A stretch of DNA of 64,000 nucleotides from an uncultured Verrucomicrobiae bacterium (lineage in GTDB: Bacteria; Verrucomicrobiota; Verrucomicrobiia; Chthoniobacterales; JAFAMB01), in contig CAWEXO010000002.1 in NCBI GenBank assembly GCA_963813025.1, positions 99,364-163,363 on the forward strand, in the 5' to 3' direction. The position numbers and the translations under genes were made by a program. Below are positions 1 to 64,000 of the stretch, in pieces. Each line of letters starts with the position of its first letter. The first letter of the stretch is position 1. The notes beneath the pieces are model-generated. The model was given only the letters and a program-made list of their open reading frames with translations, did not search any database and was not told the DNA's origin.

Positions 1-87
1 AGGAGCTAGAATCCAGGATCTGGCATTCGGCAGATGGGGACCTTGGTTCCATCATCCTGCTAACTCCTAAATCCTGGCTTTTTGCAC

Positions 88-1914
88 TTACGCTACCCCA
101 GCTAGCTCGGTCACCTGCACGTTGAACTGTAGATCGTATAGTTTCCGATAAAGAGTCGAACAGTCCAGCAACTCCAGATGAGTGCCGATATCGCGGATCT
201 CGCCCTGGTGCATCACGACGATCTGGTCCGCTTTCAAGACCGTCGATAAACGGTGCGCAATCGCGATGACCGTTCGGCCTTGCGATAGCTGCTCCAAGGC
301 CGCCTGAATTTCGCGCTCCGCTTCCGAGTCGAGGGCGGACATCGCTTCATCAAGCAGAAGGATAGGCGCGTCCTTCAGCAACGCGCGCGCGATCGAGATC
401 CGCTGCTGCTGACCTCCCGAGAGCAGACATCCTTTATCACCAATCACTGTGTCGTAGCCTTGCGGTTGCTGGAGGATAAAATCATGCGCAAACGCGCGGC
501 GGGCGGCTTCCGCGACTTCATCCTGGGAAGCATTCAGCCGGCCGTAACGAATATTGTTGGCGATCGTATCGTGGAAAAGAAACGTTTCCTGACTCACTAC
601 GCCGATGTTCTCGCGCAGCGATTCCTGGCGAAGCTTTCGAATGTCGTGTCCGTCAACCCGAATCACCCCGCTTTCCGGATCATAGAACCGCAGCAAGAGC
701 GAAAGCACCGTGCTTTTTCCCGCGCCGCTTGAACCAACGAGGGCGAAATATCTCCCCGGCTTGATGTGCAAACTGAGTTCCCGGATCGCCGGGGAAAGGC
801 CGGCGCGATACCGAAAGGTAACGTTTTCCAACCGGAGATCGCCATGACAATCCTTGAGATCCTCCGCTCCCGCTTGATCCTGAATCGCCGGTTCCTTGGT
901 CATGACCTCAAAGATTCCGGTCGTCGCCGTAAAACACTTCTGCATCGTGAGATGGATCCGGCTCAGTTTCTTCACGGGATCGTACAACAGAAAAATACCC
1001 GCCAATAGCGCAAGGAACTTCGCCGCGGAGAGGTGGGTGGCCCAAACATAGAAAATCGCGAGACCAACGCCGAAAGCCGCCACGGCCTCAACCATCGGAC
1101 CCACAATCTCAATGGCTTTGCGCACCCGGAAACTATTCCGAAATTGTTCAAGGCTCAGCTTGTTGAATTGCTGGATTTCTCGCTCTTCTCGGGCAAAAGC
1201 CTTGATGACCCGAATCCCGGCAAAGCTTTCCTGGAGCGCCACCATCATCGCGCCCATCCTTTGCTCCTCTGCCTTGCCCTGTTTGCGGACGCGGCGCCCA
1301 AAGACGACGATCGGCACGATTCCGAGGGGAAAAAGTACCAGGCTGAGAACCGTAAACTTCCAGTCCAGATGGAGTAAGGCCAGGACCGCACCGATAATCG
1401 TCAGCGGCTGTTTGATGAGATCGCTGCTGATGCTGGTGAGGGCGCTTTGCGCTTGCGTCGTGTCGTTGGCCACTTTCGACATCAAGTTACCGGAACGCTC
1501 CCGATTAAAGAACTCCATGGATTGACGCAGAATCCGACTGTAGAGCTTGCTGCGAATATCGGCTAAAACGCGGAGACTGACCCACGCCATGTAATAGGAG
1601 TTCAGGTAATCAAAGACACTTCGAATAACAAAGATCACAGGGATCGCCGCGCAGATGACCAGAACTGAATTGATCCCCGGACCCCGGTCGAGCATGTCGA
1701 GGGTCGACAACTTGGGATGGCCTTGTGGGAATACGTGGCTATTCACCTCCCGAATCGCCAAAGGCAAGAGACCGCTCACCAGCCCATATAGAGCACCGAA
1801 TAGCAACGCCAGAACGAAGCGCCCCCAGTACGGCTTAAGATAAGGAAAAAGATCGCGGTAAGGACCGACCAACAATGTCACGAACTTGCGCGGCGAGAGC
1901 TTACTTTTCGACAT
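88..1914 (-). CDS. msbA: Lipid A/LPS-type ABC exporter, fused permease-ATPase (MsbA-like)
   Basis: TM domain plus Walker A GSSGAGKS, LSGGQQQR signature, LLLDEA Walker B and IAHRLST; next to LPS glycosyltransferases. Start placed at MSKSK (1914); ORF is open to 1968. Confidence 0.8.
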   Translation of the reverse strand: MSKSKLSPRKFVTLLVGPYRDLFPYLKPYWGRFVLALLFGALYGLVSGLLPLAIREVNSHVFPQGHPKLSTLDMLDRGPGINSVLVICAAIPVIFVIRSVFDYLNSYYMAWVSLRVLADIRSKLYSRILRQSMEFFNRERSGNLMSKVANDTTQAQSALTSISSDLIKQPLTIIGAVLALLHLDWKFTVLSLVLFPLGIVPIVVFGRRVRKQGKAEEQRMGAMMVALQESFAGIRVIKAFAREEREIQQFNKLSLEQFRNSFRVRKAIEIVGPMVEAVAAFGVGLAIFYVWATHLSAAKFLALLAGIFLLYDPVKKLSRIHLTMQKCFTATTGIFEVMTKEPAIQDQAGAEDLKDCHGDLRLENVTFRYRAGLSPAIRELSLHIKPGRYFALVGSSGAGKSTVLSLLLRFYDPESGVIRVDGHDIRKLRQESLRENIGVVSQETFLFHDTIANNIRYGRLNASQDEVAEAARRAFAHDFILQQPQGYDTVIGDKGCLLSGGQQQRISIARALLKDAPILLLDEAMSALDSEAEREIQAALEQLSQGRTVIAIAHRLSTVLKADQIVVMHQGEIRDIGTHLELLDCSTLYRKLYDLQFNVQVTELAGVA

Positions 1915-1957
1915 TACTGTGGAGAATAGCTGACAGCTAATAATTGATAGCCCATGG

Positions 1958-2992
1958 TCAGTTCGCACCTGGACATGGGCTGTTGGCCATCTCAGCCAAG
2001 AGGATCTTCATAGCACACGTTACCGTTTCGGTCGACAGTTCGCTCATCGGATGGCCTTGTTCCCGTGGCCGGTCAGGTTGATAATTATGCCCAAAACCGG
2101 CTCGGACGCTCCTCGCCCAAGGATGCTGCGCATTCCAATGAAACGGGTTCGTTGGCCCGAAAAGGACGACCTGCGGGCGCTCGAAGACCGCCGCAATATG
2201 CGCGCCCGCGGTGTCGACTCCCAGAAAAAACCCGGCGTCTTTGATCACCGCCGCCGAAAGCAAGAAATCAAGACGTCCGGTCAAATCGAATGATCTCACT
2301 CCGGGAGCAAGTTTTTCACGTATCTGGAGAACATGCTCTATTTCCAAGGTTTGTTTGCCGCCGGTGATTACCGCTGGCATTCCCAGCATCCGAGTTGCTT
2401 CACCGATGACGTTTGCCCAGCGCTCCGGCAGCCAGTATTTTTCCGGGCGTGCCGCGCCGGGGTGAACCACAAAATACTTCTCGGGAATCGAGAGTTCCCG
2501 GCGGAGCGAATCCGCCGATCGGCTGACCGAAGCCGGGATTGACAGGGAGGGGCGCTGATCCCCCTCGGCCGATCCGAGCGACCGAACCAGATCCAGGTAG
2601 TGATCGGTCGTATGCTTCTCCCGCACCCGCGATTGCACGAGATCGGTGTAGGCCCATGATCGTAAGCGATGCCGGGCCAGAAAAGAAAAGCCAACCCGCT
2701 TGGGCGCTTTAGAGACAAAGGTCGCAAGAGCCGAGCGATCATTTCCGGTAAAATCCAGACACAGACTCGGTGCGCTCTGGGCAATGCTGCGCCACACCCA
2801 AAACGGATCGTTCCGCTGGAAAACGCGCACATCGTCCACCATCGTGATCGCCGGGCTCAGGTCGCGTGCATAGTCATCTATCAGCAGCGTAATTCTTGCT
2901 TCGGAGTAGAGCTGCCGCAGGGCTGACAGGGCGGGCGTCGTGAGGATGACATCGCCGAGCCGTTTCAGCTGGATAACAAGGATCGAGTTCAT
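1958..2992 (-). CDS. GT9 family LPS heptosyltransferase (WaaF/WaaQ-like)
   Basis: ILVIQLKRLGDVILTTP, HPGA, GVDTAGAHIAA and LFGPT motifs; start placed at MNSILV. Confidence 0.88.
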   Translation of the reverse strand: MNSILVIQLKRLGDVILTTPALSALRQLYSEARITLLIDDYARDLSPAITMVDDVRVFQRNDPFWVWRSIAQSAPSLCLDFTGNDRSALATFVSKAPKRVGFSFLARHRLRSWAYTDLVQSRVREKHTTDHYLDLVRSLGSAEGDQRPSLSIPASVSRSADSLRRELSIPEKYFVVHPGAARPEKYWLPERWANVIGEATRMLGMPAVITGGKQTLEIEHVLQIREKLAPGVRSFDLTGRLDFLLSAAVIKDAGFFLGVDTAGAHIAAVFERPQVVLFGPTNPFHWNAQHPWARSVRAGFGHNYQPDRPREQGHPMSELSTETVTCAMKILLAEMANSPCPGAN

Positions 2993-3227
2993 CGCACCAA
3001 TTGAGGGGGGCGCAGGCGCAGCGCAGACCGATACTCCTGGCGAGGCCGCATCCGGAAGTGATCCCATGTAAAATTTTCCATCACCCGCGCGCGGCCCGCC
3101 CTGTCCGTAGAGTCAGCATGATCAATCAGGGAAAGAGGATACGAGAGAAGATGGTGGACGCAAACAACCAGCGCCTTGCCTCCATTGGTCGGCGCCGTCT
3201 ATTGGTTAGCGAGAAGCGTAAGAGCGA

Positions 3228-4322
3228 ATGAAGATCGGGCTGGTTCGACGCGGTTTCGCCCGCGCAGGCGGAGCAGAGAGTTATCTCAAAAGGCTGGGAA
3301 AGATCCTCGCTGAACATGGGCATACGACAACCTTGTATACCAGTCAGGAGTGGCCGCTGGCTGAATGGCCTTACGGAAAATTGATTCGCCTGAAGGAGCG
3401 ATCGCCCGAGCGCTTCGCGCGGGAGTTGCCGCGCCGGCGCGTTTCCGATGATCTGCTTTTCAGTCTCGAGCGGGTTCTGCAGTGCGATTGTTATCGGGCC
3501 GGCGACGGCGTGCACCGCTGCTGGCTGAGGCGCCGAGCAAAATACGAACCGGCATGGCGGGCCAAGTTCCGTGCGCTCCAGCGCAAACACATCGAAATGT
3601 TGGCATTGGAAGAGGAGATGTTTCAGCAGGCGGGCGCCCGCTTCGTTATCGCGAATTCCGAACTCGTAAAAAACGAGATCGTTTCCGAGTTCAATGTTCC
3701 GGAGGACCGGATCGGCGTGATCTACAACGGGTTGCCTGACAATCGATTCACCAAGAAACCGAGCAAGCGTTCTGAGATCCGGAGCAGTCTTGGCTTGGCG
3801 GACACCGATATTGCTCTGTTGTTTGCTGGGTCCGGATGGGCGCGGAAAGGACTCCGGTTTGCCCTTGCCGCTTTGCGGCAAATAAAGGATCGCAGGTTTA
3901 AGCTGCTGGTCGCCGGAACCGATCGAAGACCGTTATTCGCCGCTTCGCATGTCCAGTACCTCGGCCCGATGGACAACCTGGAGTCGATCTATCGGGCGGC
4001 CGACCTCTTCATCCTGCCAACGATTTATGATCCTTTCTCAAACGCTTGTCTCGAAGCTGTCTCGTTTGGTTTGCCGGTCATTACGACCCGGGCCAACGGT
4101 TTCTCGGAGATCATGCAATCGGGCGTACACGGTTGCGTCATCCCTCAAGCCGATGACATTGCGGCACTTCGGCAAGCCATCGAAACCTGGAGCGACGCCG
4201 CGCTTCGGACGACGGCGCGTCCGGCCTGCCTGGAGCTTGCCGCCGGCTATACGATGCAGAGAAACATGGACAAAACGCTCGCGGTCCTGGAGAACCTCGC
4301 GAGGGTCAAGACGGGTCGGTAG
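3228..4322 (+). CDS. GT4 family glycosyltransferase (WaaG/RfaG-like)
   Basis: GGAE near the N-terminus, IYNG, FAGSGWARKG, YDPFSNACLEA...GLPVITT. Confidence 0.88.
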   Translation: MKIGLVRRGFARAGGAESYLKRLGKILAEHGHTTTLYTSQEWPLAEWPYGKLIRLKERSPERFARELPRRRVSDDLLFSLERVLQCDCYRAGDGVHRCWLRRRAKYEPAWRAKFRALQRKHIEMLALEEEMFQQAGARFVIANSELVKNEIVSEFNVPEDRIGVIYNGLPDNRFTKKPSKRSEIRSSLGLADTDIALLFAGSGWARKGLRFALAALRQIKDRRFKLLVAGTDRRPLFAASHVQYLGPMDNLESIYRAADLFILPTIYDPFSNACLEAVSFGLPVITTRANGFSEIMQSGVHGCVIPQADDIAALRQAIETWSDAALRTTARPACLELAAGYTMQRNMDKTLAVLENLARVKTGR

Positions 4323-4463
4323 GAGTCACAGGAGTTGCAGGACTCATAGGATTCCTGGAGTCTTTAAACCCTTCCATTTGCCGCCATCGCAGATAGCCGT
4401 TATTTTCGCGCGAGTAGGCCCCCGTTTTTCCCACCTCTCTCCAGTCAACCCCGCAAAATCTTC

Positions 4464-5501
4464 ATGAGCTTTCAATATCCCAAACTTCATAATGCGATGT
4501 GGCCCGGCCTCGTTGGCAAAGGCCCCGGTTGCGAACCATTCATCGACCTTGACACCATGCTCGATCTAACTGCACAAGCCGACGTCGACGGTGTCCGGTT
4601 TGATGGTGTCGACCTGTTTGTGTCCGATCCGCACGTCAGCATTGACTCGACCAAAGATGACTTGCGGCGGTTAGCAGATAAGATCTCCGCAAAAAATCTC
4701 GCCATAGGATCTCTGGTTGCCCCGGTCTGGCCTCCGACCGGTGGTGGCTCAGCGATGGGATCAAAAGAAGAACGGACCCGTTTTCTGGAACAGGTGCGCA
4801 AGACCTGTCGGATCGGCGCTGCTCTCAAAGAACTCGGAATTCGAAAATCCGGGGTCGTCCGGATTGACTCAGCGACCGATCCGGCGACCTGGATAAAAGA
4901 TCCGGAAGGGACCAAGAAGATCGCGGCCACCTTTCGCGAGAGTTGCGGCATTGCGGAAGATCATGGCGAGCGTCTGGCGGCGGAGGGGGAGATCTGTTGG
5001 GGTGGGATGCACAGCTGGCGCAAGATGCTCGATCTGCTGGAAATGGTTGATCGCCCGGACACTCTCGGCTTCCAAGCCGACATGGCGCACACCCTCCTTT
5101 ACCTGCTCGGATATAATGCACCGGAAGACGCCATCCTGCCGGAGGGTTTCGATTGGCAGGACGACGAAAAACTGCGGCATGCTCTGGCTACGATGACCCA
5201 TGAATTGCGTCCCTGGACGAACGATTTTCACGTGGCGCAAAATGACGGCACAGTCAAAGGCAGCGGTTCTCACGATAAAACCGGGCGGCACTGTTTGCCC
5301 GACGATCCTCATGGCAAGCTCCAGATCGCCCGCGATGCCGGCCACTGGTTGCGCGACGACAAAGGCAATCTGACAAAAGCCATTCAGCATATTTGCTGGG
5401 ATGGTTGCATGTTCCCGAACGAGGTCATGCTCCAGCCGCAGGCCTGGAACTCGATTTTGTCGGCGATGATATCGGTGCGCGAAGCGAACGGTTGGAATTG
5501 A
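4464..5501 (+). CDS. Sugar phosphate isomerase/epimerase, xylose-isomerase-like TIM barrel
   Basis: LAAEGE, FQADMAH and FHVAQND metal-ligand pattern of the AP-endonuclease-2 TIM barrels; co-oriented with the Gfo/Idh/MocA gene. Confidence 0.75.
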
Positions 5502-5590
5502 CTCCTTCCCGGGGTCCTGATCGGTCCGCGTGCGCCGGCGGGGTCATCTGTGCTACTATCCGGCTGCTCCCTCATTTCCCTCCTAAAAAA

Positions 5591-6724
5591 ATGAAAAACC
5601 TGAACATTGGTCTGGTTGGCTACGGCTTTATGGGCCGAGCCCATTCGAATGCCTACCTTTCGGTTAACCAGTTCTTTGAGCTTGAACACAAGCCGGTGCT
5701 GAAGGCCGTCGCCGCCCGGGACGAACAGAAGGTGCGACGGTTCGCACACAAATGGGGTTATGAACGGGCCACCACAGATTGGCGAGAGCTGGTCAAGGCT
5801 CCGGACATCGATATCATTGATATCGCGAGCCCGAACGATACCCATGCCGAGATCGCCATCGCGGCGGCGCAAGCGGGTAAAATTGTTCTTTGCGACAAGC
5901 CGCTGGCCAGAAACCTGGCCGAGGCGTCTCGAATGGTTGAGGCAATCAGCAAAGCCGGGGTGCCGAGCATGGTATGGTACAATTACCGGCGCATCCCGGC
6001 GGTGACGCTGGCAAAACAGATTATAGCCGCGAACAAACTTGGCCGGATTTTTCATTATCGGGCCAAGTTTTTACAGGATTGGACGATCTCGGCGCAAGTT
6101 CCACAAGGGGGCGCAGCGTTATGGCGGCTCGATGCCGATGTCGCCGGAAGTGGGGTGACCGGCGATCTGCTCGCCCACTGTATCGACACCGCCATCTGGT
6201 TAAACGGCGAGGTGGAGACGGTCTCGGCAATGACCGAGACGTTTGTGAAAGAGCGGATGCACAATATCACCGGTAAACCGGAAAAGGTCGGGATCGACGA
6301 CGCCAGTGCCTTCCTTGCTCGATTCAAAAATGGTTCGTTGGCCACGTTTGAAGCCACCCGCTACGCGCGTGGACACAAGGCATTGTACACTTTCGAAATC
6401 AACGGCGAATCCGGATCACTTGCCTGGGATCTCCACGACATGCACCGTTTAGCGTGGTTTGACCACAAAGATGAGGGAGCGATGCGCGGTTGGCGATCCA
6501 TCCATGTGACGGAGGGAGAACATCCCTACATGAAACACTGGTGGGTGCCGGGACTCGCCATCGGTTTCGAGCACTCTTTTACGCACCAGATAGCCGACTT
6601 TATCCAAAGCCTGGAAAAGAAAAAGCCGGCGGAACCGGATTTTGCCGAAGCCCTAAAGACTGAGTTTGTCGTCGCGGCGGTTTTGCGGTCGGCTAAATCC
6701 CGTCATTGGGAGCAGGTGGGGTGA
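5591..6724 (+). CDS. Gfo/Idh/MocA family NAD(P)-dependent oxidoreductase
   Basis: [12 protein letters not shown]ossmann motif, [15 protein letters not shown]; start placed at ATG 5591. Confidence 0.9.
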
Positions 6725-6851
6725 GGTGTCGGCCTAGTGTGTGTCCCCTGGGACCCGTGGGTCCCATAGGTCCCATGGCTCCGATAGTCCCGTAGGGGCT
6801 ATAGCGCCCTCACACCCAATGCCGATAACGCCATACGCCGCCCAAACCGAC

Positions 6852-8102
6852 TCACGCCGCTCCTATCCCGGGCGCCGCGGGGTTCGCGTCCGGCCCGAAA
6901 TAGCGGAGCACTACCAGATCTTCCACAGCGCTGGTGTTTTCGAATCTCACTCCGGCGCGCGCGGCCGGCTCAGTGCAGAAGACCTCGTCGTTGGTCATCT
7001 CAACGAACCGGATCAGCTTGGGACAATCCAGCAGGAGATTGTTCATTTTCCCGTTACCCTGAACCACGATCAGGCCGTAGGCGCCGTTATCTTTGATCGT
7101 GCACTTCACGCCCGGCTCAATCGTCAATTCTTTTGCGGTAAATAACTGTTCGCCGTTGATCTTTCCATACACGATCCAGCGATCCAAGTAACCTTCCGAG
7201 GCGGTGTCCGCTACCGGGACAGGCTTCAGAAAATGGTTCTTTTTGAACTCCGGATCGACGTTTGCCTCCCAGTCAAGCTCGCTGACGATGAAATCCAGAT
7301 CGAAGTGTCGCTCCTTCGGAATATCCTTCACCAAAAGTGAACGCGGCATTTCCCGCCCTTCGACCAGGGATTGAAACATGGCGAACACATCCGAGCCCCA
7401 TTGCGGCTCGTAGGTGCAAAGTGAACCGGGGGCGTGAAGCAGGCCCGGACCGATCAACCACCCGGTCCCCGGCTCCAGACGATAAGCTTTTGAAAGATCG
7501 AGAATGCCGTTATCACCTTTGTTCCAGTTTTCCAGGCATCGTTTGACGTCTTCCCGGACGGTCCCGGGTTCGAGACCCATAAAGGTATAAGGAAAATTGT
7601 TGCCCACTGTGTTGTGCTGCGGCGGGAAATAATAGCTCTCCGGCTTACCCTCTTGTCCGACCAGCCGAGCGTGTTCCTGCGATTGATGCATGTGGTGCGG
7701 AATCGGACCCATGTTGTCGAAGAACTTCGAGTAAACCGGCCATCGATGGTAGCGGTCCCAGATCGTTTTTCCGATTAGTTCCGAGCCGAGCTCCTCAACG
7801 GCGGCAGCCACGGTAAATCTCCGATCATCAACGACGCAGTAGCTCAATCCTTCGTCCGGGGTGCGCCCTTCATTCGCGGCCGGCGTGGTCGAGGCAAACC
7901 AACGCTCGTCAATACCGCCGCGATCCAGGCCAAAGGCGTAAAGGTCGTATGGATGAAGTTTTAAACGGCGACCCGGCTGCAGAAAAGATCGCGGCACCCA
8001 GCACGGAGCCAATCGCAACAGTCCGCCGCTCTGATCGAGGGCGTCTTGAACAACTTGGCGAAGGTTTGTATCGACGGTCTTGAGCGCGGTAACTGTTTTC
8101 AT
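6852..8102 (-). CDS. Cupin-fold protein, class I mannose-6-phosphate-isomerase-like
   Basis: KFFD...PHHMHQ...GKPESYYF...LLHAPG...YEPQ resembles the PMI type I HxH/E/H metal site; substrate unknown. Confidence 0.6.
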   Translation of the reverse strand: MKTVTALKTVDTNLRQVVQDALDQSGGLLRLAPCWVPRSFLQPGRRLKLHPYDLYAFGLDRGGIDERWFASTTPAANEGRTPDEGLSYCVVDDRRFTVAAAVEELGSELIGKTIWDRYHRWPVYSKFFDNMGPIPHHMHQSQEHARLVGQEGKPESYYFPPQHNTVGNNFPYTFMGLEPGTVREDVKRCLENWNKGDNGILDLSKAYRLEPGTGWLIGPGLLHAPGSLCTYEPQWGSDVFAMFQSLVEGREMPRSLLVKDIPKERHFDLDFIVSELDWEANVDPEFKKNHFLKPVPVADTASEGYLDRWIVYGKINGEQLFTAKELTIEPGVKCTIKDNGAYGLIVVQGNGKMNNLLLDCPKLIRFVEMTNDEVFCTEPAARAGVRFENTSAVEDLVVLRYFGPDANPAAPGIGAA

Positions 8103-8139
8103 TTTGGAGAATGAGACATGGAAACAGCTGAACCGTTAA

Positions 8140-8311
8140 CAGTCAATCGAGCGGAGGAAGCGGCGGGAGCGACCTCAGCTGCGGGAGGTAGGTTGCCAAT
8201 TGAGAAAGCAAAGAGCGCAACTTCCTTCCCCATAGCTCGTACCTCCGACCGTTCTTGCGCTACATTCCTCCGCTGAAGCCGCTCCCGCCGCTTCCTCCGC
8301 TCGATTGACTG
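8140..8311. repeat. 172-bp palindromic element with perfect 32-bp terminal inverted repeats
   Basis: CAGTCAATCGAGCGGAGGAAGCGGCGGGAGCG (8140-8171) is the exact reverse complement of 8280-8311. Confidence 0.85.
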
Positions 8312-8330
8312 ACTCCTGCGACTCTCCCCT

Positions 8331-9869
8331 CTAAAACCCTCCCCAAGCCCGGCCGTCCCGCCGGAGCAACTCCTCTCCTTCTTCCGGTCCCCAACTGCCG
8401 GCGGGATAGAAACACAACGGTGGTTGCTCCCCGTCGTTATGCCAGGCTTCCTCGATGCTATCAACAAATCGCCAGGCTTCCTCGACTTCGTCGCGTCGGG
8501 CAAAAAGCGTGGCATCACCTGCCATCGCATCGAGCAGTAGCCGTTCGTAAGCCTCCGGACTCGCCTTGCCAAAAGATGTCCCATATTGAAAGTCCATTTT
8601 CACCGGTTGAATCCGGACGCTGGCACCCGGAGCTTTGGATTGCATTCGAAGCGACACTCCTTCGTCCGGTTGAATTCGGATCAGCAAAACGTTCTGCGAC
8701 TTCACGCTCTGCCCGGTCGGCTCCGACCGATTAAAAAGCACGCCGGGCGGATTTTTGAAATGAATGCCGATCTCCGTGGCTGTTTTCGGCAATCGTTTAC
8801 CGACCCGGACGTAGAACGGCACATCGGCCCACCGCCAGTTATCGATCAAAAGCCGCAGTGCGACATAAGTCTCGGTCGCCGATCCCGGCCGCACATTTTT
8901 TTCGTCGCGATAGCCCAGGACAGGCTTGCCGTTGATCGAACCGGCCGAGTACTGACCGCGCACGACGTCCCGGCCAACCGCCGACCCCCGGAGGCGGCGC
9001 AGCGAACGCAGCACCTTGACCTTTTCGTCTCGAATAGAGTCGGCGCTGAGATCAGTGGGCGGTTCCATCGCCACCAGACAGAGCAATTGCAGCAGGTGAT
9101 TCTGGACCATATCCCGCAAAGCACCCGCCCCTTCGTAGTAACCAGCCCGACTCTCGACCCCCAGTTGTTCGCTCGCCGTAATCTCAACATGGTCGATATA
9201 ACGTTGGTTCCAGAGGTGCTCAAAAATGGAGTTGGCGAAGCGCAACACCATGATGTTCTGGGCCGTTTCCTTGCCGAGATAGTGGTCGATCCGGAAAGTA
9301 GATGCTTCACTGAAGACGTCGTGCAGCACGGCATTCAGATGCTGCGCGGTCGGCAGATCGATACCGAAGGGTTTCTCGACGATGATTCGCGACCAGGCAC
9401 CCTCCCGGCGGCGATTCAATCCGGATTCCTTAATGTGATACAGAATCGGCTCGAACTGGTCCGGACCCGCGGATAGGTAGAAAAGACGGTTACCTCGCGT
9501 CGTCCCCTCGGCATCAAGCGTTTCGAGCCGGTCCGCGAGGCGACGATACCCATCTTGATCAGAGAACTCGCTTCGGTGATAATAAATACTCTTGCCGAAC
9601 TCCCGCCACAGATCGTCATTGATCTCTTGCCGGGAGAATCGACCGGCAGCCTCCTGCAGTTCTTGACGAAACACGCTATCATCCTTGTCCCGCCGGGCAA
9701 ATCCCACCACGGATAAACCTGATGGCAAATCGCCATCAGCGCGCAGATTGTAGAGTGCCGGAATCAGTTTTCGATGAGTCAAGTCCCCGGTCGCGCCAAA
9801 GATAACGATCGAACACGGTTCCGGGATCGCCCGAGGCGCAAAACTTTCCTGTACGATTTTTTCGGTCAT
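8331..9869 (-). CDS. zwf: Glucose-6-phosphate 1-dehydrogenase
   Basis: GATGDL, EKPFG, RIDHYLGKE, DMVQNH and RIQPDEG signature motifs. Confidence 0.97.
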   Translation of the reverse strand: MTEKIVQESFAPRAIPEPCSIVIFGATGDLTHRKLIPALYNLRADGDLPSGLSVVGFARRDKDDSVFRQELQEAAGRFSRQEINDDLWREFGKSIYYHRSEFSDQDGYRRLADRLETLDAEGTTRGNRLFYLSAGPDQFEPILYHIKESGLNRRREGAWSRIIVEKPFGIDLPTAQHLNAVLHDVFSEASTFRIDHYLGKETAQNIMVLRFANSIFEHLWNQRYIDHVEITASEQLGVESRAGYYEGAGALRDMVQNHLLQLLCLVAMEPPTDLSADSIRDEKVKVLRSLRRLRGSAVGRDVVRGQYSAGSINGKPVLGYRDEKNVRPGSATETYVALRLLIDNWRWADVPFYVRVGKRLPKTATEIGIHFKNPPGVLFNRSEPTGQSVKSQNVLLIRIQPDEGVSLRMQSKAPGASVRIQPVKMDFQYGTSFGKASPEAYERLLLDAMAGDATLFARRDEVEEAWRFVDSIEEAWHNDGEQPPLCFYPAGSWGPEEGEELLRRDGRAWGGF

Positions 9870-9923
9870 AGTATCCCTGTTTGAGCAGTCACTCGGCTAT
9901 TGCACGACGGCGCCCGTAAGACA

Positions 9924-10162
9924 AGTAGCGAGTCCCGAGCAGTGAGTCCCAAGTCCCGAGTCCCGGGTTGCGGGATCCCGAGTTGGGAGTGGCGAGTAGC
10001 CGGCACGAGACAGGACCCATCCGAGGAGCCCAAGTTCGCGGCGGTACCGCTGAGAAGTGAGATCGATATCTCTCTGATGGAATGAGTGCTGAGAGCCAAC
10101 TCGGAATCTATCCGCTCGAAACTCGGGACCCGCAACCCGGGACTCGCTACTCGGGACTCACT
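9924..10162. repeat. Element bounded by inverted arrays of 7-bp repeats (GAGTCCC/GAGTAGC type)
   Basis: Left arm AGTGAGTCCC...CGAGTCCCGGGTTGCGGGATCCCGAGTT is complementary to right arm AACTCGGGACCCGCAACCCGGGACTCGCTACTCGGGACTCACT. Confidence 0.85.
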
Positions 10163-10634
10163 TTACGTAAATCGCGTAAAAGCCGTGGAATATCCCAATT
10201 TTTCCATTTCCCGGGTTATCAACCACATAAACCCCTTCCGGTGTGGCCAGCGCCCGGGTTCTGACGTCAAAGATCAACAGTAATTGCGTCGAAACATCAT
10301 TACCGGTCATTGCGTGAGGATCGCTTCCATAGACAGAAGTGGCTTGGGCGGTCCCCTTTGTCAGGCGATTGAGCACCACCGGCACGTCAGCCACGCTCAC
10401 TTCCCTCGCTTTTACCGCCACAAATGGAGTCTGGTCCAGGAGTGTACGAGTAGCCGGACGTAACCGGCTGAGAAAGGCCTGGAACCGCGTTGTCGCCATG
10501 GCGACCTCCCACGGCTGAGGATCGCCGAGGGCAATCGAATAGTCGATGTACCCGGCGCGGACCGCCGGTGTCGTGCCTAAGATCAGGATAAAAACGGCTA
10601 GCAGAAACGATGGGGCATTCGTTGGTCGTCGCAT
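10158..10634 (-). CDS. Exported hypothetical protein, paralogue of 10824-11354
   Basis: Signal-peptide-like N-terminus ending AVRA; shares motifs with the neighbouring ORF. Confidence 0.7.
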   Translation of the reverse strand: MRRPTNAPSFLLAVFILILGTTPAVRAGYIDYSIALGDPQPWEVAMATTRFQAFLSRLRPATRTLLDQTPFVAVKAREVSVADVPVVLNRLTKGTAQATSVYGSDPHAMTGNDVSTQLLLIFDVRTRALATPEGVYVVDNPGNGKIGIFHGFYAIYVK

Positions 10635-10663
10635 TGAGGAAGATGCATTAATTAGCGCGACGC

Positions 10664-10818
10664 GTCCCGAGTTGCTAGTCCCTAGTCCCGAGTGGCGAGA
10701 TAAGCCCATGTGCAAGTATTACGTTCGTTGAGCAGTGAAATCACTCTGATTGCAAAAGTCGATGTTCAGCTCCGACCCGCAACCTGATTTGCCGCTCGCC
10801 ACTCGGGACTCGCCACTA
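10664..10818. repeat. Second, more degenerate 7-bp inverted-array element of the 9924 family
   Basis: GTCCCGAGTTGCTAGTCCCTAGTCCCGAGTGGCGAG ... CTCGCCACTCGGGACTCGCCACT. Confidence 0.75.
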
Positions 10819-10823
10819 ACTTC

Positions 10824-11354
10824 TCACCCTCGGCCGATATATACCGCCGAATAACCACCAAACATCCCAATCTTGCCTTTCAGCGGGGTGGACATTACGA
10901 CGAAGCCTTCATTTGTGGCTGGACGGCCAGTGGCAGCGTCAAAAATCATGACAAATTTCACGATCATCGCCGTGCGGTTAGTAACATCGCTCGTGTTTAC
11001 GGTAATCAGGGTCCTCGTATTGGCCATCCCCATTCGTTGCACGAGTCCTGGCACTTCGTTGGCCGGCAATTCCGTTGATTCGACCGCCAGGTACTGGGCA
11101 GGCAAAGCCCCGCCCGCGCGGCGATGTTTGGCCAGGAAACGGTCCACGCGTGCCTGCGCATTAGCGGCTTCCGCCGGATACGGCTGGCCAACCGCAACGG
11201 CGTACTCGGTATAGTCCGCTGTTCGGTTTGCGGCGCAGCCAACGACAAGAATAAGCAAGGGGAAGCCGAAGAGCAGTCGGCGGATCGGGAGAGGAAAGAA
11301 AAAAGCGAACGTATTCAAGGGCGGTTGGTTTCCAGTGTTAGTGCCAGTTCTCAT
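10824..11354 (-). CDS. Hypothetical lipoprotein, paralogue of 10158-10634
   Basis: Lipobox-like LLILVVGC; shared IFD..T...AT.EG and GKIG.F.G motifs; start uncertain. Confidence 0.7.
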   Translation of the reverse strand: MRTGTNTGNQPPLNTFAFFFPLPIRRLLFGFPLLILVVGCAANRTADYTEYAVAVGQPYPAEAANAQARVDRFLAKHRRAGGALPAQYLAVESTELPANEVPGLVQRMGMANTRTLITVNTSDVTNRTAMIVKFVMIFDAATGRPATNEGFVVMSTPLKGKIGMFGGYSAVYIGRG

Positions 11355-11379
11355 CCCTCGGCCACAAGATCAAAAGAAA

Positions 11380-11545
11380 AATCTGCGCTGCCGGGAGAGC
11401 TTCGTGTGTGGGCCACGCCATGGCATAAGGAACGGGCTCTCCCTGCCCAGTGTGCGCTGCTTGAGCTCCCGTTTGAGCGCGTGATCGTCTCCCACAGCAC
11501 GCCAGAGCACGATAGAGTCGCCTACGAACGGCGCTTGAGCTTCCG
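11380..11545 (+). pseudogene. Possible 3' remnant of a metallo-beta-lactamase-fold hydrolase
   Basis: GELRVWATPWH...LLELPFERVIVSH resembles the final MBL-fold strand and His; no credible start. Confidence 0.4.
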
Positions 11546-11563
11546 CCCTGGATGCCCGAAGAA

Positions 11564-11611
11564 GTAGGGTCGCGCCTAAACGTTCATTCAAAGTTTAGGC
11601 GGCGACCCTAC
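11564..11611. repeat. GTAG-type REP-like hairpin just upstream of pta
   Basis: GTAGGGTCGC-GCCTAAAC / GTTTAGGC-G-GCGACCCTAC inverted repeat. Confidence 0.7.
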
Positions 11612-11616
11612 GACGG

Positions 11617-13680
11617 ATGAGAACTGTCTTTTACTTGGTGCCCGCCGGTCGATCGGCCGGCCTAACGACGGTCGCGCTCGGGTTGGTGCAGGCACTCGAT
11701 CGGCGCGGCATTCGCGTCGGATTTTACAAACCGATCAATGAAAACCCGGAACTGCCGGAGCGTTCGGTTCATTTTCTGCGTTCGACAACTCATCTTTCAC
11801 CCGAGGACCCGGTACCTCTCACCGATGCTTCCCGGCTGCTCGCGCAGGGCCGGCTCGACGAACTGTTGGGTCGGGTTCTCGAAGGATTTAATCGTTCGAC
11901 CCCTGATCGAGGTCTCGTGATCACCGAGGGATTAACGGCTTCAGCAGATGATTCCTTTCGCGGATTGCTCAATCAGGAACTTATCAGAGCCCTCGACGGG
12001 CAAGTGATTCTGGTGGCGAGCGTGGAGGGCCGAACCAGTGGCGACCTTGAGGACCAAATCGAGTCAGCCCGAAAGCTCTATGGAGAAAGCCGCGTCAGCG
12101 GTATCATCTTCAATCGAGCTGCGCCGCAAGGTGCGGAGCCGGGCATTCCGCCAAAGTTGACGAGCTTCCTCACCAAGACGCGGATCAAAGTTATCGGAGT
12201 AATTCCGGCGAACCGCAATCTCACCTATTGCCGCGCGCTTGATGTCCAGCGTCATCTCCGGGCGGATATTCTCCACGCCGGTGAAATGGAGCTACGCCGG
12301 GTAAAATCCACCTGGTTGCTAGCCCGTACGGTGCCCAACATGCTGCACACCTTCGTCGGAGGCGCTTTGTTGATAACCCCCGCCGATCGGAGTGACGTGA
12401 TTGTGGCGGTCTCCATGGCGGCGCTCAGCAGGGTACCCTTAGCCGGTCTGGTTTTGACGGGCGATACGAAGCCGGAGCAACGAATTCTGGATTTCTGTTC
12501 CGCCGGTTTTGAGACAGGTCTGCCGGTCTTTCGCGTTAGCAGCGACAGCTATGACAGCGCGAAGGCGCTATACCAGCTCAGCCCTGAGGTGCCTCTGGAT
12601 GATCTTGAGCGCATCCGGGCTGGCATGGACCACGTTGCGCAGAAGGTCGACGTCGATTGGCTAATCGCGCATTCGCAAACAGTAACCGCCATCCGGCTTT
12701 CTCCGGCAGCTTTTCTCTATCAATTGACCGAACGGGCCCGGGCTGCCAAAAAGACGATCGTGCTTCCGGAGGGCAGCGAGCCTCGGACCATCAAAGCGGC
12801 ATCAATCTGCGCGGAACGCAAGATCGCGCGCTGCATTCTCTTGGGTGAACGCAAGGAGATCGAGCAAGCGGCTCGCAGTCAGGATGTAACGTTGGGCGAT
12901 CAAGTGGAAATTATCGATCCGGCGTCCGTCAGGGCGAACTATGTTTCCACCCTTTATGAGCTCAGGAAAAGCAAAGGGCTTTCGCCGGAGATGGCTGCGA
13001 GCCAGCTCGAAGATAATGTCATGCTGGGCACCGTGATGCTCGCTCGCGACGAGGTCGACGGCTTGGTCTCTGGGGCAATTCATTCAACAGCGAATACGAT
13101 TCGGCCAGCGCTGCAAATCATCAGGACCCGCCCGCAGGCGCGCGTCGTTTCCTCAGTGTTTTTCATGTGCCTGCCCGAACAAATTCTGGTCTATGGGGAT
13201 TGCGCCGTCATACCGGATCCTAGCGCCGAGACGCTGGCGGACATCGGGATCCAAAGTGCTGATTCCGCCGTTGCCTTCGGCATCGAACCCCGCGTGGCTT
13301 TTATCAGTTATTCAACCGGAGAGTCGGGGTCTGGAGTTGACGTCGACAAGGTCAGGAAGGCAACCCAGATCACGCGAGAAAAGCGCCCTGATCTCTTGGT
13401 CGATGGCCCGTTGCAATACGATGCCGCTTTCATGCCGGAGATCGCCCGCGCGAAGGCTCCCGACAGCGCGGTTGCCGGCCGCGCCACCGTGTACGTTTTC
13501 CCCGATCTGAACACCGGCAATACTACGTACAAAGCCGTCCAACGAAGCGCCAACGTCATCAGTATCGGGCCGATGTTGCAGGGGTTGAAAAAGCCGGTCA
13601 ACGATCTCTCGCGGGGTGCCTTGGTGGAGGACATTGTCTACACCATCGCGCTGACCGCAGTGCAGGCGACGCAAGGATAG
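11617..13680 (+). CDS. pta: Phosphate acetyltransferase, long form with AAA_26 and DRTGG-type N-terminal domains
   Basis: IVLPEG, SGAIHSTANTIRPALQII, DGPLQYDAA, FPDLNTGN, PVNDLSRG. Confidence 0.95.
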   Translation: MRTVFYLVPAGRSAGLTTVALGLVQALDRRGIRVGFYKPINENPELPERSVHFLRSTTHLSPEDPVPLTDASRLLAQGRLDELLGRVLEGFNRSTPDRGLVITEGLTASADDSFRGLLNQELIRALDGQVILVASVEGRTSGDLEDQIESARKLYGESRVSGIIFNRAAPQGAEPGIPPKLTSFLTKTRIKVIGVIPANRNLTYCRALDVQRHLRADILHAGEMELRRVKSTWLLARTVPNMLHTFVGGALLITPADRSDVIVAVSMAALSRVPLAGLVLTGDTKPEQRILDFCSAGFETGLPVFRVSSDSYDSAKALYQLSPEVPLDDLERIRAGMDHVAQKVDVDWLIAHSQTVTAIRLSPAAFLYQLTERARAAKKTIVLPEGSEPRTIKAASICAERKIARCILLGERKEIEQAARSQDVTLGDQVEIIDPASVRANYVSTLYELRKSKGLSPEMAASQLEDNVMLGTVMLARDEVDGLVSGAIHSTANTIRPALQIIRTRPQARVVSSVFFMCLPEQILVYGDCAVIPDPSAETLADIGIQSADSAVAFGIEPRVAFISYSTGESGSGVDVDKVRKATQITREKRPDLLVDGPLQYDAAFMPEIARAKAPDSAVAGRATVYVFPDLNTGNTTYKAVQRSANVISIGPMLQGLKKPVNDLSRGALVEDIVYTIALTAVQATQG

Positions 13681-13762
13681 AAAGGGGTCGCGGACCAGAG
13701 GGATGTGTCGAGACAAGCTCTGAATACTCGCCGGAACGCGATCGGCGGCAATTTCATCTGGG

Positions 13763-14023
13763 TTACTCCCCGGTCTGCAAAGCGGCGACGCGATGACCGG
13801 CATCAAGCGCTTTGCAATAACGGACGATCATCCAGAGAAGGCCGCCCAGGATGGACGCGACCATCGCCAGCATAAAAAGCACGCTCAGAGAGAACCCGGC
13901 CGAGATGCCACCGACTCCGGAAGCGCCATTGACACTGGAGGGCTCTTTGCAACCCTCGCAAGCGATCACAGACGAAGCCGATGTGAGAAAATACAAGACC
14001 GTGAATGGCAATAGACGGCCCAT
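13763..14023 (-). CDS. Small membrane protein with CxxC, last gene of the respiratory operon
   Basis: Signal-like N-terminus, ACEGCK, one further TM helix; starts 16 nt after the SCO-like stop. Confidence 0.65.
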   Translation of the reverse strand: MGRLLPFTVLYFLTSASSVIACEGCKEPSSVNGASGVGGISAGFSLSVLFMLAMVASILGGLLWMIVRYCKALDAGHRVAALQTGE

Positions 14024-14039
14024 TAGAAAAACTAATTAC

Positions 14040-14660
14040 CTACTTTTGTCCGCCACGCAAGAGGCTTCCCAGCTCAGTCAGCAGTTGCGCAACCACCTCG
14101 TCTCCGCGCCCATCGTAATTGCCGCGGACCCGGCCCTTCCCGTCAATCAGAACGAAACGCGTGAGTGCGCCGGGCGAGGAGCCAGATCGGTCATTTACCG
14201 GGTTCGCGGATAGATCGGTGATCAGCGCATCGACGCCGGCCTTCTCTCCCGTCACGAAAAGCCAGCGTGGCGAGGCTTCGAAACTTGCCCGGTATTGTCT
14301 CAGCCTGTCCAGCGCCACGCCGTTGGAATCAGACACGATCGAAACCAGCCGCAATCGAGCGCTTTTTTTGAAATTGCTGTCGAGCTCAGCAAAGCGGCCC
14401 ATGAGCAGAGCCGAGCCGGCTCGATTCTCCCACGAAACAACATTTACGACCCAGATTTTGCCGCGCATCGTACCCAGGGTTAAGCGATGGGAGTCCTGGT
14501 CAATCAGCGAGAAATCCCTCAATGGCTTGATAACTGGCAGGGAAATAGCACCGCTCTGCTCCGAAGATTTCCAGGATCGATAAGTAAAAAACGCGGCAAG
14601 AGCGAACAAGGCCGCGCCCAGCAACAGCAGTTGCTGACTTCGCTGACGCGTCGGGCTCAC
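14040..14660 (-). CDS. SCO/SenC-like thioredoxin-fold protein lacking the copper ligands
   Basis: N-terminal TM, DFSLIDQD, RGKIWVV, LVSI, WLFVTG and RFVLIDGKGRVRG match the SCO scaffold; the protein contains no Cys. Confidence 0.75.
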   Translation of the reverse strand: MSPTRQRSQQLLLLGAALFALAAFFTYRSWKSSEQSGAISLPVIKPLRDFSLIDQDSHRLTLGTMRGKIWVVNVVSWENRAGSALLMGRFAELDSNFKKSARLRLVSIVSDSNGVALDRLRQYRASFEASPRWLFVTGEKAGVDALITDLSANPVNDRSGSSPGALTRFVLIDGKGRVRGNYDGRGDEVVAQLLTELGSLLRGGQK

Positions 14661-14676
14661 GAGAGAGGCTTGAAAA

Positions 14677-14890
14677 GGCGCGTGGGCGAGACGGCGAAAA
14701 AGCGAGAGGGCGAGAGGGCCAATCGGCGAAATGGCGAATCGGCGAATGAGCGAATGGGCGAATCGGCAACTAGAGTTGGGCTTGGCATCGCCTCCAAGCT
14801 GTCTGGGTGTGCAGTTCGGATTATGTCGAGCACTCGACTAGCGTCCTTTTTATCGCCCTTTCCCCGTTCGCCCTTTGGCCCGTTCGCTCC
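14677..14890. repeat. Element bounded by inverted arrays of 8-bp repeats (GGCGAATC type)
   Basis: About 11 units GGCGAnnn at 14677-14767 and about 5 inverted units (TTCGCCC-like) at 14852-14890. Confidence 0.85.
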
Positions 14891-14893
14891 ATC

Positions 14894-15505
14894 CTACAGA
14901 ATATAAAGAATGGTAAAGAGGAATACCCAGACGATATCGACAAAGTGCCAGTAAAGTCCGGTGCATTCCAAAAAAGAGTGTCGCTCGGGGGTGATGCCGC
15001 CGGTGAAGCTCTTGAAGAGCGACGTAAGGAGGAGAATCACCCCGATGAAAACGTGCATTCCATGAAAGCCCGTCAGCACGAAGAAGCTGGAACCCATGAT
15101 CCCGGCAGTATTAAACCAGAAACCTTCGTGATGCAGATTGATCCACTCGGTCGCCTGGTTCAGCAAGAAAAGGCTTCCAAGAACGATCGTAAAAAAAAGC
15201 AGACGTTTTCCACCTTTGCGCCCTTTGATGAGTCGGCTTTCACTGAAATGCAGGGTGAAACTGCTGCTGAGCAAAAGGCAGGTCGCAATGAAAGTCTTGA
15301 TCATCGTCGGCCCGGACTTCAAAGCATCAGGCATCTGCCAACCCGTCCCGGCACCGGAGCGCAGCACGATATAGCCGCCGATCAGGCCCGCGAAAAGCAT
15401 CGCTTCGGATGCGAGAAAGGTCAGCATGCCGAAGCGCACAATATTCGGGCGCGCTCCAGGTAGAGGTTGCGCTAGTTCTTCAGCAGTGAGAGCGGGTGCG
15501 TGCAT
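14894..15505 (-). CDS. coxC: Cytochrome c oxidase subunit III, short form
   Basis: FLASEAMLFAG, LLLSSS, FFVLTGFHGMHV, YWHFVDIVWVFLF. Confidence 0.95.
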   Translation of the reverse strand: MHAPALTAEELAQPLPGARPNIVRFGMLTFLASEAMLFAGLIGGYIVLRSGAGTGWQMPDALKSGPTMIKTFIATCLLLSSSFTLHFSESRLIKGRKGGKRLLFFTIVLGSLFLLNQATEWINLHHEGFWFNTAGIMGSSFFVLTGFHGMHVFIGVILLLTSLFKSFTGGITPERHSFLECTGLYWHFVDIVWVFLFTILYIL

Positions 15506-15507
15506 AG

Positions 15508-15624
15508 TCAGGGATTATGATAGATCGAAAGTTTCCAGAGAATCACCGCGAGGGCGAGACTCACCGCAAAAACGACAATGGCGATCAGCATGCGTTGGTT
15601 CTTCTTTCGGAGTCGTTCATCCAT
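15508..15624 (-). CDS. 38-aa single-TM protein, possible small oxidase subunit
   Basis: MDERLRKKNQRMLIAIVVFAVSLALAVILWK; ATG overlaps the ctaB stop (TAATG) and the stop is 2 nt before the coxC ATG. Confidence 0.65.
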   Translation of the reverse strand: MDERLRKKNQRMLIAIVVFAVSLALAVILWKLSIYHNP

Positions 15625-16535
15625 TAGAGTCGCGTAAAAACCATTCCGGCCAAGGTGATCGGCAGATAAATAATTGAGGCCAGGAACAGGCGGCGCGCTG
15701 TGCGCTCGGTTCCGGTCCGCGCAAATCGAAAAGCCGTCCACAGAAAATAGCCTCCGGTAACCAGCGCGATTGGCAAATAAGCGACCGTAGTGAGTCGCAG
15801 GGTGACGGGGAGCAGACTGATGCAAAACAGCGCCATCGTATAGAGTAATGCCTGTCGTCCGGTGACAGAGCAATCCCCGTCCGCTCCACTCAACATGACG
15901 AATCCAGCATTCTTGTAATCTTCCCGACAAATCCACGAAATCGCGAGGAAATGTGGCATTTGCCAGAAAAACAGGATCGCGAACAATACCCAGCTCTCGA
16001 AGTTTGCTTCTCCGCGCGCGGAGGCCCAGCCAATCACCGGTGGCAACGCGCCGGGCACAGCTCCCACGATCGTGTTGAGCGTTGTTACCCGCTTCAGAGG
16101 GGTGTACGCAAAGACGTAAGTGACTACCGTAATGGCCGTCAGCATGCCGGTTAAAAGGTTTGTCGCGACGGTGAGATAGACAATACCGCAAGCCGAGAGT
16201 CCAATTCCGATGGCCAGCCCCTCATCAACGCTCATCCGCTGCGCAGGTAACGGCCGATCGCGGGTGCGGCGCATTCGGGCATCGAGATCGACCTCAAATA
16301 CTTCGTTGAGGGCAGCCGCGCCGGCCGCGGCCAGAGCGGTTCCAAACAAGGTATGAAAGAGGTACAACCAATTCATCGGCCCGTGCCAGCCGAAAAGAAA
16401 GCCGAGCAGCGTCGTAATCAAAACGAGCAAGGTTAGTCGAGCCTTGACCAGCTCTCCAAAGTCGGACAGGAGGTGCCGATGTTGGGAGGGGGGAGCCACT
16501 AAAGCAGCCGGTGTTTTATCAGAGAGGATGTTCAT
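15624..16535 (-). CDS. ctaB: Haem o synthase (protoheme IX farnesyltransferase)
   Basis: LVKARL, DARMRRTRDRPLP, YTPLKR, GAVPGALPPVIGW, WQMPHF. Confidence 0.95.
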   Translation of the reverse strand: MNILSDKTPAALVAPPSQHRHLLSDFGELVKARLTLLVLITTLLGFLFGWHGPMNWLYLFHTLFGTALAAAGAAALNEVFEVDLDARMRRTRDRPLPAQRMSVDEGLAIGIGLSACGIVYLTVATNLLTGMLTAITVVTYVFAYTPLKRVTTLNTIVGAVPGALPPVIGWASARGEANFESWVLFAILFFWQMPHFLAISWICREDYKNAGFVMLSGADGDCSVTGRQALLYTMALFCISLLPVTLRLTTVAYLPIALVTGGYFLWTAFRFARTGTERTARRLFLASIIYLPITLAGMVFTRL

Positions 16536-17578
16536 ACCCGGGCCGCCTCCTTCACGCCGAACAATCCCGGGCTCGGCCCGGCAATGCGCCTCCGTTCGAC
16601 CGCGGCCGCGAGGCAGATGCTGAGTAAAACGCCGCAAACGAGAATCAAGGAGCCGATGAAGACATGTGCAGTCGCGATATCGGCCGCCTTGTTACTGAGG
16701 ATAGTCCATGCTCCCAGCACAGCCTGCACCACGACCAATGCCGGCCAGACCAGGGCAAGTCTTCGCACGCTCACCGTCAGCCAGCTCTGGCGAAAGATGA
16801 AGGAAGCAACAACGGTAACTGCCAGGAAGATGAGCAGGGCCCAGCCCCGGTGCAGATACTGCAAATGAATCAGCCCGATGCTTGTCAGCGGCTCCGGCGG
16901 AACAGCAGCGGACCGAGCTTCATTGATCCGGGCCAGTACCCCTTGATCAGCCGGCGGAAACCATTGGCCGTATGCGGTCGGGAAATCGTGAATGGAAAGT
17001 CCGGCATGCGAATGACGCATGGCCGCTCCGAGGATGAGCTGCAGGAAAATCATCCCAGTGGTGACGATCGTCCAGAACCGGAGCCGCGACGGACCTGACC
17101 CGACGGGCGCCGCCGGTAGGCGCTCCCAGCGCGATGAAGTGACCAACGCAATGCTCCACACCAGACAAAGATAAGCCTGCGCCAGACAACCGTGGAACAG
17201 CCCTAGAACAGCGCTGTGTTCGGTGACGCGCAATCCGCCTAGCACTCCCTGAACAATGACCAAGACAAGAGCCAGCCAACAAAGAGTTTTAACCCAGCGG
17301 CGCTGTTCGAAAATGAGCGCAACGACGCAGAGCAGGATGGTCAGAACGCCGACCAGACTGGCGATCAGCCGGTGCGTGTGTTCGAACAACACGCCTCCCA
17401 CCCAACGAGAGACCGGAAACAGAAACATGTTGTAGCCGAAGCTGTTGGGCCAATCGGGGACAGACATTCCAGCCTCATGACTCGTGACCAAGCCTCCGCT
17501 ACAGATCAGAACCAGGATGCTGCCGGCGACCAGCACAGCAATACTGTTCACGATCCGTCTAGGGAAATTGGCGGGCAT
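16532..17578 (-). CDS. ctaA: Haem a synthase (COX15/CtaA)
   Basis: GGLVT...AGMSVPDWP, EHTHR, FHGCLAQ, LHR and AHV histidines. Confidence 0.9.
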   Translation of the reverse strand: MPANFPRRIVNSIAVLVAGSILVLICSGGLVTSHEAGMSVPDWPNSFGYNMFLFPVSRWVGGVLFEHTHRLIASLVGVLTILLCVVALIFEQRRWVKTLCWLALVLVIVQGVLGGLRVTEHSAVLGLFHGCLAQAYLCLVWSIALVTSSRWERLPAAPVGSGPSRLRFWTIVTTGMIFLQLILGAAMRHSHAGLSIHDFPTAYGQWFPPADQGVLARINEARSAAVPPEPLTSIGLIHLQYLHRGWALLIFLAVTVVASFIFRQSWLTVSVRRLALVWPALVVVQAVLGAWTILSNKAADIATAHVFIGSLILVCGVLLSICLAAAVERRRIAGPSPGLFGVKEAARV

Positions 17579-17596
17579 CCTCGCGGCTAGCCTACA

Positions 17597-19366
17597 CTAG
17601 TGGACGGCGATCCTGGCTGTCTCAGGAGCCGGCTGATTTTGCGGTAAATAATCCTGATCCATCCCGGGAACGCTGTACTCGTAAGGCCCATTGTAGACGG
17701 TGGGTGTCTTCGCAAAATTTCCGTGGGGTGGCGGCGATGGAACAGTCCACTCCAAAGTGGTCGACTCCCAGGGGTTATTAGGCGCCTTCTCACCTCGGAA
17801 GATGCTGTAGACGAAATTGATAAAGAACGGGATCATGGACAGGCCGAGTCCAAAAGCGCTGAGCGAGATGAAGATGTTGACCGGTTGCTGGCTGCGCAGA
17901 TGGTCGTACAAGGTCGGGTCGGCGATCCGTCTCATCATTCCGTTCAGACCCAGGTTATGCATCGGGAAAAACGTGAAGTTGAAAAAGATGAACGCGAGAA
18001 AGAAGTGCACCTTGCCCCAAAACTCGTTCATCATGCGACCAAACATCTTTGGATACCAAAAGTAGATCGCGCCAAAGATGCCAAAGAGACTGCCACCAAA
18101 GAGCACGTAGTGGATATGGGCGACGATAAAATAGGTGTGATGGATGAAAAGATCGACCGGCGTGGCGGCCATGTAGATTCCGCTTAAGCCGCCGATCACA
18201 AACATCGAGACAAACGCCAGCGCGAAACACATCGGCGTCTTAAAACGGATTGAGCCGCCCCAGACTGTCCCCATCCAATTGAAAGTCTTGATAGCGGAAG
18301 GAACCGCAATGAGCATCGTCGAAAACGAAAAGGTGGCCGAGAGCACCAGGTTCATTCCGCTCACAAACATGTGGTGTCCCCATACGATGAATCCCAGCAC
18401 ACCGATCGCGACCAACGCCCCAACCATTGCTTTGTAACCAAAGATCGGTTTGCGCGAGAAGACCGCCAGCACCTCCGACACCAAGCCCATAGCCGGGAGG
18501 ATCATGATGTAGACCTCCGGGTGTCCAAAGAACCAGAAAAGATGCTGCCAGAGAAGCGGCTGGCCATAATTGGAGGCGGAGAAAAAGTTAGTGCCGAAAT
18601 TCAGGTCAAAAAATAACATCGCGGCGGCGGCCGATAACACTGGAACCGCTAGAAGCAGGAGAAACGCAGTCACGAGCAGCGACCAGACCGGGAGCGGCAA
18701 GCGAAACATTTTCATCCCCGGTGCGCGCATATTGATCACTGTGGTGATAAAGTTGGCGGCGCCCGCAATCGACGCCAATCCATTGATAAAAAGGCCAACA
18801 CACCAGCAACTCTGGCCAATCTGGGTTCCGTTGTAGGCGGCATTAGCCGAGAGCGGAGCGTACGAGGTCCATCCAGAAGCCGGAAATCCGGTCGGAGCAA
18901 AAAAGCTCCCAAGGAGCACGATTCCCGAGAGGAAAAACAGCCAAACCGAAAGCGCGTTGAAAAACGGAAATGCCATATCGGGCGCCCCGATTTGCAGGGG
19001 AATCAAGAAATTGCCAAACACCCCGATCAAGAGCGGCATCACGACCAGGAACACCATCACGGTCGCGTGCATGGTGAAGAGAGCATTGTAACCACCCGGA
19101 GAAAAAGCGCCCGTGTCCGTCACCAACCATTTGGGCAGAAACTGACCGATCAGCGGGACCGGAGTACCGGGAAAAGCCAGTTGAAAGCGAACCCCCATCG
19201 CCAACAAGCCGCCCACCGCCATGAAAAACAAGCTAAAACACAGGTACTGGATGGCGATGGTTTTATGGTCCAACGACCAGATATATTTTTGAAAAAAACT
19301 GAGCTCGTGGTGAGGGTGTTCGTGTTCCTGAATCTCGCCGACTGGATGAGCGATTGTCTGCGCCAT
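17597..19366 (-). CDS. coxA: Cytochrome c oxidase subunit I, A1 type
   Basis: DHK (D-channel), MHAT, WFFGHPEVY, WGHHMF, AIKTFNW (K-channel), AHIHY; all six His ligands present. Confidence 0.97.
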   Translation of the reverse strand: MAQTIAHPVGEIQEHEHPHHELSFFQKYIWSLDHKTIAIQYLCFSLFFMAVGGLLAMGVRFQLAFPGTPVPLIGQFLPKWLVTDTGAFSPGGYNALFTMHATVMVFLVVMPLLIGVFGNFLIPLQIGAPDMAFPFFNALSVWLFFLSGIVLLGSFFAPTGFPASGWTSYAPLSANAAYNGTQIGQSCWCVGLFINGLASIAGAANFITTVINMRAPGMKMFRLPLPVWSLLVTAFLLLLAVPVLSAAAAMLFFDLNFGTNFFSASNYGQPLLWQHLFWFFGHPEVYIMILPAMGLVSEVLAVFSRKPIFGYKAMVGALVAIGVLGFIVWGHHMFVSGMNLVLSATFSFSTMLIAVPSAIKTFNWMGTVWGGSIRFKTPMCFALAFVSMFVIGGLSGIYMAATPVDLFIHHTYFIVAHIHYVLFGGSLFGIFGAIYFWYPKMFGRMMNEFWGKVHFFLAFIFFNFTFFPMHNLGLNGMMRRIADPTLYDHLRSQQPVNIFISLSAFGLGLSMIPFFINFVYSIFRGEKAPNNPWESTTLEWTVPSPPPHGNFAKTPTVYNGPYEYSVPGMDQDYLPQNQPAPETARIAVH

Positions 19367-19374
19367 AAAAGTTG

Positions 19375-20247
19375 TTACTCGTTCTTGGCTAAAGCCTTTT
19401 CGGGAGTTTTTTGCGGAACTGCAGCGTCCGCCTTTTCCTTGTACCACTTGTCGAAATCGGCCTGGGAAACAACCTCGATTTGCGCCTTCATATTGTAGTG
19501 CCCCTGGCCGCAAAGCTGACTGCAGGCCAACTGGAAAGAGCCCACTTGGGTAGGGATGAACCAGACCCAATCAATTGTTCGCCCTGGGACAGCGTCCTGG
19601 TAAATCCGGAATTGCGGTATGTAAAAACCGTGAATCACATCTTTCGAATTGAGCCGGACTCGCACCGGTTTATTGACAGGCAACTCAAGGACGCCGGATT
19701 CAAAGTTATCTTTGGTGGCGGGATCATTTCTATCATTGCCGAAAGGATTATCGTTCGAAATCAGGTTTACATCGGAACGCCCGAGATGGCCGTCGCGCCC
19801 CGGGTACTGCATGCTAAAACCGAACTGGTAGGAGGTAACGGCCACCTCCATCGAATCGCTTGGTGGAGTCGCATGGATGACATTCCACCACATATGATTG
19901 CTGTAGCCCCAGAGACCGATAAAGATCGCGGTTGGAATCGCCGTCCAGACGATCTCCAGAAGGTTGTTGCCGTGGCTGTACTTGGCGCGAACGCCTTTCC
20001 GCGAGCGGTACTTGATCAGAAAATAGACGTAAACAACCTGAGTCAGGACAAAAACCGCGCCCGTCAGGTAGAAAATGATCCAGATCAGGAAATCAATTTC
20101 CCGACCGCCCTTGCTCGCCACATCCGGCATCCACCAGAGACCAGAAGTGCGCGGTTCCGCCGACGCCGCAGCCGCGGTTGCCAGCAAGACGAAAAACGGA
20201 AAGAAGCGTCGTACAATTCGTGGTCGCAGAAAAATCATACCGGTCAA
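19375..20247 (-). CDS. coxB: Cytochrome c oxidase subunit II (CuA), no fused cytochrome c
   Basis: LEIVWTAIP, DVIHGF, CSQLCGQGHYNM; no CxxCH. Confidence 0.95.
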   Translation of the reverse strand: MTGMIFLRPRIVRRFFPFFVLLATAAAASAEPRTSGLWWMPDVASKGGREIDFLIWIIFYLTGAVFVLTQVVYVYFLIKYRSRKGVRAKYSHGNNLLEIVWTAIPTAIFIGLWGYSNHMWWNVIHATPPSDSMEVAVTSYQFGFSMQYPGRDGHLGRSDVNLISNDNPFGNDRNDPATKDNFESGVLELPVNKPVRVRLNSKDVIHGFYIPQFRIYQDAVPGRTIDWVWFIPTQVGSFQLACSQLCGQGHYNMKAQIEVVSQADFDKWYKEKADAAVPQKTPEKALAKNE

Positions 20248-20277
20248 CTTCTCAATTTACATGCAGCGGCCCCTTTG

Positions 20278-21093
20278 TCATGAGTGCCCCGGGGTGGCCG
20301 CGGCAGGCGGCGCAGAGGTCGCTGGAGGATTTCCAGGCGTTGGCGCCGGCGGCTTGCCGCCGTTGGCCGAGGGAGCGGACGCCGGTTGGCCGGGTGGCGG
20401 CGGTTTCGCGGCAGTTTTGGTCAGATCCATCGGCGGAAGCTTCATCAATTCCGGGTAGGTCCATTGTTCCTTACGATCCTTCAGCTGATCCCGCATGTGC
20501 TTGACCATGTCTGCCGTGATCGGGGGCGCGTTGTTGCCCCATTCCGAGCGGACGTAAGTAAGAATCGATGCTAACTGCTGATCCGTGTACTGACCTTCCC
20601 AAGCCTGCATTGCGTTATTGAAGGTTTGGCCTTTGACCTGTACCGATCCCTGTAACCCCTTCAGCACGATCCCGATCAGCCGGTTGCTGGCTTCGCCGTT
20701 GACGAATTCTGAACCGGCTAACGGTGGATATTGCCCGGGAATTCCTAATCCAGTGGCTTGATGGCAGGTGATACAGTTCGCGGAAAAAAGGGCTTTCCCG
20801 ACTGCTCGCGGATCCGCCGGGGCGGCCGCCCCTCCCGCTTGAGCGCCAAACTTCGGCTGATAATCAAATACGTCGGCCGCAAATCCTCCGCTGAAGGAAA
20901 ACAGATAAGCGCCTGCCCAGAAGAGTCCGAGCAGCAGCAGGCCGAGCAGCCACTTTGGGACCGGAGCGTCCGCCACGGCCGGCATTGAAAACTCGGTCTC
21001 AAGCGCGTTTTGCTCTTGCTGCGCCGAGTCCGACTCAGGCCCGGCTGATCCGGCGGCGGACGGTTGTTCTGGATCGGTAAAAGATGCACTCAT
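20278..21093 (-). CDS. Membrane-anchored monohaem cytochrome c with a Pro/Ala-rich tail
   Basis: TM WLLGLLLLGLFW, CITCH, YPPLAGS, Met ligand in NNAM. Confidence 0.9.
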   Translation of the reverse strand: MSASFTDPEQPSAAGSAGPESDSAQQEQNALETEFSMPAVADAPVPKWLLGLLLLGLFWAGAYLFSFSGGFAADVFDYQPKFGAQAGGAAAPADPRAVGKALFSANCITCHQATGLGIPGQYPPLAGSEFVNGEASNRLIGIVLKGLQGSVQVKGQTFNNAMQAWEGQYTDQQLASILTYVRSEWGNNAPPITADMVKHMRDQLKDRKEQWTYPELMKLPPMDLTKTAAKPPPPGQPASAPSANGGKPPAPTPGNPPATSAPPAAATPGHS

Positions 21094-21713
21094 TCTTTCG
21101 GTTCAGGGGCCTCCGGCAACGGGTAGTCGCGCTTCAGCGATAGCAGATAGCCCACTAATTCGCGGGCTTGCCGGGTTGGAACGATCTCGTAGCCGGGCGG
21201 AGGCGCGTCCGATCCCTGCAGGTGCAGCGCATCCGCCGAAACCTGGCCAACGATCTTCCGCTCAGCGAAGAGCCAGGGATAAGCCGGCATGTTCGCTTCG
21301 GGGTTCATCTGCCTGGGATCAAACAACAAACGGTAAAACCATTGGGCATCGGTCTGACGCACGCCGACGTTGGTCAGATCCGGTCCTTGTCGCGAATCAC
21401 CAAGAAAAACTTGCCCGTCAAAAAGGTAATCGCGCGCGACTGTCCGCCGGTTACCCCATTTGCGTTCGATGTCGCTGCCTTCATTCTTGTCGCGAACAAA
21501 TTGGGTGTGGCAATTCACACAGCCATTTCCGGCGTACACGTGGTAGCCTTGAGCGGCCGTTCCGGGAATGCCCGGCGGAGCGATTGCCCCGGTGTTCTCG
21601 TCTTTGTGCGGCTGCAATGCCGCAAAGGTCAGGTAAGGATAAGCGACAAGGCCTAGCCAGGAGGCCCCAAACACCCCGAAAACGCCCAGGAAAAATGTAC
21701 TGAATCGGTTCAC
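21090..21713 (-). CDS. ccoO: cbb3-type subunit II-like monohaem cytochrome c (CcoO/FixO-like)
   Basis: GCVNCHTQFVR, GDSRQGPDLTNVG, ANMPAYPWLF. Confidence 0.85.
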   Translation of the reverse strand: MNRFSTFFLGVFGVFGASWLGLVAYPYLTFAALQPHKDENTGAIAPPGIPGTAAQGYHVYAGNGCVNCHTQFVRDKNEGSDIERKWGNRRTVARDYLFDGQVFLGDSRQGPDLTNVGVRQTDAQWFYRLLFDPRQMNPEANMPAYPWLFAERKIVGQVSADALHLQGSDAPPPGYEIVPTRQARELVGYLLSLKRDYPLPEAPEPKE

Positions 21714-23206
21714 GCGACGCCAACCTCCTGAGAGAGCGGTTCCGGTGCAGGCTCGCTTGGCTCCGCCTCGGCCGACACCGGTTCAACCAGAGGAATCGCC
21801 GGACCAAGCAGGATAATCAGGAATGACCAGATCGCGATCGCATTGGCCGCTAAGAGCACAAGCACGGCGACAAAGCGGAAAAGATAGAATGGGCCGGCCA
21901 GATCCGTTATCGCGTTGAATTCTATTTTTGCGTCGTTAAGGCCGAAGCCCTGGATTACGCCTCCCATAAAAGTGCTGACCGCTAAAAGCCCAAGTCCAAC
22001 GACAGTTAACCAGAAGTGAAACTGAATAGCGGCGCGGGAAAGCCACTTTCGCAGAAGTAGTCGCGGAACGATATAATAGATTGCTCCAAAGAGCGTCAGT
22101 CCGACAAAGCCAAAGATCGTTAGCAGCATCGGCAGCGATCCCGCCATCGTGAACTCCGTTACGCGATTGATCGTGCGGAACGCGGTGATCGCCTCCCACA
22201 CCCCGGTCGCCGTATAAATCATTGTTCCAATGACAATAAATCGAAGAACCAGGTTCCAGCTGAGTGCCTCGAAGTGATCGCCCAAAGTGCTGTGAAAATT
22301 CGCGGCGACGGCGGCGATCGGCAACACCATCAGCACCGTTGACACAATGCCGGAGGTCATCATCCAGGCCGGAAGCGGACCGGCCAGAATGTTCGTCATG
22401 CCGGTCCAACCACCCAAGATTGCCAAACCCCAGAAGCTGTTCAGCGCTAGTCGATAGCTGTGCAGCGGACGCCCAACCAGCTTCGGCAGAAAGTAAAACG
22501 CGATTCCGAGAGCGACCGGAGTCAGCCACAGATCTCGCACCACATTGACGTACCACCAGTGAATAGCGGGCTGGGCAACTCCCGATGCCTGGGATACGTT
22601 CAGCAGCAGATTGCCGGTGAGATACGCCCAGGAAAACCAGAAGAACGCCGCCACGAGGTACCAATGCGCGATGTACGTATTCCTCCGCCGCCAGTAAAGT
22701 CGCAGGACCCAGAGACTCATGATCGCCAGCGCAAGAAAAATGCTGAACCCGGCATAAGGATTAATATCGAGCAGCAGCCGACCCCTTCCGCCACCCGACA
22801 ACAGGCTGATCAAGCCGCAAAACAAACCCAGATTCCAAATCAATCCGGCATAGATCGGCAGCGGACCGGCAGGTTCCACTGAAGTACTGAGACGTCCAAG
22901 AATCCAGACGGCGGCGCCGATCCCGGCCATGGAGCACCAGCCGTAAACCAGCAGGTTGAGGGCGGCCGGATATGCACGACCGAAGGTAAGCCAAGGGACC
23001 TGGCTACCTGTCCACCAGGCATGGGGCGCGAATTGCTGCGCACTAGCGACTAAAAGAAGAAGGGAAGCGAGGAGCAACCAACCTAGCGCAGACCCGAAAA
23101 AGATCAGAACAGGCGTGCGCACCGGCCGGTCAAAGTCAGACGTCCGTGGCGGCAGTGTGGTATCGCGGTTTAAAGGCTCGGCATTCAGGATGGCGGGGCT
23201 GCTCAT
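21710..23206 (-). CDS. cbb3-type subunit I homologue (CcoN-like) lacking all haem and CuB ligands
   Basis: CcoN scaffold motifs WLTFGR, WWY, YFLPKLVGRPLHSYRL, LPAW, YYIVPRL and HFWL are retained; the ligand His positions are substituted. Confidence 0.85.
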   Translation of the reverse strand: MSSPAILNAEPLNRDTTLPPRTSDFDRPVRTPVLIFFGSALGWLLLASLLLLVASAQQFAPHAWWTGSQVPWLTFGRAYPAALNLLVYGWCSMAGIGAAVWILGRLSTSVEPAGPLPIYAGLIWNLGLFCGLISLLSGGGRGRLLLDINPYAGFSIFLALAIMSLWVLRLYWRRRNTYIAHWYLVAAFFWFSWAYLTGNLLLNVSQASGVAQPAIHWWYVNVVRDLWLTPVALGIAFYFLPKLVGRPLHSYRLALNSFWGLAILGGWTGMTNILAGPLPAWMMTSGIVSTVLMVLPIAAVAANFHSTLGDHFEALSWNLVLRFIVIGTMIYTATGVWEAITAFRTINRVTEFTMAGSLPMLLTIFGFVGLTLFGAIYYIVPRLLLRKWLSRAAIQFHFWLTVVGLGLLAVSTFMGGVIQGFGLNDAKIEFNAITDLAGPFYLFRFVAVLVLLAANAIAIWSFLIILLGPAIPLVEPVSAEAEPSEPAPEPLSQEVGVA

Positions 23207-23220
23207 GATATTGGCAACTT

Positions 23221-23649
23221 TCAGGAGTGATTCGGGGATGAGCCACCCGCAGGCGCGGGTGAGCCACCGACTGCCGCCGCGGGTGCTGGGCTCTTTGCCG
23301 GACTACTGGCCGGCGATGGACTTGGCGCCGGCGCGGTGACTGGACCGGCCGAATGCGGGTGATTGCTCTGCAAATCGGTGAGTTCCAGTCCCATGGCCCG
23401 ATCAATCGGGATTCCCACGACTCCGTTCTTGCGATCGATCCAATGATAGCTCGTGAAAATTTTCTGATTTTCGGCGTTCAGGTCTGCCAGATTTTTCAAG
23501 CGCTGTTCCGTGCGCAATTCGTCGTAGCTCTTGATTCCGCCCCGCCGCGAGACGATCACAAAGAGCAAGCCGCCAATAAGACACACCAGGATAAGGCTCC
23601 CGACAACGCTGAGAAACGTTGGACGTCCGTTTTGTGAATTTCCGTTCAT
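23221..23649 (-). CDS. ACIII-associated small membrane protein (ActG-like)
   Basis: One TM helix and YHWIDRKNGVVGIPIDRAM; directly after actF. Confidence 0.6.
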   Translation of the reverse strand: MNGNSQNGRPTFLSVVGSLILVCLIGGLLFVIVSRRGGIKSYDELRTEQRLKNLADLNAENQKIFTSYHWIDRKNGVVGIPIDRAMGLELTDLQSNHPHSAGPVTAPAPSPSPASSPAKSPAPAAAVGGSPAPAGGSSPNHS

Positions 23650-23656
23650 TAGTGCA

Positions 23657-24901
23657 CTAACCAGTACCCTCGTTCGATAGCCGAACACTCTCGAGCAGAC
23701 GCGGATCTCTGGCCGGAAACAGGTTCACTGAGCCAAGGGACCGCAAAAACAGGAACGCAAGCAGGCAGCCAATCGCCAGCAGGCTGAGTAGATCGAGAAT
23801 GCTGAACTGAAAGCCGGCCGGATGCAGGAAAGGCGAGACACTGACGTATGTGTCGATCATGTGCATTCCCAGTATCCAGTAGCACATAAGGCTGAGCAGG
23901 TGCGGGTTGCGCTTGGTGAACTCGAAAAGCAAGTACAGGAACGGGATAAAGAATCGCCCCACCACCATGATCGTACTCAGAACGTGCCACGACTCGATAT
24001 TGCGACGCAGGAACCATTCCGTCTCTTCCGGAATATTCCCGTACCAGATCAGCATGTATTGAGCAAAACCGATGTAGGCCCAGAAAATCGTGAAAGTCAA
24101 AAGCAGCTTACCCATGATCTGGTAATGCTCTGCGTTGACCCCAGCCAGGTAACCCGCGTTCTTCAGCCCGTAAACTACCAGGACGATTAAGGCCATCCCC
24201 GCTCCCGCTGATCCCGCAAAGATGTAGACACCCCACATCGTGGAAGCCCAGCGATAGTCAGGGGAAGAAACCCAGTCAAACGCGGCCAGGGTTGTGAAAA
24301 CCGCGAACAGGACAATACAAACGAACGACACTCCACGCATTTGAATTGACCAGTGCGGATCGCCATCGGAATCCTGGCGAACGGAGGTTCGCCGAAAATA
24401 AACGGCCACGCCTCCGAAAAACAGGAAATAGAGGACTGCCCGAATCCAGAAGAAGGGCACAGTCAAACCATCGAAATGCAGCACGAAGTAGCCGAGCTTG
24501 GCCTTCAGAGGCGGATCGATCGGAACATGGTGGCTTGCCGCAATCCAATTCCAGATGTCCTGACGAGCCAGGAAAAGCGGTATGAAGAACAAGATCATCC
24601 AGCGAAGCAACGCCGCCAGGTTTTCCATTTGCCGCCGTACCAGGATTCCCCAACCCGAATCAGTGGAATGATGAACAATGATCCAAAAGAAGCATCCGAT
24701 CAGAATCGTGAAAAAGTAGACGAATGCGAAAAGCCATGAAAACGCGAACTGACGCCGAGTTTCGCTGCCGGCCGGCGCAAGAAAGCCAGTCAGCAATGTC
24801 ACTGTCGCGCAGAAAATGCCGGCCCCAAGCAGGACCAACAGAAGCCGGCTGAGATTGGTGCCACGGAAGGTTTCGGCCGTTGGAACTAAATTATGGTTCA
24901 T
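23657..24901 (-). CDS. actF: Alternative complex III subunit ActF
   Basis: Polytopic; FDWVSS...WASTMWG, GKLLLTFTIFWAYIGFAQYMLIWYGNIPEE. Confidence 0.9.
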   Translation of the reverse strand: MNHNLVPTAETFRGTNLSRLLLVLLGAGIFCATVTLLTGFLAPAGSETRRQFAFSWLFAFVYFFTILIGCFFWIIVHHSTDSGWGILVRRQMENLAALLRWMILFFIPLFLARQDIWNWIAASHHVPIDPPLKAKLGYFVLHFDGLTVPFFWIRAVLYFLFFGGVAVYFRRTSVRQDSDGDPHWSIQMRGVSFVCIVLFAVFTTLAAFDWVSSPDYRWASTMWGVYIFAGSAGAGMALIVLVVYGLKNAGYLAGVNAEHYQIMGKLLLTFTIFWAYIGFAQYMLIWYGNIPEETEWFLRRNIESWHVLSTIMVVGRFFIPFLYLLFEFTKRNPHLLSLMCYWILGMHMIDTYVSVSPFLHPAGFQFSILDLLSLLAIGCLLAFLFLRSLGSVNLFPARDPRLLESVRLSNEGTG

Positions 24902-25584
24902 TTCTGGTTCTCGAGCGCCGGACGCAGGTTTGGTGGCACATCCGCAATCCTGGCGTACTGGCTTCGTTGCAGCGCTCGGATGTATGCGACGATCGCCCAT
25001 CGATCCTTCACCGTGACCTTGTCGCCATACGGCATCATCGTGTTATAACCGTGCGTGATCGTATTGAAAATCTGTCCGTCCGCCATTTGCCGGTATTTGT
25101 CCTGATGATAATTGGCGATGCCGTTCAGGCCATATTTGGAGGTAATGCCGTTTCCTTGCCCGGTAGCACCGTGACAGACCGCGCAGTTGATCGTGAATAC
25201 CTCCTGACCTCGCTGCAACAATGCCGCCGTAATGGGTAGCGGCAGACCCGTACCCCAGTTGTTACCCATTTTTCCAGTGTTATAGTAGTCAGTACCAGCC
25301 GTGAATTCGCCGATGGGTGACATGATATCATTGGGCGGATTGGAGTTTTGGGTCGGGTGGTCGGGAATGTCGTAACCAAGCGGAATCGTACCATCAACGG
25401 GAGGGCGAGCGGCCCGCCCGTCTGCGAAAAAAAGACTCGGCTTTTGGTACTTGATCTTGGACTGGCGTTTCATGTCACCGAAGAACTCGATCGGGGGCGT
25501 CGGGCGATGTTGTCCCTGAAAACCGAGCAGCGCCACGGACACCGCGCAAAGCAGCAGGAAACCGATCAAAAAATTCTTAATCAT
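24898..25584 (-). CDS. actE: Alternative complex III monohaem subunit ActE
   Basis: DMKRQSK, FFADGRAARPPVDGT, CAVCH, MMPYG, DRWAIVAYIRALQ. Confidence 0.9.
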   Translation of the reverse strand: MIKNFLIGFLLLCAVSVALLGFQGQHRPTPPIEFFGDMKRQSKIKYQKPSLFFADGRAARPPVDGTIPLGYDIPDHPTQNSNPPNDIMSPIGEFTAGTDYYNTGKMGNNWGTGLPLPITAALLQRGQEVFTINCAVCHGATGQGNGITSKYGLNGIANYHQDKYRQMADGQIFNTITHGYNTMMPYGDKVTVKDRWAIVAYIRALQRSQYARIADVPPNLRPALENQK

Positions 25585-26137
25585 TTTCGTGGAGCACCGT
25601 CACCTCTTTGCCGCCGATGCCCGCCAGGAACTCGCCGGTTTCGCTCTCGCGAAACTTTGGATCGATCGCATCGATCACGAGGAAGAAACCATCATCGGTC
25701 ACGCGTTTGAAAGGTGCGTGATCAAAGAGCGGATGATGCAAACGAGGCAAGCGATTCATCACGAAGACACCGAAAAAAGCGGTGAAAGCAGAAAACAGAA
25801 TCGTCAATTCGAACATGATCGGAAAAAACGCCGGCACGGTGAAAAAGTTTACCGGCTTTCCATGCACGATCAGCGGATTTAGGAAGGACGAAGGGATGAA
25901 TTCGAGGAGGGCCGCAGTCAGAAAACCGGTTAAGCCGCCAACAAAGATAATATAGCCCAAGGGTGATCTTTTAAGCCCCATCGCCTTGCTCATTCCGTGG
26001 ATTGGAAAGGGAGAATGAACGTCCCAGTATTTGTATCCACTGTCGCGCACCTGCTCGGCCGCACGATAGATCTCGGCCGCGGAGGCAAATTCCGCGACCA
26101 GGCCAAAGACTAGGGGTCGGGTAGCTATCGGGCTCAT
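25577..26137 (-). CDS. actD: Alternative complex III subunit ActD (DUF3341)
   Basis: [29 protein letters not shown] overlaps the actC stop. Confidence 0.9.
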
Positions 26138-27565
26138 GCTTCGGCTTGCTGGATCGTCTCGGGAACTCCGGTCGACGGAGGATGATAGTGCGGGTTGGCG
26201 ACCGGCAGGACACTTTTTACCTCGGACATCGCGACCATCGGGAGAAAACGAATGAACAGGAGGAAAAGACTGATAAAAATGCCGTGGGTACCAACGAAAG
26301 TAAAAACGTCCACCCAGGTCGGGTAATACATCCCCCAACTGGAGGGCAGGAAATCGCGGGTCAATGAGACCGCTATGATCACGAATCGCTCAAACCACAT
26401 TCCGGCGTTCACGCACATGCACACAAAGTAGACTGTCCAAACATTTCGCCGGAAAGCCCTTACCCAGAACAATTGGGGGATGATCACGTTGCAGGTGAAC
26501 ATTGACCACCCAGCCCACCAGTAAGGCCCGAAGTAGCGATTTAAAAAGATGAATCGCTCAAAGGGATTGGCGCCGTAATAGGCGACAAAAAACTCCATGC
26601 AATACGAGTACCCGACGATCGAGCCGGTCAGCAGGATGATCTTGCACATCACGTCGATGTGATTCCAGGTAAAGACGTCCTGCAGGCCGTAGAGGTACCG
26701 CGCCGGGATCATCAGGGTCAGGACCATGGCGAATCCACCGAAGATCGCGCCCGCCACGAAGTAGGGCGGGAAGATCGTCGTATGCCAGCCCGGGATCAGC
26801 GAGGTCGCAAAATCAAAGGACACGGTTGAGTGCACGGAAAGGACCAGCGGAGTGGAGATCCCGGCCAGAACGAGATACGCCATCTCGTAATGCCGCCACT
26901 GCCGATTTCCTCCGCGCCATCCGAGCGCCAGAACGCCGTAGACGAATTTGTTAAACCGGCTGCGAGCGCGATCGCGCATCGTGCCCAGATCCGGAACCAA
27001 GCCCAGAAACCAGAACAATACCGACACCGTAAAGTAAGTCGAGACCGCGAAAACGTCCCAGAGCAGCGGGCTCCGGAAGTTAGGCCAGATCCAGTTCGGC
27101 ACCGGCACTGGCGCCATGAACCAAACCATCCAGATGCGGCCAACGTGAATCGCCGGAAAGATTCCGGCGCAGATCACGGCAAACAAGCGTCATCGCTTCG
27201 GAGGATCGGTTGATCGAAGTCCGCCATTTCTGGCGTGTGAGAAAAAGGATCGCCGAGATCAGCGTACCGGCGTGGCCGATACCGATCCAGAAAACGAAGT
27301 TAGTGATATCCCACGCCCAACCAATCGGGATGTTGTTACCCCAGACACCTACACCGGTCCAAAGCAGGTAAATGATACAGAAAACACCGAAGCCGGCGAA
27401 GGATCCGGTGACCGCTATAGCAATCCACCACCAAAGAGGCGTTTTCCGTTCAACCCCTCCGGCGATCAGATTGGTCACCCAATGCATCGAGCGATTGTTC
27501 TCCACCAGCGGCGGTCGAGGCATCCGCTCGATGAACGGCGTCATTGTGGCATTGGATTCAGCCAT
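26134..27565 (-). CDS. actC: Alternative complex III subunit ActC (NrfD/PsrC family), split by a +1 frameshift near 27186
   Basis: [23 protein letters not shown]...EAMT in one frame continues as [17 protein letters not shown]...[10 protein letters not shown]...VLSVHS in another frame. Confidence 0.9.
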
Positions 27566-30500
27566 CAGGCGTTACCTCCGACGGGCTTGTTTTCGGCCTG
27601 CGATACTGGGGCCGGGACCTCGCTGACTTCAGGTTTGGTGTTTATTCGGCCAACCTTTGCGGCGCCAGGCATTTTCGGGTTTGGGTTTCGCAGCCGAGCC
27701 AGGTAGGTCGTCCGGGTGTTCAGGTTCAGGTACTTCAGCAGCTGGTAATTCTGAGGGAGGGCGCGCAGATGCGAAACGTGACTCGCCGGATCCTTAATAT
27801 CGCCAAAGACGATCGCCTCGTTCGGACAGACCTGTTGGCAAGCCGTCCTGATCGAGTCCGTGGGAAGCGACAAATCTTTTTCCACGCCCGCTTTGATCCG
27901 TTGGGAGATTTTTGCCGTCTCAATCCGCTGCACACAGTAGGTGCATTTTTCCATGACCCCGCGCATGCGAACCGTCACGTTCGGATTTTTCTGCAGCTTG
28001 GAAATTTCGTCCATTCCCCAATGGGCCAGCGGTCCGAGGTAAAGCTGTTGCTTTCCCTGGAAACCGGGTGCGCCGTGCTCGATCCGGTCAAGCACAGGGC
28101 GATCGTTGTAATTGAAGAAATTGAATCGGCGAACCTTAAACGGGCAATTGTTTGAGCAATAGCGAGTTCCGATACATCGGTTATAGACCATCACGTTCAA
28201 GCCTTCCTCGCTATGAACCGTGGCGTTCACCGGACAGACCGTTTCACAGGGAGCATTCTCGCAGTGCTGGCACATCAAGGGCTCCATCACCATAGCGGGA
28301 TCAGCCGCCAGATCCGGGCTTTTCCGGTCTCCCTCCGCAGTGGCAAAATAGCGGTCAACTCGGATCCATTGCATTTCCCGGAACGAATCGACCTGATCTT
28401 TGCCGACCACCGGCACATTGTTCTCGGCCTGGCAGGCGATCACGCAGGCTGAACAACCGGTGCACGTGTTCAAATCAACCACCATTGCCCATTGATTAGG
28501 CGCGTTCAGCGGCGGATGCGAGTAGAGCGAGACATTCGGCGGGATTTCTGCATCCATGCCCATCGTTTGGGCGAAGGCCGGATTTTTCGCGTAATCTTCC
28601 ACCGTGCCTTCGCGCACCAGGTTGCGGCCCTCCATGCTGTAGTGCAGTTGTGTTTGAACCAAATGATAGCCGTTCTTCCGTTGTAAACGGACCACCGCTC
28701 CGGTCGCGTAGTAGAGTGAGTCGGAAGTTCGCAGATCATAGGCGTTGAAACCGGTGTCGCGTCCGACCTTCCCAACAGCTCTCCGCCCATAGCCGAGACT
28801 GAGCGTGAGCGAATAATCCGCATGACCTGGCGCAACCATGATGGCGGCCAGCAATTTGCGATTTCCCACGCTGACCTCCACTAGATCGTTGTCGACGATC
28901 TGAAGAGCAGCCGACGTCGCCGGACTGATCAGCAGAGCGTTGTCCCAGGTCAGCTTGGTTATCGGATCAGGCATTTCCTGCAGCCAGGCGTTGTTGGTGT
29001 GGCGACCGTCCTCCACCTTGTAATCGGCTGGGAAAACAATCTCCAGAGCGCTCGGATTGGGCGGCGGAGGAGGATTGCCGGCCTGCGCAATCAACCTCGG
29101 CAAACCCTCGGGATTAAAGCCCCGGCTGGCAACCTGGTAGGAACTGTCGGGGGCAAAACCGTGCCGAAGCAGCGCGGTCCACCCGGTCTCGAAATCGGTC
29201 TCACGGTTGTAAGTCTTGAAGGTCTCGCGAACCGCTTCGCTGCCGTCAGGCACGCCCAGAAGACGGGTCAGGAGGTCTATCTGCGAAAGCCCGCCAAACA
29301 ACGGCAGGATCATGGGCTGAATCGGCAAATACGTGCCGTCAGTGCCGCGCTGGTCGCCCCACGATTCCAGAAAATGGGCCTCCGGCACATTCCAGTGTGC
29401 GCTTTCGGAAGTTTCGTTATCGTAGTAGCTCAAGCAGACAACTTCGGGAACCGAACGTTGGAGAGTTGTCCAATCCACATCCGCCGGAGCCGTGTAGCCC
29501 GGATTACCGGCCAGGATAAACAGGCGCTTAACTTTGCCTGCCTGGATGGCGCCGGCCAGATCGGATAAGCGACCGGCAGAAACGCGTGGCGCTTGCCAAA
29601 CACGCAGTGTCGACCCGAAGGCCTCCAGCGCATTGTTCATTGTCAGGACAACGCCCTGGACCCACGCGGGATAACGTTGCCCCAAGAGCACGATGCTACG
29701 GCTTTTGTGCGCCACCAAGTCGTTGGCGCATTCCATCAGCCACTTGTCATCGAACTGCGCCTGGCCGTCTCTCGCGAGCCGGGCAGCCAGTTCACCTAAA
29801 ACCCGATCGTTGGTCGCCCTAGCAACCTTTTGCGCCAGGGCGACGGCAAAGGCCGGGATCTGGGAGGCAGCGCAACGCAATCGATGATCGGCCATGCCGC
29901 CAGTGACCGTGTACCGGTTTTCTACGGCATACAGTCGAATCATGTTTTCGGCCGAGCCGTGGGCGCGCCGGCGCGCGCTGAAATTCCGAGCGCCATCAAC
30001 CGTCATTTCCACTCCCAAAAAATCCGCGTCCAGTGAGACAACGACGTCGGCATTTGCGAAATCCGGCCTCACAATGGAATCCGCTCCAAGCAATGCTTCC
30101 GTGGCACCGTAAACCTCTTGGAGCCCGAGTGGCTCGTCGACAAAAAAGGCGATTTGCGGAAACTGCCGCTTCAGCGCGCTCAGCAGGCGGTCGCGGGTTG
30201 GTGACCACTGCTCATCAAGCAGGATGGCGAGACCGGCTCCTTGACTGGTCTGGATTTCCGTGCGGACCGACTGCAAGTATTTCTCAAATTGTTCCGCAGT
30301 CGCTTCCTCGCCTCCCTGGTAAAACGCGCGCGACCGTTCCGGATCGTACAGCTCAAGAATCGCTGCCTGAGTGAGGGCGTCCGTCCCTCCACTGCTCGAC
30401 GGAAGCAAAGGATTGCCTTCGATTTTGGTCGGTCGGCCCTCGTACGTGGTTATAATGAGAGGAGTTCCACCTTGCCGGCCGGGAATAGCAGTGGTGTACA

Positions 30501-30789
30501 GGACCGCTTTGCCGGGAATCAACCATTCCACGCTCTTGGTGTAGGGAACGATATAGGTGGTTGGCCGGCGGCAACCCGAGAGACCGACTCCCGCCAAGGC
30601 CAGCGAAGCACCCATCACGCGAAGAAAATTCCGGCGAGAGACTCCATCCATCTCCAGCTGATCCGCTCCATCAGGAAACTCGCGCCTTAACCAGGACCGG
30701 AACGCCGGCGTATCGGCGAGTTCTTCCAGACTGCGCCAGTATTTTTTCCCGGTGAGTTCCTCAGGTGGATGATGAAAGATGCGTTTCAT
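27565..30789 (-). CDS. actB: Alternative complex III subunit ActB (molybdopterin-oxidoreductase-like plus Fe-S domain)
   Basis: YWRSLEEL, Tat/lipoprotein SRRNFL...[46 protein letters not shown]...ACQQVCP. Confidence 0.95.
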
Positions 30790-31440
30790 TTAGCGATGGC
30801 AGCCGGCGCAATTCTGCGGCGGGTTGATATTCCACTGATCCTTGAGCTGCGCGCCGAGCTGCTGTTGGTCCTCGCCGGCCGGTTTCCAATCGAGATTAAA
30901 GACCTGGCTAATCGGACGTAGGTTGTTCTCGGGATGCCGGTGGCAGTTCAGGCACCAGCCCATCGTGAGCGATTCGTGCTGGTAGATCACGGCCATGTGA
31001 TTGACCGGACCGTGACAGCTCACGCAGCTGATGCCTCGATTGACGTGAACTGCATGGTTGAAGTAAGCAAAGTCAGGCACCTGGTGAATTCTGACCCAGT
31101 CAACGGGTTGGCCTGACTCCCAGCTCTGGCGCACCGCCGCCAGTTTCGGGTTATTCGATTGCACCTCCTGATGGCAATTCATACACGTCTGAGTCGTTGG
31201 GATATTCGAGTGCGAGGAAACCTCGACGTAGGAGTGGCAGTAGCGGCAGTCCATCCCGAGCTGAGTGACGTGGATGTCGTGCGGAAACGGCACCGGCTGG
31301 ACCGGCTGGTAACCTTTCCGCATGTAATCCGGCGTCAGATAGTACCAGTAGGCCGCTGAAGCGGCACTCCCAAGAACCAGAAGGCAAAACACCACCTTCA
31401 GTGGCAAGTAGTTTGTCCAGCGAGGGAAAAAATTAGCCAT
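30790..31440 (-). CDS. actA: Alternative complex III pentahaem cytochrome ActA
   Basis: One TM helix, PVQPVPFPH, five CxxCH motifs (CRYCH, CMNCH, CVSCH, CLNCH, CAGCH). Confidence 0.95.
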   Translation of the reverse strand: MANFFPRWTNYLPLKVVFCLLVLGSAASAAYWYYLTPDYMRKGYQPVQPVPFPHDIHVTQLGMDCRYCHSYVEVSSHSNIPTTQTCMNCHQEVQSNNPKLAAVRQSWESGQPVDWVRIHQVPDFAYFNHAVHVNRGISCVSCHGPVNHMAVIYQHESLTMGWCLNCHRHPENNLRPISQVFNLDWKPAGEDQQQLGAQLKDQWNINPPQNCAGCHR

Positions 31441-31803
31441 GCAACTTCATTCGGGCGAGGACGATCAGGCGCGCTCGATGAGCAAGCGGTCCCGTTTCCG
31501 GCCAGGGCCGGATAGCTGATTCGGCAGTAAGTCGGTCGTTTTCAACTGGGGGTTTTCCAGAGCGCCGAGAATAGGTGGTTGCATCATCGACGCAACAAAA
31601 ATTCACCAAAAAAACTCAGCCTCTCTGGCAACCGATCAGGCTAGTATTACTTTTTCTAATAGCAAGCCGGTTTCTGGATACCGGCGATGCTGGTCGGCGT
31701 AGCGCTGAGGGCCCCGTCGCTATTCTGCGCAGCCGCGGACGACGCAGCCACCCGAGTAAGACGAGGCCGCCCGCGCTATGCCGACGCGCCGAGCTCTATT
31801 CTT

Positions 31804-32127
31804 TCAACTCCTCCAAACCGGCAAACTCGGGATGGCGATGTGCAGCAAGGCTGTCTCCGACCGGGGCTTGGGCGCCTCATGTTTCTTCATCCATGGAACA
31901 ACGATTCCGGAGTAGAGCAGGATTGCCGAGATCAACAGAGCTCCGGAGGCAGCGGCGAGCCGAGGCGTAGTGAGCTCATCCTCGAATTGGAACCAAACCA
32001 AGATGCAAAGCGGGATCATTCCGCCAATAGCAAGGAACAGACGATTGCTCCCCAGCAATGAGCCGGCCACCTCAATCGCCAGCAAAATACAGCCCGCAAC
32101 AAAAAGAATGTTCTTCCAGGATTTCAA
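31804..32127 (-). CDS. Hypothetical small membrane protein
   Basis: Three hydrophobic segments; co-oriented downstream of pnp; no recognisable family. Confidence 0.5.
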   Translation of the reverse strand: MKSWKNILFVAGCILLAIEVAGSLLGSNRLFLAIGGMIPLCILVWFQFEDELTTPRLAAASGALLISAILLYSGIVVPWMKKHEAPKPRSETALLHIAIPSLPVWRS

Positions 32128-32159
32128 GACAATGCCAGTGCGAGCGAAGCGGCACGCGA

Positions 32160-34292
32160 CTAGTGCTGCAGAGCTGATTCGGCTTCAACGTTACGTTCGC
32201 GCATCGCCACTTTCCGGCTGAGCTTGACCCGGCCTTTGTCATCAATGCCGATACACTTGACCCAGATCAGATCGCCGACCTTTACGACGTCCTCGACATT
32301 CTTCACGCGGAAATCGGCCAACTCGGACACATGGACCAAGCCGTCTTTACCTGGAAGCACTTCGACAAACGCGCCGAATTCCTTGGTGGATACCACTCGT
32401 CCATGATAGGTCTCGCCAACCTCGATCTCCTTGGTCATTCCGGTGATGATTTCTTTTGCCCGATTCAAGCTCTCCCGATTCGCGGAGTAGATGTGAACCG
32501 ACCCATCGTCATCGATATTAATCTCCGCTCCGGTCTCCGCCACGATCCCCTTGATCGTCTTGCCACCGGGACCAATCAGCAGGCCGATTTTGTCGGGATG
32601 GATCTTCACGGTCTCGATCCTCGGCGCGTACGGGCTTAACTCCGTTCGCGGGCTCTGGATCGATGCCTGCATGACATCAAGCACTTTCATCCGCGCGTCG
32701 CGGGCCTGATGAATCGCTTCGGACAGGATCTGATGCGAAATACCGGGCAGCTTCAAATCAAGCTGGAACCCGGTGACGCCATCACGGGTACCACAGAGTT
32801 TAAAATCCATATCACCAAAGTGATCTTCCGAACCGATGATATCGGTCAAAGTAGTGTACCGCTTGAGGTGATCGGCTTCGTACTCGGTCACGAGTCCGAC
32901 GGAAATTCCTCCCACCGGTTTCTTGATCGGCACACCCGCATCCATGAGTGCCATAACACCGGAACAGACTGTTGCCATGGAGGTCGAACCATTCGATTCC
33001 ATGACTTCGCTACTGATGCGAATCGCATAGGGAAATTCCGTTTCTGAAGGAATGACCGGTTCAATCGACCGCTCAGCCAGAGCACCGTGGCCGATCTCGC
33101 GCCGGCTCGCGCCGCCGATCCGGCCAGTCTCACCCACGCTGAAAGGCGGAAAGTTGTAGTGCAGAATGAAGCGTTTGGAGACATCACCTCCGGTATAGGC
33201 GTCAATCATTTGCGCTTCCTCCGCGGAAGCGAGCGTGGCCAGAGCCAGCGCCTGGGTTTCCCCTCGCTGAAACAAAGCCGAGCCGTGCGAGCGCGGCAAA
33301 AGGCCGACCTCGGCTGAGAGCGGTCTGATGTCGAGGAAACCGCGGCCGTCGCAACGGGTCTTACGGTCCAGGATGCTGATCCGGAAGGCTTTCTTCTGCA
33401 GATCGTCGAATGCCTGAGATATTTCAAAGCTCGTCGCGTCCGGGAATTTTGCCAGAATCGCCGTCTCGACTTCTTTACGCAGAACATCAACCGCGCGACT
33501 GCGCGCCACCTTACCTGTCGTATAAAGCGCTGCCTCGATCCGATCACCGGCGACCTGGTAAGCGATTTCCAACAGTTCTTCCCGTACGCTCAGCAGGGCC
33601 ACACTGCGCTTGGGTTTACCTGCCTTTTTCGCCAATTCCCGCTGCATTTCCACGATCTCCTGCACATAGGGATGCGCGAATTCCAGAGCACGGATAAAAT
33701 CGCCCTCCGGAACCTGGTCGGCCGTCCCTTCGATCATGATGGCGTGCTCCCAGCTTCCGACATAAACCAGATCAAGATCGCTCAATTGTCGCTGGCTATG
33801 TGTGGGGTTGACAATGAACTCGCCATTCTGTCGTCCGATCCGCACCGCGCCAATCGGTCCGGCAAACGGGATATCGGAAACACTCAAGGCTGCTGAAGCG
33901 CCGTTGATGCTCAAAATATCCGGATCATTCTCGCCATCGGCACTGAGGAGAACACTCATCACCTGGGTGTCATAAAAATACCCTTTCGGGAAGAGTGGCC
34001 GCAGGGGACGGTCCGTCATGCGAGCAGTGAGGGTCTCCTTCTCGGAAGGCCGGCCTTCCCTTTTGAAATAGCCGCCGGGGAACTTGCCGACAGCAGCCGC
34101 TTTTTCCCGATAGTCCACAGTCAGGGGAAAGAAATCCTGACCTTCTTTGACCGTGGTCGCCGACACGGCCGCAACCAGGATAATTGTTTCTCCGGAACGG
34201 ACAGTCACTGAGCCATCGGCCAGTTTTGCCATTTTTCCGGTTTCAATAGTCAGCTCAGTCGAGCCGATCGTTTTCGAGACTCTCGATTCCAT
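32160..34292 (-). CDS. pnp: Polyribonucleotide nucleotidyltransferase (PNPase)
   Basis: DFFPLTVDYRE, RREIGHGALAER, ESNGSTSMA, GDMDFK, plus KH and S1 domains. Confidence 0.98.
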   Translation of the reverse strand: MESRVSKTIGSTELTIETGKMAKLADGSVTVRSGETIILVAAVSATTVKEGQDFFPLTVDYREKAAAVGKFPGGYFKREGRPSEKETLTARMTDRPLRPLFPKGYFYDTQVMSVLLSADGENDPDILSINGASAALSVSDIPFAGPIGAVRIGRQNGEFIVNPTHSQRQLSDLDLVYVGSWEHAIMIEGTADQVPEGDFIRALEFAHPYVQEIVEMQRELAKKAGKPKRSVALLSVREELLEIAYQVAGDRIEAALYTTGKVARSRAVDVLRKEVETAILAKFPDATSFEISQAFDDLQKKAFRISILDRKTRCDGRGFLDIRPLSAEVGLLPRSHGSALFQRGETQALALATLASAEEAQMIDAYTGGDVSKRFILHYNFPPFSVGETGRIGGASRREIGHGALAERSIEPVIPSETEFPYAIRISSEVMESNGSTSMATVCSGVMALMDAGVPIKKPVGGISVGLVTEYEADHLKRYTTLTDIIGSEDHFGDMDFKLCGTRDGVTGFQLDLKLPGISHQILSEAIHQARDARMKVLDVMQASIQSPRTELSPYAPRIETVKIHPDKIGLLIGPGGKTIKGIVAETGAEINIDDDGSVHIYSANRESLNRAKEIITGMTKEIEVGETYHGRVVSTKEFGAFVEVLPGKDGLVHVSELADFRVKNVEDVVKVGDLIWVKCIGIDDKGRVKLSRKVAMRERNVEAESALQH

Positions 34293-34324
34293 AGGTTTGT
34301 CCACTCGGCTGAATCGACCGCACC

Positions 34325-34388
34325 GGCTCCTTGTTCGTAGGTCTGAACGCCGAAATCTTCGAAGCTCAGACCTAAGATCAAGGCTGCC
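34325..34388 (-). promoter_or_regulatory. Long stem-loop in the pnp 5' leader
   Basis: CCTTG..TAGGTCTGA / TCAGACCTA..CAAGG inverted repeat, ending about 33 nt before the pnp ATG. Confidence 0.5.
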
Positions 34389-34554
34389 TTTCGGGATTGC
34401 CAAGTTTTAATTTGTTTCCGTTTTGTTGCAGCACTCCGAGAGTGCCATCATCCATTCAATCCCCGAACGGAGCAGTTCGCAAGCAGCGACAAAAGATCGC
34501 CGGCGGCTCTGAACCTGAAACCGTGCCAAAGCCAAATCCGGTGGTGGTTCTGCC

Positions 34555-34815
34555 TTACCTTCGCAGGTTGAGCTTATCGATAACCGCTTTGTAGCGGTCT
34601 TGCGACGTACGTTTCAGATAATCCAGGAGGCTTCTCCGGGTCGACACCAGCTTTAAGAGCCCCCGCCGGGAAGAGTGGTCTTTCCGGTGCACTTTCAAGT
34701 GATCGGTCAACTGATTGATCCGACGGGTCAGAAGGGCGATCTGGACGTCCGCACTGCCGGTATCTTTAGCGTTCAGCCGGAACGGGCCCAGGTCGATGTT
34801 GTCGCTCTCTGCCAT
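34555..34815 (-). CDS. rpsO: 30S ribosomal protein S15
   Basis: [28 protein letters not shown]; canonical rpsO-pnp order. Confidence 0.97.
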
Positions 34816-34914
34816 ATTTCGAAGAAGCGTGGAAGATAGGAGAGGCTGGCGGATGTGCAAGGAATTTTTCGGAGGAGGGGAAGGAGTTGGGATCTGGGAG
34901 TTTGGATCTAGGAG

Positions 34915-35193
34915 CTAGTGCACCGTCTCTCATATAATGATGCCATCGCCGCAGGTCAGTTGGCTGTTTTTCAAGGCACGAGCGAAGCACCCATATCTGA
35001 ATCATATGGGTCGAGCGAGCAACGCCGAAAAACAGCGAACGGGCCGCGGCCCAAAGGGTTGCGTTGAAAATGGGCCGGCGGCTGCATTGCTCCTCGGTTA
35101 CGTATCGATTTAGATATGCGCCCTCCTCGTGCCTTGCCGGCGGCCCATTTTGAACGCAACGATGACACCATTATATGAGAGACGGTGCACTAG
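34915..35193. mobile_element. 279-bp MITE-like element with CTAG at both ends and 34-bp TIRs
   Basis: CTAGTGCACCGTCTCTCATATAATG (34915-34939) is perfectly complementary to 35169-35193 and extends to 34 bp with 2 mismatches; no coding capacity. Confidence 0.85.
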
Positions 35194-35211
35194 GAGTCGG
35201 CCGGTCTTGCG

Positions 35212-35459
35212 CGAGCGGCGACTTCGATCCCGGCCAATGTCGCTGAAGGCTTCAAGAAGCGCAGCCGAGCGGATAAAATCCGGATTTTAATATCGCTCAA
35301 GGCTCGCTGGAAGAATCGCAGTATTATCTCATTCTTTTCGCGATCTCGGTTACGCTCCTATCGATCGGCTTCTGTTCCGTTCTCGAGGAAGTCGGTAAAT
35401 TGCTCGCGGTCTACATGCGCGGCGTCAAGCGCCACAGCGCCTCATATTCTAGCTCCTAG
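35212..35459 (+). pseudogene. Four-helix-bundle protein relic (23S rRNA IVP/bAvd-like family), 5'-truncated and frameshifted
   Basis: Hand translation across frameshifts: RAATSIPANVAEGFKKRSRADKIR / FNIAQGSLEESQYYLIL / RDLGY / LEEVGKLLAVY. Confidence 0.8.
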
Positions 35460-35719
35460 CTCCTTTTCCTCCCCAACCTAACCAGCTCATCCGCCAAGCC
35501 ACCAAAATCGTTCGTGACCAAACCTTCGCCAATCTCGTTAATGTTTATCTCGATCCCGAGCCGCTCCTCCAAGTGGAGAACGAACTCCACCAGCTCCAGG
35601 CTCTGCCGAATGACATCGGTCGCCCGAAGGCGCTCGATATCCTTCCCGGCAGTTTCTGGCGCTTGCCGGCTCACAAATTCCCCGATTGCTTCAATTACTT
35701 TTCGCCGGCTCATTTTCAT
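35456..35719 (-). CDS. Acyl carrier protein-like
   Basis: QSLELVEFVLHLEERLGIEI is the ACP helix II with the attachment Ser (QSL instead of DSL); 87 aa. Confidence 0.75.
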   Translation of the reverse strand: MKMSRRKVIEAIGEFVSRQAPETAGKDIERLRATDVIRQSLELVEFVLHLEERLGIEININEIGEGLVTNDFGGLADELVRLGRKRS

Positions 35720-35743
35720 CGCGAAATACGGGTCTCTCCTCGC

Positions 35744-36787
35744 CTATACCCGCACACCATCGCCATATTCGACGTGGAATCCAGCACCCATTGACAACCA
35801 GCGCACACGCTGTCCGGGTTCTGCCGTCGCCAGAACTTCCCGCAGAATATGAAAGATACTTGCACTGCTCATATTAGAGAAATCCCGGAAATGCCTGAGG
35901 GACGGCTCCAGAGCGGCTCGATCGATCGAAAGCTTTTTCGCCAGACTTAGCAAGAGCATCATCCCGGCCGGATGCAGCGCCCAGAGCGCCGGCTCGTTGC
36001 GTTGCCAGCCAGTCTGCCTGAGCGCGTCAAAGAGCTCCTGGCGTACATTGCTCTCAAACCGGCTTAAATCCGGAATCCCAAATCGATAATAGCTGTTTCC
36101 GTAGACCCACCGGATCAGATCGGACGGTTGACCGTGCCAGGAGCTCACCTTACGGAGTTCGAGCGCTCCCGGGCCTGGTTCACTCGAAATCCAAAGAGCG
36201 ACTGCCCCATCGCCAAAGGTGCAGATACCCTGCCAGCTCGACCGGTCCAGCGTCTCGGCATCAGCAATGGTGGAGGCTGGTTCGATGACCAGCATCAGCA
36301 AGTCGCGCAGGCTGGAATCAAATCTAAAGGCCGCCTGCAATGCGCGCGAACTCGCAGTACAACCGCCGTTTCCAACATCAAGCAAGAAGGTGTTTGGCCG
36401 GAGCCATTGTTTGAAGACACCGCGAGAACGATCGGCAATTCCCGGCAATACCTGACCAACACTGGTCACGCCGATAATCGCGTCGTAGATCGGCGCAGCC
36501 GCTTCTGACGCAATCTCACCGGCCAGGGCCGCAATCGATTCGTCAACGGCCGCTTCGAACGCGCGAGCATGGTCGGCGAAAGAAGCCAGATGCAGAAAGT
36601 TCGGACACTGGCAGCGGCGGGAGCGATTGCCCAGAAGTTGCAGCCGGACGAAGTTGAGCAGGCTTCGCCTTTCCTGGTCCTCCGCCGGCAATCCGGCGAT
36701 CCGATCCTGAGCCATAGTAAAGAGCTCGGCATTGCTCAGAGATCTCCCCAGCCTGGGACAATAAATCGCGCGGATATAACGTTTCAC
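35744..36787 (-). CDS. Type III polyketide synthase / ketosynthase (chalcone-synthase-like)
   Basis: Cys in GNGGCTAS, FGDGA, His in WALHPAG, Asn in SNMSSAS, MGAGF; start placed at GTG 36787. Confidence 0.8.
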   Translation of the reverse strand: MKRYIRAIYCPRLGRSLSNAELFTMAQDRIAGLPAEDQERRSLLNFVRLQLLGNRSRRCQCPNFLHLASFADHARAFEAAVDESIAALAGEIASEAAAPIYDAIIGVTSVGQVLPGIADRSRGVFKQWLRPNTFLLDVGNGGCTASSRALQAAFRFDSSLRDLLMLVIEPASTIADAETLDRSSWQGICTFGDGAVALWISSEPGPGALELRKVSSWHGQPSDLIRWVYGNSYYRFGIPDLSRFESNVRQELFDALRQTGWQRNEPALWALHPAGMMLLLSLAKKLSIDRAALEPSLRHFRDFSNMSSASIFHILREVLATAEPGQRVRWLSMGAGFHVEYGDGVRV

Positions 36788-36911
36788 AAAACAGCTACTG
36801 GCCAGAATAGAGAATATTTGCGGCGGGGACAAGGTCGAGAGCGCAGTAGCGCGGACGGGCTTCGTCCGTATCTTCCGGTGAGTGGTTCTGTCAGCATTCC
36901 TCGGCAGGCAT

Positions 36912-36958
36912 GCGCTCCGCGCAGTCTTAAAGCGGCGACAAGTCGCGCGCACTCCAAA
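36912..36958. repeat. Single arm of the GGAGTGC REP family
   Basis: GCGCTCCGCGC...AAAGCGGCGACAAGTCGCGCGCACTCCAAA, near-identical to the arms at 44471 and 48497. Confidence 0.8.
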
Positions 36959-36962
36959 CGTT

Positions 36963-38954
36963 TCAAAAACCGACGTTCCATTCTTCCAAGAGCTTTGCCG
37001 GAATTTCTTCAAGGAAACGCGAAGGCCGTTGCAATTGCTCACTCAGCGGCCCTAACGGCGAACGAAACGGATAGACCAAGTAGAGCTCATCCTTCGCCCG
37101 AGTGATTGCCACATAGAAGAGCCGGCGTTCTTCTTCGAGTGACTCGATTCCATTGAGGGACCGAGCACTCGGGAACATTCCTTCGGTCATCCAGACCAGG
37201 AAAACGCACCTCCACTCAAGACCTTTGGCTTGATGGATGGTTGATAAAGTTACTCGCTCGTTGTCTTCATCGTCCGGACCGACTCGCTCTGTGTCCCCCG
37301 TCGAGAGCAGAGATAATTGGCTGAGGAACTCGACTGGATCCTGAAACGTGCGGGCAAAACTTTCCAAGGCGACGAGATCGTCCCGGCGTTGCTGGTGGTT
37401 GGGGTACTTCGATTCGAGATAGTCCTCATAGACCGCTTCCCGGATCGTATGGATCATCTCCGCCGGAGGCCGAGGTTTTTTCTCCGGAGCGATCTCGTCC
37501 AGCGTATAGCCTAGCTGCCGCCAAGCCTTTTGCGATCTTGGAGCGACCCTGCCCGCCTCCAACCATTGGCGGAAACTCGCTCGTTGATCCTCCGAGACCA
37601 GTGATAGCTCGGTCCAGAGTTTATCCGCCGTCTTATTGGCGATGCCCGGCAGTAATCGCGCTATGCGTTTAAAAGCAATCTCGTCAGCCGAATTGGTCAC
37701 AAATTTCATGAACGCGGCGACATCTTTGATGTGGGCCTGCTCAAAGAAGCGTAGCCCACTGGTGATGAAAAATGGGATGCCGGCCCGGGTCAGGGCCAAT
37801 TGGACTTCGAGCGACTGGTAGTGCGCCCGATAAAGGATAGCGATCTCTCGCAAATCGACATTCTCGTCGCGCAACTCGAGGACACGCTGGGCCACGAAAT
37901 AGGCCTGCTGATTATTATCCATCACCGGGACCAGGGCGGGCTTTAGATCGAGCGACGAACGAGCAGAGTGTAACGTCTTCTTGAACTGTTGCGTATTCGC
38001 TTTGATGGCCTCGTTGGCGACGCTCAACACTTCGGGAACACTCCGATAGTTCGTCTCGATCCGATAAATCGTGGCCGCGGGATAGCGTTTCGGAAAATCG
38101 AGAATGTTTTTGTAGTTAGCTCCCCGCCAGGAATAGATCGACTGAGCGTCGTCCCCCACCACCATGACGCTCTGATGCCGGGCGGCCAGGATATCGATAA
38201 ACTCCGACTGCAGATGATTCGTATCCTGATACTCATCCACCAGAATAAACTGGAAAAAACGCTGGTAACGCTCGGCAATCGAAGGAGCATTCCTGAGCAA
38301 CTCAACGATCTTGATCAGCAGATCGTCAAAATCCAATGCATTCGCGCTTTGCTTCCGTTCTTCATATTTCTTCCGGATAAATTCGATCTGATTGGTTAGA
38401 GGCTGAAACGTCCGATATCGATCGACAATGACTTTGCTCAGCGGTTCGCCGGTGTTCGCGGCAAAGCTGAACATGTCGCTGAGAACCTCGGCCTTCGGGA
38501 ACCGGACCTGTCTGGTATCGATGTCCACGGACGCCACCACCGTGCTCAGCAAATCTTCCTGGTCCTCGCGATCCATGATGGAGAATCTGGGTCGGAATCC
38601 CGCTTCGATAGCATGACGGCGGAGCAACCGATTTCCGATCGAATGAAAGGTCCCACCCCAGATCGCTCTGGTCTCCAGCGGCAAAAGATTCTGAACTCGG
38701 GATAACATCTCGCGCGCCGCTTTATTGGTAAAGGTCAGGAGAAGGATGCTTTCGGGTTCAACGCCGTTGTCCAGCAGCCAGGCGACTCGATAGGTCAGGG
38801 TACGGGTTTTGCCGCTACCGGCGCCGGCCAGAACCAAGGCCGGTCCTGGAGGTGAGGTCACTGCGGCATATTGCTGTTCGTTAAGCTCCGCCGCGTAGTC
38901 GATCGCGCTCGATGCGACCGAGGGAAGTTTCTTTAGCTGGTAATCTCGGGCCAT
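36963..38954 (-). CDS. ATP-dependent DNA helicase, UvrD/PcrA/Rep family
   Basis: [56 protein letters not shown]. Confidence 0.95.
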
Positions 38955-39143
38955 CAGCGACGCCGAATATACAACGGGCGCGGTTGGAACCAAATCAGGA
39001 TGGACATCTGCGGACTTTCGCTGGGCCAGAAGGGCGCTCTTTTGGCCGGCTCCCATAGGCCGTATGGGCTATTTGGGAGTGCTCGAGCGTTTTGCCGCTC
39101 TTCGCGCAACCTGTGTCTCTTCGAACGGTTGAATAGAGCAACC

Positions 39144-39416
39144 GTGAAAATTCTTCTTTCGATCCCATTTCCGCTGGCGGGAATCGCGAGCGCCGTGCTT
39201 GCCCTGGTTGGCTGTGTCGAACGCGAAGTCGTCTCTCAGCGTCCTCCGCCGCCCACCACTGTGGTTGAGGTCGCACGCGGTCCATATCCGCCTCCTCCGC
39301 CGATTGCTGAAGTGCGCCCCGCACCACCACCCTACCGCGTTGTCTGGGTACCCGGACGTTGGCGGTGGAACGGTCATCGGTATATTTGGATTCGGGGGCA
39401 TTACCGCGCGGCGTGA
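39144..39416 (+). CDS. Pro-rich lipoprotein with YXWGXW-like repeat
   Basis: LALVGC lipobox, PPPP stretches, [21 protein letters not shown]. Confidence 0.8.
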
Positions 39417-39456
39417 GCATTGGACGTCATAGCGTTTACAGCTGCGGGCCATGGCC

Positions 39457-39608
39457 AGTGATCGGTAATCGGTGATCAGGAGCGTTACGTAGCGCCGACG
39501 GCCTCGTCGGTACTCCGCTGACTGCTCGAGCATGTCGCGCGATCACCGTTGCTCCCGATAACGCACGATAATTGGCCGCCGCCTCCTGATCACCGATTAC
39601 CGATTACT
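39457..39608. repeat. Element bounded by inverted 7-bp arrays (GTAATCG/GTGATCG)
   Basis: AGTGATCGGTAATCGGTGATCAGGAG and CTCCTGATCACCGATTACCGATTACT are complementary at 25 of 26 positions. Confidence 0.85.
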
Positions 39609-39621
39609 CGGCATCCCAAGC

Positions 39622-40332
39622 TCAGACTCCGCCGAGATACGCCTCTTTCACCATGCTATTGGCCCGGAGCCTGGCCGATACATCCTCCAAGATGATGCGA
39701 CCGGTCTCCAGCACGTAACCATAATCGGAAATCTCCAGCGCTAGGTTGGCGTTCTGTTCGACTAACAAAATCGTGATGCCGAGTTTCTTGTTAATCTCGA
39801 CGATCTTGGAAAAGATCGTTTTTACCAGAATCGGCGCGATCCCCAGCGAAGGTTCATCGAGCATGAGGTAGCGCGGCTTGCTCATCAAGGCTCGACTGAT
39901 CGCCAGCATTTGCTGTTCGCCGCCGCTGAGGGTGCCGCCGACCTGGTGCAGGCGTTCTTTCAGACGCGGGAAAATGTCGAAAACGTAGTCGCAATCCTTC
40001 TTGACGTTTTCCTGGTCCTTTCGCTGGTACGCTCCCATCCGCAGATTTTCCATGACGGTGAGATTAGAAAAGATCATCCGACCTTCTGGTACCTGGGTGA
40101 TCCCGAGGCCAACGATCCGGTGCGGGGGCCAGTTCGTGATGTCTTTGCCTTCCAACGCGATCTTGCCGTGGCGCACGCGCAACAAACCGGAGATGGCGCG
40201 CAGCGTGGTCGATTTGCCTGCTCCGTTACTGCCCACCAAAGTGATGATTTTGCCCTTTTCCACCTTGAGCGAGATTCGATGCAACGCAACAATCGAGCCA
40301 TAGGCCACCTCGAGGTCGTGAACTTCCAACAT
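39622..40332 (-). CDS. livF: Branched-chain amino acid ABC transporter ATPase
   Basis: GSNGAGKS, VPEGR, LSGGEQQMLA, DEPSLG, VEQNA. Confidence 0.93.
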   Translation of the reverse strand: MLEVHDLEVAYGSIVALHRISLKVEKGKIITLVGSNGAGKSTTLRAISGLLRVRHGKIALEGKDITNWPPHRIVGLGITQVPEGRMIFSNLTVMENLRMGAYQRKDQENVKKDCDYVFDIFPRLKERLHQVGGTLSGGEQQMLAISRALMSKPRYLMLDEPSLGIAPILVKTIFSKIVEINKKLGITILLVEQNANLALEISDYGYVLETGRIILEDVSARLRANSMVKEAYLGGV

Positions 40333-40388
40333 TGGTTTTGCGAGTACCTGGTGGAGACCTTTAGGCTCCGTCCGCGACTGGTTGATTG

Positions 40389-41189
40389 TTATTCATCTTC
40401 GGCCGGTCCCTCGCCGAGGTATGCCTCGATCACGCGCGGATCTTGCCGGATAACCTCCGGGGGTCCTTCCGCAATCTTCACTCCGTAATCCAGGACATAA
40501 ATCCGTCGGCAAATACCCATAACCACTCGCATATCGTGCTCGACCAGAAGGACGGAAATGGCGAATCGCTCCTGAATAAACTCGATCAGCCCCATCAGCC
40601 CAACCTTCTCGACAGGATTCATTCCCGCCGCCGGCTCATCCAGCAACAATACCCGCGGCCGGGTGGCTAGGGCGCGCACAATCTCCAGGCGCCGCTGGTC
40701 ACCATAGGGCAAGCTCTTGCACATGACGTCGCGTTGACCCTCCAGATTAAATATCTTCAAAAGGTCAAGCGCTTTCTGTTCAATGTCCTTTTCCTCTGCT
40801 TGAAAAGCCGGACCGCGCGTCAACGCATGGCTGGCACCATGGTTCAGGTGCAGATTGAAAGCCGCCCGCACATTGTCGAAGACTGTTAAAGAAGAGAACA
40901 AGCGGATATTTTGAAAAGTCCGCGCGATCCCTTTTGCCGTGATGGCGTACGGTTTCAACCCATTCAAGCGTTCACCGGCGAGCCGCACGTCGCCCGACGT
41001 CGGACAATACACGCCAGTAACCATATTGAAGACCGTGGTTTTGCCAGCGCCGTTCGGACCAATCAAGCCGATTAATTCTCCGGCAGCTAAGCGCAACGAA
41101 AAATCAGAGACAGCCGTCAAGCCACCGAATCGGATGGTGCACCTGTCGACAGTGAGAAGGCCAGATTCTTCGGCGGGAAGGTCGGTCAT
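40389..41189 (-). CDS. livG: Branched-chain amino acid ABC transporter ATPase
   Basis: FGGLTAV, GPNGAGKT, RTFQNIRLF, LLLDEPAAG, VEHDM. Confidence 0.93.
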   Translation of the reverse strand: MTDLPAEESGLLTVDRCTIRFGGLTAVSDFSLRLAAGELIGLIGPNGAGKTTVFNMVTGVYCPTSGDVRLAGERLNGLKPYAITAKGIARTFQNIRLFSSLTVFDNVRAAFNLHLNHGASHALTRGPAFQAEEKDIEQKALDLLKIFNLEGQRDVMCKSLPYGDQRRLEIVRALATRPRVLLLDEPAAGMNPVEKVGLMGLIEFIQERFAISVLLVEHDMRVVMGICRRIYVLDYGVKIAEGPPEVIRQDPRVIEAYLGEGPAEDE

Positions 41190-42211
41190 TCTTTGGTTAG
41201 ACGGGCTGGACGGATCCGGCGTCGGGCCGCGCTGAAGTCACCAAAGAGGCCCTGGGGCCGGGTGATCATCAGAACGATGAGAAGCAACGAGTACAAGATC
41301 AACCGGTTTTCCAGTAGCCCCTGAAAGGCCGGCGGTACGATCTGGCTGTGAGCCAGCGTCCGTAAAAGCTCGGGCAAGATTGTCAGCAACGTAGCGGCCA
41401 GGATAACTCCGGCGGTGCTGCCCATCCCACCCAGGATCACCATGACCACGATATCGACCGATTTGAAGAAATTGAATCCTTCGGGCGTGAGAAACGCCTT
41501 GTAATGTCCATACAGTCCACCAGCGATGCCCGCGAAAAAAGCTCCGACCACGAAGGCGATCACTTTGTATTTTGTTGTGTTGATCCCCATCGCTTCGGCG
41601 GCGACTTCGTCGTCACGCACCGTCAGGAAACCGCGGCCATAAGTCGAGTTGACCAGGCTCAGCACCACGTAGGTACAGACACCGGCAAAGCCAAACGTCC
41701 AGAACAGGTCGGTGTAAGCGCCCGAGACGCTGAGCCCGCGGGCCGCTCCAAGAAAATCGGTATTCAAAATGGCGGTGCGAATGATCTCACCAAATCCGAG
41801 CGTAACGATCGCCAGATAGTCTCCGCGTAAACGCAATGAAGGAATGCCCACAACCACCCCGGCGACGGCCGCCAGAATACCGCCAAAGAGAAGCGAGATC
41901 ACCAGCGCCAGATTGGTCGCCAGGGCATTGGTGGGGCCGTCGAAAGCAGAGAGAATCCCGTGATCAAGATGATTTGACCAGCTCGCGGCAGCATATGCGC
42001 CAACTGCCATAAACCCGGCGTGTCCCAGGGAAAACTGTCCCGTATAACCGTTTACCAGGTTCAGACTTACGGCGAGAATGATATTGATGCCGATCGAGAT
42101 CAGGACGTCGTAGTAGTAGGCGTAAGTGGTCGAAAGAACGTGCTCCAAAGTAAGAGAAACAAGCAGACAAAGAAGCAGGTAACCGGCAAGCAGACCGCGG
42201 GCCCTTCTCAT
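41186..42211 (-). CDS. livM: Branched-chain amino acid ABC transporter permease
   Basis: GQFSLGHAGF, LRLRGDYLAIVTLGFGEI, RPQGLFG. Confidence 0.93.
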   Translation of the reverse strand: MRRARGLLAGYLLLCLLVSLTLEHVLSTTYAYYYDVLISIGINIILAVSLNLVNGYTGQFSLGHAGFMAVGAYAAASWSNHLDHGILSAFDGPTNALATNLALVISLLFGGILAAVAGVVVGIPSLRLRGDYLAIVTLGFGEIIRTAILNTDFLGAARGLSVSGAYTDLFWTFGFAGVCTYVVLSLVNSTYGRGFLTVRDDEVAAEAMGINTTKYKVIAFVVGAFFAGIAGGLYGHYKAFLTPEGFNFFKSVDIVVMVILGGMGSTAGVILAATLLTILPELLRTLAHSQIVPPAFQGLLENRLILYSLLLIVLMITRPQGLFGDFSAARRRIRPARLTKE

Positions 42212-43158
42212 ACTTTCTCTCTCTCTACTTTCCCGAGAAGGCCGGTCGGTTTGAACAGGAGAATGACGATGAGAACCGCAAAAGCGATCGCATCGCGCAA
42301 CTCTGGCCGGAGATAGCCGACGACCAGTGTCTCCAGTTCGCCGATGATCAGCCCGCCCAGAGCGGCTCCCGGAATGTTTCCGATTCCGCCCAAGACCGCT
42401 GCAACAAAGGCTTTGATGCCCGGCAAATTGCCCATCAGCGGGGCAATGGAAGGTGAGTCGAGGGAAACGAGAATTCCTGCGGCGCCAGCCAAGGCCGATC
42501 CCAGCGCAAAGGTAAAAGAGATCACCGCATCATTGTTCACCCCCATGATCGCGCAGGCCGTGGGATTGAGCGAGAGCGCGCGCATCGCCAGACCCATTCG
42601 GGTTTTCATGACGATAAAGCGCAGCAACAAGAGCAAGATGATGGTCGATAAAATGATCGCGCCTTGGGTCGTGAGTACGGTCAGATCGCCCAGCCCAGGA
42701 ATAGGCTGAACCGGTATGAGCTGGGGAAAAGCTTTCGGCTCCGCCCCAAAGAAGAACTGAGTCATGTTCTGAAGGAAAAGCGAGACCCCGATGGCGGTGA
42801 TGAGTACCGTAAGTCGCGGCCGCGCGCGGAGCGGCCGATAAGCGATTTTTTCAATTAAGACGCCGAGCACCGCGCAAAAAGCCATCGAGACAATCATCAC
42901 GAGGCCGGCGGCGGCTAGAATATTCAGAGCATTCTGTGGCGTAAAAGAGTCATACTGCGCCGTTGGCAAGAACTTAGCGACCGCCGGCGCTACGAAGAAC
43001 CCGCAGAACGCACCCAGCATGTAGACGTCGCCATGGGCAAAATTGATGAAGCGCAGAACACCGTAAACCATGGTGTAGCCCAGAGCGATGAGCGCGTAAA
43101 TTGAGCCGAGCGAGAGTCCATTGAGTAGCTGTTGGAAAAATAAAGTAACCTGCTCCAT
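42208..43158 (-). CDS. livH: Branched-chain amino acid ABC transporter permease
   Basis: YALIALGYTMVYG...INFAHG, KAFVAAVLGGIG, KPTGLLG. Confidence 0.93.
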   Translation of the reverse strand: MEQVTLFFQQLLNGLSLGSIYALIALGYTMVYGVLRFINFAHGDVYMLGAFCGFFVAPAVAKFLPTAQYDSFTPQNALNILAAAGLVMIVSMAFCAVLGVLIEKIAYRPLRARPRLTVLITAIGVSLFLQNMTQFFFGAEPKAFPQLIPVQPIPGLGDLTVLTTQGAIILSTIILLLLLRFIVMKTRMGLAMRALSLNPTACAIMGVNNDAVISFTFALGSALAGAAGILVSLDSPSIAPLMGNLPGIKAFVAAVLGGIGNIPGAALGGLIIGELETLVVGYLRPELRDAIAFAVLIVILLFKPTGLLGKVEREKV

Positions 43159-43162
43159 TGAA

Positions 43163-44298
43163 CTAAGGGTTAATAGCTTCTAACATCTTCGTCTCACCAT
43201 TTTCTATGCCCAAAACAACAGCCGGTTTGGCTGCATTCCGGTTTGCGTCGATTGAAATGGCGCCGGTCACACCGGGGAACGATTTCGTTGCCGCGAGGGT
43301 ATCACGGATTTTCCGGGGATCTTTGGCGCCAGCCCGCTGAATGGCTTGAGCGAGCAGCTTGGTACCATCGTACCAGAGGGCCGCCAGGGCGTCGGGACTC
43401 TCGTTATAATGCTCTTGATAGGTGCGAACAAACGTTTGGACGATGGGTGACGGATTCTGCGCCGAAAAATGGTTCACATAGTAACACCCATTTGCGGCTT
43501 TTCCGGCAATCTCTATAAGCGCTGGACTGTCCCACCCCTCACCTCCCACAAATGCCATGGTGAGCCCAAGCTGCCGAGCCTGACGAATCACCAACCCAGC
43601 TTCAGGATAATAGGCCGGGAGAAAAATAACCGTCGGGCGCAGCGCTTTGGCAACGGAAAGCTGGGCCCGAAAATCAGTGTCGCCGCTGCTGAACGAGATC
43701 TGTCTCAAGACGCGGCCACCGTGCTTATCCATATATTGCTGGATCGCCTCACTCAGACCAATGCTGTAATCCTGTTTGACGTCGGTCAGAATTACGGCCT
43801 GGCTAACAGCCAGCCTGGTGAGGGCAAACTGAGCCATCGCCTGGCCGGTGAACGAATCGATAAAACAGCTTCGAAAAATATAATCGCCGATCTTGGTCAC
43901 CGCGATGTTTGTCGCACTCGGCGTTAGCAAGGGCACTTGGGCAGCCTGCGCGAGCGGCGCCGCTTCCATCGTGGCCGACGAGGTCAGGTCGCCCAGGATC
44001 GCCAAGACGTGGTCCTGGGACAAGAATTTTCTGACGATCGTCGCCGTCTCGCCCGGTTTGGAGGAGTTGTCCTCAAGCAGAAGTGTAAGCGGCTCCCCGA
44101 GCACTCCACCCTCAGCATTGATCTCTTCCGTCGCCAGACGAGCGCCTTGTGCGCTCGAAACACCAAAAGTAGAGAGCGCTCCGCTCAAGCAGGTCACCGC
44201 GCCGACCCGGATCTCCGCGAATGCTCTTTGCATTGGACTAACCGCGGAAAAAACCACGATCGCAAGCGCTAGAACAACCTCCCGGCCTGAACGGTCAT
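43163..44298 (-). CDS. Liv-type ABC substrate-binding protein, copy 2; start uncertain
   Basis: Peripla_BP_6-like and paralogous to 44518-45657. A likely ATG at 44298 is out of frame by 1 nt; otherwise the frame runs through the REPIN to 44521. Confidence 0.85.
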
Positions 44299-44335
44299 TA
44301 TGGAATGCCAGTAGCGCCTGCCAATCCCCAGCTTG

Positions 44336-44501
44336 TCTTGGAGTGCGTGCGACTTGTCGCCGCTTTAGGATCCGCGCGGAGCGCGGCTTCCACCGAGAAC
44401 GGGACCACGAAGTGCGGAGTTTCCTGGCGAAAGGACTCGCCGGATTGGCAGTCGCGCTCCGCGCGGTCTCAAAGCGGCGACAAGTCGCACGCACTCCAAG
44501 A
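44336..44501. repeat. REPIN-like doublet, GGAGTGC family, with perfect 31-bp inverted arms
   Basis: TCTTGGAGTGCGTGCGACTTGTCGCCGCTTT / AAAGCGGCGACAAGTCGCACGCACTCCAAGA, plus an inner CCGCGCGGAGCGCG pair. Confidence 0.88.
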
Positions 44502-44517
44502 GCAAATTGGGCCAAGC

Positions 44518-45657
44518 TCAATTCGGGTTCACCTTTTGGAAATATTGAAAGCGTCCTCCTTTGATGGCGAGAATAACCGCAGGTTTTGAGGCATTTCTTT
44601 GCGCATCAATGGTGATTGAGCCGGTCACCCCGGCGAAATCGCGGGTTTGCGCTAGCGCAGCGCGAACCGATGCGGGATCATCGGACCCCGCCCGGCGGAA
44701 TGCATCGATCAGCAGACGCGCTGCATCGTAGCCCAGCGCAGCAAAAGTATCGGGCCGGGAACCGAAGATCATCTGATATACCTTGACGAAGTTCTGCACC
44801 ACGGGCGCTGGATCGTCAGCCGAAAAATGGTTGGAAAAGAAAGAACCCTCAGCCGCGCTGCCTCCAATCTCGAGCAGCGTTGGGTTGTCCCAAGCCTCAC
44901 ATCCGAGAAAGGTCGCGGCGATGCCAAGCTGCCTGGCCTCGCGCAAGATCAGGCTCACCTCCGGATAATAGCCGGGGAGGAAAATCACGTCCGGATGGGT
45001 TACTCGGACGCTGGAAAGCTGCGCGCGGAAATCCTTGTCGCCGCTGGCGTAGCTTTGCTCTTTTACGACCGTGCCGCCGAGTGCGCTGAAAGTGTCTTTA
45101 AAGTATTGCTGAAGGCCCACGCTGTAGTCCTGTTTCACGTCCGTGAGAATGGCCGCTCGATTGGCGTGAAGCACTTCGCGGGCAAAACGGGCCATTACCT
45201 TACCTTGGAATGAATCGATGAAACAGATCCGGAAAATGTAGTCGCCAACTTCGGTAATCTTCGGATTGGTCGCGGTCGGCGTGACCAGAGGAATCTTGGC
45301 GTCTTGGGCAATTGGGGCCGCTTCCAACGTTGCCGAGGACGTTAGATCTCCAATGATCGCTCTCACTTTGTCCTGGGTGATCAGTTTGCGGGCGATCGTC
45401 GCCGTTTGGCCGGGCTGCGACTGGTTATCCTCGGTAATGAGATCGATGTTCCGCTGGAGAACTCCTCCGTTCCGATTGGCTTCATCGACCGCCAGCTTGA
45501 TCCCCTGATGGCAGCTCACGCCGTACTGGCCGATCGCTCCAGTGATGGGATTCATCTCACCAACCTTGATCGGTGATTCCTCGCCCACAGCGGAAGCGAT
45601 CAGGGCGAAGAGCAAGATCAAATTGTAGACATGCACCAGTCGTTTTCGGAAGCTCAC
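44518..45657 (-). CDS. Liv-type ABC substrate-binding protein, copy 1
   Basis: Signal peptide, IKVG...PITG, GDYIFRICFID, DFRAQL, ALGYDA, GVTGSI. Confidence 0.9.
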   Translation of the reverse strand: MSFRKRLVHVYNLILLFALIASAVGEESPIKVGEMNPITGAIGQYGVSCHQGIKLAVDEANRNGGVLQRNIDLITEDNQSQPGQTATIARKLITQDKVRAIIGDLTSSATLEAAPIAQDAKIPLVTPTATNPKITEVGDYIFRICFIDSFQGKVMARFAREVLHANRAAILTDVKQDYSVGLQQYFKDTFSALGGTVVKEQSYASGDKDFRAQLSSVRVTHPDVIFLPGYYPEVSLILREARQLGIAATFLGCEAWDNPTLLEIGGSAAEGSFFSNHFSADDPAPVVQNFVKVYQMIFGSRPDTFAALGYDAARLLIDAFRRAGSDDPASVRAALAQTRDFAGVTGSITIDAQRNASKPAVILAIKGGRFQYFQKVNPN

Positions 45658-45839
45658 GGTGAATCGTAATTGACACGATTGTCTATTTGGTTACCTGCCG
45701 CAAAACAATCTCCGGAAGAAGAAAACCGCTCTTTTACATGCTTCTCCGGCGGCCTCTCCATCTTCTGCGGCCCGGTTAAGTTGGCGCACGAATCACCAAT
45801 CGAAAAATTCCGGAAGCAACAGGTTGGCGTAGCGGTCGA

Positions 45840-45867
45840 TTGACATGATTTCTTTAACCACTAGGGT
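45840..45867 (+). promoter_or_regulatory. Putative sigma70 promoter of the polyprenyl synthase-radC unit
   Basis: TTGACA (45840) N16 TAGGGT (45862), 6 nt before the GTG start. Confidence 0.4.
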
Positions 45868-45873
45868 CGGCTC

Positions 45874-46902
45874 GTGAAACTTTTCACAAAGTCCGCGCTT
45901 CGCGGTGTCGCTGCTGCCAAGCTTCAGCACGCGGTTGAGCTGATTAATCCTCATCTGTACGCCGTCGAAGAGCGCATCAGGGAGCAGGCTCGCGCCTTCG
46001 ATCCGGCTATCGAAGGTTATGTAGCCTACAGCCTGACCAGCGGAGGGAAACGTCTCCGGCCCGCTCTGGCCCTCCTCTCCGGCGCATCGACGGGAACGAT
46101 TGGTTCGAGTCACATCGATCTGGCGGTTATCGTCGAACTCATTCACCTCGCCACGCTGGTCCACGACGATATCATGGACGGAGCGGAAATTCGCCGCGAT
46201 CAGCCAACCGCAAGTGCTAAGTGGGGCAACACCGTCGCGGTATTGCTGGGAGATTGCCTGTTTGCCCACGCACTCAAGCTGGCCACCGGCTTTCAGAACC
46301 CGGAGGTGAATCGACGGATTGCTCACGCCGCGACGGAGGTCTGCTCAGGCGAAATCATCCAAACCCAGCGCCGGTACGACCTCAACCTCACCCAGCCTGA
46401 TTACTTTCAGATCATTCAACTCAAGACCGCCGCGCTTTTCGCGGTGGGAGCAGAACTTGGTGCATTGATCAGCGAAGCCAGCCCGGAATTGATCGGTGCA
46501 TTGAAAGCCTTTGGGTCGAAGATGGGTACCGCTTACCAGATCTACGATGATTGTCTGGATATCGCTGGCAATGAGGATAAAGCGGGCAAGACTCTGGGCT
46601 CCGATCTCCGCAAGGGGAAGTTGACTTTGCCTTTGATCTATCTGCTGGAAAACGCTTCGCCGGGCGAATTCCAGCGCATCAACCAATTATTGTTGCGCGG
46701 GGACGAGCAAGAGCTGGCGGCGCTTGGGCAGGATGTCCACCGGAGCGGAGCATTGCGCCGCGCGGTCGATGCCACGAAGAGCCTGGTTGCAGAAGCGCAA
46801 GCGATCCTGCAGCAGGTGCCCGTAAACAAATATTCACTGGCCCTGGCCGAGGTGGGCGACTTTTTATCGAATACCGTTGACCAGTTCGCCGAAGCGGCCT
46901 AA
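45874..46902 (+). CDS. Polyprenyl diphosphate synthase (IspB/HepT-like)
   Basis: GGKRLRP, ATLVHDDIMD...RR, LLGD, KTAALF, YQIYDD, GKLTLP. Confidence 0.93.
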   Translation: MKLFTKSALRGVAAAKLQHAVELINPHLYAVEERIREQARAFDPAIEGYVAYSLTSGGKRLRPALALLSGASTGTIGSSHIDLAVIVELIHLATLVHDDIMDGAEIRRDQPTASAKWGNTVAVLLGDCLFAHALKLATGFQNPEVNRRIAHAATEVCSGEIIQTQRRYDLNLTQPDYFQIIQLKTAALFAVGAELGALISEASPELIGALKAFGSKMGTAYQIYDDCLDIAGNEDKAGKTLGSDLRKGKLTLPLIYLLENASPGEFQRINQLLLRGDEQELAALGQDVHRSGALRRAVDATKSLVAEAQAILQQVPVNKYSLALAEVGDFLSNTVDQFAEAA

Positions 46903-46922
46903 CTCTTTTTGCGCATGTTACC

Positions 46923-47624
46923 GTGATGCGCAATCTGACCATTCGTGAACTGCCTTACCAGCAACGTCCCCGGGAGAAACTCCAGACCAGAGGCGTTCAG
47001 TCCCTCACCGACGCGGAGGTCTTAGCGATTCTCCTGCGCACCGGCACTCGGGGACAGAATGCGGTTGAGCTGGCTGGACGTTTGCTCGAACAGTACGGCT
47101 CGCTCGCCCAGGTCGCTCGCGCCGAAGTCGACGAACTCAGTCGCCTCAAAGGAATTGGCCCGGCAAAAGCCATCCAACTGGTTGCGGCGTTCAGCATTGG
47201 CACCCGCTTGGCCGCGGAGCAGCGGACCACCGCGTGCCTTGATACGCCCGAAGCCGTCTACGAATTGCTGGCGGCCGAACTGCGGCTGCTTGACCGCGAA
47301 TCGCTCCGGGCGGTCCTGCTCGACAGCCGATACCGGCTCCTGACGGTTTGTGAGATCTCGCGAGGCACGCTTAACGAAAGCCTTGCGCATCCGCGCGAGA
47401 TCTTCAAAGCAGCCATTTCCCGTTCCGCCTACGCAATTGTGGTGGTGCACAATCATCCCTCGGGTGACCCCAGCCCCAGCGAGGCGGATCTGCGCCTGAC
47501 CCGAAAACTGGGGGAAGCCGCGCGCTTACTCCAAATTAACCTGCTCGACCACTTGATTATCGGGGCCAAAAGTGGAGAGCGTCCAGGCTATTTTAGTTTC
47601 AAGGAAGCCGGCTTGATCGGCTAG
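46923..47624 (+). CDS. radC: RadC (JAB/MPN domain) protein
   Basis: RPREKL, GIGPAKA HhH, HPREIF, HNHPSGDPSPSEAD, LLDH. Confidence 0.95.
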   Translation: MMRNLTIRELPYQQRPREKLQTRGVQSLTDAEVLAILLRTGTRGQNAVELAGRLLEQYGSLAQVARAEVDELSRLKGIGPAKAIQLVAAFSIGTRLAAEQRTTACLDTPEAVYELLAAELRLLDRESLRAVLLDSRYRLLTVCEISRGTLNESLAHPREIFKAAISRSAYAIVVVHNHPSGDPSPSEADLRLTRKLGEAARLLQINLLDHLIIGAKSGERPGYFSFKEAGLIG

Positions 47625-47719
47625 GGCAGCGGTTAGGGCAGCGCCTTTGGCAGCATCACGACGCAACTGGTTGTTGGGCGGAGCAAAAGGTCTTGTTGGA
47701 CTTTGACGAGACTTGAACC

Positions 47720-47820
47720 ACTCCTTCAGATCTGGGCGCGTGAGCGTTGCATAGCGCCCGACGGCACCGTCGGTACTCCGGTAAACACGCCCAACACGTC
47801 GCGCGATCCTCTCGATCCGA
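47720..47820 (-). pseudogene. Possible IS66-family transposase relic
   Basis: LGV/LPEYR..C.RALCNAH resembles the IS66 TnpC GxLPxFxG...HALCNAH segment; very short and frameshifted. Confidence 0.4.
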
Positions 47821-47904
47821 TCCGACGAGGCCGTCGGCGCTACGTAGCGTTTCTGCGCGGAGCCTGACGCGTCCTCGATGAACCGAGCGATCGCGCAAAC
47901 GTCA

Positions 47905-48060
47905 CTTTGAACGAGGTGGAATTTAGCGCTACGGCGTTCGACAGGTCAGCCTCGCCGACCAACTCCGAGACGAATGTCTGGCGCGCCGGTGCATCGAAGG
48001 CAGCCACAAACCCAAGCAGAAGGGCAAACACGTACACCTGCCACAATTGGACAAGCCAGG
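47905..48060 (-). pseudogene. Internal fragment of an MFS transporter (MFS_3-like)
   Basis: [30 protein letters not shown]...[12 protein letters not shown]; both ends missing. Confidence 0.8.
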
Positions 48061-48061
48061 C

Positions 48062-48395
48062 GTCGATCCAATTGTCGCAGGCCGGAGTGAGCGAAAAATC
48101 GTTTGCCGCCCGTCGGTCGGGTCCGGCGCGCCGCTCACGAGCCCGGCCGCCTCCAAAGCCGAAACGTTCGCGCCCATAGATTGCGGACGCATACCCTCAG
48201 CCCGCGCGAGGGTTGTCACCGTTGCGGACCATCGCGCTCCAGACGACGGAGCACCGACACCTGAGACGAAGTCAGGTCTCCCACAGATGCCTGTTCCCGT
48301 AGCCGCCGCATCAGCCTGCCAATCAGAACACGAAGCTCGCCTGCCAGAGCCAAGACGCGCGCGATGTCGGGATCGTCCGGTTGCGAATGAACCAT
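48062..48395 (-). pseudogene. MarR-family regulator, frameshifted and 3'-truncated
   Basis: LAGELRVLIGRLMRRLR...LTSSQVSVLRRLERDGP / [14 protein letters not shown]...LEAAGLV...DPTDGRQT. Confidence 0.8.
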
Positions 48396-48524
48396 TTGGA
48401 GTGCGTGCACTCGTCGCCGGCTTTGGGATCCGCGCCGAGCGCGGCCGTCAACCAGCCGCTCGGTCTCGCCCTAGAGGCCGCGCTCCGCGCGGTCAGAAAG
48501 CGGCGACAAGTCGCACGCACTCCA
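48396..48524. repeat. REPIN-like doublet, GGAGTGC family
   Basis: TTGGAGTGCGTGCACTCGTCGCCGGCTTT ... AAAGCGGCGACAAGTCGCACGCACTCCA. Confidence 0.85.
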
Positions 48525-48566
48525 TAAGGCTTCGGCGTCTCTCCGGCAGACTCGAGGCCGAGGACC

Positions 48567-49367
48567 CTATCCCTCTCGTCCTTTGACCTTGCTCCAGGGG
48601 GTATACGAGCAAATCCCTCGCTCCGACTTTTCAACAAAATCCCAGAATATCGCGATCTCCTTCGCCCAGGGCCGTTGACGGGCGACCGAGATGGCTTGTG
48701 CCGTAGTCAAACCCGCAAAGTAGAGCAGCCGGAAAGCGTCCTTGACCTCTTGACGAAGCGCCGCGCTGAAACCGGCGCGGCGAAGCCCGACGACGTTCAT
48801 CGCCACCACCGAATTGAGTCCGGCGGCCACACAGAACGGCGGGATGTCTTTGCTGACGGCCGCGACGCCTTGCAGGATCGCCGTCGTCCCAATTCGCGTG
48901 AACTGGTGAACCACGGCGCCGCCGCCCAGAAAAGCACGGTCGCGTACTTCGACATATCCTCCGAGCAAGACGTTGTTCGCGAGGATCACGCCATTCCCTA
49001 CCTGCGCGTTGTGCCCGACGTGCGCACCAACCATAAGCAGGTTGTTGGACCCCAAGACCGTCAGAGTACCTTCCTTGGTCCCACGGTGAATCGTGGCGTA
49101 TTCCCGGATGACGTTCTTTTCTCCGATCTGTATTCCGGTTCGGGATTTCGGTTCGAAACTAAGGTCCTGCGGGTAACTCCCGATGATCGCCCCGTAACCG
49201 ATCCGATTGTCTTGGCCGATCCTGACCTCGCCGGAAAGCACCGCGTGGGCCTCGATCCGCGTACCGGAGCCAATCTGCACGGGTCCTTCAATAACCACCC
49301 CGGGGCCAATCTCCACTTCGGTTCCAAGCTCAGCTTTTGCGTCGACAATTGCACTCGGATGGATCAT
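48567..49367 (-). CDS. lpxA: Acyl-ACP--UDP-N-acetylglucosamine O-acyltransferase
   Basis: IHPSAIV hexapeptide repeats, PQDL, IREYATIHRGT, HVGHN, VHQFTRIG, NVVGLRRAGF. Confidence 0.9.
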   Translation of the reverse strand: MIHPSAIVDAKAELGTEVEIGPGVVIEGPVQIGSGTRIEAHAVLSGEVRIGQDNRIGYGAIIGSYPQDLSFEPKSRTGIQIGEKNVIREYATIHRGTKEGTLTVLGSNNLLMVGAHVGHNAQVGNGVILANNVLLGGYVEVRDRAFLGGGAVVHQFTRIGTTAILQGVAAVSKDIPPFCVAAGLNSVVAMNVVGLRRAGFSAALRQEVKDAFRLLYFAGLTTAQAISVARQRPWAKEIAIFWDFVEKSERGICSYTPWSKVKGREG

Positions 49368-49550
49368 TCAATTCGAGCGGTCTAGCCGATCTCCAAACTC
49401 CCGTCCACTCAAACGATCATGAAGCCGGAGTCTTTTGCATTTGATCCTCAAATTTTCTCTTGGTTAAGTACGCCTTTTGCATGAACACCGACCAGCTTTT
49501 CACCCAATGATCAAGGCTAGCGCGAGAAAATATCAACCGATGAAGACGAA

Positions 49551-50522
49551 ATGAATGTTTTTGTCACGGGAGGAGCCGGGTATGTGGGCAGCGTTTGCGT
49601 CGAGGAAATGCTCGAGCGGGGATTCAATGTCACAGTATTTGACAATTTAACGGAAGGCCATCGCGGAGCGGTCGATCCGCGAGCCACATTTATTCAGGGC
49701 GACTTGGATGATCCCAAATCCATTGCGCTCGCCCTCGAAACGACAGAACCCGACGCGGTCATGCATTTCGCGGCCAACGCTCTGGTCCCGGAATCGATGG
49801 TCAATCCCTTTAAATATTTTCACAACAACGTGTGCGGTGGTTTGAATCTGTTGCAAGCAATGTCGGAACGAAAATTGCAACGGCTGGTTTTTTCTTCCAC
49901 GTGCGCGACCTACGGACTCCCGGACCAGGTACCAATCGAAGAATCAACGCCGCAAAACCCGATCAATCCTTACGGTGAATCAAAGTTGATGTTTGAGAAA
50001 ATTCTCCGTTGGTTTTCCCAGATTCACGGGCTGATTTTTACCTCGCTCCGTTACTTTAATGCGGCCGGTGCGAGCGAAAAATTCGGCGAACAGCACCGGG
50101 TGGAGTCTCACTTAATTCCGCGTGTTCTGCAGGTGCCGCTCGGCCTGGCTGAGCCCGCCGAAGTTTTTGGTTTGGATTATCCGACTCCGGACGGAAGCTG
50201 TATCCGGGATTACATTCACGTGCGTGATCTGGCAGAAGCGCACATCCTGGCGTTGAAGGCTGAGCACAGCGGTTTCTACAATCTGGGCACGGGCGGAGGA
50301 ACTTCCGTGCTCGAGGTTGTCCAAGCCTGTCGCGATGCTACCGGCCACGACATCCCGGTGGTCGAAAGACCACGCCGGCCAGGTGATCCCGCTCGACTGG
50401 TCGCGTCCTCGGAAAAAGCCAAATCGGAGTTAGGCTGGACTCCGCGGTTTACTGACATCGATTCAATTGTACAGAGCGCCTGGCAATGGCATCGGCGACA
50501 TCCCAGAGGCTATGGAGAATGA
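49551..50522 (+). CDS. galE: UDP-glucose 4-epimerase
   Basis: TGGAGYVGS, HFAA, FSST, PYGESK, LRYFNAAGA, RDYIHV. Confidence 0.95.
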   Translation: MNVFVTGGAGYVGSVCVEEMLERGFNVTVFDNLTEGHRGAVDPRATFIQGDLDDPKSIALALETTEPDAVMHFAANALVPESMVNPFKYFHNNVCGGLNLLQAMSERKLQRLVFSSTCATYGLPDQVPIEESTPQNPINPYGESKLMFEKILRWFSQIHGLIFTSLRYFNAAGASEKFGEQHRVESHLIPRVLQVPLGLAEPAEVFGLDYPTPDGSCIRDYIHVRDLAEAHILALKAEHSGFYNLGTGGGTSVLEVVQACRDATGHDIPVVERPRRPGDPARLVASSEKAKSELGWTPRFTDIDSIVQSAWQWHRRHPRGYGE

Positions 50523-50591
50523 TCAATGATTCAACAAACCGGTGGCGTGAGGGCACGGTACTGATGCTGACCTGATCTCGGGCCGCCTGCC

Positions 50592-52811
50592 ATGAAGTTG
50601 CTGTTGCTTCTCTGCAGCCTGTTTTGCTTCCTGCTCACCGGGTCCGGACAGCAACCTGGCCTTTTCGGCCTCGGGCCCGGCACTTCTCAGCAGGTTCCGC
50701 TCGAGATCACCTCTGAAGGCGAGACGCGGATGGAGAACGGCCTGGCCATCGCGGAAAACAATGTTGTCATCCGGTACAACGACCTGTCGATTTACTGCGA
50801 CTACGCGCAGTACAATCCGGAAACCCACGATGCCTTTCTCCGTGGCAACGTGCGCATTTATCGGCAAGACCTCTATTTGTTTTGCGACCGGGCGATCTAC
50901 AATATTCAAACCAAGCAGCTCCGGGCGGCGGATTTCGGAAGTAACCGAAGACCGTTTCAATTCGTTGGCGACAATCTTTATTCGCCGGGAACGACCAATG
51001 AGTACCACGTCCGGCTGGGTTCATTCAGCACCAGCGATTCGTCCAGGCCGGATTATCAGATCAGGGCCAGGACCGTGCGCATTTACCCGAACGACCGCAT
51101 CATTTTTTCCAGTGCAACTCTCTACGTTGGCCGAATTCCGGTCTTCTGGTGGCCCTATCTGTATCAATCGCTGAACAATGAGTTTTCTTTAAATTTCAGC
51201 CCGGGATACAACACCAATTATGGCGCCTATCTGCTGACATCCGTCGGCTTCCCCATCACCAAGGATTTGGAGGCCACTGCCCACTTGGACCTGCGGACTT
51301 TACGGGGGCCCGCCTTCGGTTTGGATCTCAGTTATGCACTGGGTCCCGACAAGGAAACGTTCGGGCGCGCCAGAACCTATTTTCTGGATGATCTCGATCC
51401 AAACATAAACGAAACCTCGCTGGCGCGCCCGCCGATTTCGCCTGGTCGCTATCGCCTCTCATATCAGTCCCGTACCTACATCACTCCTGACCTCGTTGCA
51501 GTCGTCGATTTCAATAAACTCAGTGATCCTTTTCTTCTGCAGGATTTTTATCCCTACGAGTTTCAGGTCAATCCCGAGCCGGACAATTTCCTGGAGCTGC
51601 AAAAAAAAGGCGAGGCCTACACCCTCACTGCCACGCTCCGTTACCAGGTCAACAATTTCTTCGAAACGACGGAACGTTTGCCGGATGTGAACTGGGAGGT
51701 GGCCCGCACGCCTCTGTTTAACAGCCCTATTTTTTACGAAGCCACGACCAGCGCCGGCTTACTGCGCCGTGCGTTCGAAGGTGGTTCGCCTAACCCGGAT
51801 TACCAGAGCTTTCGACTCGATTCCTTTCATCAGTTGCTTTATCCAAAAACCTATTTCGGCTGGCTCTCAATCGTCCCGCGGGTCGGAGTGCGGGCTACCT
51901 ATTATTCAACTTCCGGCACTTTCATCCAAGCCGATCCGGCGACTGGCATTGAGGAGGGAGAAGTCATCAAGCGTGGTGGGCAGATCCGTTTCGTCTACAA
52001 CACCGGGGCAGAAGCATCGTTCAAGTTGTCCCGCGTTTTCGAAGGAGTGCAGGTGCGCTGGCTGGGGCTCGATGGACTCCGGCATATCATCCAGCCGTAT
52101 ACGAATTTTTCTTACGTAGGCGACCCAACAGTCAAACCTCAGAATATCCTCCCTTTTGACCGGTTCATCGCCAGTACACAGATACCGCCGATTGATTTTC
52201 CCCAGTTCAATTCCGTCGATTCCATTGATCATTGGACCATCTGGCGCTTCGGCGTTCGGAACCGGCTACAGACGCGCCGCGACAATTCCACCATCAATTG
52301 GCTCGATGTAGACACTTATTGGGATATGAACTTCGAGAATCCGTTCTCCACCTCGCACTTTTCCGAGATCGTCAATAAAATCAGGCTCTCTCCGGTCCCC
52401 TGGTTCTCGATTGGCATCGACTCGCAGTTTCCTGTCGATAATAAGGGATTCTGGGAGGTGAACACTTACGCCGATTGGGTGATCACGCCCAGCGTGGAAG
52501 TACGCGTCGGCGACCGCTATCTCGACCACAATCCCGAGTTTGCGAACAGTAACCTGATCACGTTTCTGACGTATTACCGACTGAATGAGAACTGGGGTCT
52601 TAGCCTGTATGAGCAGTACGAAGCAGCTACCGGAACCTTTCAGGAACAGCAGTACGGTATTCACCGCGACCTGAGCAGCTGGGTAGCCAGCCTCATCTTC
52701 TTCACCCGGGACAATGGCGCCGGGAAGAGAGATCTCGGTGTGACCGTATCTTTCACCTTGAAGGATCTCCCGAATTTTGGATTCGAGGTGAACCCCTCGC
52801 CGGGGCAGTAA
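50592..52811 (+). CDS. lptD: LPS assembly outer-membrane protein, LptD-like
   Basis: Signal peptide, OstA-like N-terminal domain, IPVFWWPY, PGYN, aromatic-rich beta-barrel; LPS gene neighbourhood. Confidence 0.8.
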   Translation: MKLLLLLCSLFCFLLTGSGQQPGLFGLGPGTSQQVPLEITSEGETRMENGLAIAENNVVIRYNDLSIYCDYAQYNPETHDAFLRGNVRIYRQDLYLFCDRAIYNIQTKQLRAADFGSNRRPFQFVGDNLYSPGTTNEYHVRLGSFSTSDSSRPDYQIRARTVRIYPNDRIIFSSATLYVGRIPVFWWPYLYQSLNNEFSLNFSPGYNTNYGAYLLTSVGFPITKDLEATAHLDLRTLRGPAFGLDLSYALGPDKETFGRARTYFLDDLDPNINETSLARPPISPGRYRLSYQSRTYITPDLVAVVDFNKLSDPFLLQDFYPYEFQVNPEPDNFLELQKKGEAYTLTATLRYQVNNFFETTERLPDVNWEVARTPLFNSPIFYEATTSAGLLRRAFEGGSPNPDYQSFRLDSFHQLLYPKTYFGWLSIVPRVGVRATYYSTSGTFIQADPATGIEEGEVIKRGGQIRFVYNTGAEASFKLSRVFEGVQVRWLGLDGLRHIIQPYTNFSYVGDPTVKPQNILPFDRFIASTQIPPIDFPQFNSVDSIDHWTIWRFGVRNRLQTRRDNSTINWLDVDTYWDMNFENPFSTSHFSEIVNKIRLSPVPWFSIGIDSQFPVDNKGFWEVNTYADWVITPSVEVRVGDRYLDHNPEFANSNLITFLTYYRLNENWGLSLYEQYEAATGTFQEQQYGIHRDLSSWVASLIFFTRDNGAGKRDLGVTVSFTLKDLPNFGFEVNPSPGQ

Positions 52812-52993
52812 GGCGTACTGCGTATTGAGTATCGGCGTGTTGCGTAATTAACAGACGCCAGCGCGCCTGTTAAGAGTTTTTTAGCCCGCAATGAATACGT
52901 CGCTCCGGCTTTTTGCATGATTTTTGCGGGCTAGAATCGCTGGACAAAAGCGCGGAGAACGCTATCTGAAAGGCTCGTTCTGAAGTGCAACCT

Positions 52994-54313
52994 ATGGAAA
53001 TTGCGATAATTGGTTCCGGGTATGTCGGACTGGTCACTGGCGCCTGCCTGGCCGATGTCGGTCACACGGTAGTGTGCGTCGACAACGACGTGAGGAAGGT
53101 TGATCTGTTGCGGCGCGGCCAGATTCCGATCTATGAACCTGGACTGGAGGAAGTTGTTCACCGCAACGCCGCGGCGCGGCGCCTGCGCTTCACCAGCCAG
53201 ATCGAAGATGGCGTCGATCATGCACAAATCATTTTTATCGCCGTGCCCACCCCTCCCCGAGCCGACGGGAGCGTCGACCTGACCTACATCGAGAAAGTCG
53301 CGCGCGAGATCGCCGCGGTTTTGAAAGAGTATCGGGTCATCGTCGACAAGAGCACCGTGCCGGTAAAGACCGGAGAAAAGGTAGCCGACACCATCCGCCG
53401 CTACAATCGGACCGGGGTCGCTTTCGACGTGGTAAGCAACCCGGAATTCCTGCGGGAAGGCTGCGCAGTCAGCGATCTCATGAACCCTGACCGGATCGTC
53501 ATTGGCTCGAATAGCGATCGCGCACTGGATTTGTTAAAAAAAGTATATGAGCCCTTCATGGCGCCCATCATGGTCACGGACATCAACAGCGCAGAGCTCA
53601 TCAAGCATGCCGCGAATTCTTTTTTGGCCCTGAAAATTTCCTACATCAACGCGATCGCCTCAATCTGTGAAGCGAGCGGCGCCGACGTCGAGAAAGTGGC
53701 CGACGGCATTGGCGCGGACAAACGGATCGGCCGTCCTTTTCTCAACGCGGGGTTGGGATACGGTGGTTCTTGCTTCCCGAAAGATATCGCGGCTTTCGTT
53801 GCCATCAGCGAGCAACTCGGCGTGCCGTTTGATCTGCTGAAGGAGGTGCAGCGGATTAATTTGAGCCAGCGTTCCCAATTCCTCAAAAAGATCCGGGACA
53901 CTCTCTGGGTCCTTCAGGACAAACGGATTGCGGTCTGGGGACTCACCTTTAAACCAGACACCGACGACGTCCGCAACTCCGTGGCGATCGACCTGGTCAA
54001 CGATCTTCTCAATGAGGGGGCGAGAATCACGGCTTACGATCCCAAAGGAGTATCCAAGGTCCAGGAATGGAATCTCTGCAAAGGCGCGGTTTTTGCCGAC
54101 TCGGCCCTGGAAGCGGTGCAGGATGCCGAAGCGTTGGTCGTTGCCACCGAGTGGCAGGAGTTTGCCCAGGCCGACCTGCAAGAAGTCTTCGGACGGATGC
54201 ACACACCTATCGTTTTCGACGGTCGCAACCTCTTCGACCCAGACACGATGCGAGAACTCGGCTTTCGCTACCACGGGATCGGACGGGGCGCAGCTGGGCA
54301 GCCCAATATCTGA
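52994..54313 (+). CDS. ugd: UDP-glucose 6-dehydrogenase
   Basis: IGSGYVGL, KSTVPV, SNPEFLREG, GYGGSCFPKD, FKPDTDD, DGRN. Confidence 0.95.
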   Translation: MEIAIIGSGYVGLVTGACLADVGHTVVCVDNDVRKVDLLRRGQIPIYEPGLEEVVHRNAAARRLRFTSQIEDGVDHAQIIFIAVPTPPRADGSVDLTYIEKVAREIAAVLKEYRVIVDKSTVPVKTGEKVADTIRRYNRTGVAFDVVSNPEFLREGCAVSDLMNPDRIVIGSNSDRALDLLKKVYEPFMAPIMVTDINSAELIKHAANSFLALKISYINAIASICEASGADVEKVADGIGADKRIGRPFLNAGLGYGGSCFPKDIAAFVAISEQLGVPFDLLKEVQRINLSQRSQFLKKIRDTLWVLQDKRIAVWGLTFKPDTDDVRNSVAIDLVNDLLNEGARITAYDPKGVSKVQEWNLCKGAVFADSALEAVQDAEALVVATEWQEFAQADLQEVFGRMHTPIVFDGRNLFDPDTMRELGFRYHGIGRGAAGQPNI

Positions 54314-54364
54314 GCCTGCATCGCTCGCAAAGTCCGCTGAGGATTTGCGGACGATACAGGCTCA
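54311..54364. repeat. REP-like hairpin, GCATCGCTCGCAA family, copy 1
   Basis: TGAGCCTGCATCGCTCGCAAA / TTTGCGGACGATACAGGCTCA. Confidence 0.7.
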
Positions 54365-54468
54365 AAAATGCTGGAATCAAAAGAGGAGTTGTGGAAGTTG
54401 TAGGGAGTAGTCCCGCACCTTTTTCCTCCCAATAATTACGAGAAGCCCGCGGGACCTCGCGAGGCTTT

Positions 54469-55707
54469 ATGTCCGGCAAGAACCCTCGTCTATGCTGCTT
54501 GTCTGCCCTGCAGCGGTGGGAGTCGGGTCGGGAATTTGCCGACGATGTACTCCACCAGAGCTTGCAACACTCTGGACTGAATAGCGTCAACCGCGCCTTT
54601 GTTACCGAGACATTCTACGGAGTAATTCGCCATCGGTCCCTGCTCGATTTTGTCATTCAGCAATTCCGCCCGACCGGCTTGGATATGCCAACCCGTCAGG
54701 TGCTGCGCCTCGGCATTTACCAGCTTTACAAAATGCGCATTCCTGACCATGCCGCGGTTTATGAGACGGTGAATATTGCCGGACCCGCGCGCACGTTGGT
54801 CAATGCCGTGCTGCGTCGATCGATTGCCGAACGTGCACACGTGCTAGAACAACTGGAGCACTCTCCTCCCTTCATCCGCTACTCACACCCGGAATTTCTC
54901 TGGCAGAAATGGGTGGCCCGCTACGGCGAAAAGCCAACGGAAAAGCTTTGCGAATGGAACAACCAGCCGGCACGGATTTACGTGCGAGCCAATCGTTTGC
55001 GAGTGACGCCGGGCGAACTGATCGAAAGCCTGCCGGAAACGAAACCTCTGCCGGAGCGTGAAGATTGCTTCGAGGTCGATCGCTTGCCGATCTTCTGGCT
55101 GACCTCCGGGGTTGCCTACGTTCAGGATCCGAGCACTCTGATGCCGTGTGACTTGCTGGCTCCGCACGCGGGAGAAGCCGTTCTGGACGCTTGCGCTGCT
55201 CCCGGCGGCAAGACCGGTTACCTGGCGCAATTGATGGATAATCGCGGGCGCCTCAGTGCCTGCGATTACGACAAAACCAGACTTTGCCGCCTTGAGCACA
55301 ACCTGAGCCGGCTGGGGGTCGCCAACGCGGAAGTCGTCCTGATCGATTGGCTGCATAACCCGCCGCCTTTCGACCAAAATGCCTTCGATGCGGTGCTGCT
55401 CGATGCTCCTTGTACCAACACCGGGGTCATTCGCCGCCGCATCGACGTTCGCTGGCGATTGACAGCGCACGATTTTCCGCGAATGCAGCGGCTCCAGTTG
55501 CGGATCCTGGAGTCGGTGCTGCCTTACCTGAAACCCGGCGGGCGGCTCGTCTACAGTACCTGCAGCCTGGAACCGGAAGAAAACGAGGAAGTCGTGGAGC
55601 GAATCAAGAACAGTGCGCCAATGTTGGAATTCGTGTCGAGCCAGAATCTATGCCCGAGCAGAGATGGCTACGACGGCGCCTTCGCCGCACTGTTCCACAA
55701 GAACTGA
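54469..55707 (+). CDS. rsmB: 16S rRNA m5C967 methyltransferase RsmB/Sun
   Basis: NusB-like N-terminal domain, VQD, DACAAPGGKT, DAPCTNTG, YSTCS...ENE. Confidence 0.92.
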   Translation: MSGKNPRLCCLSALQRWESGREFADDVLHQSLQHSGLNSVNRAFVTETFYGVIRHRSLLDFVIQQFRPTGLDMPTRQVLRLGIYQLYKMRIPDHAAVYETVNIAGPARTLVNAVLRRSIAERAHVLEQLEHSPPFIRYSHPEFLWQKWVARYGEKPTEKLCEWNNQPARIYVRANRLRVTPGELIESLPETKPLPEREDCFEVDRLPIFWLTSGVAYVQDPSTLMPCDLLAPHAGEAVLDACAAPGGKTGYLAQLMDNRGRLSACDYDKTRLCRLEHNLSRLGVANAEVVLIDWLHNPPPFDQNAFDAVLLDAPCTNTGVIRRRIDVRWRLTAHDFPRMQRLQLRILESVLPYLKPGGRLVYSTCSLEPEENEEVVERIKNSAPMLEFVSSQNLCPSRDGYDGAFAALFHKN

Positions 55708-55708
55708 T

Positions 55709-55752
55709 TGTCAGTGCCAGTGCTCGTTGCCAGTGCCAGTGTCGGTGCCAGC
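55709..55752. repeat. 6-bp tandem array (CAGTGC/CAGTGT)
   Basis: TGTCAGTGCCAGTGCTCGTTGCCAGTGCCAGTGTCGGTGCCAG. Confidence 0.7.
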
Positions 55753-55839
55753 TTCAAAAGAAATGAACCCAATTAGCTGTTTCAAATTCTTCTCTCAAAA
55801 AAGCAGCAAACTCTCCGGACAATTCTGCTGCCAGAGGCC

Positions 55840-55880
55840 GCATCGCTCGCAATCTCTAAGATTTGCGAGCGATGCAGGCT
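55840..55880. repeat. REP-like hairpin, GCATCGCTCGCAA family, copy 2
   Basis: GCATCGCTCGCAA / TTGCGAGCGATGC perfect 13-bp stem. Confidence 0.75.
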
Positions 55881-55897
55881 AGGGTATTTTCCGTCGC

Positions 55898-56266
55898 GTG
55901 CAAATCTCCCTCTTGAAATCGAAAGTCCACCGCGCGGTCGTAACAGCGGCTAACCTCAACTACGAGGGGAGCTTGACGATTTCGGCCGATCTGGCGGAGC
56001 AGGTTGGACTGGAAGAATATGAACGGATCCTTGTAGGTAACCTGGCCAATGGCGAGCGTTTCGAAACCTACGTTATCTATGGCGCGCGCAATCATGGATC
56101 AATCGAGCTTAACGGCCCGGCTGCTCACCTTGGCACACCCGGTGACCGATTAACGATAATGAGTTTTGGTTTATTCGAGTCGGCGGAAGCCCGCACTTAT
56201 TCGCCGAGGATTATCGTGCTGAACGAGAAGAACGAAGTCCTGCCTGAGAGAATCCTGACGGAATGA
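55898..56266 (+). CDS. panD: Aspartate 1-decarboxylase
   Basis: LKSKVHRAVVT, NYEGSLTI (GS self-cleavage site), NGERFETY, LNGPAA. Confidence 0.96.
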   Translation: MQISLLKSKVHRAVVTAANLNYEGSLTISADLAEQVGLEEYERILVGNLANGERFETYVIYGARNHGSIELNGPAAHLGTPGDRLTIMSFGLFESAEARTYSPRIIVLNEKNEVLPERILTE

Positions 56267-56269
56267 GTG

Positions 56270-56299
56270 CTAGTGCACCGTCTCTCATATACTGGTGCC
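56270..56299 (+). mobile_element. Solo terminal repeat of the 34915 MITE family
   Basis: CTAGTGCACCGTCTCTCATATA is identical to the MITE ends over 22 bp; no partner end found nearby. Confidence 0.75.
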
Positions 56300-56472
56300 A
56301 GGTGCCCGGGAAACGATCGAGACGTGATCCAACACTAAGAAGGTCAAGCGGAGCTTGCCCCCACCGACCTTAGGTGTTGCGAAACGATCTCCGAATTTTT
56401 GCCTACGAAGACAAGACAATAACACGTCGCGAGAGACTCTTCTGAAAACTGGCACCGGCACCAGCACTGACA

Positions 56473-57063
56473 CTAGCCCCGCAACACCTCGACAATGGCA
56501 ACAAATCTGGCCAACACCTCTCGCACCAAGGTCCGCCAGCTGCGCTGCCAGGCAACTGAGCGCGCATTAAATCCGATCGCGTTGAGCGCGTAGTGTTGGC
56601 AGAAAAATAGGGCACGCCGATTATGAAACTCCTGCGAGATCACCGTTACTTTACTGAGACCGTAGGCTTCGCGCGCCCGCCGCACCGATTCAATTGTCCG
56701 GAACCCGAGCGGATCGAGTTCCAGACACCGATCAGGCACATCACGCGCCTGCAGAGCACGCCGCATGTCTTCGGGCTCGTTGTAGCAGTCCGCCGGATCA
56801 ACCCGGCCACTCAAGATCAGACGTTTGACCTTGCCGGCGTGGTAAAGGCGGGCTGCCGCATCAATCCGTTCAACAAAGAAATGGTTTAATCGCCGGCTCG
56901 GCAAGAGGCGCGACGTGCCGAGCACCAGCCCGGTGTCATTGGCCGGAATATTCTCGACGGAATCAAACACCCGATCATTACCCGAAGCGCTTACCATCCA
57001 TTGGCAGAGCGCTGCGACCAGGCAAAGGCCGGCGCCGGCTAAAACTGTCGTTTCTCGTTTCAT
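56473..57063 (-). CDS. SanA/ElyC/YdcF (DUF218) family protein
   Basis: GLVLGT, RIDAAARLY, ILSG, YNEP..M, GFRT, ISQEFHNRRA, REVLAR. Confidence 0.88.
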   Translation of the reverse strand: MKRETTVLAGAGLCLVAALCQWMVSASGNDRVFDSVENIPANDTGLVLGTSRLLPSRRLNHFFVERIDAAARLYHAGKVKRLILSGRVDPADCYNEPEDMRRALQARDVPDRCLELDPLGFRTIESVRRAREAYGLSKVTVISQEFHNRRALFFCQHYALNAIGFNARSVAWQRSWRTLVREVLARFVAIVEVLRG

Positions 57064-57089
57064 CTGGCGACTTCCTTCACTCCGGCGTT

Positions 57090-57815
57090 TCAGCCGCTCA
57101 TCAGCGAACTCAACACCGAGCGGAAGCTGGCCGCATCCCATTGCCCGGTGACCACCGGTTGACCCAGCGAAACGTAAATCAACTCTGAACCAAGCAGCGC
57201 AAACACCAGACGAGATAGCTTACCGAGAGGTCCCATCCCGAGCATGGCAACAGGTCGCCCGGCTTGCGACTCAAGGAAGTCCGCCAGCGCACGCAGTTCC
57301 TGCCACTGATCGATTCGGCAAGCTACTTTGAAAATTGCGTCTTCGGAACAATTTTTAATCCGCTGTTCCAGCTCGCGTTGAGATGGCGGCTTGTCCAGGT
57401 AGTGACTGGAGATAATCAAGGACCGGCCAAGCTGTTTCGCGTGTTCGCAGACACCCGAAAACCGATCGAGATTTCGCCATTCGATATCGAGGTATTGCCC
57501 AAAGGGAAGCCACTCTTCCAACAGTTGGCGTCGCCGGTCTGCGCTTAGTTCGCCGGCACCGCCCTCCGCCGGGTCGCGCGCCGTCAGGATGAGTGGTTTA
57601 GAGACAATCTCCTTTTCTTCAATCATGGAGCAGGCGAGCGGGCCCAACAGATCCAAACGCAGCTCACAGAGGTCAACGGATTCGAGCCCACCTGTGAGGG
57701 CCACCGTCAGATCCGCCCGTGAAGCGAGCACTCCGACCAAGCGTAAGTTCTGTAGAGACTCCGGTGAAAAACGCAAATTGGGAAAAGGCTGCCTGCTAAA
57801 ACTTGATTCATCCAC
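57090..57815 (-). CDS. aroD: Type I 3-dehydroquinate dehydratase
   Basis: ELRLD, LILTARDPAEGG, DIE, ISSH, FKVA, MGPLGKLSR. Confidence 0.88.
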   Translation of the reverse strand: MDESSFSRQPFPNLRFSPESLQNLRLVGVLASRADLTVALTGGLESVDLCELRLDLLGPLACSMIEEKEIVSKPLILTARDPAEGGAGELSADRRRQLLEEWLPFGQYLDIEWRNLDRFSGVCEHAKQLGRSLIISSHYLDKPPSQRELEQRIKNCSEDAIFKVACRIDQWQELRALADFLESQAGRPVAMLGMGPLGKLSRLVFALLGSELIYVSLGQPVVTGQWDAASFRSVLSSLMSG

Positions 57816-57830
57816 ATTGACTTTCCGTTT

Positions 57831-58501
57831 TCAAGGACTCTCTAGCTTCTCGTAAAAACGGAGAGCTTCAATTCTCGGCGCCAAGTTACGCAGTGGATAG
57901 ACCCCCGCCGCACCTCCCGATCCTGGATCCTGGATCAAGTAGTTGAAACCACGCTTTCCCACGATCACCACAAAATGAGTGATCCCGCTCGGAAGATGAA
58001 GGCGGACAATTAGCGGGTTCCCCCGCAACAAATTACTGTCGATCAGAAAATAGGATGGTAAATCCTCATAAAGCTTGCGGGCGCTGCCCGGCGGAAATTC
58101 GGCTGCTTTCTCCCAGTACAGCCAGCCTTGCGGCGTGTACCCGCTTCGACTCTGGAGAAATTGGTTGAGCTTTCCCGGATCAATGTTGAACCCGTAAAAC
58201 GCCAGGACCATCGCGGCGGAGCTAATCGCGCACCCTTCCTCGCCCACGGTGGTTGGACCGAAGGCGAGAAGCTGATCGCCCCAACGGGGGTCGGCTTGCG
58301 CGTAACGCGGGACATTCAAAGCTAACTTGTCAAAAAAATAGAGACCGCCGCTCGAGGCAATGGTTCGATGGCCGAATAGTACCACGCAAAACTCGCCAAA
58401 AGCAGAACCACCAACAAAAGCAGCACGATTCTCCGAAAGCGGCGGCGTGAAGAGGGCAACTCGACATTCGGCTGCTCAATTGTCTTTCGGTCAGATTGCA
58501 T
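57831..58501 (-). CDS. Membrane-anchored C39-like cysteine peptidase, frameshift near 58375
   Basis: Q..DPRWG, GCAISSAAM (Cys), THFVVIVG (His), IQDP (Asp). The TM anchor RRIVLLLLVVLLLASFAWYY is in another frame; adding one T restores YYFGHRT. Confidence 0.75.
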
Positions 58502-58624
58502 AAAATTTCGGTGGACCGATTCCGGGAAAATCGCAAGAAAGGAAGCGCTCGCAAACAAATTGATAATGACACTGGCACTGGCACGGACGCCCACACTGAG
58601 GTTACACTGAGACTGGGGGTGTTC

Positions 58625-59545
58625 ATGATCGACCAGGAGTTTCGTCCGGCGCCTGCATTCATCCGCCCGTTTGGGTTTACCCTGTTATTGGCGGCAGTCC
58701 TTGCGTTGTCTTCTTGTCTCGGCCCCGCCACTGGCACAGACCAGAAGGCAGCCCTCTGGAAAGTCAAAGGCCGGACAAACACCGTTTATCTGCTCGGTTC
58801 TATTCATGTACTCCCGCGAAGCGCCTATCCGCTCAATCGTAAACTGCAGGCAGCCTTCGATGATTCACAACGCCTGGTTTTTGAAATAAACCTGCGCACG
58901 CTTACACCCGGTAATCTTCATCACGAATTTCAGCGCACCGGTTTCTACCCGCCCGGCGACCGCCTCTCTCGTCATCTGAGTCCGGAGGCCCAACGATTTC
59001 TGAAACACATCCTGCCGGCCCTTGGCACTTCGTTTGACCGAGTCCAGCAATTTCGTCCCTGGTTCCTTGCTGAAGTACTGAGTGCGCGCTATCTCCAGAT
59101 GCTCGGTTACCGCGACGATCTCGGCGTCGACGTCTACTTTTATCGCCAGGCGTTAGCGCGCGGCAAACCTGTCCTGGGGCTGGAGACTCTGCGGGATCAA
59201 GCAGGGATCTTCAGTTCGCTGGATGAACAGCACGACGAACAATATCTGATTGATACACTGGTCTCCCTGCCGGCTTACTCGCAACGGGTTGGTGCGCTGG
59301 TTTTTGCCTGGCAACACGGTCAGGTCGGCGAACTGGATCGACTCCTCAACCAGAATGAGGAAAACGATCCCACGAGCTTCCGGATCCTCTTCGCCCAGCG
59401 CAATCAGAAGTGGCTTCCCGAAATCGAGCGTTTCGCCCAAGCCAATGAAAACTATCTGGTGATCGTGGGCGCGGGTCATCTCGTGGGAAATCAAGGCGTC
59501 GTGGAGGCATTGAAACGAGCTGGCTACGACGTTAAGCAGCTCTAG
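58625..59545 (+). CDS. TraB/GumN family lipoprotein
   Basis: LALSSC lipobox, LWKV..., YLLGSIH, GVD, GLET, RNQKW, VGAGHL. Confidence 0.9.
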   Translation: MIDQEFRPAPAFIRPFGFTLLLAAVLALSSCLGPATGTDQKAALWKVKGRTNTVYLLGSIHVLPRSAYPLNRKLQAAFDDSQRLVFEINLRTLTPGNLHHEFQRTGFYPPGDRLSRHLSPEAQRFLKHILPALGTSFDRVQQFRPWFLAEVLSARYLQMLGYRDDLGVDVYFYRQALARGKPVLGLETLRDQAGIFSSLDEQHDEQYLIDTLVSLPAYSQRVGALVFAWQHGQVGELDRLLNQNEENDPTSFRILFAQRNQKWLPEIERFAQANENYLVIVGAGHLVGNQGVVEALKRAGYDVKQL

Positions 59546-59665
59546 CAGTGTCAGTGTCAGTGCCAGTGTTGGGACTCAGCCCGACTCGAATGCCTATAGG
59601 TCTTATCGGTCCCATAGTTCCCATAGGTCCCATAGCTCCTAGGACTAGCACCAGCAGTAGCAGCA
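59546..59665. repeat. Nested repeat element: 6-bp arrays flanking a 9-bp GGTCCCATA array
   Basis: CAGTGTCAGTGTCAGTGCCAGTG ... GGTCCCATAGTTCCCATAGGTCCCATAG ... ACTAGCACCAGCAG; the same 9-mer occurs at 6741-6805. Confidence 0.75.
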
Positions 59666-59734
59666 ATAAACTTTTCGACGCCCTCGCCGATAAAGGCATT
59701 GTGAGCGCGCGCGAAGGTCGCCACCCATGCTTTC

Positions 59735-61204
59735 TTGAAAAAATCAATACTCAAACTCGATCCCAGCGGACATCGCACCCCTCTGCCGCACTTTTGGGAA
59801 CATATGTTCGGCTCGTGCCGCGCGCCGGTCACGCTCTGTGAGGGTTGGCGCAACGATTTGCGTGCTCTGCGTGAGATCGTTGACGTGCGGTATGTCCGAT
59901 TCCACGGGATTTTCGGTCACGAGGTCGGCATTTATGGAGGACAGGACGCGGTCGGCAGTCTTGTGCTGAACTCCACAAAAGTCGATCTGATCTACGACGG
60001 CCTGCTCGAGATCGGCGTGCATCCTTTCGTCGAACTCGGCTTTATGCCCGAAGAAATGGCGGAGAGATCGAGCCCTCATTCGTTCTGGTATCACCCCAAC
60101 GTGTCCCCGCCGCGCGATCCGCGGCAGTGGTATCAGTTAATTTTTCAATTCGCCGCACATCTTGTACAGCGGTATGGGATTGACGTTGTTGCGCAATGGT
60201 TCTTCGAGGTTTGGAACGAGCCAAACCTTGATTTTTGGACGGGCGAACCCAAGGAAGAAACCTACTACGCACTCTACGACGTGACCGCGGCCGCCCTGAA
60301 AGCCGTTGACCGCCGCTTGCGAGTTGGAGGTCCGGCCACGGCGCAGGCGGCCTGGGTAGACCGCTTTATTGAGCACTGCGTCAAGCATGACGTCCCGGTG
60401 GACTTCGTGTCTACGCATGTTTACCCCAACGATCTTCCCTTGAACGTATTCGGCCGGCCGGAAGAAATTCCTCAATCGGAGTTGGTTAGCCGGGCTGTCC
60501 GCAAGGTCTATGAGCAAGTGCGAGCCTCGCGCAAACCGGAGTTGCCCATCATCTGGAGCGAATACAATGCCGGCTTTGCCGGGGTGCAATTGGACTCTCC
60601 GTACGTGGGCGCGTGGCTCGCCAACAACATCCGACAATGCGCCGGAGGACTTGTCACCGAGATGTCCTACTGGACGTTTACCGACGCTTTTTTCGAAGAG
60701 GGCGGCGTTTTCCGCAGCGTTTTCTCCAGCGGCTTTGGCTTGATTGCCACAGGTTCGATTCCGAAAGCCGCATTTAACGCTTTCAAAGTTCTGCACCAGC
60801 TTGGCGATCAGCAAATTTCCGTGGAGAGTGATTCCGCCTTACTGACCCAGCATTCCAGTGACGGACGCCTGGTGCTGGCGTTATGGAATTATCGGGCCCC
60901 GGATCAGCCTGGTGAAACGACGACGATGCAGATCCAATTGACTGAGGAAGCGCTTCGACGAGCCACGGTCTTTCTAGTGGACGATGATCACGGTTCTCCA
61001 TTGAAGACCTGGCAAGCGATGGGCTGCCCACCTTTTCCCAGCCGGGAACAGCAAGCGATACTTCGACGAGCAGCAGAGTTGCCCCCTCCGCAGTTTGTCG
61101 AGATCGAGGACCGCACGCATTCGATTACTTTGCTCCCGGATGCCTTGGCAGTGATCGCCTTCGCCTCGGCAGACGCACTTCGCGACGAAAATATTTTTTT
61201 TTAG
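59735..61204 (+). CDS. GH39 glycoside hydrolase (beta-xylosidase-like)
   Basis: YVRFHGIF, PFVELGFMP, FEVWNEPN (acid/base), VGGPA, DFVSTH, WSEYN (nucleophile); no signal peptide. Confidence 0.9.
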   Translation: MKKSILKLDPSGHRTPLPHFWEHMFGSCRAPVTLCEGWRNDLRALREIVDVRYVRFHGIFGHEVGIYGGQDAVGSLVLNSTKVDLIYDGLLEIGVHPFVELGFMPEEMAERSSPHSFWYHPNVSPPRDPRQWYQLIFQFAAHLVQRYGIDVVAQWFFEVWNEPNLDFWTGEPKEETYYALYDVTAAALKAVDRRLRVGGPATAQAAWVDRFIEHCVKHDVPVDFVSTHVYPNDLPLNVFGRPEEIPQSELVSRAVRKVYEQVRASRKPELPIIWSEYNAGFAGVQLDSPYVGAWLANNIRQCAGGLVTEMSYWTFTDAFFEEGGVFRSVFSSGFGLIATGSIPKAAFNAFKVLHQLGDQQISVESDSALLTQHSSDGRLVLALWNYRAPDQPGETTTMQIQLTEEALRRATVFLVDDDHGSPLKTWQAMGCPPFPSREQQAILRRAAELPPPQFVEIEDRTHSITLLPDALAVIAFASADALRDENIFF

Positions 61205-61253
61205 AAGACAGCGAAAAAGTCTCGCTAACACTCTGCCAGAAAGTTACGCTTGA

Positions 61254-63081
61254 ATGATCAGTTTGCCCGTAAGGAAGATCGCCACAAGAGGGTCGGAAGG
61301 AAACACTGCCCGGCGCAGAGGGTTACGGACGGCTTGGCGCTTGATCAAACTTTACTGGACCTCGAAAGAAAAATGGTCTGCCTGGGCTCTCCTCTTGACC
61401 ATCCTCGGCCTGAATCTGGGAACCGTTTATACCAGCGTTCAGATCAATCAGTGGAACTACCATTTTTATAACGCGCTCCAAGCGTTTCAGAGCAGTGACC
61501 TGCTCCGACAACTTGGCGTTTTCTGCGTGCTTGTAGCTCTGGCGATCGGCATGTCGGTCTGTGCCATCTATTTTAAACAAATGTTACAGATTCGCTGGCG
61601 AGCATGGCTGACCGATCGCTTTCTCACGCGCTGGTCGGCCAACGGCGCCTACTATCAGCTGGAGCTGGACAGCACTACCACCGACAATCCAGATCAACGC
61701 ATCGCCGAAGATCTTGATCGCTTTACGATGATTTTTTTGAACCTTTTCTTCGGTCTGATCTCCTCGATCGTATCGGTCGCCTCCTTCCTGATCATCCTTT
61801 GGACGCTGTCCGGTTCGGCCGATATACCGCTGGGCAAATGGCAAACGATTCATATCCCAGCCTACCTCCTCTGGGCCGCCCTGATCTACTCGGCCATCGG
61901 AACATGGCTGACAACGAAGCTTGGGCGATCGCTGGTCCCCTTGAACTACCTGCACCAGCGGTACGAAGCCGACTTCCGCTTCAGTCTCGTTCGTCTGCGC
62001 GAGAACGCTGAGAGCATTGCCTTTTACAAGGGTGAACCGGTCGAACTCAGCCACCTGCGTGAGCGTTTCGGAAATATCACGCGAAACGTTCGGCGATATC
62101 ATGAAACGCCAGCGCTCTCTCACCGGGTTCACGATGGGCTATAACCAGATCGCGGTTGTTTTTCCGCTCCTCGTGGTGTCGCCTCGCTATTTTGCGAGAC
62201 AGATTGGCTGGGGCGGTTTGATGCAAGTGGTCAATGCCTTTGCCTACGTGCAGACTTCCCTCTCGTTTATCGTGAACTCCTATAGCGATATCGCTCTTTG
62301 GCAAGCGGCGGCTGAGCGGCTCGACAATTTCGAGAATAGTCTGCAGACCATCCAGGAATTTGTTAATGAAAAGGATCAAGTCGTCGTATCTCGGCGCAGC
62401 CACGGATTAGAGGTCAAACAATGTCGCCGTTCAGTTGCCGGACGGGACACCGCTGCTCCGAGGTGTGACGTTCTCAGTGGCGTCAGCCGAATCATTGCTC
62501 ATCGTCGGCCCCAGCGGAGCGGGCAAAAGCGCCCTGCTGCGGGCAATCGCCGGAATTTGGCCATTCGCCACAGGAGACGTAAACCTGGGAAGGGGTAAAG
62601 TACTCTTTGTCCCGCAGCGTTCCTATCTTCCACTCGGTACGCTCGCCGATGCGTTGCGCTATCCTGCCGCGACTGCCACAGATTTGCCCAGAGCACAGCT
62701 GGTCGAGGTCCTCAACGCGGTCGGTCTGGGAGCGCTCGCCGACGAGCTGGAAATCACCGACAACTGGACCCGACGACTGTCGCTAGGAGAGCAACAACGG
62801 CTGGCGTTCGCCCGAGTCCTCCTCATCAAACCAGCGCTGCTCTTTCTCGATGAGGCCACGTCTGCGCTTGACGAAATCCGCCGGAGGCAGATCTTGTCTG
62901 CCGCCTGCTCCAGTCGGCCTGGCGCCCAACGTTAGTCAGCGTGGGCCACCGCAAAACGCTGATCGAGTTTCATGATCGCAGCTTGGATATTGGGCGCTTT
63001 CAGGCATTGCCTGACGCTTTGCCAGAACTAGTTTCGTCTACCAGTGAACCGGCATGGGCGGCCCGAAACGCGAACCGATAA
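61254..63081 (+). pseudogene. YddA-like fused ABC transporter (ABC_membrane_2/SbmA-like plus ATPase), broken by several frameshifts
   Basis: FYNALQ, DNPDQRIAED, RYEADFRFSLVRLRENAESIA / PRYF..GGLMQ / GPSGAGKS, LSLGEQQRLAFAR, LDEATSALD / VSVGHR, spread over at least 4 segments. Confidence 0.8.
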
Positions 63082-63160
63082 ATCGATCCAAGTCCGCAAC
63101 GGGCTGCGCCAGGTTTTCTCGGGAGGCTGATCGGCTCGTTGATCAAAGGCACGAACGCAG

Positions 63161-64000
63161 GTGAGATCCGCCCGTCTGCCACCGTTGAGCGAAGATGAGC
63201 TCCTGCTGGAAATACAGCGGCGCGACTCTCTTTTTCTGGGAAAAAGCGCATCCCATAACCGGCTTAGTCAACGATCGGGCGAACAATTTTGGGACGGATC
63301 GCTACACTATTTCTTCATGTGCGGCCACCGGCTTCGGATTGGCTGCGTTGCCGATTGGAATCGAACATGGATGGCTCGAACGGAAAGACGCACTCTACCG
63401 GGCGGAAACGACTCTGCGTTTTCTCCTTTCCATGCCGCAGGTCCACGGATGGATGCCTCATTTCATCACGAATGACCACGGCGCGCGCGTCAACGAAAGT
63501 GAATATTCCAGTATCGATACCGCCCTTCTGGGCCGGGCGCCCTCGTGTGCGCACAATATTTTGCGGCCGACCCGACCGCGGCTGAGATCACCCTGCTCGA
63601 AACGAACTTTACCAACGGCTCGATTGGCCATGGATCCTTACTAATAACCAAACCGAGCCGGCGAAAAGAATCGTCTCGCACGGTTGGCGGCCGGAAACAG
63701 GCTTCCTTCCCTACAACTACGGTTCCTACAGCGAGGCGATCCTGCTGTACCTCCTAGGTTTAGGGGCGCCGCGAGATCCTTTGGCACCCGAAACCTGGGC
63801 CGCGATCGATCGTCCGCTGCTGAAACACTACGGAGACTTTGGAGTCCTATTGGCCGGGAGGACCCATTTTTGTTCACCAGATGCCCCAGAGCTTTTTTCC
63901 ACTGCTGAGAACTCGCCGGGATGATCTGGGTTTTGATTACTGGGCGTCCTCGGCCCAGGCGATGTCGAATCCATCGGCAGTTCTGTCGAGATCATGCCGC
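63161..64000 (+). pseudogene. Glycoamylase/GH144-like (alpha/alpha)6 glycoside hydrolase, frameshifted and running off the window
   Basis: FFWEKAHP.TGLVNDRA, SSCAATGFGLAALPIG.E.GW, HGWMPHF, EYSSIDTALL, YSEAILLYLLGLG. Confidence 0.7.

What the first reader, a model, noticed from the sequence alone, without database searches (positions are those of the whole stretch)
20278..23206. Catalytically dead CcoN with intact CcoO and cytochrome c between ACIII and an aa3 oxidase: candidate pseudo-enzyme electron-wire module
Seen: the 498-aa CcoN homologue is an intact ORF, translationally coupled to ccoO, but every metal ligand is replaced. Canonical GRLRPLHTN reads GRAYPAALN; WWYGHN reads WWYVNV; YIWAGPHH reads GGWTGMTN (cross-link Tyr and both CuB His lost); the WTIGHVH region reads FTMAGSLPML. 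CcoO (CVNCH plus Met) and the next cytochrome c (CITCH plus Met) are intact, and CoxB has no fused cytochrome c. Established: haem-copper subunit I needs six His for haem b, haem b3 and CuB, and ACIII can form supercomplexes with A-type oxidases. Inference: this is not a cbb3 oxidase but a repurposed membrane scaffold that positions c-haems to pass electrons from ActA/ActE to CuA. Automated annotation would wrongly call a high-affinity oxidase here.
Basis: partly seen in the sequence, partly recalled or inferred. Interest (0 to 1): 0.85.

Follow-up and report, generated by a model that had tools for sequence, protein, structure and literature searches.

The report
Cofactor-less cbb3 subunit kept beside ACIII
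This gene looks like the catalytic core of a high-affinity (cbb3) oxygen reductase but has lost every haem and copper ligand while staying under purifying selection, and it likely survives as a membrane anchor for cytochromes that would carry electrons from alternative complex III to other oxidases, so many Verrucomicrobia credited with a cbb3 oxidase likely do not have a working one.

Summary
Observation confirmed. The intact 498-aa CcoN homologue keeps the cbb3 fold (TM 0.84, rmsd 1.8 Å to 3MK7) but replaces all six His and the cross-link Tyr. It belongs to an ACIII-linked CcoN-CcoO-monohaem cytochrome c module found in 186 Verrucomicrobiia genomes. Of 190 family loci, 65 keep all seven residues and 121 keep three or fewer. 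Loss happened repeatedly (3-5 changes on the CcoN tree, 11-15 on ACIII trees). Dead copies stay under purifying selection (median dN/dS 0.12; this gene 0.11). They were never found without ACIII, always in genomes with a CuA oxidase, but sit next to coxBA in only 64 of 92 loci. CcoO loses its haem-b-facing loop in step with the ligands, and swaps axial Met for Cys in three lineages; the CcoP-like cytochrome keeps its Met. Best reading: a cofactor-free scaffold whose CcoP-like cytochrome likely shuttles electrons from ACIII to CuA, replacing the fused domain of caa3; binding and electron transfer are untested. Proteins named cbb3 in Methylacidiphilum, Opitutus terrae, Terrimicrobium and Ca. Udaeobacter are dead copies. 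Ten paper searches found no description; this scan noted the same on eight other genomes.

The parts
21710..23206 (-). ccoN*: 498-aa cofactor-less homologue of cbb3 subunit I; ligand codons at 22961-22963 (A82), 22544-22546 (N221), 22412-22414 (G265), 22391-22396 (T271, N272), 22124-22132 (P359, L361)
   Evidence: TIGR00780 123.8 bits, cut-off 583; PF00115 136 bits
21090..21713 (-). ccoO: 207-aa monohaem cytochrome c (CVNCH, M142); the loop that reads GTMRTGPD in intact relatives reads GDSRQGPD here
   Evidence: (PF02433)
20278..21093 (-). CcoP-like monohaem cytochrome c, 271 aa: one TM helix (about 46-68), about 45-residue linker, CITCH + M162, Pro/Ala-rich tail; the likely electron shuttle
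   Evidence: (PF00034; FixP_N E 0.0013, under cut-off)
23221..23649 (-). actG-like single-TM protein directly upstream of ccoN* (14-nt gap); no Pfam, NCBIfam or PDB match; name by position and by a weak match to the gene at the same place in the second ACIII operon of this genome
23657..24901 (-). actF, 414 aa (named by position in the operon; no family hit)
24898..25584 (-). actE, monohaem cytochrome c, exit haem of ACIII
25577..26137 (-). actD
   Evidence: PF11821, 195.6 bits
26134..27565 (-). actC, split in the window by one extra base near 27187, probably an assembly error
27565..30789 (-). actB, 1074 aa
30790..31440 (-). actA, pentahaem cytochrome, 216 aa, no extra monohaem domain
19375..20247 (-). 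coxB with CuA motif, no fused cytochrome c
   Evidence: (TIGR02866 over cut-off)
17597..19366 (-). coxA, A-family subunit I
13763..17578 (-). ctaA (haem A synthase), ctaB (haem O synthase), coxC, SCO-like protein and an 86-aa conserved small protein

Best explanation
The protein is a cbb3 subunit I that has lost all haem and copper ligands yet stays under purifying selection, and it likely acts as a cofactor-free membrane scaffold that would hold CcoO and the CcoP-like monohaem cytochrome c next to alternative complex III, where that cytochrome likely passes electrons from ACIII to the CuA centre of an A-type oxidase. Shown: the ligand loss, the fold, selection, gene order, repeated loss from an intact ACIII-cbb3 ancestor, and co-decay of the CcoO loop. 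Inferred: the ancestor took electrons from ActE through cytochrome c and CcoO to haem b and O2; where a CuA oxidase could take the electrons, the O2-reducing centre became dispensable, but the anchor could not be deleted. The tethered cytochrome then fills the slot that a fused cytochrome c domain fills in ACIII-caa3 systems. CcoO likely contributes mainly structure, with its haem a side branch or the first step of the relay.
For: All seven ligand residues are replaced in an ungapped register. Residues invariant in the 65 intact loci but mostly lost in the 121 dead ones include the equivalents of R57, N208, T215, S240 and H337, while packing W/P/G residues stay (their roles in haem binding and the proton channel are recalled from 3MK7). 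The model has pLDDT 91 and matches 3mk7_A at TM 0.84/0.89, rmsd 1.8 Å. dN/dS of dead sister pairs: median 0.12, range 0.056-0.40, 34 of 42 pairs with usable dS; CcoO in the same pairs 0.119; this gene against G346 0.113. act genes lie upstream in 115 of 121 dead loci, and the other 6 are cut by locus or contig ends. Of 13 of 151 order genomes without ActD, none has a dead copy: 7 lack the family, 1 has only a canonical CcoN, 5 keep an intact copy. CcoO keeps CXXCH in 117 of 117 dead loci; the cytochrome keeps its Met in 112 of 112 with a residue there. All 74 CoxB in these operons have CuA and no fused haem, whereas the second ACIII operon of this genome has no ccoNO and a CoxB with fused haem c. 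Solved ACIII-oxidase pairs use such an extra cytochrome domain (PMC5928083, passages). All 95 order genomes and 17 class genomes with a dead copy have a CuA motif or a CoxB match; 9 genomes with intact copies lack one. Two dead CcoN proteins are fused in frame to a haem-binding CcoO (P0274, P0323).
Against: No biochemical or expression data bear on it. coxBA adjacency is not fixed (64 of 92 dead loci with 4 kb or more downstream). CuA oxidases occur in 144 of 151 order genomes, so their co-occurrence is weak evidence, and kin are not independent. ActE can reduce caa3 directly in Rhodothermus, so an extra shuttle may not be needed. CcoO's axial Met is Cys in 14, Lys in 1 and His in 1 of 117 dead loci, which argues against CcoO as an obligatory high-potential relay. 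Selection is relaxed against intact copies (0.12 vs 0.068; dN relative to CcoO 1.22 vs 0.67). Five fragmented order genomes and one class genome have ActD but no hit to the family. The two fusions are single-member clusters on 3-4 kb contigs and could be assembly errors.
Confidence: 0.55

Rival explanations
1. Structural entrenchment only: CcoN*, CcoO and the cytochrome became necessary for assembly or stability of ACIII in the ancestral supercomplex; electrons leave ACIII by ActE, and the module's haems matter only for folding.
For: Dead copies were never found without ACIII and are missing together with it in 7 genomes. The CcoO loop facing haem b is lost in 9 of 9 independent pairs. Met->Cys in CcoO arose 3 times; a His/Cys haem would be too low in potential to relay (established for other His/Cys cytochromes, recalled).
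Against: The CcoP-like cytochrome keeps CXXCH and its Met in 112 of 112 dead loci, with dN/dS about 0.10. The operon CoxB never has its own haem c (74 of 74). ACIII operons without the module exist in the same genome.
Confidence: 0.2
2. One reading: a fixed wire ActA/ActE -> CcoO -> cytochrome c -> CuA inside a dedicated ACIII-CcoN*-aa3 supercomplex encoded by this one operon.
For: One unbroken same-strand gene run actA to coxC in the window and in many relatives. Both haem motifs are complete here. CoxB has no haem.
Against: 28 of 92 dead loci have no cox gene downstream, including all Opitutales-type families f18, f19 and f27. CcoO loses its Met in some lineages.
Confidence: 0.13
3. The emptied 12-helix barrel has gained another activity (ion or small-molecule passage, sensing, lipid binding), or some lineages keep a single membrane haem b as an electron store.
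For: In family f14, 9 of 14 loci keep exactly the two low-spin haem b ligands (pattern HNxQRYH). Several positions converge on new residues across dead lineages, e.g. S240->A in 81%.
Against: No new polar residue is shared by dead lineages, and the replacements differ per lineage (135 non-intact 50%-cluster representatives, each site retained in 1-29). f14 members also lose those His (5 of 14), and their CcoO loop is already decayed.
Confidence: 0.07
4. A slowly decaying relic, protected only by its place inside an operon.
For: Selection is relaxed and branches are long.
Against: dN/dS is at most 0.40 in all 34 usable pairs. The frames are open and near full length (median 491 aa) in lineages that share only 21-50% identity. 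One split copy was seen, a second copy in G063.
Confidence: 0.05

Closest known systems
CcoN of cbb3-type (C-family) haem-copper oxidase, e.g. Pseudomonas stutzeri 3MK7
   Same: Fold (TM 0.84/0.89, rmsd 1.8 Å), PF00115, gene order ccoN-ccoO-cytochrome, CcoO with CXXCH + Met.
   Different: All six His, the cross-link Tyr and the proton-channel residues are replaced; TIGR00780 score is 124 against a cut-off of 583; the CcoP equivalent is monohaem; no ccoQ or ccoGHIS were recognised in the operon.
ACIII-adjacent C-type oxidase of verrucomicrobial methanotrophs and Opitutaceae (PMC8498564 citing Refojo 2010; PMC6688271)
   Same: Same gene cluster; the adjacency of ACIII and 'cbb3' genes is published.
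   Different: Those papers count it as a working high-affinity oxidase. The named proteins of M. fumariolicum (CCG92522.1), M. kamchatkense (QDQ41613.1), M. caldifontis (TFE71122.1) and O. terrae (ACB77202.1) keep only 1 of 7 ligand residues. Nibricoccus aquaticus (ATC62872.1) is intact.
ACIII-caa3 (Rhodothermus marinus) and ACIII-aa3 (Flavobacterium johnsoniae) supercomplexes
   Same: ACIII operon followed by an A-type oxidase; one extra monohaem cytochrome c between ActE and CuA (PMC5928083 passages).
   Different: Here neither CoxB nor ActA carries the extra domain; it would be supplied by a separate CcoP-like protein on a dead oxidase core.
Cofactor-less subunits within respiratory complexes (ActB domain B1; ActF as the paralogue of ActC)
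   Same: An enzyme-derived fold kept without its cofactor (PMC5928083 states that B1 has no prosthetic groups).
   Different: Here the emptied fold is the catalytic core of a terminal oxidase, and the loss is recent, repeated and still in progress, with intact and half-lost relatives alive.

Membership tests
C-family haem-copper oxygen reductase subunit I (CcoN) | 12-helix CcoN fold and sequence family | tested here: met
   PF00115 136 bits; Foldseek top seven hits are all cbb3 CcoN
C-family haem-copper oxygen reductase subunit I (CcoN) | two His for low-spin haem b (H60, H347) | tested here: not met
   A82, L361
C-family haem-copper oxygen reductase subunit I (CcoN) | His for haem b3 (H345) and three His for CuB (H207, H257, H258) | tested here: not met
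   P359, N221, T271, N272
C-family haem-copper oxygen reductase subunit I (CcoN) | cross-link Tyr on helix VII (Y251) | tested here: not met
   G265
C-family haem-copper oxygen reductase subunit I (CcoN) | K-type proton channel residues (T215, Y223, S240, H243; roles recalled) | tested here: not met
   T229 kept; F237, A254, S257 changed. Intact ACIII-linked members also have Gly at the H243 site.
C-family haem-copper oxygen reductase subunit I (CcoN) | curated equivalog score (TIGR00780) | tested here: not met
   123.8 against 583.15 bits; intact ACIII-linked members also fall short, at 206-273 bits
cbb3 oxidase complex | CcoO monohaem partner encoded next to ccoN | tested here: met
   PF02433, CVNCH + M142; haem-b-facing loop altered
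cbb3 oxidase complex | dihaem CcoP | tested here: not met
   one CXXCH; TIGR00782 37.5 against 180 bits; intact relatives are monohaem too
cbb3 oxidase complex | O2 reduction to water | not testable with these tools
   needs an assay; excluded by inference from ligand loss
Nitric oxide reductase subunit NorB | six His for haem b, haem b3 and FeB | tested here: not met
   none present; NOR structures rank below CcoN
Pseudoenzyme | enzyme fold kept, catalytic residues lost | tested here: met
Pseudoenzyme | maintained by purifying selection | tested here: met
   dN/dS 0.113 for this gene; median 0.12 in 34 pairs
Pseudoenzyme | protein made, without activity, with a non-catalytic role | not testable with these tools
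   needs proteomics, assays and a deletion mutant
Alternative complex III gene cluster | actA-F in order | tested here: met
   actC carries one extra base, probably an assembly error
Alternative complex III gene cluster | CcoN* is a physical subunit of ACIII | not testable with these tools
   only genomic linkage is available; needs co-purification

The most novel reading that the evidence does not exclude
Across the Verrucomicrobiia a terminal-oxidase core has been turned, up to about fifteen separate times, into an obligate cofactor-free subunit of a verrucomicrobial ACIII supercomplex. It carries a tethered cytochrome c shuttle to CuA oxidases, while CcoO is demoted to a structural haem protein (convergent His/Cys ligation). 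This would be a haem-copper oxidase subunit I pseudoenzyme with living intermediates for every step, and Methylacidiphilum and most Udaeobacter-type soil bacteria would have no working cbb3 oxidase.
Probability: 0.45. Interest if true: 0.85.

Novelty: new variant of a known kind. Interest (0 to 1): 0.68.

Why it matters
First, annotation. The gene is labelled cbb3 subunit I in JGI, NCBI and UniRef, and papers use it to explain low-oxygen growth of verrucomicrobial methanotrophs (PMC6688271, PMC8498564, PMC10205796). The named Methylacidiphilum proteins keep 1 of 7 ligand residues, and no other CcoN was found in three such genomes (99% complete). No canonical or intact CcoN was found in 16 f1, 15 f13 or 15 f14 genomes. 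Microaerobic capacity inferred for abundant soil and freshwater Verrucomicrobia needs re-checking. Second, evolution. The family offers intact, one-ligand-lost, haem-b-only and fully emptied versions of one respiratory subunit, arising repeatedly, with matching changes in the partner subunit: a natural series for how enzymes become scaffolds. Third, bioenergetics. It predicts a third way to link ACIII to an oxidase, testable in cultured non-pathogenic strains.

Tried and rejected
Shifted ligands: rejected (ungapped register, no His within 4 residues). Sequencing error or pseudogene: rejected (same residues in G346, open frames, dN/dS). One single origin of all dead copies: rejected on the CcoN tree (40 hand-picked rows, ligand columns dropped, p-AU 0.00085). 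The first FastTree of CcoN pulls dead copies to the base and was not used for counting. My guess that family f27 was the methanotroph family was wrong (one search returned Opitutae-type records). Complex prediction of ActC with CcoN* from G346: no answer, score 0.01 against a mark of 0.32; no evidence either way. Sequencing runs: no RNA holder listed; no evidence on expression. The promoter and terminator scan was at shuffle level and Rfam found nothing. The actG-like protein has no PDB, Pfam or NCBIfam match. Paper searches returned nothing; others returned listings, and the four papers on these organisms that I opened treat the gene as a working cbb3. The supplements of PMC6688271 gave no hit for cbb3. 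PMC6004266 is not held. Rows left out of counts: 15 canonical CcoNO fusions and 4 other intact paralogues (L075, L082, L083, L101) were kept out of family counts; ORFs under 380 aa were dropped (G063 split copy); dN/dS pairs with dS outside 0.05-1.5 were dropped (8 of 42 dead, 6 of 18 intact; the intact set includes two pairs of the other paralogues).
Full report
1. The observation. The window holds one same-strand run: actA-B-C-D-E-F, an actG-like gene, ccoN, ccoO, a monohaem cytochrome c, coxB, coxA, ctaA, ctaB, coxC, sco. The ccoN ORF (21710-23206, 498 aa) is open and overlaps ccoO by GTGA. Against P. stutzeri CcoN (3mk7_A) the alignment has no gap at any ligand motif: H60->A82, H207->N221, Y251->G265, H257->T271, H258->N272, H345->P359, H347->L361. 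No His lies within four residues of these sites. An AlphaFold2 model (pLDDT 91, pTM 0.91) matches cbb3 CcoN best (TM 0.84/0.89, rmsd 1.8 Å). CcoO and the cytochrome keep CXXCH and the distal Met; CoxB has CuA and no haem motif. No other ccoN or ccoO is in the genome, which is 80% complete.

2. The family. The protein has matches in 139 of 151 sampled genomes of its order and in most aerobic families of its class. I aligned 209 loci, of which 15 are canonical CcoNO fusions and 4 are other intact paralogues used as controls; all 19 read HHYHHHH at the seven sites. Of the remaining 190 loci from 186 genomes, 65 keep all seven residues, 4 keep six (one of these is only cut short), and 121 keep three or fewer (60 keep none, 44 one, 15 two, 2 three). 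The replacements differ from lineage to lineage. Among the best 150 cluster representatives at 50% identity, 139 could be read at all sites: 4 intact, 132 with two or fewer.

3. Repeated loss. On trees of neighbouring ACIII subunits the dead state needs 12 changes (11 forced by well-supported branches) among 41 hand-picked rows, 14 among 110 rows, and 15 separate losses if no regain is allowed (121 rows, CcoO included, any lost ligand counted). On CcoN's own tree, with ligand columns removed, it needs 5 (3 forced; bootstrap 4-5), and one clade of all dead copies is rejected (p-AU 0.00085). The gap may reflect convergence of emptied proteins, long-branch attraction or gene replacement within operons; the honest range is 3-5 to about 15. 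Early steps are alive: H207->R in two f8 genomes, H257->Q in one f6 genome, and retention of only the two low-spin haem b ligands in 9 of 14 f14 loci.

4. Selection. NG86 on sister pairs gives a median dN/dS of 0.12 (0.056-0.40) for dead ccoN in 34 of 42 pairs with usable dS, against 0.119 for ccoO and 0.103 for actF in the same set; intact ccoN gives 0.068 (12 of 18 pairs). This gene against G346 gives 0.113. Selection is relaxed but clearly purifying. What is lost is what serves cofactors: besides the ligands, the equivalents of R57, N208, T215, S240 and H337 are invariant or nearly so in intact copies and kept in at most 37% of dead ones, while packing Trp, Pro and Gly residues stay (the roles of these residues are recalled from the 3MK7 literature).

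5. What it is tied to. act genes lie directly upstream in 115 of 121 dead loci; the other six are cut short. In the order sample 13 of 151 genomes lack ActD: seven also lack the family, one has only a canonical CcoN, and five (one genus) keep an intact copy without ACIII. A dead copy was never seen without ACIII. The converse is less strict: five fragmented genomes and one class genome have ActD and no family hit. The tie to the aa3 genes is looser: cox genes follow in 64 of 92 dead loci and 10 of 27 others with enough downstream DNA. Still, all 95 order genomes with a dead copy have a CuA motif (144 of 151 overall, so weak), and all 17 class genomes with a dead copy have a CoxB match, while the 6 of 41 without one all carry intact copies.

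6. The partners. CcoO keeps CXXCH in 117 of 117 dead loci. Its loop GTMRTGPD (GSKRTGPD in Pseudomonas; recalled to face the Ca2+ and haem b site of CcoN) is 96-99% conserved with intact CcoN but kept at 14%, 10% and 3% at its three variable sites with dead CcoN; here it reads GDSRQGPD. The two traits go together in 9 of 9 independent pairs (sign test p 0.004). The axial Met of CcoO is Cys in 14 of 117 dead loci, in three lineages, and in none of 67 intact or near-intact ones. The CcoP-like cytochrome keeps its Met in all 112 dead loci with a residue there, and has a linker of about 45 residues behind its membrane helix. The path into CcoN is thus dismantled from both sides, CcoO's haem is free to change, and the tethered cytochrome is not.

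7. An internal control. The same genome has a second ACIII operon (contig C13) of the ordinary type: actA-G followed directly by a CoxB with a fused haem c, and no ccoNO. In the ccoN-type operons 74 of 74 CoxB have CuA and no haem, and ActA in the window has only its five haems. In solved systems the step from ActE to CuA uses one extra cytochrome c domain, on subunit II in Rhodothermus or on ActA in Flavobacterium (PMC5928083, passages). The CcoP-like cytochrome fits that empty slot.

8. Mechanism. Most likely (0.55) CcoN* is a cofactor-free anchor that keeps CcoO and the tethered cytochrome at ACIII, and the cytochrome hands electrons to a CuA oxidase, adjacent or not. Shown: items 1-7. Inferred: physical binding to ACIII, the direction of electron flow and the acceptor.

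9. Comparison with what is known. It fails membership of the C-family oxidases on every catalytic feature and passes on fold and partner. The adjacency of ACIII and C-type oxidase genes in verrucomicrobial methanotrophs and Opitutaceae is published (PMC8498564, passages, citing Refojo 2010, which I did not see). PMC6688271 (passages) links it to high O2 affinity; PMC10205796 (passages) counts cbb3 among three oxidases; bioRxiv 2024.01.15.574570 (passages; supplements closed) reports that the 'cbb3' genes of M. caldifontis IT6 were not induced in anoxia. Proteins named from M. fumariolicum, M. kamchatkense, M. caldifontis, O. terrae, Terrimicrobium sacchariphilum, Phragmitibacter flavus and a Ca. 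Udaeobacter are dead copies; that of Nibricoccus aquaticus is intact. In the three Methylacidiphilum-type genomes searched, the best TIGR00780 score was 28.5 bits. Ten full-text searches showed no paper that describes the ligand loss; most subscription journals are not covered, so an earlier remark cannot be excluded. Eight earlier notes of this scan report the same kind of gene on other genomes; they are unchecked, came after my own reading, and add no independent support.

10. Verdict. Real, widespread, conserved and mis-annotated; a new pseudoenzyme variant of a known respiratory module, with a plausible but untested relay function. Interest 0.68.

Noticed in passing
window 27185-27188: actC has one extra base against G346, L078 and the genome's other actC copy; a near-identical contig of run X1 runs on without it. 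Probably an assembly error; actF on C13 and coxA on C14 are split too.
   Followed up: yes
G000:C8:249182-251166: An orphan actC-actD pair, 88% and 75% identical to the window's, with no other act gene nearby.
   Followed up: partly
G000:C13:549372-561998: Second ACIII operon of the ordinary type, followed by a caa3-type oxidase (CoxB with fused haem c), without ccoNO.
   Followed up: yes
L076, L103, L197 and 11 more loci (ccoO): Axial Met of CcoO replaced by Cys, a change at all three codon positions, in three separate lineages, all with dead CcoN.
   Followed up: partly
L073, L143 and other f14 loci: 9 of 14 keep only the two low-spin haem b histidines; one such protein is named from Ca. Udaeobacter.
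   Followed up: partly
L036, L116, L127, L132, L134 (genus g24): Five genomes lack ActD but keep an intact member of this CcoN family, while two genomes of the same genus have ACIII and a dead copy.
   Followed up: partly
P0274, P0323: Dead CcoN fused in frame to a haem-binding CcoO (706 and 667 aa); single-member clusters on short contigs.
   Followed up: partly
P0239 cluster: An intact relative of this CcoN subfamily with an N-terminal extension occurs in Burkholderiales (Ottowia, Alicycliphilus), so the parent subfamily is not confined to Verrucomicrobia.
   Followed up: no
L080:11843-15500, L211: Operon keeps dead ccoN, ccoO, the cytochrome, ctaA, ctaB and sco but has lost coxB-coxA; a CuA oxidase lies elsewhere in these genomes.
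   Followed up: partly
L070:10363-11202, L103:10511-11317: An extra monohaem cytochrome gene stands between actF and the dead ccoN.
   Followed up: no
L074:11200-17560: About 6 kb of other genes lie between actF and the actG-like gene in this ACIII cluster.
   Followed up: no
genus g68 (G164, G211, G226 and others): Eight genomes have only a weak ActD-like match (E 1e-12 to 1e-19) and no hit to the CcoN family.
   Followed up: no
window 35456-37042 (-): Type III polyketide synthase-like gene followed by an 87-aa ORF that looks like an acyl carrier protein.
   Followed up: no
window 10158-11354 (-): Two neighbouring, similar secreted or lipoprotein-like ORFs (185 and 176 aa) with no Pfam match.
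   Followed up: no
window 50592-52811 (+) and 6852-8102 (-): ORFs of 739 and 416 aa with no Pfam match at E 0.001.
   Followed up: no
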